DNA from: a virus
Lineage: Duplodnaviria; Heunggongvirae; Uroviricota; Caudoviricetes
Strand: one strand, 5' to 3'
Length of the DNA stretch: 32,646 bases
Virus record (IMG/VR): IMGVR_UViG_3300037400_002787
Span: 64,001-96,646 of that record
Part shown: piece by piece, positions 1 through 32,646 of the stretch
Layout of the letters: each line of letters opens with the position of its first letter
Numbering within the stretch: the stretch's first letter is position 1
Translations under genes and position numbers: made by a program
Notes under the pieces: generated by a model
Database searches by the model: none
What the model saw: the letters and a program-made list of their open reading frames with translations, nothing else
What the model was told of the DNA's origin: nothing

Positions 1-7
1 TTCCGAG

Positions 8-3000
8 ATGCTTGCAAATCCCGAGGTTGTTAATACAGCGGCTGGCGAAATTCCGGTGCAGACCACCGTTCAGAAGGCTATAGTCGAAAATCTTGACCAG
101 CAGGCGGCACAGGGAAACCAGCAGGCCGGAGAGGCTCTAAGTGAACTCAAGGAGAATGTTGATGACGGGACAATTACTCAGGAAGCACATAATGTAGAGA
201 ATCCGTTGGTAGAGCAGCCGCAGCAGCCTGCAGATGTTCAGATGGCGAGTTCCGACGGCTCGTTTGTTCACACTTTGTCACCAGAAGAATCGGCGGTCAT
301 ACAGGCAAATCCAGAAAAGAGGGAAGTCCTGCAGCAGATAGTTGATGCCTCGGGCAAGTATGTCGATTCCACGGATGAAGCCGAAAAAGAGCAGATAGCC
401 GAAGGCATTAGGATGCTATATCAGATGTTCTATGGGGAAAAGAATCCGAAGAACGCATCGGGCGAAGAACCTAAGGAGAAAGAAACGGTAAAAGTTCTTG
501 AGTTCGAGGCAACCGATGATAAGGGTAACAAATCTACAGGAATCATAGAGGCGGATTCTAGGATAGATGCCATTAGAAAACTAATGAAGAAGGGTCTGAA
601 GCCAACCAATCTTAGCAATGAACCCTTTGATGTAAATAAGGACGATTTATCAACTTCAACACCACCACCGTCTCCACCCACACCGCCTACACCTCCCGAA
701 GGAGGAGGCGGAGAATCAGGCGGCCCAAACCCGCCAAACAATCCGCCTAACCCGCCAGACAACCCGCCGGATGAAGACGATGACGATAGCCGTAGTACAC
801 TGCCCCCCGCACCTTCCGACGAGGAATTCCGTGTTGGCGAGAACAAGTATAAGGTTGGCGGAATAACCTACACTGATGTGTCGGGCAAAGGTCTATTCCG
901 CACGGCCCTGGCTTCCTTTATGGCGGGTCTTCGCGGCGAGGGGGTTATTACTGGCTGGGATAGAATTAATGGCACATGGGATGCAATGAAGAGGTCTGAA
1001 AAAGGGGAGATGGTGCGAGATGGCATTGCTTCTGCCCTTTGCCGCGATACTATTGCAAATTATGCGAATAAGGACGGTTTGTCTGATGATGCAAAAATGG
1101 AGATAGCGGTCATTCAGGATATGATGAATCAGGCCGACACACCCGAAGCCCAAATGAAGGCAATAAAGCAATTCCAGAAATGGAAGGAGACTTACTCAAA
1201 GGAACTTGGCGAACTAGAAAAGCCAATCCCTGGACAGACATTCAAGCCGTTGCCTAACGATTATAAGGGAACAAAACCGCCGGTTTCTATCCTAAAGAAA
1301 TCGGAGGGATTTGAAGCGGACAAGGAGTTTGGAGACAAGGTGGCCGCTGGTCTGCAGGAACGGCTAGGGATTCTAGGATTTCAAATAGATGAACTTGTTG
1401 GAGTTAGTGTTGGTCCTTCTGCCACAACGGTAAAGTTCAAGATTCCGCCTACATTCGATATGACGGCGGCAAACAGCAAAAAGACCCGTGAAGCCCTTAA
1501 GGGAGCAATCGGCACGGAGGTGTCGAATGTGGAGTATGCCAAGGGCGAAAAGGATGTAATGTCGATAACCGTCACAAACCCAGAGATGCGTAATGTGTCC
1601 TTCTCGGATGTGATTAATAGTCAGAAGTGGAAAACCTTTGCAAAGAAAGCCGCGCTTCCAATCCCTGTTGGACGTGATTCCTCTGGCGAAGAAACAATGC
1701 TTGATGCTGCTACTATGCCGCAGACCATTGTAACCGGTGCTACGGGTTCCGGAAAGTCTGTCTTCATCTCCGCCGCTATAAACGGAATTGAAATGGAGAA
1801 GACCCCAGATGAAGCCCGTATAGTCCTTCTAGACCCAAAGAACGAATTTAAGATTCAGGACGGTTCTCCGCACCTACTCTTCCCAAGGGCTGGTGGAGAC
1901 CCCGACAAAGCCAAGGCTAGTAAGGATATGGCCGATGTTCTGGATTCCTTGGTTGCAATAATGAACGATAGGGTAACGAAGATAGGAGGCGTCATAGAGG
2001 GATTCAACCCGTCCAAGAACGAATTCAAGGGTGCCGCAGAACACTCAATCAAGCAGTATAATGAGGCTCACCCTGATGATAAGATGCCTCATATCCTCTT
2101 GGTGTTCGACGAAATAGCCAATGCCCGAGACAATGCAACAGCCGCAGACAAAGCCAGAATTGACGTCGCCCTACAGAAACTGACGGCTGTGGGCCGTTCT
2201 GTTGGCGTGAACTGTCTCCTTGCGACCCAGAGAGACGATGTTGGCTCTATCCCGGGAATCATTCAGGCTAACTGCCCAGGCCGCGTCACCTTCAAGGCTT
2301 CGCCAACCGATGCAAAGGCATCGCAGGAAGCCAAGGCGCTTGCCGGCAACGGAGACTACATTCTAACGGACAAAGCCGGGAACAAGACCCGCGGAAGAGG
2401 ATGTTTCATTTCGCCCGAAGAGGAAATGGCTATACCTTCCTACTACCGCGACCATATGGCTGGCGGTGATAATCCGGCAGAACCAACCCTTCCGAAGGAG
2501 TACACAGACGGTATAGTTCAGGCTGTAGAAAAGGGTGTAAACCTGTCTGTAGAGGCTATGGAAGGACTAGAGGATGCTTTCAAGGCGGCAGTCCCTAATG
2601 GGTGGACGGTAACTAAGGAGAAAGTTGACGGCAAGGAATATTGGAAAGCCTCCCCTCCAAAGCCTACTAGAGTTGATGTCAAGGAAGCAAAAAAGCCAGA
2701 GGCGGACAAAGCAAAGGGCGAAAAGCCAAAGGGACTTAACCTCAAGTCGAGACAAGAAGCCATTGAAAGCATCAAGGCGATGAAAGACGAAGCGATTTCA
2801 AAGGCTGATGCCGACTATGAGAAGGACGGAAATCTCGATAAATACGAGAAGGCGCTACAGAAGATAGGACAGGAAGAGCAGCGGCATATGGCTATCGTCA
2901 ACACTAGATTCCCCGAAATGATAGAAAACGGAGATGAGACGGATGATGACGAGGGGCAAGAGAATCCGTTGGAACAACCCGATGTGAGCAACACTGAATC

Positions 3001-3766
3001 ATCGGAAGACGATGGTGATACTCCCGCCGCTATGATGAAAGATGTTGAGGCACAACTCAAAGCAGAAAAAGAGCGCATAGACAAGGCTCTCTCAAAGCCG
3101 ACTCTCAAACTTAGGGATAGGCGCAAACTTAGGCAAGAAAAAGCCGCTCTACAGAAGAGATTCGACGATGCCAAGGCTAAGTTCAAGGCGGGCGGTACAG
3201 CAGACGAAATCCTGAACATCTTTGAGCCCGAGGAAAAAAAGGAAGAACCAGAGAAAATCGAGACCGCTCCGCAGTCTTCTGATGAAGATGTTCAGGTAGA
3301 TGCGGAAACCGTTGCCGCAAACGAGCAGGATGCGAAAAACGAGAAGTTGAGGAATTCTGTTCCGCCACAGAAGGGATATTCAGAGAAGACGATTGCAGGC
3401 TCTGCACCAGCGAAGAATAGGTTTGGGGTTATTTTCGTCAACGACCCCAAGACCGGTTCGCAGGGAAGGCTAATCCCCGACCCCAAGAATCCCAAGGGCT
3501 ACAAGTTCCAGAAGGACATCGACACCACGCACCCCGAATACAAGGGGTATATAAAGAAGCCCGATGGGACATGGGAACTGTCTCCTGAGGCCAAGAAGGT
3601 TGAAGAGGAGACGAGGCTAGACCGAAAGCAGTCAAGAGATGCGAAGAAAAGAGAAGAGGCACTAAAGCGGTTCAACAGGGCGAGGTTTGGCCACGACGAA
3701 GCTCCCGACAACAAGACAATCGTTGCCAATGCAGTGATGGAAGCACTTAAACTTGTGGAAGGATAG
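8..3766 (+). CDS. Giant acidic multidomain protein with FtsK/SpoIIIE motor (alpha + ATPase beta domains); may start upstream of the window
   Basis: FtsK-alpha-like segment (ERLGILG..VSVGPSATTVKFK..ITVTNPEMRNVSF, ~1340-1603), Walker A TGATGSGKS (~1733-1759), VLLDPK, Walker B LLVFDE (~2093-2113), GRSVGVNCLLATQR. Pro-rich and acidic linkers flank it. No transmembrane segment or gamma domain visible. Codons at 2-7 are sense, so the frame is open to the window edge. Confidence 0.85.
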   Translation: MLANPEVVNTAAGEIPVQTTVQKAIVENLDQQAAQGNQQAGEALSELKENVDDGTITQEAHNVENPLVEQPQQPADVQMASSDGSFVHTLSPEESAVIQANPEKREVLQQIVDASGKYVDSTDEAEKEQIAEGIRMLYQMFYGEKNPKNASGEEPKEKETVKVLEFEATDDKGNKSTGIIEADSRIDAIRKLMKKGLKPTNLSNEPFDVNKDDLSTSTPPPSPPTPPTPPEGGGGESGGPNPPNNPPNPPDNPPDEDDDDSRSTLPPAPSDEEFRVGENKYKVGGITYTDVSGKGLFRTALASFMAGLRGEGVITGWDRINGTWDAMKRSEKGEMVRDGIASALCRDTIANYANKDGLSDDAKMEIAVIQDMMNQADTPEAQMKAIKQFQKWKETYSKELGELEKPIPGQTFKPLPNDYKGTKPPVSILKKSEGFEADKEFGDKVAAGLQERLGILGFQIDELVGVSVGPSATTVKFKIPPTFDMTAANSKKTREALKGAIGTEVSNVEYAKGEKDVMSITVTNPEMRNVSFSDVINSQKWKTFAKKAALPIPVGRDSSGEETMLDAATMPQTIVTGATGSGKSVFISAAINGIEMEKTPDEARIVLLDPKNEFKIQDGSPHLLFPRAGGDPDKAKASKDMADVLDSLVAIMNDRVTKIGGVIEGFNPSKNEFKGAAEHSIKQYNEAHPDDKMPHILLVFDEIANARDNATAADKARIDVALQKLTAVGRSVGVNCLLATQRDDVGSIPGIIQANCPGRVTFKASPTDAKASQEAKALAGNGDYILTDKAGNKTRGRGCFISPEEEMAIPSYYRDHMAGGDNPAEPTLPKEYTDGIVQAVEKGVNLSVEAMEGLEDAFKAAVPNGWTVTKEKVDGKEYWKASPPKPTRVDVKEAKKPEADKAKGEKPKGLNLKSRQEAIESIKAMKDEAISKADADYEKDGNLDKYEKALQKIGQEEQRHMAIVNTRFPEMIENGDETDDDEGQENPLEQPDVSNTESSEDDGDTPAAMMKDVEAQLKAEKERIDKALSKPTLKLRDRRKLRQEKAALQKRFDDAKAKFKAGGTADEILNIFEPEEKKEEPEKIETAPQSSDEDVQVDAETVAANEQDAKNEKLRNSVPPQKGYSEKTIAGSAPAKNRFGVIFVNDPKTGSQGRLIPDPKNPKGYKFQKDIDTTHPEYKGYIKKPDGTWELSPEAKKVEEETRLDRKQSRDAKKREEALKRFNRARFGHDEAPDNKTIVANAVMEALKLVEG

Positions 3767-3771
3767 GAAAT

Positions 3772-4407
3772 ATGAACTTCTTTGATTTTCAAGAAAAGCT
3801 CTATAGCGGCAAGCCTGCAATGGACGATGCCGTTGGAGAAGCCGCCGCGCAGATAGCACGTCAAGACCAGCCGAAAGCACCTCATGGGCAGGAATCTTCC
3901 GCAAAGGTCATTGCGGAGTTTTCCGACAAAGACCACATACTCTCTGCGGAAGAACTCATTGAACACCGCAAGCACTGCCGCGCAAAGCCCGGAAACTGCC
4001 CTTTCGAAAAGGCGGTAGACGAGGCGGACGACATAACCCCCAATGAAATCAAGGTGACGAAGCAGGATGTGTTCAACCGACTTGCCGCCGTTCTCACACA
4101 GTTGTTCCAGGTGGCAAAGAACCTGGCAAAGCCCGCCATAGCAGAACCCGAAGCGGTAGAGGAGGCTTCCGCCCCAGCGGACAAACCACAAGCAACGACT
4201 TCTGATTCAATGCCGAAAACGGCACAGGACGAAGCCCCCGCACCCGATGAAACAAGCACTGATGCCAAGATAGTGGCGGAAATCATCGAGGGCGGAATCG
4301 AGAAGATGGTTGAATTGGCGAAGGGGAAAGGATGTATGGTTGATATGGACGAAAAGAACACCAAATACATCGTGAAAGGCCCCGACAAAGCAGAGCAGGA
4401 AGGGTAG
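3772..4407 (+). CDS. Hypothetical acidic protein, possibly an internal head protein
   Basis: Starts 5 nt after the previous stop with GGA upstream; contains HRKHCRAKPGNCPF and QDEAP motifs; lies directly before the protease gene. Confidence 0.7.
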   Translation: MNFFDFQEKLYSGKPAMDDAVGEAAAQIARQDQPKAPHGQESSAKVIAEFSDKDHILSAEELIEHRKHCRAKPGNCPFEKAVDEADDITPNEIKVTKQDVFNRLAAVLTQLFQVAKNLAKPAIAEPEAVEEASAPADKPQATTSDSMPKTAQDEAPAPDETSTDAKIVAEIIEGGIEKMVELAKGKGCMVDMDEKNTKYIVKGPDKAEQEG

Positions 4408-4422
4408 TTAGCCCCCTTGCAA

Positions 4423-4461
4423 TTTACGGTTTGGCATTGAATAGCCGAAAAATAGGCTAGG
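4423..4461 (+). repeat. 39-bp direct repeat copy 1 (putative late promoter/operator)
   Basis: TTTACGGTTTGGCATTGAATAGCCGAAAAATAGGCTAGG matches 11591-11629 at 37/39 positions; intergenic, just upstream of the protease gene; contains a TAGCC/GGCTA inverted repeat. Confidence 0.85.
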
Positions 4462-4471
4462 AGTTCAGTGT

Positions 4472-6445
4472 ATGGCATATAGTTTTATAGACAAGTTCGG
4501 ATATAGGAGACAGAGGGCTAACCCTATCTCCCGTGTCGGTGTCTTTCCATACACGGGAGAACAGATAGACCAGCCAAAGAAAGACCGCAACGGCAAGCCA
4601 ATCTTCAAGCGTGATGCGCTTGGCGAGATTATCTACAAGAGAAACAAGAAGACGGGAATGATAGAGGTCGACGACGATGGAGACCCGATTCCCGAATTCG
4701 AGATGCAGTTCGGTCTGGAACCTGAGAGACTCTATCCTGTCCTTCGTGGACCTGATGCCCTTTTCAACCCCGATGCCATAGATTCCTTCAACGGACTTCC
4801 AATAAGAGTTGGCCATCTGATGATAGGCGACGAGAAGCAGAACAAGAAGGACGAGAAGGACAAAAAGCTCAATTCGGCGGACAAGAATCCCAATGACGGC
4901 TGCATCTACAATGTCCGCCCGTCTATGGATGAGCCGGGGTATCTCATAGCCGACTTCTGCATCTACACCGACCGGATGAAGGACATTCTGAAGGATGGCA
5001 AGATTAAGGAACTCTCCCTCGGCTATACCTGCGTGTACGAGAATGAGAACGGAACATACGAGGGCGTTCCCTATATGTTCAAGCAGACCAATTTGCGGGG
5101 CAATCATCTTGCCCTCGTAAAGCACGGGCGTTGTGGGTCGAGCGTCTGTGTCTACGATTCAGCCGTAGTGACGTTCGACTCGCTGCCAGAAAGTCTGGTG
5201 GATAACCAAGAAAAGGAAACCCAAATGGAAAACCAAAAGAAAGAAGAGACCGGTAAGCTCGACAGAGCCAAGGCCCTTGCTTCCGCCATTAAGGGTGGTG
5301 ACGAGCAGCTAGCCCAGGACTGTCTGGACTTTGCGGATTTCCCACCGGAGGTTCGCAAGGAGGCTCTTGAGCGCTGCAAGGCGGGTAAGTGCGAGAAGAA
5401 GGACGGAGAGAAGGATGTGTCCGACAAGGCCCCCAAGGCCGCAAAGGACAATGCCGACGTTCCGCCAACTCCTCCAGACCTTCCGCCTGCCGAAGAGAAG
5501 AAGGAAGAGCCCAAGACGCCTGCGGAGTCCAATGCTCCTGCGGCTTCTACGGCTTCTGCCCCTGCTCCCGCCGCCACACCCGAGCCTAGTGATGCCCCTG
5601 CCGGTCAGGATGTTCCTTCTCCAAAGGAGGAAGCACCCGCAAAGGACTGCAAGGATAAGGCTCCGGTAGAGAAGCATGTCTGCGACAAGTGCGGCTGCGA
5701 TCCCTGCACATGCAAAAAGGAAGAAGCCGAGGCAAAGGACTGCGGAGACAAGGCTCCTAAGGAGACAAAGGACTGCGGTACTGGCGTGACTCAGCCCTCT
5801 ATTCCAACTCCTGTTGCCGCCGTTCAGGGTGGAACTGAGGAGAAGAAGGAAGAAAAGAAAGAGGATGTTCCGCCAGCCAAGGAGACTTCCGACAAAGCTC
5901 CCGAAAAGGTCGAGGTCAAGGTCGAGAAGGTTGAGGAGCCCAAGCCCGGCGAGGCGATTGCCGAAGCCATAGAGGGCAAGGAAACCTCCGACAAGAAGAC
6001 CGAGGACGGCGCTGAAAAGCGCATCACGGCCGATGTCAAGGCTGAGCACGACAATGTTCCTCCGGGCAAAACCGCCAAGGTTGCGCAGGACGAATATGCC
6101 GCTTTCGTTGCCGAATATGCCGAGGCACAGACTCTTGCCGGCAAGCTCCGCCCGTACATAAAGGAGACCTTCGATTCCGCTCCGATGCGAGTTATCGACG
6201 TTGCCCGCTTTGCGGCAAAGCACATCGAAACTCTCGCCTTCGTGATGGACGAGGCCGACGACGATAAAGTCCTTACGGCGGTCCGCGGCTATGCTGCAGC
6301 CGTTGCGATGGATGCGGCTCCGGAAAAGCAGGAAGTCCTTGTGGACACCCCGAAGCAGGGAGAGGTAATTGTTCAGGACGAGGCCCCGAAAGCCGAGACC
6401 AGAGTAGCGACCCCTCGTGATTTGATGGACTATATGTCCAAGTAA
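4472..6445 (+). CDS. DUF2213-like prohead protease fused to a low-complexity scaffold region
   Basis: N-terminal PISRVGVFPYTGEQI..PIRVGH..GKIKELSLGYTC..GNHLALVKHGRCG is typical of DUF2213 head proteins; long Ala/Pro/Glu/Lys-rich C-terminal half; precedes cement and capsid genes. Confidence 0.85.
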   Translation: MAYSFIDKFGYRRQRANPISRVGVFPYTGEQIDQPKKDRNGKPIFKRDALGEIIYKRNKKTGMIEVDDDGDPIPEFEMQFGLEPERLYPVLRGPDALFNPDAIDSFNGLPIRVGHLMIGDEKQNKKDEKDKKLNSADKNPNDGCIYNVRPSMDEPGYLIADFCIYTDRMKDILKDGKIKELSLGYTCVYENENGTYEGVPYMFKQTNLRGNHLALVKHGRCGSSVCVYDSAVVTFDSLPESLVDNQEKETQMENQKKEETGKLDRAKALASAIKGGDEQLAQDCLDFADFPPEVRKEALERCKAGKCEKKDGEKDVSDKAPKAAKDNADVPPTPPDLPPAEEKKEEPKTPAESNAPAASTASAPAPAATPEPSDAPAGQDVPSPKEEAPAKDCKDKAPVEKHVCDKCGCDPCTCKKEEAEAKDCGDKAPKETKDCGTGVTQPSIPTPVAAVQGGTEEKKEEKKEDVPPAKETSDKAPEKVEVKVEKVEEPKPGEAIAEAIEGKETSDKKTEDGAEKRITADVKAEHDNVPPGKTAKVAQDEYAAFVAEYAEAQTLAGKLRPYIKETFDSAPMRVIDVARFAAKHIETLAFVMDEADDDKVLTAVRGYAAAVAMDAAPEKQEVLVDTPKQGEVIVQDEAPKAETRVATPRDLMDYMSK

Positions 6446-6491
6446 GATGTTAACCCACCAAAACAAATAACAACCCAAAGGAGAAAGAACT

Positions 6492-7016
6492 ATGGGAGTT
6501 CAGAAAGAAATCCTTAGGCGGACGTTCACCGGCGAAGTTGAGCGCTACGAGGTGACGAAGGACGCTGAAGGTAAGCCTACTGGCACCGAACTCAAGAAGG
6601 TCCAGTATTCGGTCGGAAGCGCCGCCCTCGTTGGTGGTACTCCTGGCCAAATATACGACGTGGCATACGGCCCCGTCGTCCACACAACCAACCTCCCCGC
6701 GGCGGCCGACATCGGTTCGTTCGTGAAGGGACGCGGAATCATCATCAATGCCCCGGAGTATGCCCTCTACGGTACGCTTCCTAACGGCAAGGATGGTGGT
6801 CCTCTCGCTCCTTCGCTGACCCTCCCTGCCAACACCGTCGTTTCGGTGATGACGGCTGGTCATGTGTGGGTCAAACGTGGTGAACTGGCTGCCATTAAGG
6901 CAGGTATGAACACCTATGTCATCTACGAGCCTGAGGGCACTGATGCAAACGACCTCTGCGTTGTTGAAGTCAACGGCCTTCTGCCCGAAAGCGATGATTC
7001 CACGGCTAATGGCTAA
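6492..7016 (+). CDS. Putative capsid cement/decoration protein
   Basis: 174 aa, Gly/Val/Ala-rich beta-type protein between protease and major capsid; GGAG SD; strongly C-ending codons like the capsid gene. Confidence 0.65.
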   Translation: MGVQKEILRRTFTGEVERYEVTKDAEGKPTGTELKKVQYSVGSAALVGGTPGQIYDVAYGPVVHTTNLPAAADIGSFVKGRGIIINAPEYALYGTLPNGKDGGPLAPSLTLPANTVVSVMTAGHVWVKRGELAAIKAGMNTYVIYEPEGTDANDLCVVEVNGLLPESDDSTANG

Positions 7017-7044
7017 TCGCTCAATAAGAAAGGAGTAAACAATT

Positions 7045-8139
7045 ATGGCTTTCACTGAATGCAAATTCCGTATGCCTAAGGTCAAGGTCGAGGGTTTCGC
7101 TCTCGATGAGGCCCCAGACAACCTCCGCACGATGGAGAACCTCGCTCTCATGGGCGTGTCCTTCAACGAGAAGTCCAGCGGAGTCAAGTACGTGATGGAC
7201 GCGATGCCTACTCAGGGCGTCACCAACCCAACCGCTACGGTCCCCGTGCAGTTCCTCCAGCACTGGATGAACAAGATTATCACGGTCGTGACCCAGGCTA
7301 CGACCGCCGATGAATTCCTCGGCCGCTCCACCTATGGTGAGTGGTATCAGGAGAGCATCGTCCTCCGTATCCGCGAGCTCACGGGCTCCGTCCGTCCTTA
7401 CGGCGACCATGCCCAGGCCCCTCTGGCACGGTACAACTACAACCAGGAAGACCGCACCATCGTCCGCTTCGCTCAGGGTATCCTCACGGGTGCTCTCGAA
7501 GAGGCTCGTCTTGCGGCCATCGGCCAGAAGTCTTCCGCTTACGAGTCTGACCGCGCGGCTCTCGGCCTCGCCTTCAAGCTCAATACGAATGCGGTTGCCT
7601 TCTTCGGCTACAACCTCGGTTACAACAAGACCTTCGGTATCCTCAACGATCCGAACCTTGCGCCTTATGTCGCTGTTCCCGAGAACAAGAACGGAGACAC
7701 GGAGTGGGCGAAGAAGAACTTCTACGAGATTGTCCGCGACCTCAACACGGCCGTCGCCGAACTCCAGAAGCAGTGCGCTGGTAACTTCATTCCGTCCAAG
7801 CATGCCTTCAAACTCGGCATCGCCCTCGGATGCGACCAGTTCCTCAACCAGGTCAACCAGTACGGCATCTCCGTCCGCAAGTACATCTCCGACACTTGGC
7901 CGAAGTGCGACCTCGTGGTTATCCCCGAGTTCGACAATGCTCTCGCCGGTGACAACGTTATGTACCTCAAACTCGACGAGCTCGCGGGTTCGCCGGTTGC
8001 GGAGCAGATCGTTCCTGCGGCGGTTCGCCTCGTTGGTTCGGTGCCGCGTGCAAGCGGTTTGTACGAGCTCTATTCGGATGCCACTGCCGGTTGCTTCGTG
8101 GAGCAGCCCCTCGGCGTGGTCCGTTTCTTTGGTATATAA
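7045..8139 (+). CDS. Major capsid protein (DUF2184-like, HK97 fold)
   Basis: 364 aa; NAVAFFGY..TFGILNDPNL..EWAKKNFYEIVRDL..SDATAGCFVEQPLGVVRFFGI typical of this family; AGGAG SD; strongest codon bias in the window; followed by a terminator. Confidence 0.9.
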   Translation: MAFTECKFRMPKVKVEGFALDEAPDNLRTMENLALMGVSFNEKSSGVKYVMDAMPTQGVTNPTATVPVQFLQHWMNKIITVVTQATTADEFLGRSTYGEWYQESIVLRIRELTGSVRPYGDHAQAPLARYNYNQEDRTIVRFAQGILTGALEEARLAAIGQKSSAYESDRAALGLAFKLNTNAVAFFGYNLGYNKTFGILNDPNLAPYVAVPENKNGDTEWAKKNFYEIVRDLNTAVAELQKQCAGNFIPSKHAFKLGIALGCDQFLNQVNQYGISVRKYISDTWPKCDLVVIPEFDNALAGDNVMYLKLDELAGSPVAEQIVPAAVRLVGSVPRASGLYELYSDATAGCFVEQPLGVVRFFGI

Positions 8140-8163
8140 CCATCATCTCCTTATCGGAGATAA

Positions 8164-8200
8164 AAACAACCCTCTACTTTTTAGTAGGGGGTTTGTTTTT
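8164..8200 (+). terminator. Rho-independent terminator after the capsid gene
   Basis: AACCCTCTACT-TTTT-AGTAGGGGGTT hairpin followed by TGTTTTTT. Confidence 0.8.
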
Positions 8201-8213
8201 TCTCTCTATGCTA

Positions 8214-8242
8214 TTGCATAGCCTCTAAAATTATGATATAAT
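8214..8242 (+). promoter_or_regulatory. Sigma70-type promoter for tnpB
   Basis: TTGCAT (8214-8219), 17-bp spacer, perfect TATAAT (8237-8242), 21 nt before the tnpB ATG. Confidence 0.75.
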
Positions 8243-8263
8243 ATATACCGAAAAAGTTGAGCA

Positions 8264-9535
8264 ATGTATAGAGGTATAAAAGTTAGGATATATCCGACCA
8301 AGGAACAAGAGGTTTACATTAATAAACTCTTGGGAAGTTGTCGATTTATCTATAACAAGTTCATAGATTTCTTCAATGATTTTTATAAAGAACATAGGAG
8401 GGGTGCATCTAGTAGAGAAGCATATCAATTTTATAAAAGGTTAAAAGAAGAATATGGTTTCTTAATGGAAGTCCATAGTAAGGTAATAAGTAATGAGAGA
8501 TTGATAGCTATACAAGCATGGGGGAACTTTTTCAAGGCGAAAAAGAAGCCTCCAAAAAAGAATGGTAAGTTGAATTTTGAAAAACCAGTATATCATATCA
8601 AGCATAGACATGATTCGTGTCTCTTTGATAAACAAGCATTTAGATATATTAAAGGTGATAGGATTTCATTAATCAAGAAACTATCTAATATTCTCTTTAG
8701 ATGCTCTAAACGAGATGCGAAATTCCTACGAGAAAATAATGAGAGTGTTCGTAGTGTAACTTTAAGGAGAACACCGAGTGGAAAATATATATGTTCAATA
8801 CTTGTAGAAGATACAAGAGAGATTAGAATGTCTCATAGTTCAAAAGAGATAGGTATTGATTTGGGAGTAAAGCATTTTGCAACATTGTCTGACGGAACTA
8901 AAATAGAGAATCCGAGGATAATCAAATCTTATATAGGAAAGATAAAAAGATTAGATAGAAAGTTGTCGAAATGCAAAAGACACTCTAGAAGATGGGAAAA
9001 GGCACGGATGCGATTAGCCAAAGCCTATGAAAAACTTAGTAATTGCAGGAAAGATTTCCATCATAAAGTATCATCTAAGTTAGTTAAAGAGTATGGAACG
9101 ATATGCATAGAGAATCTAGATGTAGCATACCTTTTAACCATCTGTGATGCAAATAAGGATGTAGCCGATGTAACTATGGCAGATTTCTTATATATGATAC
9201 GATACAAATGCGGGTGGTATGGAAGGTTACTAGGTGTAGTTGATAGGTTCTTCCCATCATCAAAGACATGTAATCATTGCGGAAATATAAATCGTGACTT
9301 AACCTTGGTAGAAAGAGAGTGGGTGTGTCCTAAATGTGGTAAACTTCTTGATAGAGATTTGAATGCTGCCATTAACATATTGAAGGATGGGAAAAAGCAT
9401 TTGGTAGGGCCGGGCTCGCCCGAACCGAACGCTCGTGGACAGGAGTGCATCAGAGACGATTGCCCGAAAGGGAAAGCGGAGGAGATGTCCTGGGCGAAGC
9501 GAGAAAAGAATGTGGAAGTGAACTTGTGTCACTAG
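8264..9535 (+). CDS. tnpB: IS200/IS605-family RNA-guided endonuclease TnpB
   Basis: N-terminal HTH (KVRIYPTKEQ..GSCRFIYN), RuvC-I GIDLGVKHFA, RuvC-II CIENL, Zn ribbon CNHCG..CPKCG, RuvC-III DRDLNAAINI; all three catalytic acidic residues present. Confidence 0.95.
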   Translation: MYRGIKVRIYPTKEQEVYINKLLGSCRFIYNKFIDFFNDFYKEHRRGASSREAYQFYKRLKEEYGFLMEVHSKVISNERLIAIQAWGNFFKAKKKPPKKNGKLNFEKPVYHIKHRHDSCLFDKQAFRYIKGDRISLIKKLSNILFRCSKRDAKFLRENNESVRSVTLRRTPSGKYICSILVEDTREIRMSHSSKEIGIDLGVKHFATLSDGTKIENPRIIKSYIGKIKRLDRKLSKCKRHSRRWEKARMRLAKAYEKLSNCRKDFHHKVSSKLVKEYGTICIENLDVAYLLTICDANKDVADVTMADFLYMIRYKCGWYGRLLGVVDRFFPSSKTCNHCGNINRDLTLVEREWVCPKCGKLLDRDLNAAINILKDGKKHLVGPGSPEPNARGQECIRDDCPKGKAEEMSWAKREKNVEVNLCH

Positions 9536-9575
9536 AAGCAGAGTCATAGCAGCCGCTTGGAATATTATCTTTCAA
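9404..9575 (+). ncRNA. Putative TnpB omegaRNA scaffold overlapping the tnpB 3' end; boundaries approximate
   Basis: GC-rich, self-complementary tail after the last RuvC motif (GTAGGGCCGGGCTCGCCCGAACCGAACGCTCGTGGAC..GAAGCGAGAA). TnpB omegaRNAs are known to overlap this region. Candidate right-end tetranucleotides are TCAC 9529-9532 and TCAA 9572-9575. Confidence 0.5.
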
Positions 9576-9583
9576 TGCTGTTT

Positions 9584-9617
9584 AACCCCACTTGCATGAG
9601 TGGGGTTTTATTTTTTT
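9584..9617 (+). terminator. Rho-independent terminator after tnpB
   Basis: AACCCCACTT-GCAT-GAGTGGGGTT hairpin followed by TTATTTTTTT. Confidence 0.85.
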
Positions 9618-9624
9618 GGCTTGA

Positions 9625-9645
9625 CCATTTCGGCATACTATAGCC
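9625..9645 (+). promoter_or_regulatory. GGCAT-N3-ATA motif (putative phage late promoter)
   Basis: CCATTTCGGCATACTATAGCC; the first 12 nt are identical to 27546-27557, and the core is shared with other gene starts. Confidence 0.5.
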
Positions 9646-9710
9646 GCCCGTGTGGGTTGCGGACAGACGAACAAAACTTGTAGCCACCGCGAACTAAGGA
9701 GCACAAGACT

Positions 9711-10142
9711 ATGGCAAAGAACTACATACATTCAACCGCCTCGCAGGATATGAACTATCCGATTTATGCTGGCGGGACGGACAGACCCCAGAAGGTCAAG
9801 GAAATCATCATCAAGGGAAGGGCGAACGTTGTTGACCCTAGAACCCTAATCACTCCCACGGGAGCGGTGACGGAGGTTTCCGATGCTGACCTCGAACTTC
9901 TCAAGAAGAGTTCCGCTTTCCAGCGGCATGTCGCAAGAGGGTTCATGAGGGTTATGACAGAGAGCGAGCTCAACACCAAGGATATGCAGAAGCGGGACAA
10001 TTCCGCCCAGTTGCAGGATGCGGAGTATGCGGACGGGACCGACCCACGTGTACCTAACTCGGGCAACTGTCAGGCTACCTGCGGAGAGGGAGACCGAATC
10101 CGCGGCAAGCGTGGTGTTGCTTTCGTAACCGACAACTACTAA
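9711..10142 (+). CDS. Conserved post-capsid hypothetical protein of this myophage type
   Basis: YIHST..IIIKG.ANV..L.TPTGAVTEV..LELL..F..HV..G pattern recalled from the gene that follows the capsid in this phage family; AAGGAG SD. Confidence 0.65.
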   Translation: MAKNYIHSTASQDMNYPIYAGGTDRPQKVKEIIIKGRANVVDPRTLITPTGAVTEVSDADLELLKKSSAFQRHVARGFMRVMTESELNTKDMQKRDNSAQLQDAEYADGTDPRVPNSGNCQATCGEGDRIRGKRGVAFVTDNY

Positions 10143-10187
10143 GAAACCGAGAAGCGGTAAAAGCTGGTTGTTGGAAGTCTGTTCAAG

Positions 10188-10226
10188 GAGGGGGTTCCGA
10201 AGGAGTTGGAACCCCCTCTTTCTTTT
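10188..10226 (+). terminator. Rho-independent terminator
   Basis: Perfect 11-bp stem GAGGGGGTTCC/GGAACCCCCTC, 9-nt loop, then TTTCTTTT. Confidence 0.85.
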
Positions 10227-10280
10227 CTCCATTGGCATTTATAGAGACGATGAATATAAATTTAAGGAGAACGAGAAGTT

Positions 10281-10898
10281 ATGTGGGATTATCCATTTCC
10301 AAGCGAAGCGGGACCAATCTACGACCCAGACCAGTTGTCCTGTATGGACTTCAACGGCTCCTTCTGGGGACCGCCGTGGAGACAGTTTGAGACCCACCCG
10401 CCGAGGAAAGTCTCTAGGTATAGGGACGACCCTGTAGATGTAGACAAGTTCAAGGCTTGGTTTTCTGAATTTGCCGACGATGCTAAGTGGCCTAGGGCTA
10501 TGGTGGAGGGAGCGGCGAAGAGGGCTCGGTTCTACATACCGATATGGAGTCAGTGCGACTATCTTGACGGCGAGGACAGGGAGTATGCGAGGGGGCTGCT
10601 GACCGCCCACATAATGATAACGGCGAAGCAGAACACGGCGGCTATGGATCAGGCGGCCCTTGCACCCGGCGGAGCGGCGGGAGGTATGATGACAACGCTA
10701 CCCGGCACGGGCATAGTCACTAGCGCCAGCATAGGCAGCGTAAGCTACTCCAAGACGCTGCCGCAGAGCAAGGATGCCTACGAGTTCTGGCTTAACCAGA
10801 CGCCGTATGGGATAGAACTGCAGGCGTTCCTCGCGAACCACATAGCGGTTGGCGTAATGGCGCAGGGGGACGACATAAGGGAGTGCTTTAGGGACTAG
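10281..10898 (+). CDS. DUF4054-like head-tail connector/adaptor
   Basis: FKAWFSEF..GLLTAHI..G.VTSASIGSVSYS..FWLNQTPYG.ELQAFL typical of DUF4054. Confidence 0.85.
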   Translation: MWDYPFPSEAGPIYDPDQLSCMDFNGSFWGPPWRQFETHPPRKVSRYRDDPVDVDKFKAWFSEFADDAKWPRAMVEGAAKRARFYIPIWSQCDYLDGEDREYARGLLTAHIMITAKQNTAAMDQAALAPGGAAGGMMTTLPGTGIVTSASIGSVSYSKTLPQSKDAYEFWLNQTPYGIELQAFLANHIAVGVMAQGDDIRECFRD

Positions 10899-10900
10899 CC

Positions 10901-11587
10901 ATGTCAGAGAAATACAAACTCAAATACGAGGTCATAGCCATTCTGAAGGAGAACATTCAGAAGGGGCTAGAATCCTTTGGTCTTCCGATAACACAGAAGC
11001 CGGGAGACCACGGGTGGATTGTCATGGAGTCCGACCAGCCCAAGTTCCAGGGGGCGGACAATGCCGTTCTGTTCTATCTAGAGAGGACAGAGCGCATCGG
11101 ATGGCAGGGGGATAGAAGACTATACAATAGTGAGACGGGGAATTACGATGTCATTGACTATTTCATAGAGCAGCAGCATTGGAAGATAAAGGTTATATGC
11201 AAGCGTACGACAGAGAAGGTGACTGACGACAATATACCTGTTCTTGCGGAGGATGTAACTGGGATGCTAATAGCCTGGTTCAACCGTCTAGGGTGTATAG
11301 AGTTTAGAAAGCATAATATGGCAAACCTCTTCATACAGATGAAGGATGTGCGGGTGTACAAGGATAGGTCTGATGTTCCGCAGTGGACAACAGAGTTTCC
11401 CCTTAAACTACAGGTGATAAAGCAATTCGAGACTGAAATTGGGACGGCAACCCCGCAATTGGGCGGAATTGTAGGGATTGAAGGACGGGTAGACGGAGGG
11501 AACGGCGGTAGAAGGAATGTCGGCAGCGGATTTCTAAGTAGGATTGCAAGCAAGATACGAGGTATTTTCAAACCCGAAGGGGGCTAA
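10901..11587 (+). CDS. Putative neck/tail terminator (tail completion) protein
   Basis: Position directly before the sheath gene; DQPKFQG..RIGWQG pattern. Confidence 0.6.
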   Translation: MSEKYKLKYEVIAILKENIQKGLESFGLPITQKPGDHGWIVMESDQPKFQGADNAVLFYLERTERIGWQGDRRLYNSETGNYDVIDYFIEQQHWKIKVICKRTTEKVTDDNIPVLAEDVTGMLIAWFNRLGCIEFRKHNMANLFIQMKDVRVYKDRSDVPQWTTEFPLKLQVIKQFETEIGTATPQLGGIVGIEGRVDGGNGGRRNVGSGFLSRIASKIRGIFKPEGG

Positions 11588-11590
11588 GAT

Positions 11591-11629
11591 TTTACGATTT
11601 GGCATTGAATAGCCGAAAAGTAGGCTAGG
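11591..11629 (+). repeat. 39-bp direct repeat copy 2 (putative late promoter/operator)
   Basis: TTTACGATTTGGCATTGAATAGCCGAAAAGTAGGCTAGG, 37/39 identical to 4423-4461; intergenic upstream of the sheath gene. Confidence 0.85.
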
Positions 11630-11687
11630 CCCGAATGGGACTAAAGCACCCTAAGGGAACAAGAACGAAAAAAACAGGAGACAACAA

Positions 11688-12920
11688 ATGGCGATAAACA
11701 TAAAGAATTATGTGGACATCTCCACCACGTTCCCTAGTGCGAATGTCGCAGGAAGGTCGTTTGGTGGTCTGGTGTTCACGGCGAAGGATGCCATAGAGCA
11801 GACTTCGGGTGATATGGCGGAGGCCTACGAGGCCTATATGGGTGGCGGAGTGACCTTCCTCACGCTTGAAGAGGTTGGACTCCTCTTTGGGACTTCCTCG
11901 GATGAGTACAAGTTCGCAGAGGGTTACTACGGTTACATTAGTCCGTCCGGTCGCTTCGCTTCCAGGATTGCATATTCCAAGATTTTTGACAACGAGACTC
12001 CGCTGGCGGCTTTCTCCCGAGTCAACAAGGTTACGAATCTTTTTGGTTCGTTCACATTCCTTTCCGTACCCAGAGGCGGAGACTCCACGAGCTCTGAGAC
12101 AGACGACCTAGAGTCTCTTAAGGCGGTAGCGCTATTCAACTCTACGCTCGATGCAAAGTATCTCTTTGTTGTGAATAGGGCTGTGGGCGACAAGACCACA
12201 GATGCCGTCATTACAGAGTGCGAGACGTTCAAGGACATCAAGGGAACCGTGTACATCTCCGGCAAGACCGATGTTTCCGCTTATATGCCGATGGCGATTC
12301 TCGGAAGCACGGATTACTCCAACGGACAGGTTGTGAACTTTATGTTCAAGCAGTTTGCTACCGAAGAGCCAACTGTGGAAGATGACAAGACCTATGCCGA
12401 CTTTAACAAGGTGTTTGTCAACTTCTACGGTCGTACCCAGACGAACGGACAGACGCTTGACTTCTACCAGAGGGGCTTCAATACGGACGGCACAGATACG
12501 GCGGTTTATTGCAACGAGATGTGGTTTAAGTCCATCTGCGAGACGGCTCTTATGAACCTTCTCGTGTCCCGTGAGAGACTTCCCGCCGATGCACTCGGTG
12601 TAGACCTTGTTAAACTCGAGGTGGTGGACTGCTGTGCCGATGCGATTCGCAACTCGATGTTCATGCAGAAGGAACTAACCGCAAAAGACATTCGCGGAAT
12701 CCGCGAACTCGTCGTTTCGACCGGCGGTGCGGAAGCCGATGTTGGTTCTATTGAGGCCGATATCTCCACAAAGGGCTACTCGGTATATGCTTACCTCTCC
12801 TCTATGGAGGACAATCAGAAGCTCGGACCTACAAGCGAGAAGGTAATCATCTACTACGTGTTCTACGGCACTGCGGATTCCGTCCGTTATATCAAGGGCG
12901 ACGACATACTTCTCAAGTAA
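11688..12920 (+). CDS. Contractile tail sheath protein (DUF3383-like)
   Basis: MAINIKNYVDI..FG..S.EYKFA..YYGY..MFKQF..NFYGRTQ..DFYQRG..YCNEMWFK..I.GDDIL; AGGAG SD. Confidence 0.85.
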   Translation: MAINIKNYVDISTTFPSANVAGRSFGGLVFTAKDAIEQTSGDMAEAYEAYMGGGVTFLTLEEVGLLFGTSSDEYKFAEGYYGYISPSGRFASRIAYSKIFDNETPLAAFSRVNKVTNLFGSFTFLSVPRGGDSTSSETDDLESLKAVALFNSTLDAKYLFVVNRAVGDKTTDAVITECETFKDIKGTVYISGKTDVSAYMPMAILGSTDYSNGQVVNFMFKQFATEEPTVEDDKTYADFNKVFVNFYGRTQTNGQTLDFYQRGFNTDGTDTAVYCNEMWFKSICETALMNLLVSRERLPADALGVDLVKLEVVDCCADAIRNSMFMQKELTAKDIRGIRELVVSTGGAEADVGSIEADISTKGYSVYAYLSSMEDNQKLGPTSEKVIIYYVFYGTADSVRYIKGDDILLK

Positions 12921-12938
12921 TAGAAAGGGGAACAAGCA

Positions 12939-13379
12939 ATGAGTTGGTCATTTCAGATAAAGGATGTTTCCTTTGCGGGTTCTTCCGTGACGGTGGCGGG
13001 AATAACCGTCAACGACTTCATGGACGATGCAAACCCCGTTGAGTTTCAGGATGTCGAGGTCTCCTCGGTCGGAGTGAACTGCAACGGGTCGATGGTTCGC
13101 AACGCAAAGCCGAACGTCATTATGATGTCTCTCACGGTCATTCCTGGGTCGCAGAGCGATACAAGCCTCTACAACCTCTGGAAGAAGTATCGTGTGCAGG
13201 GCAACTACAATTCGCAGTGGGAGCAGGGGCTTTCCGCCACGGTAACAATCGGTTCCGGACGCGGAAGCCGTTCCTTCTCCAACGGAACGATGGTGAGTGG
13301 TCCCGGCGGTCCTTCGTCCAACGGCGAGGGTAAGATGACGGGTCGTACTTATACATTCGCGTTCGTGACGGCGAACTAA
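12939..13379 (+). CDS. Tail tube protein (DUF3277-like), copy 1
   Basis: Follows the sheath; SFAG..DFMDDANP..NG.MV..LTVIPGS..G..YTFAF; GC-rich, high-expression-type codons. Confidence 0.8.
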   Translation: MSWSFQIKDVSFAGSSVTVAGITVNDFMDDANPVEFQDVEVSSVGVNCNGSMVRNAKPNVIMMSLTVIPGSQSDTSLYNLWKKYRVQGNYNSQWEQGLSATVTIGSGRGSRSFSNGTMVSGPGGPSSNGEGKMTGRTYTFAFVTAN

Positions 13380-13393
13380 ATGTTGTCTTCCTG

Positions 13394-13466
13394 TCGGCGG
13401 ACGGGGCTTTAGATCGTCCGTCCGAGCAAAGCTCCCGCTCCTCTACAAAAAGGGGGCGGGAGTTTT
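13394..13466 (+). terminator. Two tandem hairpins after tube copy 1 (terminator/attenuator or RNA stabiliser)
   Basis: TCGGCGGACG..CGTCCGTCCGA (~13394-13426) and CTCCCGCTCC..GGGGGCGGGAG (~13432-13462) followed by TTTT. Confidence 0.6.
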
Positions 13467-13489
13467 GGCAATGAGAAAGAGAGAAAAAA

Positions 13490-13948
13490 ATGGCGGGTAG
13501 AAATAGCCTTAGTGCTCTATACGATGTGTCGTTTGCGGGAAGCCGCATTGTAATTGGGGGTGCTAATATCACCGAATTTATGGATGATTCCAACCCCATA
13601 GACATTCAAGATACTGAGACAACCAATATAGAGTGGAGTTGCAATGGGAGAATGATACGCACTATCAAACCTGCTGCTATCATTCTATCAATAACGGTAA
13701 TTCCAGGCTCTGCATCTGACAACAGCCTAAGAAAAATTTGGAAAAATAGTTTTTGTAACGGCGGTAGTGTGGATATCGACCAGGCTAATCAGTCATTGAA
13801 TTGTATTATTTCTGCAGGAAACCCAAATATAGGAAGTTTTACTTTCACGGGTGGGACACCTATATCTGGAGCAGCGGCATTAACAGCTAATGGGCAAGGG
13901 AAGATGGGAGGAAATACCTATACTTTTGCCTTTGAGAATGTAGAATGA
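13490..13948 (+). CDS. Tail tube protein paralogue (DUF3277-like), copy 2
   Basis: Collinear with copy 1: SFAGS..FMDD.NP..QD.E..CNG.M.R..KP..I.VIPGS.SD..G.G.M.G.TYTFAF; AT-richer DNA. Confidence 0.8.
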   Translation: MAGRNSLSALYDVSFAGSRIVIGGANITEFMDDSNPIDIQDTETTNIEWSCNGRMIRTIKPAAIILSITVIPGSASDNSLRKIWKNSFCNGGSVDIDQANQSLNCIISAGNPNIGSFTFTGGTPISGAAALTANGQGKMGGNTYTFAFENVE

Positions 13949-14041
13949 TAGGCATCTATTTCACCATTTTGTCTTTTTCCTTTTGGGCAATACTTGCGGT
14001 AGGAATGCCGCAGAGAAACCCCCAAAGGAGAAATAAATAAA

Positions 14042-14413
14042 ATGGATCCAAAGAAGTTTATTGAACCGAAGGAAATAGAGATAGACGGGCGGAAGTATGT
14101 CATATCCAGAATACCTGCAGTTCAGGCACAGCAGATATATAGATTCTTAATGAAGGAGTCTAAAGAGGATGGCGACATAGCGATGACGTATCTAACGGAG
14201 CCAACCGCCGTAGCGTTGCTTTCTTATTCCGCATTGGTGGATGGGGAAGTGTGGACAGCTCTTGACGAGACGAATCAGGTCAACTTTGCCTGCTCCAAAA
14301 TTGAGAATCTCATCAAACTGGAGGCGGCGATGATTCGTTACAACTTTGGTTTTTTATTCGATGGAACCCTCCAAGAAGTATTGGGGGTTCTTCGGGACAG
14401 CCAGGCCATATAA
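14042..14413 (+). CDS. Tail assembly chaperone (G-like)
   Basis: Between tube and tape measure; IEIDG.KY.I..IPA..NFGFL pattern; AAAGGAG SD; contains a slippery site. Confidence 0.75.
   Translation: MDPKKFIEPKEIEIDGRKYVISRIPAVQAQQIYRFLMKESKEDGDIAMTYLTEPTAVALLSYSALVDGEVWTALDETNQVNFACSKIENLIKLEAAMIRYNFGFLFDGTLQEVLGVLRDSQAI
14350..14390 (+). other. Programmed -1 ribosomal frameshift signal
   Basis: In-frame T TTT TTA heptamer (14350-14356), 7-nt spacer, stem-loop GAACCC(T)CCAA-GAAGTA-TTGGGGGTTC (14364-14390); the -1 frame is stop-free into ORF 14422-14619. Confidence 0.7.
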
Positions 14414-14421
14414 AGCCCACG

Positions 14422-14619
14422 ATGGTGTCGGAGATGGTTGCCTCCGTTGTGCATAGCGGAAGGGCGACGCTCAACGAATTGAGGACAATATATCATCTGC
14501 AGGACTTGTATAGGCTCTGGGAGATAGACTATGTTCCTCTTTATAATCGTTGGTATGACAATGAGAGACGGCGAGAAAAAGAAAGATTGAATCAATTGGC
14601 TCGAAATCTTAGAGTGTAG
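14422..14619 (+). CDS. C-terminal part of the frameshifted chaperone (GT-like)
   Basis: VV..ATLNELRTIY.L.DLY..WEI motif; lies in the -1 frame relative to 14042-14413; no clear SD. Confidence 0.65.
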   Translation: MVSEMVASVVHSGRATLNELRTIYHLQDLYRLWEIDYVPLYNRWYDNERRREKERLNQLARNLRV

Positions 14620-14634
14620 AGAAAGGGAGACAAC

Positions 14635-17600
14635 TTGAGAAATCGTGGTTCTAGTTCAGAGACTGAAGTATTGAAGAGTGTATTTAGTGCGAAGTCCTTG
14701 TCTAGAGGGATTTCAAACATTTCCAATCTCTTTAATCGTGTAGGTGAGACTGCAAATACCGCTAGTGGGCAGTATTTTGCCTCTCGAGAAGCGAGTATAA
14801 ATAGAACCTATGAATCTCTAACAGCAGAACTATCGAAAAACATAGGGAAAATAAAAGGGGCATCAGGAAAAAACATAGATGACCAATTAAAAAAATTCTT
14901 AGGGGATGTTAGGGCTAGTGGCGGAAGCAATATAAAGACTTCCGAATTGAATCGTCTAATGGGCGAATTAAGCAAGGGGATTGGCAAAAGTGCAGCCTCA
15001 ATGACGGGAATAGAAGGGCAGTTGGCAAGAGAACTAACCCAAAGCATTAGAACAGTAAAGAAAGAAGTAAAAGAAGAAGGTCTAAGTGGATATAAGGGGA
15101 AATCGCTAAAGGAATCAACTCAAAAAGCCGATATTAACCAGAAGATTGACGATGGTAGAGCCGAACTGACAAGAGCGGTTAGGGGGTTTTCCAAAACTAT
15201 AGGAGACCCTGCGATTAAAAAGCAGGTAGATCAAATCAGAGGAACTTTCCATCGGCGGCTCAATACGGCAACTTCCGTAGAAGACAAGAAAAAAGCCTAT
15301 GAGGAAGCATTAAGAGGATTTAACAAAGTAAAGGCATCAACTACCAATGAAGGAGATAAAGAACAAGTAGATAAAATAGTAGATTCATTTAGTGAATTCA
15401 AGAAAGGACTGTTCGGCACAAAGAGCAATTTATGGGCGGCGAGGCTTAGAGCAGGTTTTGATAGGACTACTACAGCACTAGGTGCGGCTACAAAAGTCCT
15501 TATCCCGCTTAAGAAAACTTTCGATGTAGGGAATGCTATATTCCAGCAGGTGAACAATAAGTTCAACCAGTTTGCGCGCACTCAAATGAGGATTGCAGGT
15601 GAACGAGGTGCATTTGGAAGGATTATGCGTGGTGCCGGCATGGACTACAGCAGTATGATGTCAGCATTGGGGACTGGCAGACGTGCGGGTATGGACGACC
15701 GCGAGGTTGTCAATAAGATGGTCTCAATGCAAGAGCAGTTGGCTAGGGCAAGATGGGGCGAAGGCCCCATGATAGAGAATCTGGGGAAATGGGGTCTCAC
15801 ACCGTTTGATGAGAACGGAAATATGAAAGACTTCAATAGGGTGATGATAGACATATCCAACAAGTTCAATACACTTGGAAGCGAAATGGAGAGGTTGCAA
15901 TTCCTCTCAATGCAGGGATTTAGACCAGAACAGATGGAATATGTCAAGAACTATGCGAAAGATGCCAAGGCATGGGCGGAATTAAAAAAGCACCCGGAGC
16001 GAATGGGGGTGCTGGAACAGTCACGATATCTGGACGAGTCTGGTCTATATGCAAAGGTTGATGCGGCTACTAAGATAGAACTAAAGCGACGGCAGATGCT
16101 CAATCAGAATGCAATAGATGAGGGTGTTTGGGAGGGCTTAAAGCGAAGTCTCCACCCAGAAAACTGGTTTTTTGAGGACTGGACTGCGAGAAAGAAGGGT
16201 GTAGAGTCTGCCAAGTCCGAAATAGCGATGGAAGGGTTGAGGAAAGAACTGGAGCGCGCAAGAGAAGAACTACGCAAGAATAACCAAGGTGTGAATAAGC
16301 TCTCCGGAAACATTCTAAATTTAGACCCATCACAGTTGATGGGGCTCGCGCTTCAAGGTGGAGCGGCCCAAGCCGATATAGACAATCGCGGTGAACAAAG
16401 TAGTGTGTATGCCCTTCGAAAGTTATATGCCAAGGAGTTAGGGTTAGAAGACCTTAGAAGAGTAGAAGAACGGAATAAAGTATATAACAGCGCAATAGGT
16501 GTTGGAGGTGGTGCTCTCGGAGGTGCTGCGGTAGGTGCTATTATAGGGAGTGTTATACCTATTTTGGGAACTACTATTGGTGCTATACTCGGGGCAGCAT
16601 TAGGCGGAACAGCGGGTGGGGTAGGAATGTACTCGCAACATATATTTGACATAGCTGAAGATGGGGTTAACAAACATATTGAAAAACTCAAATCGTTAAG
16701 AGGTCAACCAGATGAGATACGAAAATATCTTGATGAAAACAAAATATATGGGCTTTCTCCGGAAGTAGTAGAAAGTAAAGAGTTTGACGATGACAAGGTG
16801 GCTTCAAGATATATCCAGAGTGGCTATCGTTCTGGATTATATATGGAGGCACAAAGTCTGACTAACAAAAATATAGATATTTCAAAGGCTCATAACTATA
16901 CTGATGATAGATTCTATAAAGCCAATAAACAAGCGGCTGAACTTCGTGGAGAGGAACTGAGTAGAGAGAGAACTGTAGAAGCTATAGCGAGGATGGGGAC
17001 AGGGGATGAGACTATCGGAATAGATTCTGAAACCGCATACAATTATATCACATACGGCCTAGATAAAAGTAGTCAAGAGTATAAAACTAAAAGGTTTAAT
17101 AAAATAGGACAGATAAGAGGACGATGGCAAAAAGAAAAGAAGAAGTTTACAGAGAAAGAACTTCAGAAAGCTGCCGAAGAAGAAGTGGAGCAAGATTTCA
17201 AAAATACGATATCACCTAATATTATTAGAGCAGCGGAGCAGTATCAGGGAGTATCAAAAGATAGGGAAGGAACCTGGCGGCATGCTATTAAACAAGCAGG
17301 ACTACGCGAAGGTGCCTTTGCTAATGGAGGGGAAAGAGCAATAGAGAGTTTGCGAAAGCAAATAAAGACCATAGAAGAAGTAGGGGTTTCAGAGCGAAAT
17401 AGCGAAGAGTATTCGGGGTTGAAAAAAGTGCTTGAAATACTTACAACATATGGGTCAAAAGAAAATTTTCTCCAATCCAGTCCCGATATAAAAAAGATGG
17501 TATTTGGAGATGGAGAAATTCCGTTTGCCTATAAGTCTCTAGAGGAGCAGAAGGCGGAAATCAACCGAATGATTTCAGTAGGAGATGAGAGAAAAAGCGA

Positions 17601-19065
17601 ACAGGGACTAACTCTTGGAGCGAGACTTGCTCGGTTTGCACGTAAAAGCGGAACGTCAATAGGGACTATACGTGATGCCCTTCTTTCTGATGAGGAAGTT
17701 TCAGAGATAGAGCGTAAAGAAGCCGCCGGCGAAGATTTAGATGAGGGTACAAAAGAGAAGTGGGAACAGTACAAAAAAGGTGGAAAGTATAAAGCTCGAC
17801 AGGCCAAGCAAGAGGCGGAGAAAAAAAATGTAGAACAAAAGAAGCAGCAGGAAAAAGAAGAGAAGGAGATAGATGAAGAACTGACACGGCGATATGAAGG
17901 ACCCGGTGAACTGTCTGGTGAGATTTCTGGAGACAAGAAAACTCTCACAGATAGAGATATAGAGGTAATGAGAAAAGCCAACGCGAAATACGGGGCCTTG
18001 GAGAAAGGATTCTCTGCTAATGAAATTTCTCAGTTTGAGGAAAACGAACAAAAGAGGAAGGAAACCTTTAGTAAAATTGGCCTTGGCGATGAAGATCAGT
18101 ACGAAGAGTTCAAGAATATTGAAGATAGAGTATTAAAAGGAGAGGATGTAGAAAAAGGTGAACTAGACTTTTATACCAAGACAAAGGAAAAACTCGATAA
18201 GGCTACCGTAAGAGCCAAAGCTACAGAGTATAAACCGCTGAACGAGGAGTATGTGCTGACGGCCGAAGAGGCCGCTGCTCGAGAAGCAACTTCTAAAAGT
18301 ATCGAAATTGGAGAAAAAGCAGGCGCGGAAATGAGGTCTCGAGGAGACCTTAACAAGATGTCCGATTTGAATAGGATTGATGACTTTGTAAAGAAGGGAT
18401 GGTCAAAAAAGAAGATACAACAGAATTTTGGGAAGGATAGATTAGAAGAATATGAAGCCGCTGTAAAAGTCGGCACATATGAAGACCACGAAGCAAAGCG
18501 TCAGGAAAAGGCGAGGGACAAGTTTGAAAAAGAAAACCGTGCTAGTCTCAAAGCCACTGGAATGAGCGATGAGAGTATTGAGCAAGTAATGACACAGAAA
18601 ATGGACGAATACGATGCCGAAGTTGAAAGGAAGAGAAAAGCCAAAGCGGATAGAGAAGCCGCACAAATGGAAAGGGAAAGAAAGAACGGTATAGGTAGTT
18701 CTGGTTTCCCGATAGATGAAGATGGTGGAACAATTGGCAGCAGTGAAGATGCTACTAGGATAATGCAAGAAAAGGAAGCGGGAGTTGCTCAAGTTGTAGA
18801 CAAACTTGAAGAAGTCGGAAGCGCTGCTGAATTTGCTGCATCTACGGCCAAGAATGCGAATGGAGAACCCGCAAGGGGCGACAATGGTGTAACAATCAAT
18901 ATGGGAGGGCAGAATATAACGCAGAACATACAGGGGACATACCCGATGGATCAAGACGGGATGAAGAGAGGAACACTCCAGGGGGCTGAAGAAATTTGTG
19001 AAATGGCAGTCCAACATGTAACCGATGCAGTCAACTCGATTGTGAAATCCTCGGGCTCTTACTGA
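14635..19065 (+). CDS. Tape measure protein
   Basis: 1476 aa, mostly helical and charged, after the chaperones; Gly-zipper hydrophobic stretch (~16494-16630); TTG start with AGGGAG SD. Confidence 0.85.
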   Translation: MRNRGSSSETEVLKSVFSAKSLSRGISNISNLFNRVGETANTASGQYFASREASINRTYESLTAELSKNIGKIKGASGKNIDDQLKKFLGDVRASGGSNIKTSELNRLMGELSKGIGKSAASMTGIEGQLARELTQSIRTVKKEVKEEGLSGYKGKSLKESTQKADINQKIDDGRAELTRAVRGFSKTIGDPAIKKQVDQIRGTFHRRLNTATSVEDKKKAYEEALRGFNKVKASTTNEGDKEQVDKIVDSFSEFKKGLFGTKSNLWAARLRAGFDRTTTALGAATKVLIPLKKTFDVGNAIFQQVNNKFNQFARTQMRIAGERGAFGRIMRGAGMDYSSMMSALGTGRRAGMDDREVVNKMVSMQEQLARARWGEGPMIENLGKWGLTPFDENGNMKDFNRVMIDISNKFNTLGSEMERLQFLSMQGFRPEQMEYVKNYAKDAKAWAELKKHPERMGVLEQSRYLDESGLYAKVDAATKIELKRRQMLNQNAIDEGVWEGLKRSLHPENWFFEDWTARKKGVESAKSEIAMEGLRKELERAREELRKNNQGVNKLSGNILNLDPSQLMGLALQGGAAQADIDNRGEQSSVYALRKLYAKELGLEDLRRVEERNKVYNSAIGVGGGALGGAAVGAIIGSVIPILGTTIGAILGAALGGTAGGVGMYSQHIFDIAEDGVNKHIEKLKSLRGQPDEIRKYLDENKIYGLSPEVVESKEFDDDKVASRYIQSGYRSGLYMEAQSLTNKNIDISKAHNYTDDRFYKANKQAAELRGEELSRERTVEAIARMGTGDETIGIDSETAYNYITYGLDKSSQEYKTKRFNKIGQIRGRWQKEKKKFTEKELQKAAEEEVEQDFKNTISPNIIRAAEQYQGVSKDREGTWRHAIKQAGLREGAFANGGERAIESLRKQIKTIEEVGVSERNSEEYSGLKKVLEILTTYGSKENFLQSSPDIKKMVFGDGEIPFAYKSLEEQKAEINRMISVGDERKSEQGLTLGARLARFARKSGTSIGTIRDALLSDEEVSEIERKEAAGEDLDEGTKEKWEQYKKGGKYKARQAKQEAEKKNVEQKKQQEKEEKEIDEELTRRYEGPGELSGEISGDKKTLTDRDIEVMRKANAKYGALEKGFSANEISQFEENEQKRKETFSKIGLGDEDQYEEFKNIEDRVLKGEDVEKGELDFYTKTKEKLDKATVRAKATEYKPLNEEYVLTAEEAAAREATSKSIEIGEKAGAEMRSRGDLNKMSDLNRIDDFVKKGWSKKKIQQNFGKDRLEEYEAAVKVGTYEDHEAKRQEKARDKFEKENRASLKATGMSDESIEQVMTQKMDEYDAEVERKRKAKADREAAQMERERKNGIGSSGFPIDEDGGTIGSSEDATRIMQEKEAGVAQVVDKLEEVGSAAEFAASTAKNANGEPARGDNGVTINMGGQNITQNIQGTYPMDQDGMKRGTLQGAEEICEMAVQHVTDAVNSIVKSSGSY

Positions 19066-19105
19066 CCGAATGGGCATACAATAGACAGAAAGGAGATGTC
19101 GCAAA

Positions 19106-19534
19106 GTGGCGGACTTTGAAAAAGACAACTTGGGCGGCAATGAATCCAATGCCGTTTATATAGCAATAAGAGGGAAACGTTTCTTACAGATATTTCCGAC
19201 TAACTACGTACAGAAAAACCACTGCACGATGATAGGCTCTCCTTCGGAAAAAGGGGTAATACAGTTCGACAACAAGGTAATCCAGCCTACAACCGTTCAA
19301 TTCACGGGAATTGTCAAGTCGTCGCAAAAAGACGTTTTCACTGACATTCGGGCAACGATGAAGCAGATTCAGCTTGAAAACATAATTTGCCAGTTCAAGT
19401 CGAAGGCCGGGAGAATAGACAATATGATATTGGAATCTATTGAGGAGATAGGGGAGTCCAGCCGGTATGATGGAATTGAAATTAAGGTGACTATGCAGGA
19501 ATATCTGGAGCACAATGTTACCCAGCAAAGTTGA
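19106..19534 (+). CDS. Baseplate/tube-initiator-like protein
   Basis: First gene after the tape measure; GTG start with AAGGAG SD; SPSEKG..FDNKVIQP pattern of this family. Confidence 0.6.
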   Translation: MADFEKDNLGGNESNAVYIAIRGKRFLQIFPTNYVQKNHCTMIGSPSEKGVIQFDNKVIQPTTVQFTGIVKSSQKDVFTDIRATMKQIQLENIICQFKSKAGRIDNMILESIEEIGESSRYDGIEIKVTMQEYLEHNVTQQS

Positions 19535-19885
19535 TTGAAGATGACACAGAGATATATAGAGAATGTCGAAGATCAGACAGTTAATCTGTCAATAAACGGG
19601 ACTTCATTCGTGTTCCATTTCTTCTCTTTTAGAGACCTTATGTATGTTGACATTTCGCAGAATACCAATAGCATAGTTAGTGGTAAGAGGGTAATGGCTA
19701 ATCAGTGGCTTCTTCCAAACTATGTTGCGGAAGGAATAGGCAATCTTCGTTTCGAGACATACAAGGCGGATGGAGACGACTATGTTTGGTATGAAGAATT
19801 CAATACAAAATTCCGTCTTGTCTCATATACTGATGAAGAAATAAAGCATATGGAAGAGACTTTAGAGGAACAACTATCCAATTAG
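19535..19885 (+). CDS. Small baseplate (plug-like) protein
   Basis: 116 aa; DQTVNLSING..MYVDI..IVSG.RV pattern and synteny. Confidence 0.6.
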   Translation: MKMTQRYIENVEDQTVNLSINGTSFVFHFFSFRDLMYVDISQNTNSIVSGKRVMANQWLLPNYVAEGIGNLRFETYKADGDDYVWYEEFNTKFRLVSYTDEEIKHMEETLEEQLSN

Positions 19886-19892
19886 GGGTATA

Positions 19893-20849
19893 ATGGCAGG
19901 AGTACCAATATATTTTGGAAGAAGATACCGACTCTCTCTTCATATCCCTGGGCAAGAGCCCAAAGTATTTGAAGTCCAGGCTGGCTTGCCTGCAATGGAT
20001 ATAAAGTTTGATGTCACCTATGCAAGAGGGCAGACAGCAAGAGAAGGAACTATTTCTATACTAGGTTTGGGCTACAAGACCATTCACGAGTTCATAGCAT
20101 TGGCGGGAGAGACTAGGGGGTATGCAATGAGCCGCCTAATTAGGGTCAAACTTGAAGCGGGTTATTTCACCGCGGCGGGGATGGTTGAGATATTGAATGG
20201 ATTCGCATGGTATGCAACAGTCACTTCACCTCCTCAGATGTGGCTAAACATCAACGTTTCTGAGTATAATCCTCTTGGAGCAAGGAAAGTATCCTTGGGA
20301 ATTACAGAACCAATGACTATGCGAAATATTCTAGAAAAAGTAGCATCAAGGTTCACCGAAGTAGAGAATGATGGAGGGGAATCTGTTGCATTTGCCGTTG
20401 TGGATAAAACTCAGGATTTAATCGTAGACAATAGTCAAGATTTAATAGGCCCAATAGATTTTGGCGGCGATGTATCTCTTGCAGAAGCAATCCAAATACT
20501 TAACCAAAACTTGTCCGATGAGGTTATGGTGATTCTTCGTTCACGAAACATCGACAAGACAAGAGTAATAGAGTGTCTAGACAAGAACAAACGGAAAGCA
20601 GCCCGTGGAGAAGTTAGGGTAGATAAGGATAATGGTCTCCTTACTGTGACGGGAATTGATGTGGTAAACGGATGCGTTACGACCTTTCTAGATGGGAGGT
20701 GGGAAGACGAACTTTCTCATCTTATACTTCAGAGCGAACTAAATAAGCAGGCCAACGGGCGATACTACATAATAAAAAAACAGTATGTTGGGCATTTTAT
20801 GGGGCAGGAGTGGTATGTAAGATACTCCTGTTCGGCAAGGGAAAACTAA
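19893..20849 (+). CDS. Baseplate hub protein
   Basis: 318 aa; V.LEAGY..F.G..LTVTGI..L.SELN..ANG.YYI..W..C; directly upstream of the spike gene. Confidence 0.7.
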   Translation: MAGVPIYFGRRYRLSLHIPGQEPKVFEVQAGLPAMDIKFDVTYARGQTAREGTISILGLGYKTIHEFIALAGETRGYAMSRLIRVKLEAGYFTAAGMVEILNGFAWYATVTSPPQMWLNINVSEYNPLGARKVSLGITEPMTMRNILEKVASRFTEVENDGGESVAFAVVDKTQDLIVDNSQDLIGPIDFGGDVSLAEAIQILNQNLSDEVMVILRSRNIDKTRVIECLDKNKRKAARGEVRVDKDNGLLTVTGIDVVNGCVTTFLDGRWEDELSHLILQSELNKQANGRYYIIKKQYVGHFMGQEWYVRYSCSAREN

Positions 20850-20850
20850 T

Positions 20851-22605
20851 ATGAAAGAAGAAGAGGCTCCAATAACAGAAGCTGATTCCCTAAATGCAGC
20901 GCACGATTTACGGGCCGCACTTATAAATCATGACATCGGGATGCTACGCTCACTAGGTATATGCATACCGGTGTGTGTCTATTCCTATGATAGTAGTACA
21001 AACATTGTAACAGTAATGCCTTTGGTCAAACAGGCATATTATCAAGGGAAGTGGAACTACAAAAAAAACGAATGTATATTCAAAGTACCTGTAAGAAACA
21101 TTCAGCATGGCGGATTCACAATAAAAATGCCCATCTTTGTAGGAGATACTGGCTGGGTATTCTCAAGTGATAGGGATACAAAACTATTGAGGCAGGATGG
21201 GGCTCTGACAAACTCTGTGTTAGAAGGGAATCGGCAAACTGCTATCATAGAGAATGACTATCAACAAAAGCCGAACACTCCAACATTGCACTCCTTTGTT
21301 CATGGCTTCTTTATACCCGACAACTGGGGTTCATTTGAGACTAGGAGATACAAGGACAACCCCGACATAGCGGTAGGAGAGGGGCTATACATAGGCTCGT
21401 CGATCGACACGGACGACCAGAGGGACGATGTAAACGAAAAGAAGTTCCAGCACGGAGATGCCTACGAGAAGAAGACCACTTCCTCTCTCGTGCTTCTTTC
21501 AGGGGGCGGGGCTTCTCTCGCATCTTCATCTGACAAGGAGACAAACCAGAAAGCCCATGTTGTCGTAGACAGAAACAAGGTGGAGACGATGGCGGAAGAC
21601 CGAGCTCGGGAAAAGTCCTCCTCTCTTGTTCTCGACACCGACAACGGAATCACCATACGGCAGGACGACGAGGAGAATAGACGGCATTTCGTCTGCTCGG
21701 TGAACAATGGTTCTTTTCTGATGAGAATGCTTGAAGGAGACAAGATTATGAGCTTTAGTTTCATAGACGGAAAGCTCAATGTCTCGACAACGGACGAAGT
21801 GAACGTAAACTTTGGCGGCAACACCAATTTCAGATGTTCGGGAGATGTCAACGTCACCGGCGAGAAGAATATGAACGTCCATGTGCAGGGCGATATGAAT
21901 GCGATGGTATCCGGTGATGCACGAGTGACAACCCCAAATGCTAGGGTAGTGGCGGAGAAGACCGCCTCCGTGTCTGCGGAAACGATTTCCGCAACTGCAT
22001 TGAAGACAGCAAATGTCAATGCGGGAGAAACAGTTAATGTCGGCGCTGTAAAGACTACAAACATCAATGCTGGAGAGACGGTTAACCTCGCCGCTGGCAA
22101 GAAGATAAACGTGACCGCGCCAGAAGAAGTCACGATAGTCACGGCAAGCAAGACAACAGTGATGGCAAAGAAAAAGGCGGCACAAATCCTAGTTACGACT
22201 CTATCAAAAGATTCTACAATAGATGTTGTGGCAGAAGGAAAGAGTACAAAATTAAATGTGACAATGAAAGGCAAGGAGTCTCCGATAAGCATAACTACAG
22301 AGAAGGAGAAGTCTCCGATATCCATAGTTTCACAGGGTAACGAATCTTCAATCCAGATAGAATCACAAGGCAGTAAGTCGGACATCAAACTGTCTGCTGC
22401 GAACAATGTTAGCATTGAAGCGAAGAAGGATGCGGCCTTGACGGCAGGGGGGAACATTCAGGTTGCCGCCAAGGGAAAGGTTGAAGTGTCCGGTTCCAAG
22501 ATAATAGAAAACGGAACGGTTGAAATCAACGGAAAACTGTCCCTAAACAACCAGTCCTTCGGTATCGTAGAGCAAAACAAGGTCAAATACTGGATAGTCT
22601 CGTGA
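20851..22605 (+). CDS. Central spike (gp138/gpV-like OB-fold N-terminus) with extended beta-helix
   Basis: IPVCVYSYD..VTVMPLV..HGGFTI.MP..VGD.GWV..SDRD..GFFIPD; long C-terminal 8- and 11-residue beta-strand repeats. Confidence 0.8.
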   Translation: MKEEEAPITEADSLNAAHDLRAALINHDIGMLRSLGICIPVCVYSYDSSTNIVTVMPLVKQAYYQGKWNYKKNECIFKVPVRNIQHGGFTIKMPIFVGDTGWVFSSDRDTKLLRQDGALTNSVLEGNRQTAIIENDYQQKPNTPTLHSFVHGFFIPDNWGSFETRRYKDNPDIAVGEGLYIGSSIDTDDQRDDVNEKKFQHGDAYEKKTTSSLVLLSGGGASLASSSDKETNQKAHVVVDRNKVETMAEDRAREKSSSLVLDTDNGITIRQDDEENRRHFVCSVNNGSFLMRMLEGDKIMSFSFIDGKLNVSTTDEVNVNFGGNTNFRCSGDVNVTGEKNMNVHVQGDMNAMVSGDARVTTPNARVVAEKTASVSAETISATALKTANVNAGETVNVGAVKTTNINAGETVNLAAGKKINVTAPEEVTIVTASKTTVMAKKKAAQILVTTLSKDSTIDVVAEGKSTKLNVTMKGKESPISITTEKEKSPISIVSQGNESSIQIESQGSKSDIKLSAANNVSIEAKKDAALTAGGNIQVAAKGKVEVSGSKIIENGTVEINGKLSLNNQSFGIVEQNKVKYWIVS

Positions 22606-23882
22606 TTTCCAAATCGGCATACTATGAAGCGATGGACTACACAAATCTATATAGTTTTCTAACAAGTACGGGGGTGATTGTGCCGGATGACAAGTCTGTA
22701 CTCCTCGGTATACAGACAAAGTTTCAGGAGATATTCGGCACCGACATAGACCTTTCTGCCGAAACCCCAGTAGGCAGGCTCATCGAGGCCTTTGCCGTCG
22801 TTGTCAAGTCCACTCTAGGAGTTACCGCTCAGACGGCAAACCAGTTCAATGTGAATGAGGCAACGGGAATATATCTAGATGCCATAGCCCAGATTTACGA
22901 CCTCAAGAGAATCGCCGGCACGAAGACCAAGATAACAATCAAGTGTACGTTTTCCGACAACCCTAGCGGGACAAGTACAATCCCTGCGGGGGCTCTTGTC
23001 ATGTGTAGTAGCAATGGGGCTATTTTTAGGATTGATGCCGCAATACCAAACAACGGAGAAATAGACGACGATGGAAAGTATTATGCGATGGGTACGGCAA
23101 CGGCAATAAAGGCCGGCCCCATAGTAACCCCGATTGGCACCGTAGATTCCATCCAGACGGCGGTAATGGGGTGGGTTGGAGTCACTAATGTGGCCCCTAC
23201 ATATACAGGAACGGACATAGAGACCGATGAAGCCTTCCGCAAGAGGATTGTAGAGTCGAGACCAATAGGCGTCGGTTTCAACTCCCACCTCGTCTCGGCT
23301 TTGAACCGTCTCGATGGAGTGTACTCCAATTGTGTTCTCGAAAACAACACCGGAACTCCCATTGTAAAGAAGGACGTGATAATCCCGCCCCACTCCATTT
23401 TCGTGGCCGTGGACTGCATTGAGACAGAAGAACTTCTGCAAAGCATCGCATTAGAGGTGTCTCGGGCAAAGCCACTAGGCACCGGCATGGTGAATTCCAA
23501 TGTCAAAGGGGGTACCCTCTTTCAGAGGTCCGTGTCATATGGCTACAACAACGGCTACTCTCAGACTATTGATTTCTACAAGGCGGACAAGACGGCAATT
23601 CTCGTAGACCTAACCTATTCATATGGCAGTTACACTGGCGATAACATAGAAGGAGACATCGCCACAGTGATTGCGGAATACTTGTCCACTATTGGAGTTG
23701 GAGGCACTGTCTACGGTACGATGATAGCCAACAAGCTTATCAACAGTTTGAACATCGGAGTGGGGTCGGTGTGGCTTCAGAAATCTGGAAGCAAGCAGGC
23801 GGCAGATGCAGTAGTGGAGATGATGGGCTACGAAGTCCCATATTCACTTCCTGAACACATCACTAGCACCGAAGTGGGATGA
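22602..23882 (+). CDS. Baseplate J-like wedge protein (true start may be ATG 22632)
   Basis: TGVIVPD..FG..DLS.ETP.GRLIE..N.A.GIYLDAI..GW.GVTN..G.D.ETDEAFR.R typical of baseplate J-like proteins. Confidence 0.9.
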   Translation: MISKSAYYEAMDYTNLYSFLTSTGVIVPDDKSVLLGIQTKFQEIFGTDIDLSAETPVGRLIEAFAVVVKSTLGVTAQTANQFNVNEATGIYLDAIAQIYDLKRIAGTKTKITIKCTFSDNPSGTSTIPAGALVMCSSNGAIFRIDAAIPNNGEIDDDGKYYAMGTATAIKAGPIVTPIGTVDSIQTAVMGWVGVTNVAPTYTGTDIETDEAFRKRIVESRPIGVGFNSHLVSALNRLDGVYSNCVLENNTGTPIVKKDVIIPPHSIFVAVDCIETEELLQSIALEVSRAKPLGTGMVNSNVKGGTLFQRSVSYGYNNGYSQTIDFYKADKTAILVDLTYSYGSYTGDNIEGDIATVIAEYLSTIGVGGTVYGTMIANKLINSLNIGVGSVWLQKSGSKQAADAVVEMMGYEVPYSLPEHITSTEVG

Positions 23883-23898
23883 TTGAGGGGCGATTGCT

Positions 23899-25638
23899 AT
23901 GAAGATACATACCATAGACAATTCGCTCAATAACCTTGGCAAGACCGTGCTCTGGCAGTACGACCGTGCCTATAGGCTTCTTTCATTGCTAAAGCACATG
24001 CAGGTGTTGTATCACTGTGCCGTTGAACAGTTCTGGGATTTCTGGACTACGAAAGTCCTATCCATAGACACCTGCGGCAGTCTCGGTTGTTCGGTCTGGG
24101 GGTTGCTGCTTGGAGTCCCAAGACCGGTAATAGTAGAGAATGGTGAGGAAAGACTAATCGCAACTCCCGTGTATCGCAGGATTCTCAAGGGGGCTTTCTA
24201 TCTTATGAAAGCCAGCAGTTCCTTTGAGGACATTCTTGGCTATCTAGAGATTGTGTTCGGAATAGGTGGAGACGACAACCTATCGAAGTGGAGTGTCTAT
24301 GTAAGTGAGTATGGGTGGACTACGAATGTTGCGGAACTGAATGGGGAATACCAGCCAAAGGTTTCCTATCAGGCGGGTGATGTTGTATGGTACGAAAATG
24401 ACAATTACAATGGGAACTGGAAGTTCCGAAGCGACATAAGATATGTCATTAGGGGAGAGTGGACGGGAAAAGGCGAACCGCCCGAAACGATTGACATACC
24501 AGACCCCGAGAACCCGGGGCATACCATAACGGTACCCTTTGTCATAAACAATTCTTGGGATTCTATATCCGCCTATGTGGAAAGGACTACCGAGCGAGTA
24601 GCCACTCCCGACACCCTCATTCTGAAACTATACGACCCGGAGGGCATTTGCCGCAAGATAGGGGGAGCCCCGAACAACTCCCTGTCCATTTCCGTCTCCT
24701 ACGAGTTTGGCGACACAACGATAACCGCCGTTGCAACAAGACGGCGAAAGTGCGGTATTTCCTTGGTAGACAACAATGATATGTCTATGAACTATGGGAA
24801 GTCGGAGTTCTACGACGAGATGCATAAGGATCAGAAGTTCCTGTTTGAGCAGAAAGCCGAAGAATTCTGTCCATTCCCGCTTGGAGTGAAGACAAACGAG
24901 CCGGTAGGGAACTGGGTGTTCGGTCTAGAAGGACAGACTAATGAACTGTACCAAAGCGGAGTTGCCTACTCCAAAGGATACATCTTCGGGTATGAGGATG
25001 AAAACGGCGATGGGTGCAACTGGGTGTGTAAGGAAGACATCTCCGCAAAAGCGAACACTTCTTTTGATGCGATTCGGACAAGCATAGAGAAATCGGCAGA
25101 CGGAGCCCCATTCGTGGACGGTCTGGTAGAGGACATACCAGTATATGTTTCGGTTAGAAATAGAATAACCCTATCGGTTAAAGCCATGTCTCAGCAGAAT
25201 TCAGTGGCTACGATTATAAGCCCCTATTCTCTAGCAGAGGGGCTTGACAATGGCATATACAAGATATTCCGCAACACCTCTGACAAGTATCTCTTCGTTT
25301 GTCATAGTTCCCAGAGCGAATGGGCGGGCGGCAATCCTTATGCCGCCAATGCTAGTGATGTGATTTTCGTGGACGAGCCTACAGAAGAAAATGTAGCCAA
25401 GGGGATAGGCGAGATATGCAAGAGGAATGGTTTTCCCGTGGTAGGATACAACGAAGCAACCCATTTTATCCCGAGTGTTCAGTATTATCAAGGAATGGTG
25501 GTAAAGGTTGGAAATACTGAGCGTGTGGTCATACGTAGCGGTAGATGGGATAGCGAAAGTGATTTCCTCAAAAATTCTGTTCCGCAGAAGAAGACATGTC
25601 TGCACGAATACTATCCATATAAGGTTCTTTCACCATAA
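23899..25638 (+). CDS. DUF2612-like baseplate wedge protein with insertions and C-terminal extension
   Basis: LWQYD.A.RL.SL..FW..W..VLSIDT..G..VWG.LLG.PR..YRRILK, later LVDNNDMSMNY; contains three Tyr-rich CBM5/12-like motifs. Confidence 0.75.
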   Translation: MKIHTIDNSLNNLGKTVLWQYDRAYRLLSLLKHMQVLYHCAVEQFWDFWTTKVLSIDTCGSLGCSVWGLLLGVPRPVIVENGEERLIATPVYRRILKGAFYLMKASSSFEDILGYLEIVFGIGGDDNLSKWSVYVSEYGWTTNVAELNGEYQPKVSYQAGDVVWYENDNYNGNWKFRSDIRYVIRGEWTGKGEPPETIDIPDPENPGHTITVPFVINNSWDSISAYVERTTERVATPDTLILKLYDPEGICRKIGGAPNNSLSISVSYEFGDTTITAVATRRRKCGISLVDNNDMSMNYGKSEFYDEMHKDQKFLFEQKAEEFCPFPLGVKTNEPVGNWVFGLEGQTNELYQSGVAYSKGYIFGYEDENGDGCNWVCKEDISAKANTSFDAIRTSIEKSADGAPFVDGLVEDIPVYVSVRNRITLSVKAMSQQNSVATIISPYSLAEGLDNGIYKIFRNTSDKYLFVCHSSQSEWAGGNPYAANASDVIFVDEPTEENVAKGIGEICKRNGFPVVGYNEATHFIPSVQYYQGMVVKVGNTERVVIRSGRWDSESDFLKNSVPQKKTCLHEYYPYKVLSP

Positions 25639-25657
25639 ATGAAGGATTTTTTGACTT

Positions 25658-26467
25658 ATGGCAACTTCTGAAAAAATACCTTTTGTTAGCGTTCCTTTTG
25701 CCGACCAAGACCAGACCAAGGTCGCAGACCTAGATTTTCTAAAATCGGGCGTTACTTCTTCGATGCTGATACCCACCGAACAAGGAGGTAGGAAGTTTTC
25801 CAGAAGCATGCTAAACGGCATAGGATACTTTGCTACCCTCGGAGGATTTCTGGATAGAATCGGCTATCCATATGGAATAGAAAAAGACCGCGGTGCAGAT
25901 TTCAATGGCTATCCCAAGGGGGCTATTCTCATTTCCGAAGACGACGACTATGTTAGAGAGTATGTAAGTCAGGAGGACAACAACACGAATCCGCTTCCGC
26001 AAGAAGCGACAGATGGCACATACAAAGGGGACGAGCACTGGAAACCGACTCTCCCGCCCGTGGCGGACTTTTTCCCCGATTATTCCACATACACATCGAA
26101 GTTCTTTAAAGATGTTGTTGGAACGGGTACTGTTCAGTATACCATTGACGAAGATGGTTGGTATGAGTTTTCCGCCTCTTTCTCTGGGGGGGATTGGCCG
26201 GCGGAAGCAACATACAACAATATTCTTTATAGGGCTACCTGCTCGGTACTTCTGAATTCTTCCACAGAGATTTGTAAACTAGACGGAAGATTTTCTAGCA
26301 AGCTCACCGACGAAAGCCTTAATAACAGAGTATATCCCATCGTAATGTCCACCGTCCCCCTTAAGAAAGGAATGCTAGTTTCAATGAACTATAGGTTTTC
26401 TACGGAGCAGACAAGTGGATACGGTGTAAGACTCAGAGTAAAGCGTTGGGGGGCCTCTGTCCTATGA
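25658..26467 (+). CDS. Short tail-fibre-like protein
   Basis: N-terminal PFA..P..GG..R..LNGI..GYPKGAIL..YVS..DNN.NP..W matches the baseplate-attachment region of fibres in this family; short beta-rich C-terminus. Confidence 0.65.
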   Translation: MATSEKIPFVSVPFADQDQTKVADLDFLKSGVTSSMLIPTEQGGRKFSRSMLNGIGYFATLGGFLDRIGYPYGIEKDRGADFNGYPKGAILISEDDDYVREYVSQEDNNTNPLPQEATDGTYKGDEHWKPTLPPVADFFPDYSTYTSKFFKDVVGTGTVQYTIDEDGWYEFSASFSGGDWPAEATYNNILYRATCSVLLNSSTEICKLDGRFSSKLTDESLNNRVYPIVMSTVPLKKGMLVSMNYRFSTEQTSGYGVRLRVKRWGASVL

Positions 26468-27516
26468 CAATAGACCAAGCAAATGTTCTGGCGGACAGGA
26501 TTAGGGAAGCTCCGCAACTATATGACACCCCGCCCAACTTGTCGGTAGGGCTGTCTCCTACCTATACTCCCAACCTATCGCAGCAGTATCCCTGGATTTC
26601 CCATGTAATCTACCCTAGAGACCTTTCTCTCGGTTTTGAAAGGCGTTCAAACATCTATTATTCACCACTCGGATTTTCTAAGAGAGCATATTCTTCGAAG
26701 ATAACGCAGTGGAAAGAAACCGTGCTAGATGATGTCCACGGGACCGAGCCGCGTTTCGTGACTCTTGACGACATACGTATGATGGCATATCTTGGACTTG
26801 AGTATGCAAGGGCTAAGTTGGAAGGATGGAGGTATCGGTTTGGATATCTAGGTCCTAATGAAGCTAACGATATAAAACGGGGAAACATAGTCCGCACAGA
26901 AGATGGACAAAGGTATATCAAAAGGTATAGCAACAATTCAATACCGCCGCCTACTGTGAAGTACTGGATTCCGATGATTAGGCAGAGTGGGTTTGAAGTT
27001 CCTAGCGAAGGGGCTTGGGGTCTCCCTGAAGACTACGAAGAATCTTCGAGTCCCGTTTCCGACCTTCTGTTGATAGATTCCATAGAGGGCGCGGATGACA
27101 TCGTGACCATATTGCCTTATTCTAAGTCCTCTATAGTGATGAGCGGAGGCTTCTGCATAATACTGAGTCCCGAGACTAGTCTGGATGAGAATAACCTCGG
27201 GAATTCCTTCGTGGTTTACCAACAGAGAGTGCAGCAATTCTTCTCGGTCTGGGAATATATTATTGATTCCTACGGACGAGTGGTTGGGCGAAGGAATATT
27301 ATGGACACGGCAGAGAAGCCGACAGGCGATGTTCGCTATGATACGTCCTATAAGATTGATGGACAAGGAATGAAGTTCGCCCTTAAAAAGGGGGTCTCAT
27401 ACAATGTGTTCGTCAAGTTTGACAATGCGATGATAGGAAGTGCTGACAAGATTGGAAGCAGGACGCTTGTATCCTTTCTCCGAACCGGAACGAGGACGCT
27501 TGCTCCGCGTTTCTAA
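26464..27516 (+). CDS. Hypothetical tail-associated protein, possibly a diverged fibre paralogue
   Basis: Same frame as track ORF 26446-27516; ATG 26464 overlaps the upstream stop (ATGA), suggesting translational coupling. Confidence 0.6.
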   Translation: MTIDQANVLADRIREAPQLYDTPPNLSVGLSPTYTPNLSQQYPWISHVIYPRDLSLGFERRSNIYYSPLGFSKRAYSSKITQWKETVLDDVHGTEPRFVTLDDIRMMAYLGLEYARAKLEGWRYRFGYLGPNEANDIKRGNIVRTEDGQRYIKRYSNNSIPPPTVKYWIPMIRQSGFEVPSEGAWGLPEDYEESSSPVSDLLLIDSIEGADDIVTILPYSKSSIVMSGGFCIILSPETSLDENNLGNSFVVYQQRVQQFFSVWEYIIDSYGRVVGRRNIMDTAEKPTGDVRYDTSYKIDGQGMKFALKKGVSYNVFVKFDNAMIGSADKIGSRTLVSFLRTGTRTLAPRF

Positions 27517-27565
27517 ATAGCCATCTCGTTCCGTTTCCCCTTTTTCCATTTCGGCATTATATACC

Positions 27566-30500
27566 ATGAAGACACTAGGAAGAAATGCCGACAACGACTT
27601 GTATCTTGAAGCGGGTGGACTAGCCATTTTACACGATGCCGATGCTCAGTGTGCCGTCATAGAGTCTGTTCTCCAGACGCAGAGGGGCGAACTCCAGTTC
27701 GATGAGGATGGTGGCATAGACTACTTCGGCACGGTTCTGCAGAATCCTAGATATATTGACTTCTGGGCGGGTCAGGTTCAGTCAAGAGTAGAAGCATTAA
27801 GTTTTGTCATGTCTGTGGAGGACTTCCAGTACAGATTCGACCGTGAAACGAGCACTCTCTACTGGTCGATGACTGTGATTACCACTGACAATGTTAGGCT
27901 CGACCTACAGAACAAGAAGACCGTCATAGAAGGTCGTCCCGGCATAGATGTGGACTGGAGCAACGTCTACGACAAGCCCGCCGGAATCGACGAGACCCTT
28001 GAGATGGTTGCGGACATGAGGGATGAGGCTCAAGACCTAAATGAACTTGATGCTAGGAGTACTCTGACAACAGTCAAGGACACCCTCAATAGAGTGGTTT
28101 TCGATCCCAACAACAAGAAGTATGCTGAAAGCCGCCAAATAAAGTTCAAATTCGCCGGAGTGCCGCTAGGTACTGTAATAGACTTCAGCAACCTTTCTTT
28201 TGGTCTGCAGAACACGGGTACGGCGACAGAGGAGAGGTATGTACCTTTCACCGTGGAGATTTCGGACGGCACTAAGAGAAGAAACCTTACGAATATGAAC
28301 GGCTCCGCTCTTAATGCGGAAACGAACGATGTCTGGTTTGTGGATGAAAATGCAAAGCCAGACGGAGAGGGCCACTTTCCTCCTACCCAGCGGCATACCA
28401 TCATGGTCGGCGGCACGATGGAGATTACCATTCGTGGCAACATCACATCGATCAAGAGCCAGAATGACGAAAAGCCGATATTCCTAAGGAGCGACGGAAC
28501 TCCGTTCCCTTACTTGGTGGGATTTACTGTAGGGTCTAGAATTCCACTTGAAACCATAGGGAGTGGGGCTTTCTGCGGACTCAAGAACCTCCAGACCATA
28601 GTATGGAACGAGCCCGACAACTCGACATACAACATCACGTTCGGAGACAGGGCTTTTGAGGGATGTGAATCCCTAACGGGGCTTTCATGGCTTCCCTATC
28701 GTCTAAAGACAATGGGCAACCGGTGCTTTAAGTCCTGCAAGGGAATCCTCAGCCTTGCATCATCAATCAAGACAAACAACAACACGACTTACATCAGGGG
28801 ACTTTCCACGACACTTGTGGAGGGGATACCCGAGAGCGCTTTCGAGGGATGCACGTCGCTTGGCTCGGTGGAGTATCTTCCGCCCTCGCTTGTTGCCCTA
28901 GGCAATAGGTCTTTTGCTGACTGCACTTCACTACTTGACATCGACGCACTGCCCGACACAATACAGTCCATTGGAGACGAATGCTTCGAGGGATGCTCGG
29001 GGATGCAGAAGATTCTCTATATGCCGACTTCCCTGAATACAATCGGGACAGGAAGTTTTAGAGGATGTACTTCGCTTCGCTCCCTTTTCATACCTAATAC
29101 CGTTGCCAACATAGGAAGCGAAGCCTTTGCCGGCAATACCGCCCTCACGAATGTTTTGTGCGAGAGGGTGAATGCACCCACAATCGACGAAACCACTTTT
29201 GACCAGGAAAGTCTGGACATATATGTGCCAGAGGGCTCTCTCGCCCAATACAAGGAAGCGAATGGCTGGAAGAAATACTGGGATTCTGAAAGCGACACGG
29301 GCACTATTTACGAATATGGGAAAGCCGAATTTAGGCTAGACAATGTACCGAGCGGCACGATTCTGCTTGGTAACACTAGCGAGATAGTGTCTTCTTCCAT
29401 ATGGTCTGTAGAGTACTGCGGAACCGGCGAGAGACCGCGGAGGTTCGAGTCCACGACTACCGCACTGCCGACATATGCCTTTGATGTTCAACCCAACTAC
29501 AACAATGTAGCAGGAACGGCGCTAGTGGTGATTACTGGCTACATAAGAAGTATGTCCGCTTTCTCGGAGGCATACCCGATGCTGGCAACCGCCGAAAACT
29601 CCAATCCATACCTAACAAGCATCTCTCTAAAACTGTCGAGTTCTCTGAATACGATTGGGGATTATGCTTTCGCTCAGTGTACAAATCTCGCAACCATTTC
29701 TTCCGACGAGAGCGACAATCCGTTCAGACTCGGTAACAGTGCTTTCTGGGGCTGTTCGGCGCTAGATAGCATGGAGTGGCTGAACTGCTATCCTAATCTT
29801 GGTATCCTTGAGCAGCCCGAGGACGAAGAGAGAGCATACTACCCCGCCTTTGGCGACCGATGCTTCTATGAGTCCGGGATAACGGCTATCTCATATCCGT
29901 CCGCTCATGTAGAAGAACTTCCCCCTTATTGCTTTGCCAAGACGAGAATCGCAAATCTGGAGGGAATCAAATCCTCAGTTTTGAACTCTCTGGGAGAACA
30001 CTGCTTTGAAGGATGCGAAAGTCTTACGACCATCTCCGATCTTCGCGACACGAGGGTGACGAAGATTCCAGCCTACGGATTCGCAGGCTGCACTTCGCTT
30101 GCAAGTCTTGACGGAGTTGACAACATCTCGGAGATGGAAGAGAATGCCTTCAACGGATGTGTGTCGCTTTCTACCATCGGCAACCTCTATCAGGCAACCA
30201 ACCTCACCGCACTGCCGGCACATTGTTTTGAAAAATGCACGGGACTCCAAGACCTAAACGGCATAGAGAGGATTTCAGAACTTGGAGAGTATGCATTCTA
30301 CGGGTGCTCCGGCCTCACTACATTGAATAGGATTGAACTGTCTCCGATAGACACGATTCCAGCCTACTGCTTTGCCAATTGTACCGGATTGACTATTCTG
30401 GTGGGCTGCTATTACATCAAGAATATAGGCGAAGGGGCTTTCTTTGGTTGTACGGGACTTCTTGCACCTTCGGGACTCGGTGCTTCCATAGTTTCCATCG

Positions 30501-32646
30501 GGGCTTCCGCATTCCAGAACTGCACGGGGCTGAAATTCTTCTCGTGCATTGCTCAAACAGTTCCTTCCGTCAGTCCGACCGCATTCAACGGAGTACCCGA
30601 AATAGCTCGAACCCTATATGTCAGAGACGGGATGGAATCCGCCTTTTCCAATGATGCGAATTGGAAAGCTGCTTTCCGCACGGTTTTGTCGAGGACGATT
30701 AGGATACGATATGAGAACATTGGCGGCACAACACCGGATGCCGTGAACATCAATAGCGATTCCGTTGCTTCCACGACCGTCAAGGGGTTGATTGTAGACG
30801 GCGACAATGCAATTCCGGGTGTATGGTTTGTAGACTATGGAGACGGCAGTGAACTCGTCAAACGTTACGATACTGAGAAACTTCTGCCTCACACCTACTC
30901 AGCGAGGGGTGGCTATGATGTAACTCTCTTTGGCGACATTGTGGAAGTCAAGGGAGCGGACGAGACATACTCCGAGACTGCCCACGGAGACCCCGAATCC
31001 GTTACCGTAAGTTCGTTCCTTTATCCTTTGGGCCGCTATGCATCCTCGGTTTCAATTAGTTCTCCATATCTCTCAAAGATAGGTGATTTCTGCTTCAATG
31101 GATATGGACGAACCAATGGAAACCTAGAGGTGTCCATAACGATGGAAGATAGCGGCACAATCGGTGCATATGCCTTTGCCAAGACGGTTGGGATACTCGG
31201 AGACATGTCGGTCTGCAATGCGGCCATTGTGGAGCCCTATGCATTCTACAAGAGCGGTTTGACATCTTCGGCCGCTTTCGTGTCCATAGTAGAAACAAAG
31301 ACCGGGGCTTTTGCCTACAATGAGAATCTGTTAGACCTTCTTGGTTTTTCTTCATTGAATACAATAGGCGAAAAGACCTTCGAGGGATGCATAGCCCTGT
31401 CGACCACTACGGGACTTTCTAGCACGGAGACCATCGGAAAGAGTGCATTTGCCGGATGTACGGGACTGACGACCGTAAGAGACTTTGGCGGCGGTCTAAC
31501 CAAAATAGAAGAGAGTGCATTTGCCGGATGCAACAACATTGCTACCATCTTCATGGCGCTGGAGAACCCTCCTACCTCTAACGGAAGGCTATGGAATGAT
31601 GGTGGAACGCTTGCGGAAAACGTCTTTGAGTCCGCAGTATTTGAGAATGCGATTCTTTATGTTCCCGTTGGAGCGGAAGCGAACTATGCGAACACCCCTG
31701 CATGGAACAGGTTTGACACTCAGGTGGATGGGCAAAGTCGTATCCGTTCGCGTTCTGTCATCTTCACGTTCAAGAACATAGTTGCAAACGATACCATTCC
31801 CAATGGCATATGCCTAGTGACTTCAACCGGTTCGTGGACAATCTCGTATGGCTCGCAGCAGACCAAGACCTTCACGGCCGGAACCGACATTCCCGTGCCC
31901 GAATATGTCTTCAACTCGCCCGATACGGCGAACGGGCAGATTGAAATCAAGATAAGCGGTGCTGTGACTGCCATTAAGGGAGTAGTAAAGAATAGGGACA
32001 CGAACCAATCAGGCACTCAGTCCATATTTGGCGATACGGTTGGAAGGAAACTAGTTTCCATATCGTCTTCGTCGGCTATGGAAATTTCCACGATAGGTGA
32101 AGGAGCTTTTTGGAACTGTTCGTCGCTTGAAACCGTCAAGACGATGCCCTCGGTGCAGACGATAGGGTATGGTGTCTTTCAGGGGGCAACCTCGCTATCG
32201 GATATTTCCGGTCTGTCCGAGGTAGTGGAGATAGATGCCTATGCCTTTAGCGGATGCTCTTCACTGAAAAGTCTATATGGACTGTCAAAGGTATCCACCA
32301 TAGGCGAATATGCATTTAATGGATGCGGGGTGAAGACGATTGATGCACTAGGTACGGGTATTTCTTCAATAGGCGCTTTTGCCTTTAGGGGTTGTAGCCT
32401 GAATGAAGTCCAGATGTTCGCTGAAAATCCTCCCACAATCGCCGCCACGACGTTCGACGAAACGGTGTTTCTATCCGCGCCGCTATATGTGAGGACAAAG
32501 GTGATTCCCGAATATTCTTCCGCAGATGTCTGGAGCAGATTTGCGAATATAAGGAGCAGATATCTGGAATTCAGCCTCGTCGGATGCCCGTCAAATCTCA
32601 CGGTAGCCGGCGAAGTGGGCAAGATACAGTCCAATACCTATTGGGT
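27566..32646 (+). CDS. Giant (>1690 aa, 3'-truncated) protein: gp25/W-like baseplate domain fused to tandem beta-sandwich/BspA-type LRR modules
   Basis: Translated by hand from ATG 27566; absent from the track because no stop occurs before the window end. N-terminus MKTLGRNADNDLYLEAGGLAILHDADAQCAVIESVLQTQRGELQFDEDGGIDYFGTV is W/gp25-like. Dozens of LxxIGxxAFxGCxxL repeats follow in four blocks, each closed by a PxxxxxxF..LYV..W cap. Confidence 0.9.
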   Translation, partial: MKTLGRNADNDLYLEAGGLAILHDADAQCAVIESVLQTQRGELQFDEDGGIDYFGTVLQNPRYIDFWAGQVQSRVEALSFVMSVEDFQYRFDRETSTLYWSMTVITTDNVRLDLQNKKTVIEGRPGIDVDWSNVYDKPAGIDETLEMVADMRDEAQDLNELDARSTLTTVKDTLNRVVFDPNNKKYAESRQIKFKFAGVPLGTVIDFSNLSFGLQNTGTATEERYVPFTVEISDGTKRRNLTNMNGSALNAETNDVWFVDENAKPDGEGHFPPTQRHTIMVGGTMEITIRGNITSIKSQNDEKPIFLRSDGTPFPYLVGFTVGSRIPLETIGSGAFCGLKNLQTIVWNEPDNSTYNITFGDRAFEGCESLTGLSWLPYRLKTMGNRCFKSCKGILSLASSIKTNNNTTYIRGLSTTLVEGIPESAFEGCTSLGSVEYLPPSLVALGNRSFADCTSLLDIDALPDTIQSIGDECFEGCSGMQKILYMPTSLNTIGTGSFRGCTSLRSLFIPNTVANIGSEAFAGNTALTNVLCERVNAPTIDETTFDQESLDIYVPEGSLAQYKEANGWKKYWDSESDTGTIYEYGKAEFRLDNVPSGTILLGNTSEIVSSSIWSVEYCGTGERPRRFESTTTALPTYAFDVQPNYNNVAGTALVVITGYIRSMSAFSEAYPMLATAENSNPYLTSISLKLSSSLNTIGDYAFAQCTNLATISSDESDNPFRLGNSAFWGCSALDSMEWLNCYPNLGILEQPEDEERAYYPAFGDRCFYESGITAISYPSAHVEELPPYCFAKTRIANLEGIKSSVLNSLGEHCFEGCESLTTISDLRDTRVTKIPAYGFAGCTSLASLDGVDNISEMEENAFNGCVSLSTIGNLYQATNLTALPAHCFEKCTGLQDLNGIERISELGEYAFYGCSGLTTLNRIELSPIDTIPAYCFANCTGLTILVGCYYIKNIGEGAFFGCTGLLAPSGLGASIVSIGASAFQNCTGLKFFSCIAQTVPSVSPTAFNGVPEIARTLYVRDGMESAFSNDANWKAAFRTVLSRTIRIRYENIGGTTPDAVNINSDSVASTTVKGLIVDGDNAIPGVWFVDYGDGSELVKRYDTEKLLPHTYSARGGYDVTLFGDIVEVKGADETYSETAHGDPESVTVSSFLYPLGRYASSVSISSPYLSKIGDFCFNGYGRTNGNLEVSITMEDSGTIGAYAFAKTVGILGDMSVCNAAIVEPYAFYKSGLTSSAAFVSIVETKTGAFAYNENLLDLLGFSSLNTIGEKTFEGCIALSTTTGLSSTETIGKSAFAGCTGLTTVRDFGGGLTKIEESAFAGCNNIATIFMALENPPTSNGRLWNDGGTLAENVFESAVFENAILYVPVGAEANYANTPAWNRFDTQVDGQSRIRSRSVIFTFKNIVANDTIPNGICLVTSTGSWTISYGSQQTKTFTAGTDIPVPEYVFNSPDTANGQIEIKISGAVTAIKGVVKNRDTNQSGTQSIFGDTVGRKLVSISSSSAMEISTIGEGAFWNCSSLETVKTMPSVQTIGYGVFQGATSLSDISGLSEVVEIDAYAFSGCSSLKSLYGLSKVSTIGEYAFNGCGVKTIDALGTGISSIGAFAFRGCSLNEVQMFAENPPTIAATTFDETVFLSAPLYVRTKVIPEYSSADVWSRFANIRSRYLEFSLVGCPSNLTVAGEVGKIQSNTYW

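Follow-up and report, generated by a model that had tools for sequence, protein, structure and literature searches.

The giant gene and its FtsK motor

The window analysed here is a stretch of 32,646 nucleotides of DNA from a large, uncultured tailed phage, corresponding to positions 64001-96646 of a 96.6-kb parent contig, and all of the features described below lie on its plus strand. The sole sequencing run with a full match to the contig is bovine gut DNA, which may be its source; no RNA run was listed.

The window opens with the 3' 89% of a very large gene (1-3766; whole gene, contig positions 63543-67766, 1,407 amino acid residues), referred to here as the giant gene. Its frame is uninterrupted at 2-3766, and the 5' end lies beyond the window edge. 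In the parent contig, the frame corresponds to L002:13519-17766, and the start is an ATG at L002:13543, which is kept in the relatives, lies 458 nt 5' of the window, and is preceded by a ribosome-binding site (AGAGGAA). The N-terminal leader of the protein is encoded by the 458 nt outside the window. The computed mass and pI of the product are 153 kDa and 4.95, respectively. The preliminary description had placed the gene at 8-3766 and had proposed retrieval of the upstream sequence for the true start; the frame was right, and it was incomplete, since the 1,407-aa ORF begins 458 nt upstream.

Pfam FtsK_SpoIIIE (PF01580) matched the giant protein with an E value of 4.8e-20, as did two FtsK/SpoIIIE-like PHROG families (phrog_1358, 2.5e-39; phrog_3551, 1.4e-27). 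The family profile aligned with chain residues 67-464 of Pseudomonas aeruginosa FtsK (2IUU/2IUT) with an E value of about 1e-69 (6.6e-70). The aligned span comprises the alpha and beta domains and opens at the PPxSIL/PPxSLL motif of alpha. The alpha domain was assigned to 1265-1612 from the profile alignment to 2IUU (from residue 67), and the beta domain, the RecA-like ATPase, to 1613-2434 from the Pfam match, the conserved residues, and the profile alignment. The beta domain contains Walker A (1736-1759), Walker B (2108-2113), and the ATQR motif (2222-2233). Residues G740, G745, K746, and S747 of Walker A, D864 and E865 of Walker B, and Q904 of ATQR are invariant among 29-32 relatives, and T903 of ATQR is nearly so. 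Judged by its sequence, the motor is intact and under selection.

The giant has no predicted transmembrane helix, because no Kyte-Doolittle mean over 19 residues exceeds 1.08, and the 4TM domain of cellular FtsK (PF13491) is absent from it. FtsK_gamma (PF09397) gave no match at E values up to 1 in the giant and none in about 33 relatives; every cellular FtsK recovered with them has it. Thus, the open frame, the profile searches, and the hydropathy scan bear out the earlier report of a real giant protein with an FtsK alpha segment and a full ATPase, but neither membrane anchor nor gamma domain; the limits of about 1340-2430 given there are close to those found here for alpha plus beta (about 1265-2434).

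Outside the motor, a small GspF/PilC-N-like insert (494-613) was delimited by alignment columns, and the label PF28597 falls on the same three proteins. As only 3 of 32 family members have this insert, it is lineage-specific and outside the core. It is followed by a flexible, Pro-rich and acidic linker (671-808) and the pre-motor domain (806-1198), which is the best-conserved region of the giant, with 28 invariant columns. The predicted fold of the pre-motor domain is a small beta sheet with a helical bundle; neither a PDB profile search nor Foldseek against PDB and AFDB clusters gave a match, and a VIA-wide search gave generic helical-bundle matches only (Z below 8). Downstream of the motor are a long, acidic and Lys-rich, partly coiled-coil linker (2546-3388) and a small beta-rich C-terminal domain (3404-3583), for which fold searches gave nothing beyond a weak WW-like match. 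In the relatives, a WW-like LPxGWE segment, deleted in this giant, precedes the C-terminal domain. By composition, the linkers are real, being Pro-rich and acidic as previously described, and Gln-rich as well. The protein ends with DEAPDN (3695-3712) and a conserved 17-residue amphipathic tail (together 3695-3763), a candidate protease site and docking tail.

Relatives

All relatives of the giant are uncultured. A megablast search with the giant gene as query found nothing similar in deposited phage genomes, and tblastn against cultured phages matched the motor only, the pre-motor domain and the tail being unmatched among the matches listed. In IMG/VR, a query with the single protein found no related locus; an alignment-based query found four. 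A 1,212-aa version of the giant occurs in a 42.6-kb integrase-bearing contig; thus, the protein is not limited to giant genomes, which weakens part of the rationale of the preliminary description.

A relative whose genome is complete has a gene for an 816-aa TerL away from the giant (phrog_3717, 3.5e-38; phrog_2, 3.8e-32) and, also elsewhere in the genome, one for a PF06381 portal (1.2e-51). A search with the PF13264 portal profile was uninformative, because nothing matched, controls included. The normal TerL and portal rule out the giant as the (sole) packaging ATPase of the phage, and the contrast drawn previously with packaging by terminase is therefore correct.

Head operon

The giant gene is followed by a conserved gene for a 211-aa protein (3772-4407), which carries both motif types described below and a tail similar to the C-terminal tail of the giant. 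Next are a prohead protease-scaffold fusion (4472-6445) with a DUF2213 (Pa193 gp24-like) protease domain at 4472-5206, a cement/decoration protein (6492-7016), and a PB1/E217-like major capsid protein (7045-8139). A terminator-like hairpin (8168-8193) is the first strong one 3' of the clamp gene and is the probable end of the operon. The giant gene is accordingly not directly upstream of the protease gene, as had been stated, since the 211-aa gene intervenes. The order giant, (211-aa protein), protease/scaffold, cement, and capsid protein was found in eight loci, namely the window, five relatives, and two deeper lineages. In PB1-like phages, the slot of the giant gene is occupied by the portal and MuF-like head-morphogenesis genes; Phage_Mu_F gave a sub-threshold match only, distant from the head operon.

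Upstream of the giant gene lie the gene for a DNA polymerase III beta clamp and, farther off, that for a DnaB helicase. The clamp gene is 1-3 genes 5' of the giant in every lineage examined, including the 42.6-kb contig, and this conserved adjacency fits a replication-linked role. A sigma-70-like promoter precedes the clamp gene, and no strong terminator was found between the clamp and capsid genes, so operon membership cannot separate a head cargo from a replication protein. An upstream non-structural context had been named as evidence against a virion role; the neighbourhood is mixed, with clamp and DnaB upstream and head genes downstream.

The model of the DUF2213 domain (pLDDT 78) resembles T4 gp21 (Z 9.2, rmsd 2.9, 131 aligned) and varicella-zoster virus (VZV) assemblin (Z 8.0, rmsd 2.6, 108 aligned), and H115, S182, and H212 are invariant in the domain. 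The model supports reading the so-called scaffold as a fusion of an assemblin-fold protease and a scaffold. In most homologues among the matches listed across the family, with identities as low as 36%, a [Q/A/G/L]-D-[E/S/A]-A site stands 20-25 residues ahead of the C-terminus, similar to the herpesvirus scaffold M-site; in the present protein, MDAAP (6308-6322) and DEAP (6377-6388) lie close to the C-terminus.

A motif shared by the giant and the head proteins

Over the six frames of the 96.6-kb contig, the motif D[EA][AM]P is present 10 times, and seven of these copies are in real proteins. All seven lie within four adjacent head-operon proteins: the giant, the protease, and the capsid protein have two each, and the 211-aa protein has one. 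Across the plus-strand ORFs of 100 aa or more, 101 in total, the seven observed copies compare with a mean of 1.26 after shuffling. Among 46 representatives of the giant family, the motif was found 32 times at the N-terminus and 37 times at the C-terminus, whereas the interior, amounting to about 63,000 residues, had only five copies. The codons of the motif differ synonymously between copies, which rules out a DNA repeat and points to selection on the peptide.

The motif varies between lineages and agrees between giant and protease within each of the three lineages compared: DEAP in both proteins of this phage, IAEDNG (giant) and VAEDTN (protease) in L034, and ADAAL (giant) and QDAAI (protease) in the 42.6-kb contig. 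We propose D[EA][AM]P as a candidate recognition motif of the widespread DUF2213 (PB1/E217/Pa193-type) prohead protease. Against this, proteases seldom cut just before or near proline.

The capsid protein has DEAPDN at 7105-7122 and VMDAMP at 7192-7209, the point from which it is homologous to the visible part of the Pa193/E217 capsid protein. Its VMDA aligns exactly to AMDS of LBL3 (residues 62-65), and VMDAMP is the probable maturation site. The cryo-EM models of the Pa193 and E217 capsids start at residue 66 and lack residues 1-65, which may have been cleaved off (PMC11456595, PMC10329688). These residues may instead be disordered and not cleaved.

The leader and its other carriers

A profile search with the N-terminal leader found 107 proteins, 78 of which have no motor. 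The latter include 17 with ART-PolyVal, four each with MuF_C and metallophosphoesterase, and two each with Macro, LPD23, LPD3, and zeta toxin. In one relative, a leader-bearing ART-PolyVal gene adjoins the giant gene; in this phage, that gene and the upstream gene form a fusion. A tblastn search of cultured phages found nothing that matched the leader at an E value of 0.01 or better.

Discussion

The giant resembles the polyvalent proteins in that it is very large, is encoded among virion genes, and has a leader in common with ART-PolyVal, MuF_C, LPD3, LPD23, Macro, and zeta-toxin proteins. It differs in having a single recognisable catalytic domain, the FtsK motor, next to pre-motor and C-terminal domains of no assignable fold, and is thus 'polyvalent' by association and not by many enzymes. 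The survey of polyvalent proteins by Iyer, Burroughs, Anand, de Souza, and Aravind (2017; PMC5512222) gives the FtsK winged-helix as a rare DNA-binding module and does not list the ATPase motor, and the packaging of such proteins is largely a computational prediction (PMC5512222).

Our main reading, to which we give about an even chance, is that the giant is a polyvalent-type head cargo whose payload is a complete FtsK alpha/beta dsDNA translocase without gamma domain or anchor. The conserved position in the head operon, the terminal motifs shared with the probable capsid maturation site and the protease site, and the shared leader point to it, and they lend genuine though indirect support to the earlier suggestion of a capsid-packaged protein. 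The giant and the head proteins would be produced from one operon, and the leader of about 20 residues and the 17-residue tail would recruit the giant to the assembling prohead. Leader and tail are each bounded by x-D-[E/A]-[A/M]-P, as in the capsid propeptide and at the C-terminus of the protease-scaffold. The assemblin-type prohead protease would then cut off both ends, and the 150-kDa body, which lacks internal sites, would remain intact and be retained in the capsid. At infection, the giant may exit via the tail with the DNA, by analogy with T4 Alt and internal proteins, P1 DarB, and polyvalent proteins. In the cytoplasm, it might form a ring around dsDNA and translocate on host ATP, thereby reeling in or clearing the phage genome as it arrives; in the absence of a gamma domain, its translocation would have no sequence-directed orientation. 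More specifically, but improbably in our judgment, the trimmed body could be ejected before or with the DNA, thread as a hexamer onto the entering end, be held at the entry channel by its linkers and terminal domains, and pump the genome in with host ATP. A ring translocase without an anchor is unable alone to import DNA, and this counts against the main reading.

The neighbouring clamp and helicase raise a rather unlikely alternative, namely that the giant is a cytoplasmic, non-virion translocase that partners them and might resolve or segregate concatemers, strip proteins from DNA, or supply DNA to terminase. The motifs would then serve another purpose, for instance controlled degradation by the phage protease, or docking to a partner that the proteins share outside the capsid. 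Such a role would agree with the constant nearness of the clamp gene, the DnaB gene farther upstream, and the transcription signals noted above, as well as with the FtsK/SpoIIIE-like proteins of Bacillus and Mycobacterium phages, which bear no structural annotation among the records listed. However, it explains neither the restriction of the motif to the termini and its match to the capsid propeptide and the C-terminal site of the protease, nor the leader common to ART-PolyVal, MuF_C, and LPD proteins, nor the covariation of the motif between giant and protease, and a simple pattern search found no clamp-binding-like motif.

The evidence for loading serves equally well for a prohead-internal assembly factor, loaded and trimmed and active in morphogenesis alone, which might grip or organise the first DNA end within the shell or contribute to the core, and would later remain in the capsid or, if ejected, have no further activity. 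We regard this as quite unlikely, although the gene stands in place of the PB1-like portal and MuF-like genes, and Pa193 virions hold unassigned products of genes between portal and scaffold. The strictly kept ATPase residues argue for ATP-driven work, but a sealed capsid has no ATP supply, and the leader is also borne by host-directed enzymes (ART, Macro, zeta toxin), which suggests that the giant works in the host cell. That host-modifying company, together with the lack of sequence-guided direction without gamma, would also suit an ejected effector against host DNA instead of phage DNA, which might strip nucleoid proteins, disturb host replication or segregation, or hinder FtsK-dependent resolution of the host chromosome. 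The giant bears no sequence sign of a preference for host DNA, and its cellular homologues are just 27-31% identical in the motor, so that we consider such an effector very unlikely.

Compared with bacterial FtsK/SpoIIIE motors (P. aeruginosa FtsK, 2IUU/2IUT/6T8B), the giant has full-length alpha and beta domains with Walker A/B, ATQR, and the next conserved Arg, and the best PDB matches of the motor are true FtsK chains, ahead of EccC, TcpA-like coupling proteins, and HerA. In contrast to cellular FtsK, it has neither the N-terminal membrane domain nor gamma (the KOPS-reading winged-helix), about 570 residues precede and about 440 follow its motor (27-31% identity), among them the orphan conserved pre-motor domain, and its gene lies in the head operon of a phage. 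The FtsK/SpoIIIE-like proteins of other phages (phrog_1358, phrog_3551; Bacillus phages Bc431v3, Deep Blue, and JBP901) belong to the same motor family, but they match nothing beyond the motor, aligning at 24-31% identity over query residues about 510-1054.

The T4 proteins IPI-III and Alt have an N-terminal capsid-targeting sequence that is cut off by the gp21 prohead protease. The short conserved N-terminal peptide of the giant ends in an acidic residue-Ala, the neighbouring protease has the predicted gp21 fold, and the candidate cargo next to the giant is an ADP-ribosyltransferase, as is Alt. The giant differs in its motif, in its second site and tail at the C-terminus, which are nearer to the herpesvirus scaffold M-site, and in that the predicted cargo is a 150-kDa ring translocase. 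The DarB protein of P1 is a 2,255-aa methyltransferase-helicase that is carried in the head and injected. The giant is also a huge nucleic-acid-dependent ATPase, proposed to ride within the capsid and to work on the DNA as it enters; however, DarB is an SF2 helicase with a methylase whose loading needs DarA and Hdf, whereas the giant is a predicted hexameric FtsK-type pump with protease-site-like terminal tags. To our knowledge, tailed phages do not use FtsK/HerA-type pumps, and membrane-containing viruses use them for packaging only. Alt is also covered in the polyvalent survey, in which P1 DarB served as a seed (PMC5512222).

Loading into the head and delivery with the DNA have so far not been described for an FtsK-type motor. 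The previously unnamed N-terminal leader marks varied candidate cargo enzymes in uncultured phages. If the main reading is true, injected proteins would gain a new class, that of ring DNA translocases travelling in the head, and these might explain how the final stretch of the genome enters after the capsid pressure falls.

The FtsK-like protein and its family

The open frame over positions 2-3766 of the window extends upstream, and the full frame is L002:13519-17766 (L002 is the locus on the parent contig in which position 13543 corresponds to contig position 63543). Retrieval of upstream sequence, as the preliminary description had recommended, placed the true start outside the window: the start kept across relatives is the ATG at L002:13543, preceded by the ribosome-binding site AGAGGAA. 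The product, hereafter the giant protein, has 1,407 amino acid residues (153 kDa, pI 4.95). The parent contig (96.6 kb, IMG/VR), of which the window is positions 64001-96646, has a CheckV completeness of 38%, implying a genome of about 250 kb, and the sole sequencing run listed as containing it in full is a bovine gut DNA metagenome.

Pfam FtsK_SpoIIIE (4.8e-20) and two FtsK/SpoIIIE families of PHROGs matched the giant protein. The alignment of a profile built on 29 relatives with Pseudomonas aeruginosa FtsK (2IUU/2IUT; E ~1e-69) began at the PPxSLL motif, where the alpha domain opens, and reached the end of beta; in the PDB, true FtsK chains ranked above EccC, coupling proteins, and HerA. Among the relatives, Walker A, Walker B, and the ATQR residue Q904 are invariant, and T903 is nearly so. 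These searches bear out the complete FtsK alpha segment and ATPase domain first recognized from the sequence alone. The absence of a transmembrane anchor and of a gamma domain was likewise confirmed, as a hydropathy scan found no hydrophobic helix and the Pfam search found no FtsK_gamma in the giant protein. In contrast, all cellular FtsK proteins retrieved in the same search have gamma, and usually a 4TM domain.

About 33 clusters at 90% identity (1,280-1,966 residues, on contigs of up to 276 kb) have an identical plan, which is also found in about 46 representatives at 50% identity. Conservation peaks in four parts: an N-terminal peptide of about 20 residues, the pre-motor domain, the motor, and the last 25 or so residues. 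The best conserved of all is the orphan pre-motor domain, for whose model (pLDDT 69) structure searches gave only generic helical bundles. A GspF-like piece, pointed out in another part of the preliminary description, occurs in only 3 of 32 family members and is thus an insert. In one alignment (A4), relatives have a WW-like LPxGWE segment upstream of the C-terminal beta-rich domain, which is deleted in the present phage (the corresponding region is near position 3404). The same relatives bear Pro-rich linkers, so that WW-proline contacts, intra- or intermolecular, are conceivable.

Gene order and packaging genes

The giant gene lies upstream of the protease and capsid genes, but not directly so, as a gene for a conserved 211-aa protein (3772-4407) intervenes. 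Except for this gene and for the start cut off by the window, the preliminary description of the sequence was right. Then follow the genes for a 657-aa protein similar to DUF2213 proteins and Pa193 gp24 (4472-6445; DUF2213 protease domain, 4472-5206), a cement protein (6492-7016), and a PB1/E217-like major capsid protein (7045-8139), and, after a TnpB insertion, the adaptor, gateway, sheath, and tube genes. This head-gene order, with the giant gene, is conserved in five relatives and in an integrase-bearing 42.6-kb contig (NCBI assembly); in a more divergent lineage, the order is kept and the giant gene directly adjoins the protease gene. In PB1-like phages, the positions corresponding to the giant region are occupied by the portal gene and a MuF-like head-morphogenesis gene. 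Virions of Pa193 contain the unassigned products of genes between portal and scaffold.

In a complete relative of 251.8 kb, the gene for TerL (816 aa) is at 143 kb and that for the portal (PF06381) at 190 kb. Packaging in this clade thus uses a normal terminase-portal system, in line with the contrast initially drawn between FtsK and terminase, and the FtsK protein is extra.

The tnpB gene (IS605 OrfB; 8264-9535) forms a low-GC island (0.36 vs. about 0.5) between the capsid-gene terminator and the next head gene, with strong hairpins on either side (8168-8193 and 9584-9607). In the complete relative, TnpB copies are found at different positions, one of them between the genes for the clamp and the 153-aa protein. 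In another record (G001, IMGVR_UViG_3300028888_001839), the capsid gene has downstream of it a 202-aa ORF (L010:14673-15281) with 46% identity to capsid residues 199-290, which may be a fragment of the capsid gene or a partial copy left by an insertion.

Terminal motifs and the prohead protease

We scanned all six frames of the contig for the pentapeptide x-D-[E/A]-[A/M]-P. Seven of the 10 matches fall within four consecutive proteins, and the other three are in non-coding frames. In the giant protein, AMDAMP is close to the N-terminus and DEAPDN lies 22 residues before the end; the 211-aa protein contains a single copy (QDEAP). The protease-scaffold protein has AMDAAP and QDEAP, both within its last 45 residues, and in the capsid protein LDEAPDN is at residue 21 and VMDAMP at residue 50. 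The motif codons vary synonymously within and between genomes, which indicates that the conserved entity is the peptide. Among the 46 family representatives, the motif is N-terminal in 32 and C-terminal in 37, with only five copies in ~63,000 interior residues. In the alignment with phage LBL3, the capsid VMDA falls exactly on AMDS (residues 62-65). The Pa193 and E217 capsid proteins are modelled from residue 66 onward in the cryo-EM structures (PMC11456595, PMC10329688), and the E217 authors raised the possibility that residues 1-65 are cleaved off.

The 211-aa protein also bears AMDDA near its N-terminus, a knuckle-like EHRKHC...C, a tail (IVAE..E....MVE) similar to the C-terminal tail of the giant protein, and a weak TM1506/DUF1893 match. 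A role as co-cargo or loading adaptor is conceivable.

Pa193 gp24 was published as a putative scaffold, and the PHROGs label for its family is head maturation protease. We modelled the N-terminal 245 residues of the DUF2213 protein from a 39-sequence alignment (pLDDT 78). The Foldseek matches listed for the model were filled with herpesvirus assemblins and T4 gp21; the model superimposed on T4 gp21 with Z 9.2 (rmsd 2.9, 131 aligned) and on the VZV protease with Z 8.0 (rmsd 2.6, 108 aligned). The residues H115, S182, and H212 are invariant; they lie 67 and 30 residues apart, spacings typical of the assemblin His/Ser/His triad. Judging from the modelled fold, the DUF2213 protein is a real protease. 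In most of the listed homologues, with identities down to 36% and the LBL3 protein among them, a [Q/A/G/L]-D-[E/S/A]-A site occurs 20-25 residues ahead of the C-terminus, and a conserved tail comes after it. The layout is like that of the herpesvirus scaffold M-site, at which assemblin frees the capsid-binding tail. Pa193 gp24, as a member of the same family, is likely to be a protease-scaffold fusion too. The middle of the present protein (4472-6445) contains a conserved Cys cluster (C..C...C.C) amid long Pro/Lys/Glu-rich linkers.

The site differs between lineages and agrees between the giant protein and the protease within each of three: DEAP in both on the present contig; SAEDGI (N-terminus) and IAEDNG (31 residues before the end) vs. 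VAEDTN (28 before the end) at L034, a relative's locus; and IADAAL vs. AQDAAI on the 42.6-kb contig. This apparent covariation across three lineages is suggestive rather than conclusive.

A leader shared with polyvalent-type proteins

At the N-terminus of the giant protein, the motif-bearing peptide is followed by a short His/His/Cys "knuckle". This leader also occurs within a 655-aa protein encoded upstream, outside the window (L002:11542-13509, contig 61542-63509), just ahead of an ART-PolyVal ADP-ribosyltransferase domain, and it heads a metallophosphoesterase of the complete relative; the latter two leaders are 45% identical over 67 residues (E 7e-11). The 655-aa protein is an in-frame fusion whose first ~110 residues correspond to the conserved 153-aa protein of the relatives, which is helical and acidic-tailed. 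At L030, another relative's locus, the leader-plus-ART gene (729 aa) is separate and lies between the 153-aa-type gene and the giant gene.

Searched against 1.84 billion representative proteins, the leader profile gave 107 matches, 78 of them without the motor. In these 78, the knuckle is usually within the first 80 residues, and the domains following the leader were ART-PolyVal (17), MuF_C (4), metallophosphoesterase (4), Macro (2), LPD23 (2), LPD3 (2), and zeta toxin (2). Judged by these profile matches, this is the polyvalent-protein repertoire. Iyer et al. predicted that polyvalent proteins are packed in heads and then injected (PMC5512222); their survey contains only the FtsK winged helix and no motor, whereas the giant protein has the motor.

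A gene cluster at positions 121728-133618 of G001 encodes a leader-bearing metallophosphoesterase, an ADP-ribosylglycohydrolase, and two large proteins (1,178 and 1,480 aa) that match no family. With DEAP around residue 333 and AMDAGP around residue 372, the 1,178-aa protein is another candidate protease substrate or cargo.

Possible function

The most economical explanation of these sequence features, in which we place moderate confidence, is that the giant protein is head cargo. Alternatively, it may act in replication or segregation, with the motifs serving another purpose. The gene for the DNA polymerase III beta clamp (L002:10214-11407) is its conserved upstream neighbour in all lineages seen, including the relatives' loci L006, L008, and L030 and the small 42.6-kb contig, and DnaB lies further upstream. 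A strong sigma-70-like promoter (11/12 match, extended -10) precedes the clamp gene, and no strong terminator occurs until after the capsid gene. These neighbours and this layout leave room for such a role. The preliminary description had asked whether the upstream context assigns the gene to a separate non-structural module; the clamp and DnaB genes upstream point partly that way.

As head cargo, the giant protein would carry at each end the putative sites at which the prohead protease would also cut the capsid protein and itself. Trimming would leave its body in one piece, as there are no internal sites, and the body would then be held in the shell until infection. Since the portal and tail are the sole exit for a 150-kDa body from a closed capsid, the protein, if loaded, would be either ejected or retained. 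Without gamma, the motor would have no sequence-guided orientation; a free DNA end on cell entry is an easy substrate for ring loading. To import DNA, however, the ring would have to be anchored, and the analysis identified no anchor. A 1,212-aa version occurs in a small temperate element, which speaks against a role confined to very large genomes.

Follow-up and report, generated by a model that had tools for sequence, protein, structure and literature searches.

A T2SSF_N domain of GspF/PilC type carried as an optional cassette by an FtsK/SpoIIIE-like protein of a large uncultured myovirus

Introduction

What is a piece of a pilus or secretion platform doing in the middle of a phage DNA motor? 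The question is raised by the first few hundred bases of a window of 32,646 nucleotides (bases 64001-96646 of a 96,646-bp IMG/VR record, CheckV completeness 38%). A preliminary description of this DNA had singled out 40 residues within a phage FtsK protein as resembling the beginning of the GspF and PilC platform proteins, and had proposed a captured host module that either docks the motor on the host machinery or mimics PilC to block it. The phage is large and uncultured; genes for a tail sheath, a baseplate hub and a baseplate wedge identify it as a myovirus.

The N-domain of the platform proteins has been studied in Klebsiella PulF, where residues 1-54 form a mobile unit on a flexible loop that is dispensable for stability and oligomerisation (PMC10790770). 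The domain measurably boosts the activity of the machine: its deletion significantly reduces both secretion and pilus assembly, and a Neisseria N-domain mutant is suppressed by the loss of PilT, while neither a partner nor a mechanism has been identified for the PulF N-domain (PMC10790770). Where nature has moved the domain onto another protein, it offers a handle on its binding target. Here a recently exchanged cassette joins it to a DNA pump that is soluble and belongs to a giant phage of gut or rumen, which suggests a selectable, host-facing function, and it probably either connects the pump with a pilus or secretion machine of the host or disturbs that machine. As a docking module it would tie phage DNA handling to such a machine; as a decoy it would be a new kind of phage anti-pilus device, built out of one of the machine's own parts. 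Both outcomes would help to explain the FtsK-like proteins of tailed phages, for which no role was found in the literature searched. The domain itself is not new to Pfam, and PF28597 is already assigned to these proteins by automated annotation; the literature searched contained no account of T2SSF_N combined with FtsK_SpoIIIE, of its occurrence in a phage or of its mobility as a cassette, nor any mention of T2SSF_N by name.

The carrier is an FtsK/SpoIIIE-like phage protein

The 40 residues reported for positions 494-613 (+) are the exact translation of that stretch and lie within one long ORF, which continues beyond the 5' end of the window. With the upstream DNA added, the full carrier gene extends over L001:7519-11766 and encodes P0003 (1,415 codons); it begins 482 nt upstream of the window, of which it occupies positions 1-3766 (+). 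The likely start codon is at L001:7543, corresponding to M9 of P0003, where three close relatives begin, which gives a protein of ~1,410 residues; in the numbering of P0003 the segment is 326-365. Full-length relatives of the carrier measure 1,266-1,966 aa.

Assignment of the carrier to the FtsK/SpoIIIE-like phage proteins is borne out by Pfam and PHROG searches. The P-loop ATPase domain (positions 1613-2233, +; residues 538-744 of P0002) matches PF01580 with 72.4 bits against a cut-off of 24 (E 4.8e-20), the protein matches PHROG 1358 (E 2.5e-39) and PHROG 3551, and the Walker motifs GATGSGKS (Walker A) and LLVFDE are visible in the translation. It shares its ATPase family with other phage FtsK/SpoIIIE-like proteins of PHROGs 1358 and 3551, such as orf098 of Bacillus phage Bc431v3, which likewise belong to large tailed phages; in contrast to the present phage, no INPHARED phage record matches the module by tblastn.

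As had been described, the segment is internal, with flexible stretches on both sides. A conserved three-helix domain (positions 248-436, +; P0003 244-306) is predicted by AlphaFold at model residues 12-62 with pLDDT 83-88 and is kept across eight relatives. It is followed by a flexible Lys/Glu-rich linker (positions 437-490, +), whose pLDDT falls below 50 at model residues 65-79 and whose length differs among relatives, and then by the module proper (positions 491-616, +; P0003 325-366). Downstream, a Pro-rich, Gly-rich and acidic linker of ~60 residues (positions 635-814, +), flexible to judge by its composition and hypervariable in length and sequence among relatives, leads into a family-specific domain (positions 815-1213, +; P0003 433-565) that is kept in all aligned relatives and has no Pfam match.

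Like cellular FtsK and SpoIIIE, the carrier combines an N-terminal localisation region, a long Pro-rich linker and an FtsK_SpoIIIE P-loop ATPase. It differs from them in its long additional N- and C-terminal regions, in the position of its gene among phage head genes, and in the domains that accompany the motor: Pfam detects neither the 4TM (PF13491) nor the alpha (PF17854) nor the gamma domain (PF09397) in the carrier, where a diverged alpha domain may escape Pfam, whereas cellular FtsK matches in the same table carry all three. The carrier is also devoid of a membrane segment, the maximum Kyte-Doolittle mean over 19 residues being 1.08 compared with 2.9 in E. coli GspF, and the T2SSF domain (PF00482) has no match either in the carrier or in the 96.6-kb record. 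Because it has neither T2SSF domain nor membrane helices, the carrier is not a member of the GspF/PilC family, although it has a T2SSF_N domain.

The segment is a T2SSF_N domain

The resemblance to GspF and PilC was originally expressed as a pattern of 15 positions, 13 of which are met by the segment; the other two are conservative replacements (L for F and F for Y). The module keeps the signature aromatic-x-A-x-D-x-x-G, G-x-I-E-A-x-S, A, L and G-L-x-P, including the IEADS turn of the family. By the same count, 71 authentic enterobacterial GspF N-termini meet between 7 and 15 of the positions, and the best other window among the six-frame ORFs of the phage (68,241 windows in the 96.6-kb record) meets six.

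Profile searches gave significant matches in both directions and so uphold the resemblance. An independent HMM was built only from the 71 GspF N-termini, which had been collected by a search with E. coli K-12 GspF; run against all six-frame ORFs of the phage record it picked out the segment alone (24.2 bits, E 4.9e-7), the next match having an E-value of 0.046. Aligned by hhalign with a 25-sequence GspF N-terminus alignment, the module alignment scored a probability of 97.3% (E 2.4e-11) over 40 columns. In the reverse direction, a profile made from the three phage modules was run against 1.84 billion protein representatives and retrieved N-termini of GspF/PilC type at residues 3-42 (P0133, P0137, P0141 and P0142; E 4.5e-5 to 4e-4) as well as two proteins with tandem copies of the module (P0136 and P0138). 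Seven further matches from the same search were discarded. Four were repeat proteins that fit the ATD-x-x-GN hairpin only, among them P0128, which Pfam describes as Ig-like and HYR repeat domains, and three were short repetitive ORFs that fit MKKGLRP only and, judged by eye, are apparently translated DNA repeats.

Precomputed Pfam annotation agrees with the profiles, in that it places PF28597 on P0003, on two relatives (P0004 and P0005) and on GspF proteins. In P0005 the match is unmarked, which denotes an E-value of at most 1e-5, and the domain order is T2SSF_N followed by FtsK_SpoIIIE. Fragments of GspF carry PF28597 if their N-terminus is kept and do not if they start after about residue 97; the name T2SSF_N for the family is taken from the atlas output and from the gene table of P0005. 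Other searches returned little: the segment alone matched no family in PHROG or in a copy of Pfam that does not include PF28597, a sequence search of the PDB gave chance-level matches only, a word-index search found two close relatives only, and a feature-based protein atlas gave no usable match. The closest bacterial relatives found for the module are only ~38-42% identical to it.

Might a short beta-hairpin and helix have come to fit the motif by chance or convergence, in the absence of common ancestry? The domain is only ~40 residues long, a length at which fold scores mean little, and part of its motif (ATD-x-x-GN) also fits the discarded repeat proteins. Against this stand the significant profile matches in both directions, the precomputed Pfam match on P0005 and the 13 pattern positions as opposed to a maximum of six elsewhere in the genome, by which such an origin is largely refuted and extremely improbable. 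The segment is almost certainly a genuine T2SSF_N domain (Pfam PF28597), the N-domain of ~45 residues that belongs to platform proteins of GspF/PilC type.

Agreement of the predicted fold with the platform N-domain

Modelled alone with AlphaFold2, the module is predicted to fold as beta-beta-alpha-beta (mean pLDDT 86.5) with strands at residues 4-11, 17-24 and 40-45 and a helix at 27-36; when it is modelled together with the upstream region it appears as a separate unit behind a disordered stretch. Both this model and its neighbours in the ESM Atlas agree with the platform N-domain. The atlas neighbours superimpose over 46-48 residues with TM-scores by query of 0.85-0.87 and an rmsd of 1.1-1.4 A, and the family sets listed among the 99 nearest atlas models are T2SSF with T2SSF_N, T2SSF_N alone, or T2SSF of HofC type only. 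The match is one between predictions. The PDB searches found no solved T2SSF_N structure: Foldseek against the PDB and a wide VIA-align search yielded no platform N-domain, and what they did return were small beta-beta-alpha-beta proteins of a generic kind, with Z no higher than 5.6. The weak PDB neighbours of the module are YkzG, T7 Gp2 and p56. Guilvout et al. (PMC10790770) give Gp2 and YkzG as the sole structural neighbours of the PulF N-domain, and the fact that the module shares them supports its identity as T2SSF_N. The two outcomes that the preliminary description had named as refuting the resemblance, a lack of significant GspF/PilC matches and an unrelated predicted fold, were both looked for and did not occur.

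In sequence signature, in the beta-beta-alpha-beta fold and in its flexible linker the module is therefore like the N-domain of GspF and PilC (PF28597; PulF residues 1-54; PMC10790770). Unlike that domain, it is internal (residues 325-366 of ~1,410) and not N-terminal, and it is followed neither by T2SSF cytoplasmic domains nor by membrane helices, being joined instead to a DNA-pump ATPase.

The neighbours YkzG and T7 Gp2 bind RNA polymerase, and this lends some weight to the idea that the module works independently of pili and secretion, either as a general peripheral-membrane binder that recognises anionic lipids or as a binder of some other phage or host protein. In molecular dynamics simulations the region of the PulF N-domain touches anionic lipids (PMC10790770), T2SSF_N occurs in varied architectures lacking T2SSF domains (see below), and another member of the carrier family has a different insert at the site of the module. 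The specific GspF/PilC signature is nevertheless kept, beyond what the fold alone would demand, and the PulF N-domain lacks the arginine with which Gp2 contacts RNA polymerase (PMC10790770). We consider a role of this kind unlikely.

The module is an optional and recently exchanged cassette

A search with the motor region retrieved ~39 phage-type relatives (E 0 to 3e-56) on contigs of up to 276 kb. Only three of the 39 (P0003, P0004 and P0005) carry the module according to PF28597, and our own HMMs concur; the relatives that do without it include P0146, whose motor region is 92% identical. It follows that the module is dispensable for the core role of the carrier and, whichever reading of its function is adopted, is no part of that role. 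In the alignment it is cleanly present or absent, within a hypervariable linker bounded by the conserved helical domain and the Pro-rich tether. The same region accommodates other sequences: P0147 has an insert of ~200 residues near the site, P0005 has an additional Cys-rich stretch directly after the module, and P0149 has an unrelated insert of ~65 residues at the site itself, which was considered as a further T2SSF_N and is not recognisable as such.

The genes for P0003 and P0005 differ greatly in divergence along their length. In a codon-aligned sliding window, third-codon-position identity reaches ~0.9 only at codons 300-386, which comprise the module and its edges, and at codons 477-540; elsewhere it is 0.2-0.4 and thus saturated. 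The first of these patches encloses the module (positions 416-676, +; approximately codons 300-386 of P0003) and is ~90% identical to the P0005 gene in nucleotides and 90% identical at third codon positions. Synonymous distance tells the same story, with a dS of 0.19 for the module as against a pS of 0.75 for the adjacent helical domain, and the motors of these two module-carrying lineages are only 41% identical. To judge from these sequence comparisons, the two genes are mosaic, and the simplest reading is a recent recombinational exchange of a cassette bearing the module. The module is, in other words, an optional cassette in a hypervariable flexible tether, recently exchanged between otherwise diverged phage genes.

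A neutral passenger might look much the same, namely an insert of no selected function, carried by recombination into an insertion-tolerant linker. The rarity of the module among the relatives, the abundance of indels and other inserts in the region, and the low synonymous distance between the two carrying lineages, which hence gives no sign of long-term retention, all fit this account. It sits less well with a confidently predicted fold in which every signature position is kept, with retention in two lineages whose motors have diverged so far, and with the recurrence of T2SSF_N in an unrelated phage. On balance a passenger seems quite improbable.

T2SSF_N in other settings

The insert appears to be specific, among phage FtsK-like proteins, to the three uncultured relatives, and the domain itself is found more widely. 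An independent phage case is P0144, a protein of 854 aa that has two copies of T2SSF_N at its N-terminus and lacks an FtsK domain; its gene is flanked by baseplate genes on one side and gp32 on the other, on a T4-like marine contig of 91 kb. P0137 is a stand-alone T2SSF_N protein of 99 aa from a bacterial MAG, and a cluster of stand-alone T2SSF_N proteins is also present in the ESM Atlas. Together with the two-copy protein P0138, P0144 and P0137 resemble the phage motor protein in that T2SSF_N is used in them without T2SSF domains; they differ from it in that their carriers are other proteins with no FtsK ATPase, and the two copies of P0144 are N-terminal. Scans of IMG/VR with the module and the P0144 modules revealed no further carriers at BLAST-level sensitivity, and INPHARED gave no tblastn match to the module, to those of P0144 or to the whole of P0144.

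Capture of the module from a host, as originally proposed, is plausible. GspF itself need not have been the donor, since the module is also known as a stand-alone protein and in other architectures.

A possible docking adaptor or decoy

The reading that we favour, tentatively, is that the module is an accessory docking adaptor to a host pilus or secretion machine. On its long flexible tethers it would bind the host component that is normally contacted by the platform N-domain at the cytoplasmic face of the machine for type IV pili or type II secretion. Such binding would place the anchor-less and presumably hexameric DNA pump at the machine on the inner membrane, so that the module would stand in for the membrane domain of cellular FtsK. 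This reading draws on the retention of the IEADS turn and the core signature positions, on the position of the module, which is that of the FtsK localisation region, and on the absence of a membrane anchor of the carrier's own. In cellular FtsK the order is a targeting module, a Pro-rich linker and then the motor, and the layout of the carrier runs parallel to it. The PulF N-domain is likewise mobile on a flexible loop, and its deletion lowers the output of both secretion and pilus assembly (PMC10790770). Points against docking are the 36 of 39 family members that manage without the module and, in a 96.6-kb record that is only 38% complete, the lack of any further gene for pili or secretion; dN/dS on the module is uninformative at only 51 codons.

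Ranking next after docking is a decoy or inhibitor, in which the module would compete with the host platform N-domain for its partner and lower pilus or secretion activity, for instance to exclude superinfecting phages that depend on pili, and may do so after proteolytic release. There is precedent for small phage proteins that disable type IV pili: PfsE of Pf4 binds PilC (PMC8764522) and Aqs1 of DMS3 binds PilB (PMC13436744). These are phage-encoded proteins aimed at the platform or the motor of the pilus, as the module would be if it were a decoy. They are unlike it in being small, dedicated and unrelated in sequence to the host machine, whereas the module is a homologue of a machine part inside a giant motor protein. 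The stand-alone T2SSF_N proteins, and the T4-like marine phage protein with two copies and no FtsK domain, also speak for this reading. In the present genome a polyvalent-type effector is encoded next door and a prohead protease gene lies downstream, and deletion of the native N-domain weakens the machine (PMC10790770). On the other side, a motor protein of 1,400 residues is a needless carrier for an inhibitor, and neither a processing site nor evidence of processing is known. As the native N-domain is non-essential, competition with it would weaken the machine and not block it. We regard a decoy as somewhat unlikely.

Genome context

The carrier gene belongs to a block of head genes, in which the order is glycosyltransferase, sliding clamp, a 655-aa ART-PolyVal protein, the FtsK-like gene, a 211-aa protein, a 657-aa protein and the major head protein. 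The product of the 657-aa neighbour matches PHROG families of head-maturation proteases. The ART-PolyVal domain resides in the neighbouring gene only and not in the carrier; in a relative (L006) the product of the upstream neighbour measures 1,173 aa and combines MuF_C with ART-PolyVal. Proteins of this polyvalent type are packaged in the head and injected as effectors along with the DNA (Iyer et al., PMC5512222). Given its place in the head-gene block beside an ART-PolyVal protein, it is conceivable that the FtsK-like protein is delivered together with the DNA as well, which would accord with a docking adaptor. A bolder version of docking holds that the borrowed N-domain parks the pump, perhaps itself head-packaged, at the cytoplasmic face of the host pilus or type II secretion system, where it would pull in or otherwise handle the ~250-kb genome as a DNA-import motor coupled to a host filament machine. 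We consider this elaboration distinctly improbable.

Searches of the record for other elements of such machines revealed neither a pilin N-methylation motif nor an MshEN domain, and the only likeness to a secretion ATPase was at P-loop level, inside the FtsK domain itself. As for the host, a search of genome contigs with the transposase gave only a match in an Acidobacteriota, 26% identical.

Plasticity of the FtsK-like protein

The linker site that accommodates the T2SSF_N module of P0003, the FtsK/SpoIIIE-like protein of the phage, is occupied by different inserts in its relatives. About 200 additional residues are present at or near this site in P0147, and the insert in P0149, some 65 aa long (residues about 317-382), is beta-rich and unrecognised; in P0005, a Cys-rich stretch (CPKC...C) follows the protein's own T2SSF_N module. 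The tether of the FtsK-like proteins is an apparent hot spot at which modules are plugged in.

At the nucleotide level, the genes of P0003 and P0005 share two short islands of about 90% identity, located at window 416-676 (P0003 codons about 300-386) and window 947-1140 (approximately codons 477-540), and the remaining alignment is saturated. Such islands amid saturation indicate patchwise recombination between diverged phages.

Comparison of eight relatives revealed a near-invariant N-terminal peptide of 23 residues (P0003 residues 9-31; L001:7543-7611 in the phage DNA including upstream sequence), which is followed by 200 strongly divergent residues. The peptide may serve as a signal for capsid targeting or processing.

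Genes flanking the FtsK-like gene

Just 5' of the window, the plus-strand gene L001:5542-7509 encodes a 655-aa protein with an ART-PolyVal ADP-ribosyltransferase domain (E 1.8e-9). Its counterpart in L006, the locus of a relative, is a 1,173-aa protein combining MuF_C and ART-PolyVal; the domain content of the two suggests a head-packaged effector adjoining the FtsK-like gene. On the other side, a 211-aa protein is encoded between the FtsK-like and protease genes (window 3772-4407, plus strand); its match to TM1506/DUF1893 is sub-threshold (24.2 bits, cut-off 27).

T2SSF_N in a marine myovirus and a transposase in the head module

A 91-kb TARA marine contig of a T4-like myovirus encodes an 854-aa protein (L004:10001-12565) with two N-terminal T2SSF_N domains followed by low-complexity sequence rich in Gly, Ala and Arg. 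The gene is flanked by baseplate genes and gp32, and a search of INPHARED with the protein returned no match.

Within the head module of our phage, the major head protein gene (window 7045-8139) is directly followed by a plus-strand transposase gene (window 8264-9535; 423 aa; PHROG 506, E 5e-102), whose best genome match is just 26% identical.

Follow-up and report, generated by a model that had tools for sequence, protein, structure and literature searches.

A sheath-initiator domain heads a giant LRR protein, probably a tail-displayed adhesin, in a clade of cattle-gut phages

Results

The tail module and its empty initiator slot

The window analyzed here is a stretch of 32,646 nt, positions 64,001 to 96,646 of IMG/VR record IMGVR_UViG_3300037400_002787. 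It lies on a 96.6-kb contig that represents only about 38% of its genome and belongs to a clade of uncultured cattle-gut phages with genomes of ~250 kb. A megablast search of positions 19000 to 28000 against GenBank phages gave no match. The window carries a tail module that is Pam3/E217-like overall, in the order TMP, tube initiator, plug, hub, spike, J, wedge, fibres, and giant gene, with nothing between spike and J. The features ahead of the giant gene are as follows.

11688..12920, + strand: tail sheath of the DUF3383 / E217 gp31 type (PF11863, 2.1e-46)
19106..20849, + strand: tube initiator (Dit_like), plug (Pam3_gp18), and hub (E217_gp41), assigned by Pfam
20851..22605, + strand: central spike, 584 aa, OB-fold N-domain and DUF2345 beta-helix (Pfam)
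22602..22605, + strand: empty initiator slot, a 4-nt overlap (GTGA) of spike stop and J start
22602..23882, + strand: J-like baseplate wedge protein, 426 aa, equivalent of Pam3 gp22 (Baseplate_J, 7.5e-14; phrog_6, 3e-41)
23899..25638, + strand: second wedge protein, DUF2612/Phage_Wedge1, equivalent of Pam3 gp23 (PF11041, 1.4e-7)
25658..27516, + strand: a pair of fibre-like genes (269 aa and 356 aa) that separates the wedge genes from the giant gene

The order of tube initiator, plug, and hub agrees with that of Pam3 gp17-gp19, and the module as a whole, apart from its empty slot, compares with Pam3 gp17-gp24 and with BT-1011 and P744. The 269-aa fibre-like gene matches phrog_12796, tail fiber (1.9e-5), and the 356-aa gene has no family match; both positions are also filled in two related loci, L004 and L014.

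A preliminary description of this DNA had stated that the spike and J genes abut with no W-like gene between them, and had placed a W-like domain of ~115 aa (27566-27916) at the start of a >1690-aa LRR protein after the fibre genes. We found both statements to be correct. Since the spike and J genes overlap by 4 nt, there is no room for a gene between them, and this slot is also without any gene in L004 and L014. In contrast, a homologous initiator gene sits between spike and J in Pam3 (gp21), phi92 (gp139), Vibrio phage BT-1011 (gp10), and Yersinia phage P744 (ORF056). In the window the initiator domain is instead encoded 5 kb downstream of the spike/J junction, behind the fibre genes. Placement between the spike and J-like wedge genes is a habit of the family and no functional requirement.

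The giant ORF begins with a sheath-initiator domain

The giant ORF (27566..32644, + strand) encodes 1,693 aa and is open at the 3' contig end. Its ATG at 27566 is the start common to all homologues, which begin MKTLGRN. We divided the ORF into the following parts.

27566..27925, + strand: sheath-initiator domain, gp25/W-like, PF10934-type, residues 1-120 (profile, AF2, Foldseek)
27926..27970, + strand: linker, residues 121-135, flexible at 125-128 (pLDDT <50) and ending in the conserved motif W-x-x-[IV]-Y-D-K-P
27971..28150, + strand: helical arm, residues 136-195, helices 141-156, 167-179, and 184-189 (AF2 pLDDT 80-94)
28151..29365, + strand: module 1, beta-sandwich, BspA-type LRR, and cap, residues 196-600 (LRR_5, 1e-32; cap motif at 552)
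29366..30715, + strand: module 2, beta-sandwich, LRR, and cap, residues 601-1050 (LRR_5; cap motif at 1017)
30716..31765, + strand: module 3, PKD-like sandwich, LRR, and cap, residues 1051-1400 (weak PKD_4, LRR_5; cap motif at 1364)
31766..32575, + strand: module 4, beta-sandwich, LRR, and cap, residues 1401-1670 (LRR_5; cap motif at 1640)
32576..32644, + strand: start of module 5, cut by the contig end (ORF 3' open)

Residues 1-120 alone match PF10934 over the full length of the profile, at an E value of 0.025 and 15.1 bits, below the cut-off of 32.9, so family membership rests on profile comparison and fold. The same residues match phrog_120, "baseplate wedge subunit," at 3.6e-11. A family profile built from 90 members matches sheath initiators that have been placed experimentally, including Pa193 gp35 (9B45_G, 4e-16), Pam3 gp21 (7YFZ_X, 1.1e-15), and E217 gp34 (8ENV_H, 5e-15), as well as phi92 gp139 (2.2e-10), and an HMM made exclusively from free-standing initiators scores the giant ORF at 1.7e-35. 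Near-invariant residues of the family are retained in both fused and free forms.

The predicted fold agrees with this assignment. The AF2 model of the N-terminal part has a pLDDT of 89.8 (91-98 within the initiator domain), with helices at 24-37 and 61-76 and strands at 81-92, 97-106, and 111-120, all at pLDDT >90. It shows the LysM-like alpha/beta core followed by the C-terminal beta-strand "handshake" element. Foldseek ranks 1-23 are sheath initiators (top matches Pam3 gp21, E217 gp34, phiTE, T4 gp25, diffocin, TssE, and Afp9), except for rank 12, an unassigned Geobacter "putative tail lysozyme" crystal structure. Against E217 gp34 the model has a target-normalised TM of 0.82 and an rmsd of 2.3 A. 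The reading of this domain as gp25-like therefore stands by profile and by fold, but Pfam PF04965 (GPW_gp25) itself does not match the giant protein, and in a relative, G002, it reaches an E value of only 0.044. Within the superfamily, the domain falls in the branch of PF10934, Pam3 gp21, and E217 gp34 and not in PF04965 itself. Its partner is presumably the sheath protein encoded at 11688..12920; a complex prediction of the initiator domain with two sheath copies returned a score of 0.00 and a partner pLDDT of 50, which is evidence neither for nor against this pairing.

A helical arm and BspA-type LRR modules follow the initiator domain

The helical arm also occurs in a short relative, P0027 (188 aa), which aligns with residues 1-177 at 42% identity, arm included, and the linker motif is kept in giant and ~190-aa forms alike. 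From residue 196 onward the protein is a series of modules in which a beta-sandwich precedes a BspA-type LRR and a cap. LRR_5 (PF13306) matches at an E value of 1e-32 (113 bits) in residues 1-600 and 9e-83 (275 bits) in residues 600-1693, above the cut-off of 27.7. The AF2 model of module 1 (pLDDT 85, pTM 0.80) has the fold of solved BspA-type members: its Foldseek top matches are the Bacteroides cell-surface proteins 4fdw/4fd0, PcpA, and TpLRR, and it matches 4FDW, 4FD0, 4FS7, 4GT6, 4CP6, and 6MLX at E values of 1e-9 to 1e-5. The setting is not that of an exported bacterial surface protein, in that the N terminus is the initiator domain, the gene is part of a phage tail module, and no signal peptide is visible in the sequence of the giant ORF.

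The fusion is conserved across divergent relatives

A search for related loci with the single protein found none, and a narrower family alignment recovered them. Proteins of 3,378-3,985 aa with the same N-terminal domain come from many samples and fall into about 20 clusters (50% identity), across which the domain is 50-81% identical; compared with these relatives, about half of the giant gene is missing beyond the contig end. The full-length relatives have 17-18 LRR_5 stretches. The ORF described here (P0001) is colinear with residues 1-1714 of P0002 (3,387 aa), junction included, and the same architecture and gene order occur on four further contigs from Logan and IMG/VR. In a metagenome contig whose end truncates the gene, a small W gene could in principle have been joined to an LRR gene artificially, through loss of a stop codon or chimeric assembly. 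Among the sequencing runs listed for this DNA, one from bovine gut contains 99% of its sequence words and is probably its source; the others contain 5-8%, too little to support the fusion, and none is an RNA run. However, since the fusion recurs in about 20 clusters and in independent contigs, across the same junction and with the same neighbors, a sequencing or assembly error is refuted; a single systematic error in all related contigs is excluded because of their divergence, and we give this explanation essentially no weight. Homologous fusions, which the preliminary description had proposed as a check, thus exist in number.

Conservation falls from anchor to tip. Identity drops from 57-83% in the initiator domain through 30-69% in the modules to 17-27% over the final 300 aa, where one close relative deviates at 48%, so that the initiator domain is the most conserved part of the giant protein. 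Such a fall is the pattern of receptor-binding proteins.

Among five loci, neither a slippery heptamer nor an out-of-frame stop is conserved at the linker (conservation of the +1-frame stop at codon 120 does not extend to L015), and we regard programmed frameshifting at this site as unlikely. The fusion could also be cleaved, or made in two forms, near residues 121-135, in which case the mature baseplate would hold a small initiator, perhaps with the arm, and the LRR part would be set free, become attached at another place, or occupy fewer than all six positions. A predicted flexible linker with conserved flanks could be such a processing site, and the free ~190-aa forms show domain plus arm as a working unit. 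A 170-aa variant, P0006, diverges from the family exactly after the linker, but it comes from a scaffold of 857 bp and is possibly a chimera. The linker has no recognised protease motif, the lack of conserved frameshift signals speaks against two forms made there, and 10 kb have been kept in frame in about 20 clusters, which would be needless if the parts acted separately. We therefore consider cleavage or dual products unlikely and take the intact chain as the probable mature form.

The fused domain is the only initiator found

A separate canonical W gene elsewhere would have contradicted the fusion reading, and we found none. The contig described here has no other match to PF10934, PF04965, or the family profile, and neither G002 (251,769 bp, terminal repeats, CheckV 100%) nor G001, a relative classed as a provirus, has a second initiator. 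In a six-frame hmmsearch --max with the HMM of free-standing initiators, the giant frame scored 4e-36 and 2e-35, and the next best match had an E value of about 5. Thus, both this contig and the complete G002 contain one such gene, the number expected of a contractile-tail genome; because the genome here is ~38% complete and its gene is cut at the contig end, the statement that the copy is the sole one rests on the relative. The spike and J genes were also considered as hosts of a hidden W domain, and this was rejected: the Pfam map of the spike consists of the OB-fold and DUF2345, and the six-frame HMM finds nothing there. Likewise, a 192-aa gene that occupies the spike-J slot in L020 was rejected as a hidden initiator (hhalign probability 0.6%, no Pfam match).

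These results bear on a further explanation, that the N-terminal domain is a former initiator that now serves only as a docking module, with a real initiator too divergent for profiles. Some relatives do have unassigned genes in or near the slot (192 aa in L020, 406 aa in L019), and the 356-aa gene of this baseplate block also lacks a family assignment. However, the slot is without a gene in the window, in L004, and in L014, and the L020 protein is not initiator-like. The fused domain retains the conserved residues of the family, is better conserved than the rest of the protein, and scores at about 1e-35 with the HMM from free-standing initiators. In addition, every solved contractile system has one protein of initiator fold at this place (Foldseek; PMC13433997). 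We regard a docking-only role as quite improbable, and a working initiator at the head of the giant protein as the better account of the domain.

Adhesin repeats were joined to initiator domains several times

In the tree of the family, the clade of giant proteins (support 98/92) is sister to a clade of ~190-aa forms (96/95), which consist of initiator and helical arm. The genes for these short forms already stand behind the fibre genes, so the relocation preceded the giant fusion. We also found other fusions. In P0141, ~850 aa of InlB B-repeats lie ahead of the initiator domain, yet the gene is in the canonical spike-J slot. A separate clade (P0108, P0131, and P0142, with P0131 in a 260-kb contig) has an N-terminal initiator followed by LRR_5/PKD. 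Adhesin fusions to the initiator domain thus arose several times independently, and at least three other lineages attached adhesin repeats, at either end of the domain.

Discussion

Proposed architecture

Sheath initiators are usually regarded as small, buried, and invariant in every contractile injection system. Six of them sit where the wedge triplex meets the first sheath ring, and expansion of the initiator ring starts contraction in phi92 and phage 812. Taking the results together, we think it likely that the giant ORF is the phage's only sheath initiator, relocated and fused to a long LRR adhesin chain that is displayed on the tail. Residues 1 to ~120 fold as a LysM-like plus "handshake" domain. 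In the model we propose, the gene would have moved from the spike-J position to the end of the baseplate/fibre block, where it would first have gained the helical arm of ~70 residues, giving the ~190-aa forms, and later about ten modules of beta-sandwich, BspA-type LRR, and cap, giving the 3,400-3,900 aa of full-length relatives.

Because sheath initiators have a known stoichiometry of six, we infer six LRR chains on the virion. These long, flexible, fast-evolving, and putatively adhesive chains would leave the tail at the sheath-baseplate junction, where they may bind host or other surfaces while remaining covalently attached to the ring that sets off contraction by expanding. The longest solved initiators have about 210-235 aa. 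A tightly packed junction at which six subunits each bear an additional ~380 kDa has no counterpart among solved structures. The preliminary description knew of no report of such an architecture, and our literature search, which covered few subscription journals, also found no description of a sheath initiator or gp25 fused to LRR, BspA, or receptor-binding parts.

A further idea is that the chains are more than passive adhesins: since they are covalently joined to the initiator ring, tension on them or their ordering on the host surface could act directly on the contraction trigger and bypass the usual fibre-to-wedge relay. This is speculative, and we hold it to be doubtful. If it were true, the repeated independent adhesin fusions would reflect selection for a receptor-to-sheath shortcut.

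Implications

In this clade of large cattle-gut phages, the initiator appears to have been turned into the root of a predicted adhesin of ~0.4 MDa. We take the repeats found on either end of the domain as showing that both initiator termini can reach the tail exterior. The initiator would then be an added attachment point for host-binding appendages, beside the wedge periphery, the collar, and the capsid, and the fusion points to a possible direct coupling of binding to the contraction trigger. In annotation, a giant "LRR surface protein" from a gut virome can turn out to be an essential tail protein, and a myophage without a W/gp25 gene may hide one inside a fibre-like gene. The initiator site could also interest those who retarget engineered PVCs and pyocins.

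Comparison with known systems

The closest known counterparts are the initiators of Pam3 (gp21, 7YFZ), E217 (gp34, 8ENV), and Pa193 (gp35, 9B45) within PF10934, which share the sequence family, the fold, and the tail module. They are free proteins of 108-125 aa encoded in the spike-J position, whereas here the domain heads a >1,693-aa protein after the fibres. T4 gp25, P2 gpW, TssE, and Afp9 (PF04965) share the superfamily fold and, presumably, the role between sheath and baseplate, but they are small, single-domain, and free-standing. In contrast to the usual size of such proteins (about 100-235 aa), the ORF has at least 1,693 aa.

Phi92 (gp139, 211 aa) and phage 812 (gp115) provide examples of initiators extended by a C-terminal arm or by an additional domain. 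The phi92 arm touches the wedge and rearranges on contraction (PMC13450770; PMC13433997), and the ~190-aa forms and the helical arm described here may, by analogy, play a similar part. Phi92 gp139 matches the family profile over the initiator domain only (profile positions 7-118), not over the arm. Unlike the giant chain, the phi92 and 812 extensions are about 90-110 aa long, lie inside the baseplate, and are not adhesins.

The modules share repeat family and fold, including the preceding beta-sandwich, with BACOVA_01565 (4FDW), BACCAC_03700 (4FD0), PcpA (4CP6), and TpLRR (6MLX). BspA-type proteins of this kind are located on the bacterial surface, have ~200-400 residues, and carry export signals, whereas about ten modules here stand behind a baseplate domain, with no signal peptide. 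LRR domains also take part in host recognition in the Goslar DUF7941-LRR proteins (PMC13742148). These and other phage receptor-binding proteins likewise combine a conserved N-terminal attachment module with divergent distal binding modules. Their anchors, however, serve only to attach fibres and lie at the periphery of the baseplate, whereas the anchor here is the sheath initiator itself.

Structural genes and the vacant initiator position

The window forms the final 32.6 kb of a 96,646-bp IMG/VR virus contig (CheckV completeness, 38%), for which the best-matching public sequencing run, probably its own source, is a bovine gut metagenome. Nearly all of the window genes are on the plus strand, and the structural genes are those of a Pam3/E217-type myophage.

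Structural genes of the window
Head genes: DUF2213 protease/scaffold, cement protein, major capsid protein
Head-tail and sheath genes: DUF4054 adaptor, E217 gp29-like gateway protein, DUF3383 sheath
14635-19065: tape measure
19106-19534: Dit-like tube initiator
19535-19885: plug, Pam3 gp18-type
19893-20849: hub, E217 gp41-type
20851-22605: spike
22602-23882: Baseplate_J
23899-25638: DUF2612/Wedge1 protein
25658-27516: two fibre-like genes
27566 to contig end (+): giant ORF

The immediate upstream neighbor of the protease/scaffold and capsid genes encodes an FtsK/SpoIIIE ATPase-domain protein of 1,415 aa (8-3766 [+]; whole gene, G000:C1:63519-67766). A complete TnpB gene (8264-9535 [+]; 423 aa; HTH_OrfB_IS605, OrfB_IS605, and Cas12f1-like TNB) separates the major capsid gene from the head-tail genes, and local GC content there is low (0.41 versus ~0.5).

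In Pam3, the tube initiator (gp17), plug (gp18), hub (gp19), spike (gp20), and sheath initiator (gp21) are followed by the wedge proteins gp22/gp23 and then by the gp24 fibre (PMC9942802), and phi92 gp135 to gp139 have the same order (PMC13450770). The spike stop and J start of the window overlap in a GTGA (22602-22605), so the position equivalent to gp21 is vacant. A tblastn query with residues 1 to 340 of the giant ORF matched GenBank phages over its first ~106 residues only. The matched genes, in Vibrio phage BT-1011 and Yersinia phage P744, encode ~115-aa "gpW-like/baseplate wedge" proteins and lie exactly at the spike-J boundary. The preliminary description had stated that spike and J abut without the W-like gene that this family normally places there; given the empty slot and the tblastn matches, it was right in all checkable parts. 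Elsewhere, two relatives have genes without a family assignment between spike and J, of 192 aa (L020:7172-7750) and 406 aa (L019:3502-4722); the 192-aa product is not initiator-like by hhalign.

Identity of the N-terminal domain

Residues 1 to 135 of the giant ORF, searched alone, gave a match to Pfam Sheath_initiator (PF10934) that was below the cut-off yet spanned the whole profile, as well as a match to PHROG 120 (baseplate wedge subunit; 3.6e-11). An exhaustive phmmer search against 1.84 billion representatives gathered 203 relatives, and a profile from 90 of these matched the solved sheath initiators of Pa193 (4e-16), Pam3 (1.1e-15), E217 (5e-15), and phi92 (2.2e-10) and, more weakly, those of Bas63 and others. 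In an AlphaFold2 model using the 90-relative alignment (pLDDT 89.8), residues 1 to 120 form an alpha/beta core with three closing strands, followed by a floppy stretch (residues 125 to 128) and three helices. Foldseek ranks 1 to 23 against the PDB were all sheath initiators, save an unassigned Geobacter "putative tail lysozyme" at rank 12. The match to E217 gp34 had a target-normalised TM of 0.82 (rmsd, 2.3 A), and further initiator matches included Pam3 gp21, phiTE, T4 gp25, diffocin, XM1, TssE, and Afp9. Since GPW_gp25 (PF04965) itself gave no match to the giant ORF, we place the domain in the PF10934 branch of the gp25 superfamily. The family profile, model, and structural search thus bear out its proposed gp25/W-like identity.

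Reality of the fusion and absence of a second initiator

At 50% identity, representatives of 20 clusters have this domain at residues 1 to 135 of proteins of 3,378 to 3,985 aa, and five further clusters have it on proteins of 1,719 to 2,653 aa. Shorter entries in the giant clade stay colinear on entering the first module and have the look of fragments cut off at contig ends. The ten-gene order of the window is found in a complete relative (G002) and, identically, on an independent Logan contig (L004), where the last protein has 3,387 aa. The window's 1,693-aa product is colinear with residues 1 to 1714 of that protein, so about half of the giant gene is absent from the window. The 20 clusters, the gene order repeated on independent contigs, and the colinearity across the junction exclude an assembly or sequencing artefact; the fusion of a W-like domain to a giant LRR protein is real and has homologues.

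The Logan contig, the closest relative, encodes a second LRR_5 protein (L004:20733-22466; >578 aa, truncated where the contig ends) two genes beyond the fusion. The giant gene of the complete relative is immediately preceded by a 422-aa ORF on the minus strand (L014:8597-9865), perhaps a mobile-element gene; the rest of that block is on the plus strand. Another relative, the 170-aa P0006 (L018:294-806), has a domain that is 78% identical but diverges right after the linker into an unrelated ~50-aa tail; on its 857-bp scaffold, it could be a split form, a recombinant form, or a chimeric assembly.

Searches with PF10934, PF04965, and phmmer found no second initiator in the 96.6-kb contig. Because this genome is incomplete, we turned to relatives for the question of copy number. 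IMG/VR has three close relatives (79% identity in the domain), among them a 223-kb record and G002 (251,769 bp), which has terminal repeats and is 100% complete by CheckV. In G002 and the 223-kb record, the family profile and both Pfam models match only the start of an open frame of 3,705 or 3,644 aa. An HMM from free-standing ~115- to 140-aa initiators only, run with all hmmsearch filters off against the whole six-frame translation of G002, matched the giant frame (4e-36; 1.7e-35 in the window's own contig) and found no other initiator there, with the next-best E value being about 5. None of these three sequences thus yielded a separate canonical W gene, and we regard a hidden second initiator as unlikely.

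The adhesin-like extension

BspA-type LRR_5 repeats run all along the extension, with a weak Pfam match to PKD in the third spacer, and each full-length relative has 17 to 18 LRR_5 stretches. Judged by its cap motifs, at residues 552, 1017, 1364, and 1640, the extension divides into four modules plus the first part of a fifth. AlphaFold2 modeled residues 121 to 620 (pLDDT 85; pTM 0.80) as a helical arm, a beta-sandwich, and an LRR solenoid. The best PDB matches of this model were 4FDW and 4FD0, both Bacteroides "putative cell surface proteins," along with further LRR proteins of gut bacteria, PcpA of pneumococcus, and TpLRR.

Identity by segment, measured against seven relatives
Initiator domain (residues 1-120): 57-83%
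Helical arm (residues 121-195): 41-68%
Modules: 30-69%
Final 300 residues, full-length proteins: 17-27%; one close pair, 48%

Identity falls along the chain in the way seen in receptor-binding proteins whose anchor is conserved.

Origin and independent fusions

Clusters of 183- to 198-aa proteins contain the initiator domain, a W-x-x-I-x-D-K-P motif, and the helical arm, as in the giant forms; one of them, the 188-aa P0027, is 42% identical to the giant ORF across residues 1 to 177. In their contigs, the genes for these ~190-aa forms already close the baseplate/fibre block, and spike and J are direct neighbors. In a maximum-likelihood tree of 148 domains, rooted by midpoint only and with many deeper forks open, the giant forms group as a single clade (support, 98/92) whose sister is a ~190-aa clade (96/95), and both are nested in a larger clade that includes another ~190-aa form. 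The simplest order would be relocation and gain of the arm first, with LRR modules accreting later. In the phage with the 188-aa relocated initiator, two RRXRR+HNH genes (402 and 414 aa; L006:73-1281 and L006:13147-14391) flank the baseplate block, which is followed by a PT-HINT protein.

The tree and Pfam scans also revealed a separate clade of 1,693- to 2,519-aa proteins with an N-terminal initiator domain and LRR_5/PKD; one member's gene lies behind the fibre genes of a 260-kb contig. In an 895-aa protein, LRR_5 and Listeria-Bacteroides repeats precede a C-terminal initiator domain, and the 958-aa P0141 has six InlB B-repeats before its C-terminal domain. The P0141 gene (2306-5182 of a 13.3-kb contig in NCBI assembly GCA_024712465.1) sits at the canonical position in a Pam3-like tail module, flanked by spike and J; this placement argues strongly that a fused domain can remain the working initiator.

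Predicted role

In solved homologues, six initiators per tail clasp the wedge triplex with their N-terminal part, and their last strands join the N- and C-arms of the first sheath ring; wedge opening widens the initiator ring, and contraction starts (PMC9942802, PMC13450770, PMC13433997). By analogy, the giant protein probably fills these six positions: past the last handshake strand, the chain would exit by way of the flexible linker, the helical arm would rest on the wedge like the phi92 C-terminal arm, and the LRR modules would extend as six long adhesive chains. The main alternative, in which the giant protein is processed at the linker, seems unlikely, and no conserved frameshift signal was found in five loci. 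Sequence evidence supports the fusion itself well; that it would put six adhesive chains on the initiator ring is a prediction. In the full-text literature, with incomplete coverage, we found no published case of an initiator joined to LRRs or to adhesin repeats of another kind. Known initiators are 108 to 235 aa long, whereas the giant forms reach 3,378 to 3,985 aa.

Follow-up and report, generated by a model that had tools for sequence, protein, structure and literature searches.

The window, by which is meant here the whole 32,646-nucleotide stretch of DNA that was analyzed, ends at the last base of a 96,646-base genome record, a record which is ~38% complete. Running up to that end is an open reading frame (27566–32644, + strand) that starts with an ATG at 27566, remains open in one frame over 1693 aa, and is then cut by the contig end. 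Orthologues of its product open with the same residues. What is present, that is, is the gene's 5' half, encoding about half of a protein whose full-length size, going by sequence comparison, is likely ~3,400–3,900 aa (roughly 3,500 residues). The source is a large uncultured myovirus of the cattle gut. One bovine gut DNA sequencing run contains the stretch and is probably where it came from, and no RNA sequencing runs are listed as containing it.

Searches of viral contigs and of genome contigs, with aa 1–300 as the query, found no relatives, and thus supply neither a prophage copy nor a clue to the host. By tblastn the architecture was present in none of 50,697 GenBank phage records, matches there consisting only of generic leucine-rich repeat (LRR) ones, from unannotated gut contigs, along with small stand-alone homologues of the protein's N-terminal domain, from Vibrio phages. 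Nor did a literature search on phages with BspA, PF13306 or leucine-rich repeat find a study of such a protein, the closest related source being a preprint on phage Goslar (bioRxiv 10.64898/2026.04.21.720040).

The product begins with a predicted gp25-like sheath-initiator (baseplate anchor) domain (27566–27925, aa 1–120), as identified by an AlphaFold model, structure matches and phrog_120. This is joined to what follows by a link (27926–28135, aa 121–190) which the secondary structure of the model resolves into a short, low-confidence loop and then two long helices, i.e., aa 141–156 and 167–188. Anchor and helices are followed, without linkers, by repeated units, each consisting of a ~75–110-aa beta domain (the 'spacer'), a BspA-type LRR_5 solenoid, and a cap. 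Four complete units lie in the window, all features being on the + strand.

Unit 1 starts with the longest of the spacers, a beta-sandwich (28136–28459, aa 191–298; spacer HMM match 194–298), which is followed by LRR block 1 of ~8 BspA-type repeats (28460–29152, aa 299–529; LRR_5 E 3.1e-34 over aa 297–586) and cap 1 (29153–29323, aa 530–586; cap HMM match ending at aa 591). Unit 2 consists of spacer 2 (29324–29560, aa 587–665; spacer HMM 589–665, 49 bits), the ~12 repeats of LRR block 2 (29561–30535, aa 666–990; LRR_5 E 5.3e-63 over aa 664–1043), and cap 2 (30536–30694, aa 991–1043; cap HMM match ending at aa 1048). With unit 3 come spacer 3 (30695–30955, aa 1044–1130; spacer HMM 56 bits), LRR block 3 with ~7 repeats (30956–31546, aa 1131–1327; LRR_5 E 4.1e-18), and cap 3 (31547–31753, aa 1328–1396; cap HMM match ending at aa 1402). 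The last complete unit is made up of spacer 4 (31754–31981, aa 1397–1472; spacer HMM 49 bits), the 5 repeats of LRR block 4 (31982–32407, aa 1473–1614; LRR_5 E 2.1e-24), and cap 4 (32408–32560, aa 1615–1665; cap HMM match ending at aa 1671). The first 28 aa of spacer 5 (32561–32644, aa 1666–1693) are then cut by the contig end, with this start colinear with spacer 5 of the relative P0007 (aa 1678).

An earlier, sequence-only reading of this DNA had described tandem modules of beta-sandwich, BspA-type LRR and cap, at least four of them plus the start of a fifth, and this description stands, with every motif that it quoted found in place and in one frame. That reading missed that the same ORF starts with a baseplate domain at 27566, and also that only about half of the protein is in the window.

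Solenoids, caps and spacers

Against Pfam LRR_5 (PF13306; curated cut-off 27.7 bits) the whole protein reaches 377.7 bits (E 1.5e-114), and all four LRR blocks pass individually, at 65.9–211 bits (rounded, E 3e-34, 5e-63, 4e-18 and 2e-24), in agreement with their having been taken from the letters as BspA-type. The block coordinates of that reading take in the caps. There are 32 repeats at a spacing of 23–25 aa (~8, 12, 7 and 5 per block) and these follow the scaffold L..I.IP..V..IG..AF..C. Among 14 orthologues the F of this repeat is invariant, and entropy at its C, G, I, A and L positions does not exceed 1 bit. Scaffold positions are nearly fixed (0–1 bit), with the positions intervening between them highly variable (2.0–2.3 bits). 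Solenoid length across the family ranges from 5 to more than 40 repeats.

The cap, with motif PP...F...LYVP...Y...W..F, is the one with which bacterial BspA-type LRR domains ordinarily close at their C terminus, PDB 4fd0 and 4fdw among them: The cap profile matches residues 344–401 of the former (E 1.7e-9) and residues 341–398 of the latter (E 4.9e-9). It is found as well in 67 of 120 generic LRR_5 proteins, and thus, while outside of Pfam LRR_5 coverage, is a general feature of the LRR_5 family. In every relative the end of a cap abuts the start of the next spacer, and in most relatives the protein's terminus comes within ~30 residues of the last detected cap.

An AlphaFold model of cap 2 through spacer 4 (pLDDT 90.7, pTM 0.84), with cap 2 modeled as one strand plus two short helices, has as its closest structural neighbors 4fdw (Z 18.0; 245 aligned, rmsd 3.6), 6mlx (Z 16.2) and 4fs7 (Z 15.6), followed by 4gt6 (Z 14.8), 4h09 (Z 14.7) and PcpA (Z 12.8), with generic LRR proteins reaching Z of no more than ~10. 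The 4fdw alignment covers cap 3 (model residues 36–412). Foldseek matches the model to BspA-type LRR structures at E 4e-6 to 2e-4, and the viral models nearest to it are of phage proteins that carry a PKD plus LRR annotation.

BspA-type (TpLRR) proteins of gut and oral bacteria, the structures compared being those of Bacteroides BACOVA_01565 (4fdw), BACCAC_03700 (4fd0) and BACOVA_04585 (4fs7) as well as F. prausnitzii 4gt6, T. pallidum TpLRR (6mlx) and pneumococcal PcpA (4cp6), have in common with the phage units the ~23-aa consensus (...IG..AF..C...), the solenoid fold (Z 12.8–18.0) and the C-cap. One phage module is the counterpart of one whole bacterial LRR domain. The bacterial proteins, however, are secreted, single-solenoid proteins of the cell surface, whereas in the phage family 7–8 solenoids are chained on a virion baseplate domain, without signal peptide context.

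The spacers are a single homologous domain family, as judged by profile comparison. An HMM built from the window's four spacers alone picks up, in five other proteins, 21 domains scoring 8.5–41 bits, versus a top score of 4.0 bits among 126 reversed or block-shuffled control sequences, so that the relatedness of the spacers, as earlier proposed, is borne out. Structural match lists were filled by LRR, and spacers were searched only within larger models. Spacers 1, 3 and 4 are modeled with high confidence as all-beta, with 5–8 strands, i.e., spacer 1 at pLDDT >90, spacer 3 with 7 beta strands at pLDDT ~84–97, and spacer 4 at pLDDT 83–90. Matches of spacer 1 to CBM-type sandwiches are weak (Z 4.4–5.3). 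The last strand of the spacer (I.I.G.IT.I) enters the LRR directly, and the spacer thus acts as the solenoid's N-terminal cap. An Atlas feature search with spacer 2 gave scores of at most 0.79, a lead only.

As to what kind of domain this is, the third spacer had been singled out as PKD-like. It does hold the best such motif (WFVDYGDG...HTY...GGYDVTL), but its match to PKD_4 (20.5–20.7 bits, E 4e-4 to 5e-4) is below the Pfam cut-off of 27 bits, and spacers 1, 2 and 4 have no match to PKD HMMs. Of 82 spacers of relatives, 12 match PKD_4 (best E 9.9e-6) and 6 match PKD. The spacer profile also matches, over its central 35 positions only, the PKD domains of Clostridium collagenase ColH (E 9e-5) and, more weakly, 4xed, 1l0q and 1wgo. 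All members of the family, rather than the third spacer alone, thereby appear to be remotely PKD-like. The likeness to PKD domains (PF18911/PF00801), such as those of ColH (4jgu, 9lqj), lies in the central motif W.(D/Y)(F/Y)GDG...P.HTY...G.Y.V.L and in a predicted all-beta make-up at a size of ~75–90 aa, the difference in that the window's spacers are all below the Pfam cut-off and in that the motif is lost in most. A PKD-like spacer preceding the solenoid is specific to the phage family: among 120 generic LRR_5 proteins, 1 has it. A likeness to one unit is seen with single-unit 'PKD domain-containing' LRR phage proteins, e.g., M4QPG4 of Synechococcus phage S-SKS1 (BFVD).

Orthologues and the age of the modules

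Thirteen colinear orthologues, of 3378–3985 aa, possess 7–8 units and end at the last cap. Identity across orthologues is 70% for the anchor and 34–48% for the modules. Modules 1–4 of the window are positional orthologues in 13 of 13 of these giant relatives, with the best match having ~1.3–6 times the bits of the next one. The suggestion, made from the sequence, of evolution by module swapping is thus not supported. Duplication, as suggested along with it, has support only on a deep time scale, with module count differing between family members (2 to 8) and a single younger duplicate (43–48% identity) seen in another lineage. It is not supported as a recent process, given that modules within the window's protein are no more than 28% identical to each other and that the gene is without DNA-level repeats. 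The units, in other words, appear from sequence comparison to have arisen by old duplications and to be held now in a fixed order. As blastp of the protein against itself returns the identity match only, segment HMMs were used in place of such self-comparison.

No fast-evolving specificity module or LRR face was found, with divergence even across modules and with variable positions lying all round the repeat. A search for relatives of single modules found only generic LRR_5 proteins, at ~30% identity, and hence no recent bacterial donor.

The baseplate anchor and its operon

The N-terminal domain is predicted to have a sheath-initiator fold. Its AlphaFold model (pLDDT 92.7) matches, by VIA-align, Pa193 9b45_G (Z 12.8, 106 aligned, rmsd 2.1), Pam3 7yfz_X (Z 12.2) and 7kh1 (Z 11.8), and by Foldseek E217 8env_H (TM 0.81 by target) and T4 gp25 5iw9. 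By sequence the anchor matches phrog_120 (E 1.6e-9), falls short of the cut-off for PF10934 (13.9–14.8 versus 32.9 bits), and is without a match to PF04965. It is tied by phmmer to many ~115-aa proteins, and stand-alone homologues of ~185 aa span aa 1–183 of the protein. This is the sole gp25-like match in the 96.6-kb record, and no gp25-like domain was found in the window's other baseplate ORFs. As the record is ~38% complete, a second gp25-like gene may lie elsewhere in the genome.

Those ORFs constitute a complete myovirus baseplate operon, in the order sheath, tube, tape measure, Dit-like protein, plug, hub, spike, Baseplate_J, Wedge1, two small genes, and then the giant gene, and relatives keep this gene order. 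From such context the giant LRR protein would be a virion protein, one of the baseplate. The known sheath initiators T4 gp25 (5iw9), Pam3 (7yfz chain X), E217 (8env chain H) and Pa193 (9b45 chain G) thus resemble the giant protein both in fold, over its first ~110–120 residues, and in baseplate-operon location. They differ in being of 99–234 aa, whereas the anchor here carries ~3,300 further residues, and in that their genes precede Baseplate_J, whereas the giant gene follows the wedge genes.

Scanned in full against Pfam and PHROG, the protein matched only LRR families, two PHROGs of no known function and a baseplate-wedge PHROG, and showed no similarity to known tail-fiber or tailspike families. 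Adjoining the giant gene is one for a 269-aa product with a weak tail-fiber PHROG match, and relatives carry downstream ORFs of 509–792 aa. Because these are other candidate fiber genes, the arm may be accessory rather than the main receptor-binding protein.

Possible roles of the chain

LRR solenoids serve in binding, and those of BspA type rank with the most common surface-binding modules that gut bacteria possess. Binding is the most reasonable reading of these LRR_5 solenoids, and we infer a role in host-cell adsorption. The protein would be, on balance probably, a giant baseplate-anchored adhesin, its 7–8 old, fixed-order units forming arms that bind host surfaces. The gp25-like domain plus two helices would root the chain in the baseplate. 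T4 gp25 is found six times per baseplate. As gp25-type initiators occur once per wedge, each virion might bear six single-chain, 'beads on a string' arms, of roughly 50–80 nm in length, where this copy number and monomeric state are taken from the anchor fold only. Such arms, six and long, would probably grip the host cell. Along them a conserved hydrophobic LRR scaffold would present highly variable surface residues, and these surfaces may bind structures of the host-cell surface, giving rise to multivalent, possibly multi-ligand, reversible adsorption. Such binding might also contribute to the triggering of contraction, the arm being covalently continuous with the protein on which the first sheath ring is seated.

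The arms could instead bind targets other than the host, i.e., animal mucus or epithelium, plant fiber or other microbes, thereby holding the phage where hosts are dense. Adhesion to mucosa, as put forward in the sequence-only reading, belongs here. Consistent with this are the bovine gut origin of the sample, the often accessory nature of PKD and Ig-like domains on phages, the occurrence of LRR_5 proteins with dockerin domains (cellulosome-type contexts) among the structural and sequence neighbors, and the known adhesin role of BspA-family LRR proteins, by which bacteria and protists attach to proteins of their animal hosts (review PMC2843621). The chain, however, is positioned at the baseplate, the site of host contact, rather than on the capsid. 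It is tied covalently to the sheath initiator, and it lacks specific similarity to modules of known ligand, with the closest bacterial LRR_5 proteins ~30% identical, all of which make this alternative unlikely. (It resembles the 'bacteriophage adherence to mucus' idea that exists for Ig-like capsid domains.) Still less probable is a mainly structural chain, that is, a bulky baseplate skirt or 'fiber cloud' that spaces, shields or stabilizes without ligand recognition per module. The strong conservation of module order and number, the even divergence across modules, and the rigid coupling of adjacent domains that is suggested by the model (pTM 0.84) would fit such a structure, and for phage Goslar a speculative 'fiber cloud' made up of LRR-bearing virion proteins has been put forward (bioRxiv 10.64898/2026.04.21.720040). 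A fixed scaffold with highly variable exposed residues is nevertheless typical of binding surfaces, and ~10 kb of coding sequence is costly for a passive skirt.

That a diversity-generating retroelement (DGR), or other programmed hypervariation, acts on the LRR modules is very improbable and largely refuted. The sequence-only reading had pointed downstream for a DGR, and the analogy there is with DGR-diversified phage receptor-binding proteins only. RVT_1, however, is absent from the 96.6-kb record, and in four relatives the genes recorded over the 10 kb downstream include no reverse-transcriptase family. No template/variable-type repeat was found in the window's gene or, for the closest complete relative, anywhere in its 30.6-kb locus, the gene's only repeat there being a 58-nt pair of 72% identity. 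Orthologues furthermore terminate in an LRR cap rather than in a C-type-lectin fold. There is, lastly, scarcely any likelihood that the giant ORF is an artifact, whether through misassembly or because separate LRR genes were falsely joined to a small baseplate gene. The window's copy is indeed cut off where its contig stops, and misassembly is a common hazard with repetitive genes, but independent samples and assemblers (ENA, JGI, Logan) give the same fusion and module order in more than 20 protein clusters, and there are no DNA-level repeats to mislead an assembler.

To return to host-binding arms, a more elaborate version can be envisaged, which seems doubtful though worth stating. Six single-chain arms would each possess 7–8 specialized solenoids recognizing different host ligands, and their engagement, arm and sheath initiator being one polypeptide, would be passed mechanically to the subunit that holds the first sheath ring. 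If true, this direct 'sensor fused to trigger' design would dispense with the separate fiber-to-wedge relay of T4-type baseplates. If the modules do bind host surfaces, then they would be individually expressible probes that could help to identify the hosts of these phages, and the family would provide a naturally occurring case of multivalent, possibly multi-ligand, attachment.

Use of BspA-type LRR domains by phages is visible in annotations. The present family is the most extreme case in this analysis, with ~10 kb of coding sequence placing 7–8 complete LRR domains on a sheath-nucleating baseplate subunit. A clade of large uncultured phages, to which the window's cattle-gut phage belongs, conserves this architecture. 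Goslar gp161 follows the same logic, i.e., a conserved virion-docking front and a bacterial-type LRR back that is presumed to recognize the host. It consists of DUF7941 plus LRR, with the preprint suggesting host recognition for LRR-bearing virion proteins (bioRxiv 10.64898/2026.04.21.720040). There, however, one LRR solenoid, of the DUF285 or LRR_5 type, is found on a different anchor domain, versus 7–8 fixed-order units on a sheath-initiator anchor. For annotation, three reusable profiles have been defined, those of the PKD-like spacer, LRR_5 and the cap.

Units of the chain

The giant protein encoded at the end of the window is a chain of tandem modules, each a spacer followed by an LRR block and a cap. 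The array proposed upon a sequence-only reading is thus real, as its nine opening and closing spacer motifs, along with a PKD-like motif, are all found exactly where claimed, and as all four LRR blocks pass an HMM scan. That is, the protein at its full window length matches Pfam LRR_5 at 377.7 bits (E 1.5e-114), and blocks 1 through 4 match alone as well (E 3e-34, 5e-63, 4e-18 and 2e-24, respectively), with approximately 8, 12, 7 and 5 repeats at a spacing of 23-25 residues. These blocks are present where that reading had placed them (about 28547-29281, 29645-30680, 31075-31715 and 32085-32543), though its coordinates also take in the caps.

Those caps, for which Pfam is without a model, share the consensus PP......F.........LYVP......Y.....W..F..I over a 63-cap profile. 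This profile aligns with the C-terminal ~58 residues of two Bacteroides surface proteins of known structure (4fd0, E 1.7e-9; 4fdw, E 4.9e-9). Of 120 generic LRR_5 proteins with a single solenoid, 67 carry the cap and just one of the 120 carries a spacer. As judged from sequence, the modules end in the same C-cap that bacterial BspA-type LRR domains ordinarily have.

An HMM built from the giant protein's four spacers only picked up another 21 domains, scoring 8.5-41 bits, across five related proteins, with 4.0 bits the best score among 126 reversed or block-shuffled control sequences. After iteration, a spacer is found to precede each LRR block in every relative, the consensus over 82 aligned spacers being.I.F.L..V......W....GDG......P.HTY...G...I.I.G.IT.I. 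Scanned singly, 12 of these 82 match PKD_4 (best E 9.9e-6) and 6 match PKD, while the spacer profile matches the PKD domains of collagenase ColH (E 9e-5) and, more weakly, three other solved PKD domains. Going by these profile comparisons, the spacers are one homologous domain family, apparently remotely PKD-like, and the opening and closing motifs are the domain's first and last beta strands. Within the giant protein only spacer 3 matches PKD_4, at 20.7 bits and under the 27-bit cut-off, and it was to this spacer that a PKD-like motif had been ascribed. Given the profile and single-spacer matches, that description therefore probably extends, in degenerate form, to all of the spacers rather than being confined to the third.

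A model of residues 985-1480 (cap 2, spacer 3, LRR 3, cap 3 and spacer 4), based on an alignment of 21 orthologous or paralogous segments, has a mean pLDDT of 90.7 and a pTM of 0.84, the latter suggesting a defined placement of adjacent domains relative to one another. As modelled, spacers 3 and 4 are all-beta, with the final strands of spacer 3 continuing directly into the solenoid, and each cap consists of one strand plus two short helices. The nearest solved structures, by structural alignment and by Foldseek, are BspA-type LRR proteins (4fdw, Z 18.0; TpLRR 6mlx, 16.2; 4fs7, 15.6; 4gt6, 14.8; 4h09, 14.7; PcpA, 12.8), with generic LRR proteins clearly below these, at a Z of at most ~10. The nearest viral models are phage proteins labelled 'PKD domain-containing' or 'leucine-rich repeat', e.g., from Synechococcus phage S-SKS1, and in the ESM Atlas the closest clusters are LRR_5 families from Bacteroidota and viruses.

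The anchor and its operon

The chain begins with a gp25-like anchor. In a model of residues 1-330 (pLDDT 92.7), residues 1 to ~120 have the fold of a contractile-tail sheath initiator, matching those of Pa193 (9b45_G, Z 12.8), Pam3 (7yfz_X, Z 12.2), XM1 (Z 11.8), E217 (8env_H, TM 0.81) and T4 gp25. Next are a loop, short and modelled at low confidence, and two long helices, which lead to spacer 1, modelled as a beta-sandwich. Pfam PF10934 matches the anchor weakly (13.9-14.8 bits), and this is the sole gp25-like match in the record. By phmmer the anchor is related to many stand-alone proteins of ~115 aa and to others of ~185 aa which span the helices as well. Five stand-alone proteins of 183-198 aa (P0025 and P0029-P0032) match residues 1-183, i.e., the gp25-like domain plus two linker helices, and probably represent the ancestral anchor before its fusion.

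The window is the final 32.6 kb of a 96,646-base IMG/VR record that is ~38% complete by CheckV, and its long ORFs, all on the + strand, together read as a myovirus structural operon. This starts with an FtsK-like protein, a head protease and the major head protein, followed by an IS200/605-type transposase, then sheath, two tube-like genes and a 1476-aa tape measure, then a Dit-like protein, Pam3_gp18-type plug, hub and spike, and then Baseplate_J, a DUF2612/Wedge1 protein and two small proteins. Last is the giant-protein ORF, 27566 (ATG) to 32644, which supplies 1693 aa and no stop, as it is cut by the contig end. The FtsK/SpoIIIE-type motor at the operon's head end (8-3766) is of 1252 aa. 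The transposase gene (8264-9535; phrog_506, E 5e-102) separates the major head protein from the virion genes that follow, and it falls in composition bin 8001-10000, whose GC, 0.41, is the lowest in the window. Immediately past the sheath gene, adjacent paralogues of 146 and 152 aa (12939-13379 and 13490-13948, both phrog_2420) suggest duplication of a tail-tube-type gene. A metagenome run from bovine gut contains 99% of the window's sampled words and is the probable source of the window.

Relatives and module history

An exhaustive search using residues 1-300 found ~25 fused proteins, including 13 colinear giants of 3378-3985 aa with 50-77% identity over the matched part of this front. Giants carry 7-8 units, with unit 7 very long (~1,180 aa in P0007, the closest relative), and in every relative the end of a cap is the start of the next spacer. 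Given this length, unit number and colinearity, the window is estimated therefore to cover roughly the first half of the giant protein. In most giants LRR_5 continues all along, with the C-terminus within ~30 residues of the last detected cap. P0007 (3529 aa) is 56% identical over the first 1,744 alignment columns, i.e., to about query residue 1467, and its gene, carried by a 159-kb contig, has the same operon around it, in a gene order common to the other relatives examined.

In all 13 giants, each of modules 1-4 is matched best by the module of the same rank in the chain, usually at 2-6 times the bit score of the paralogue coming second (minimum 1.3 times). Mutual identity among the protein's own modules is at most 28%, and its gene within the window lacks tandem DNA repeats, the only matches being imperfect ones of 21-33 nt where peptide motifs are conserved. 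The chain's duplications therefore appear to be mostly old. Duplication, as had been proposed, thus did build the chain, but recent duplication or swapping is unsupported in this lineage. Identity across orthologues is 70% for the anchor and 34-48% for every spacer, solenoid and cap, with no module standing out; within LRR repeats, scaffold positions are nearly fixed and those in between highly variable (2.0-2.3 bits). More distant lineages have 2, 4-5 or 5-7 modules. In one of these, of 2,400 aa (P0003/P0004; L002:10001-17245), modules 1 and 5 share 43-48% identity along their full length, a whole-module duplication younger than any in the giant protein.

Immediately 3' of the giant gene in every relative examined is an ORF of 157-168 aa with no Pfam match (L002:17296-17772, L004:15608-16114, L006:20650-21126 and L008:20255-20728), the equivalent site being just past the window's end; its product may serve as a chaperone in assembly. 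In the closest complete relative there is also a second LRR_5 gene, of 501 aa (L006:25776-27281), ~5 kb 3' of the giant gene. Within it, L006:26402-27160 consists of eight tandem copies of a 69-nt (23-aa) unit, 64-87% identical, a recent LRR repeat expansion, in contrast to the giant protein's modules, which are old and diverged.

A possible role at the baseplate

LRR solenoids are binding modules, and gp25 is present as one per wedge, six per baseplate. An anchor serving as a gp25-type subunit, one per wedge, therefore would give rise to six single-chain arms per baseplate. Each might extend roughly 50-80 nm (~100 repeats at ~0.5 nm, plus connectors), and these arms would probably bind the host surface multivalently.

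Less probably, such arms stick to non-host substrates or the chain is mainly a structural skirt. That the giant ORF is an assembly artefact is very unlikely, since more than 20 protein clusters, from independent samples and assemblers, show this fusion and module order too. It is also very unlikely that the modules are the target of a DGR, for which a search downstream had been suggested: no reverse transcriptase was found anywhere in the 96,646-base record, nor among genes recorded up to 10 kb downstream of the giant gene in relatives, and the 30.6-kb locus of the closest complete relative holds no template-like repeat.

Proteins with LRR_5 and DUF285-type LRRs are annotated across many phage genomes. 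No cultured phage or GenBank phage record was found with the giant protein's architecture, nor did a literature search find a paper describing it. For phage Goslar, host recognition has been suggested for virion proteins combining a docking module with LRR domains (2026 preprint, bioRxiv 10.64898/2026.04.21.720040). What is new with the giant family, as compared with those proteins, is the chaining in fixed order of 7-8 complete PKD-like, LRR_5 and cap units, joined to a sheath initiator.
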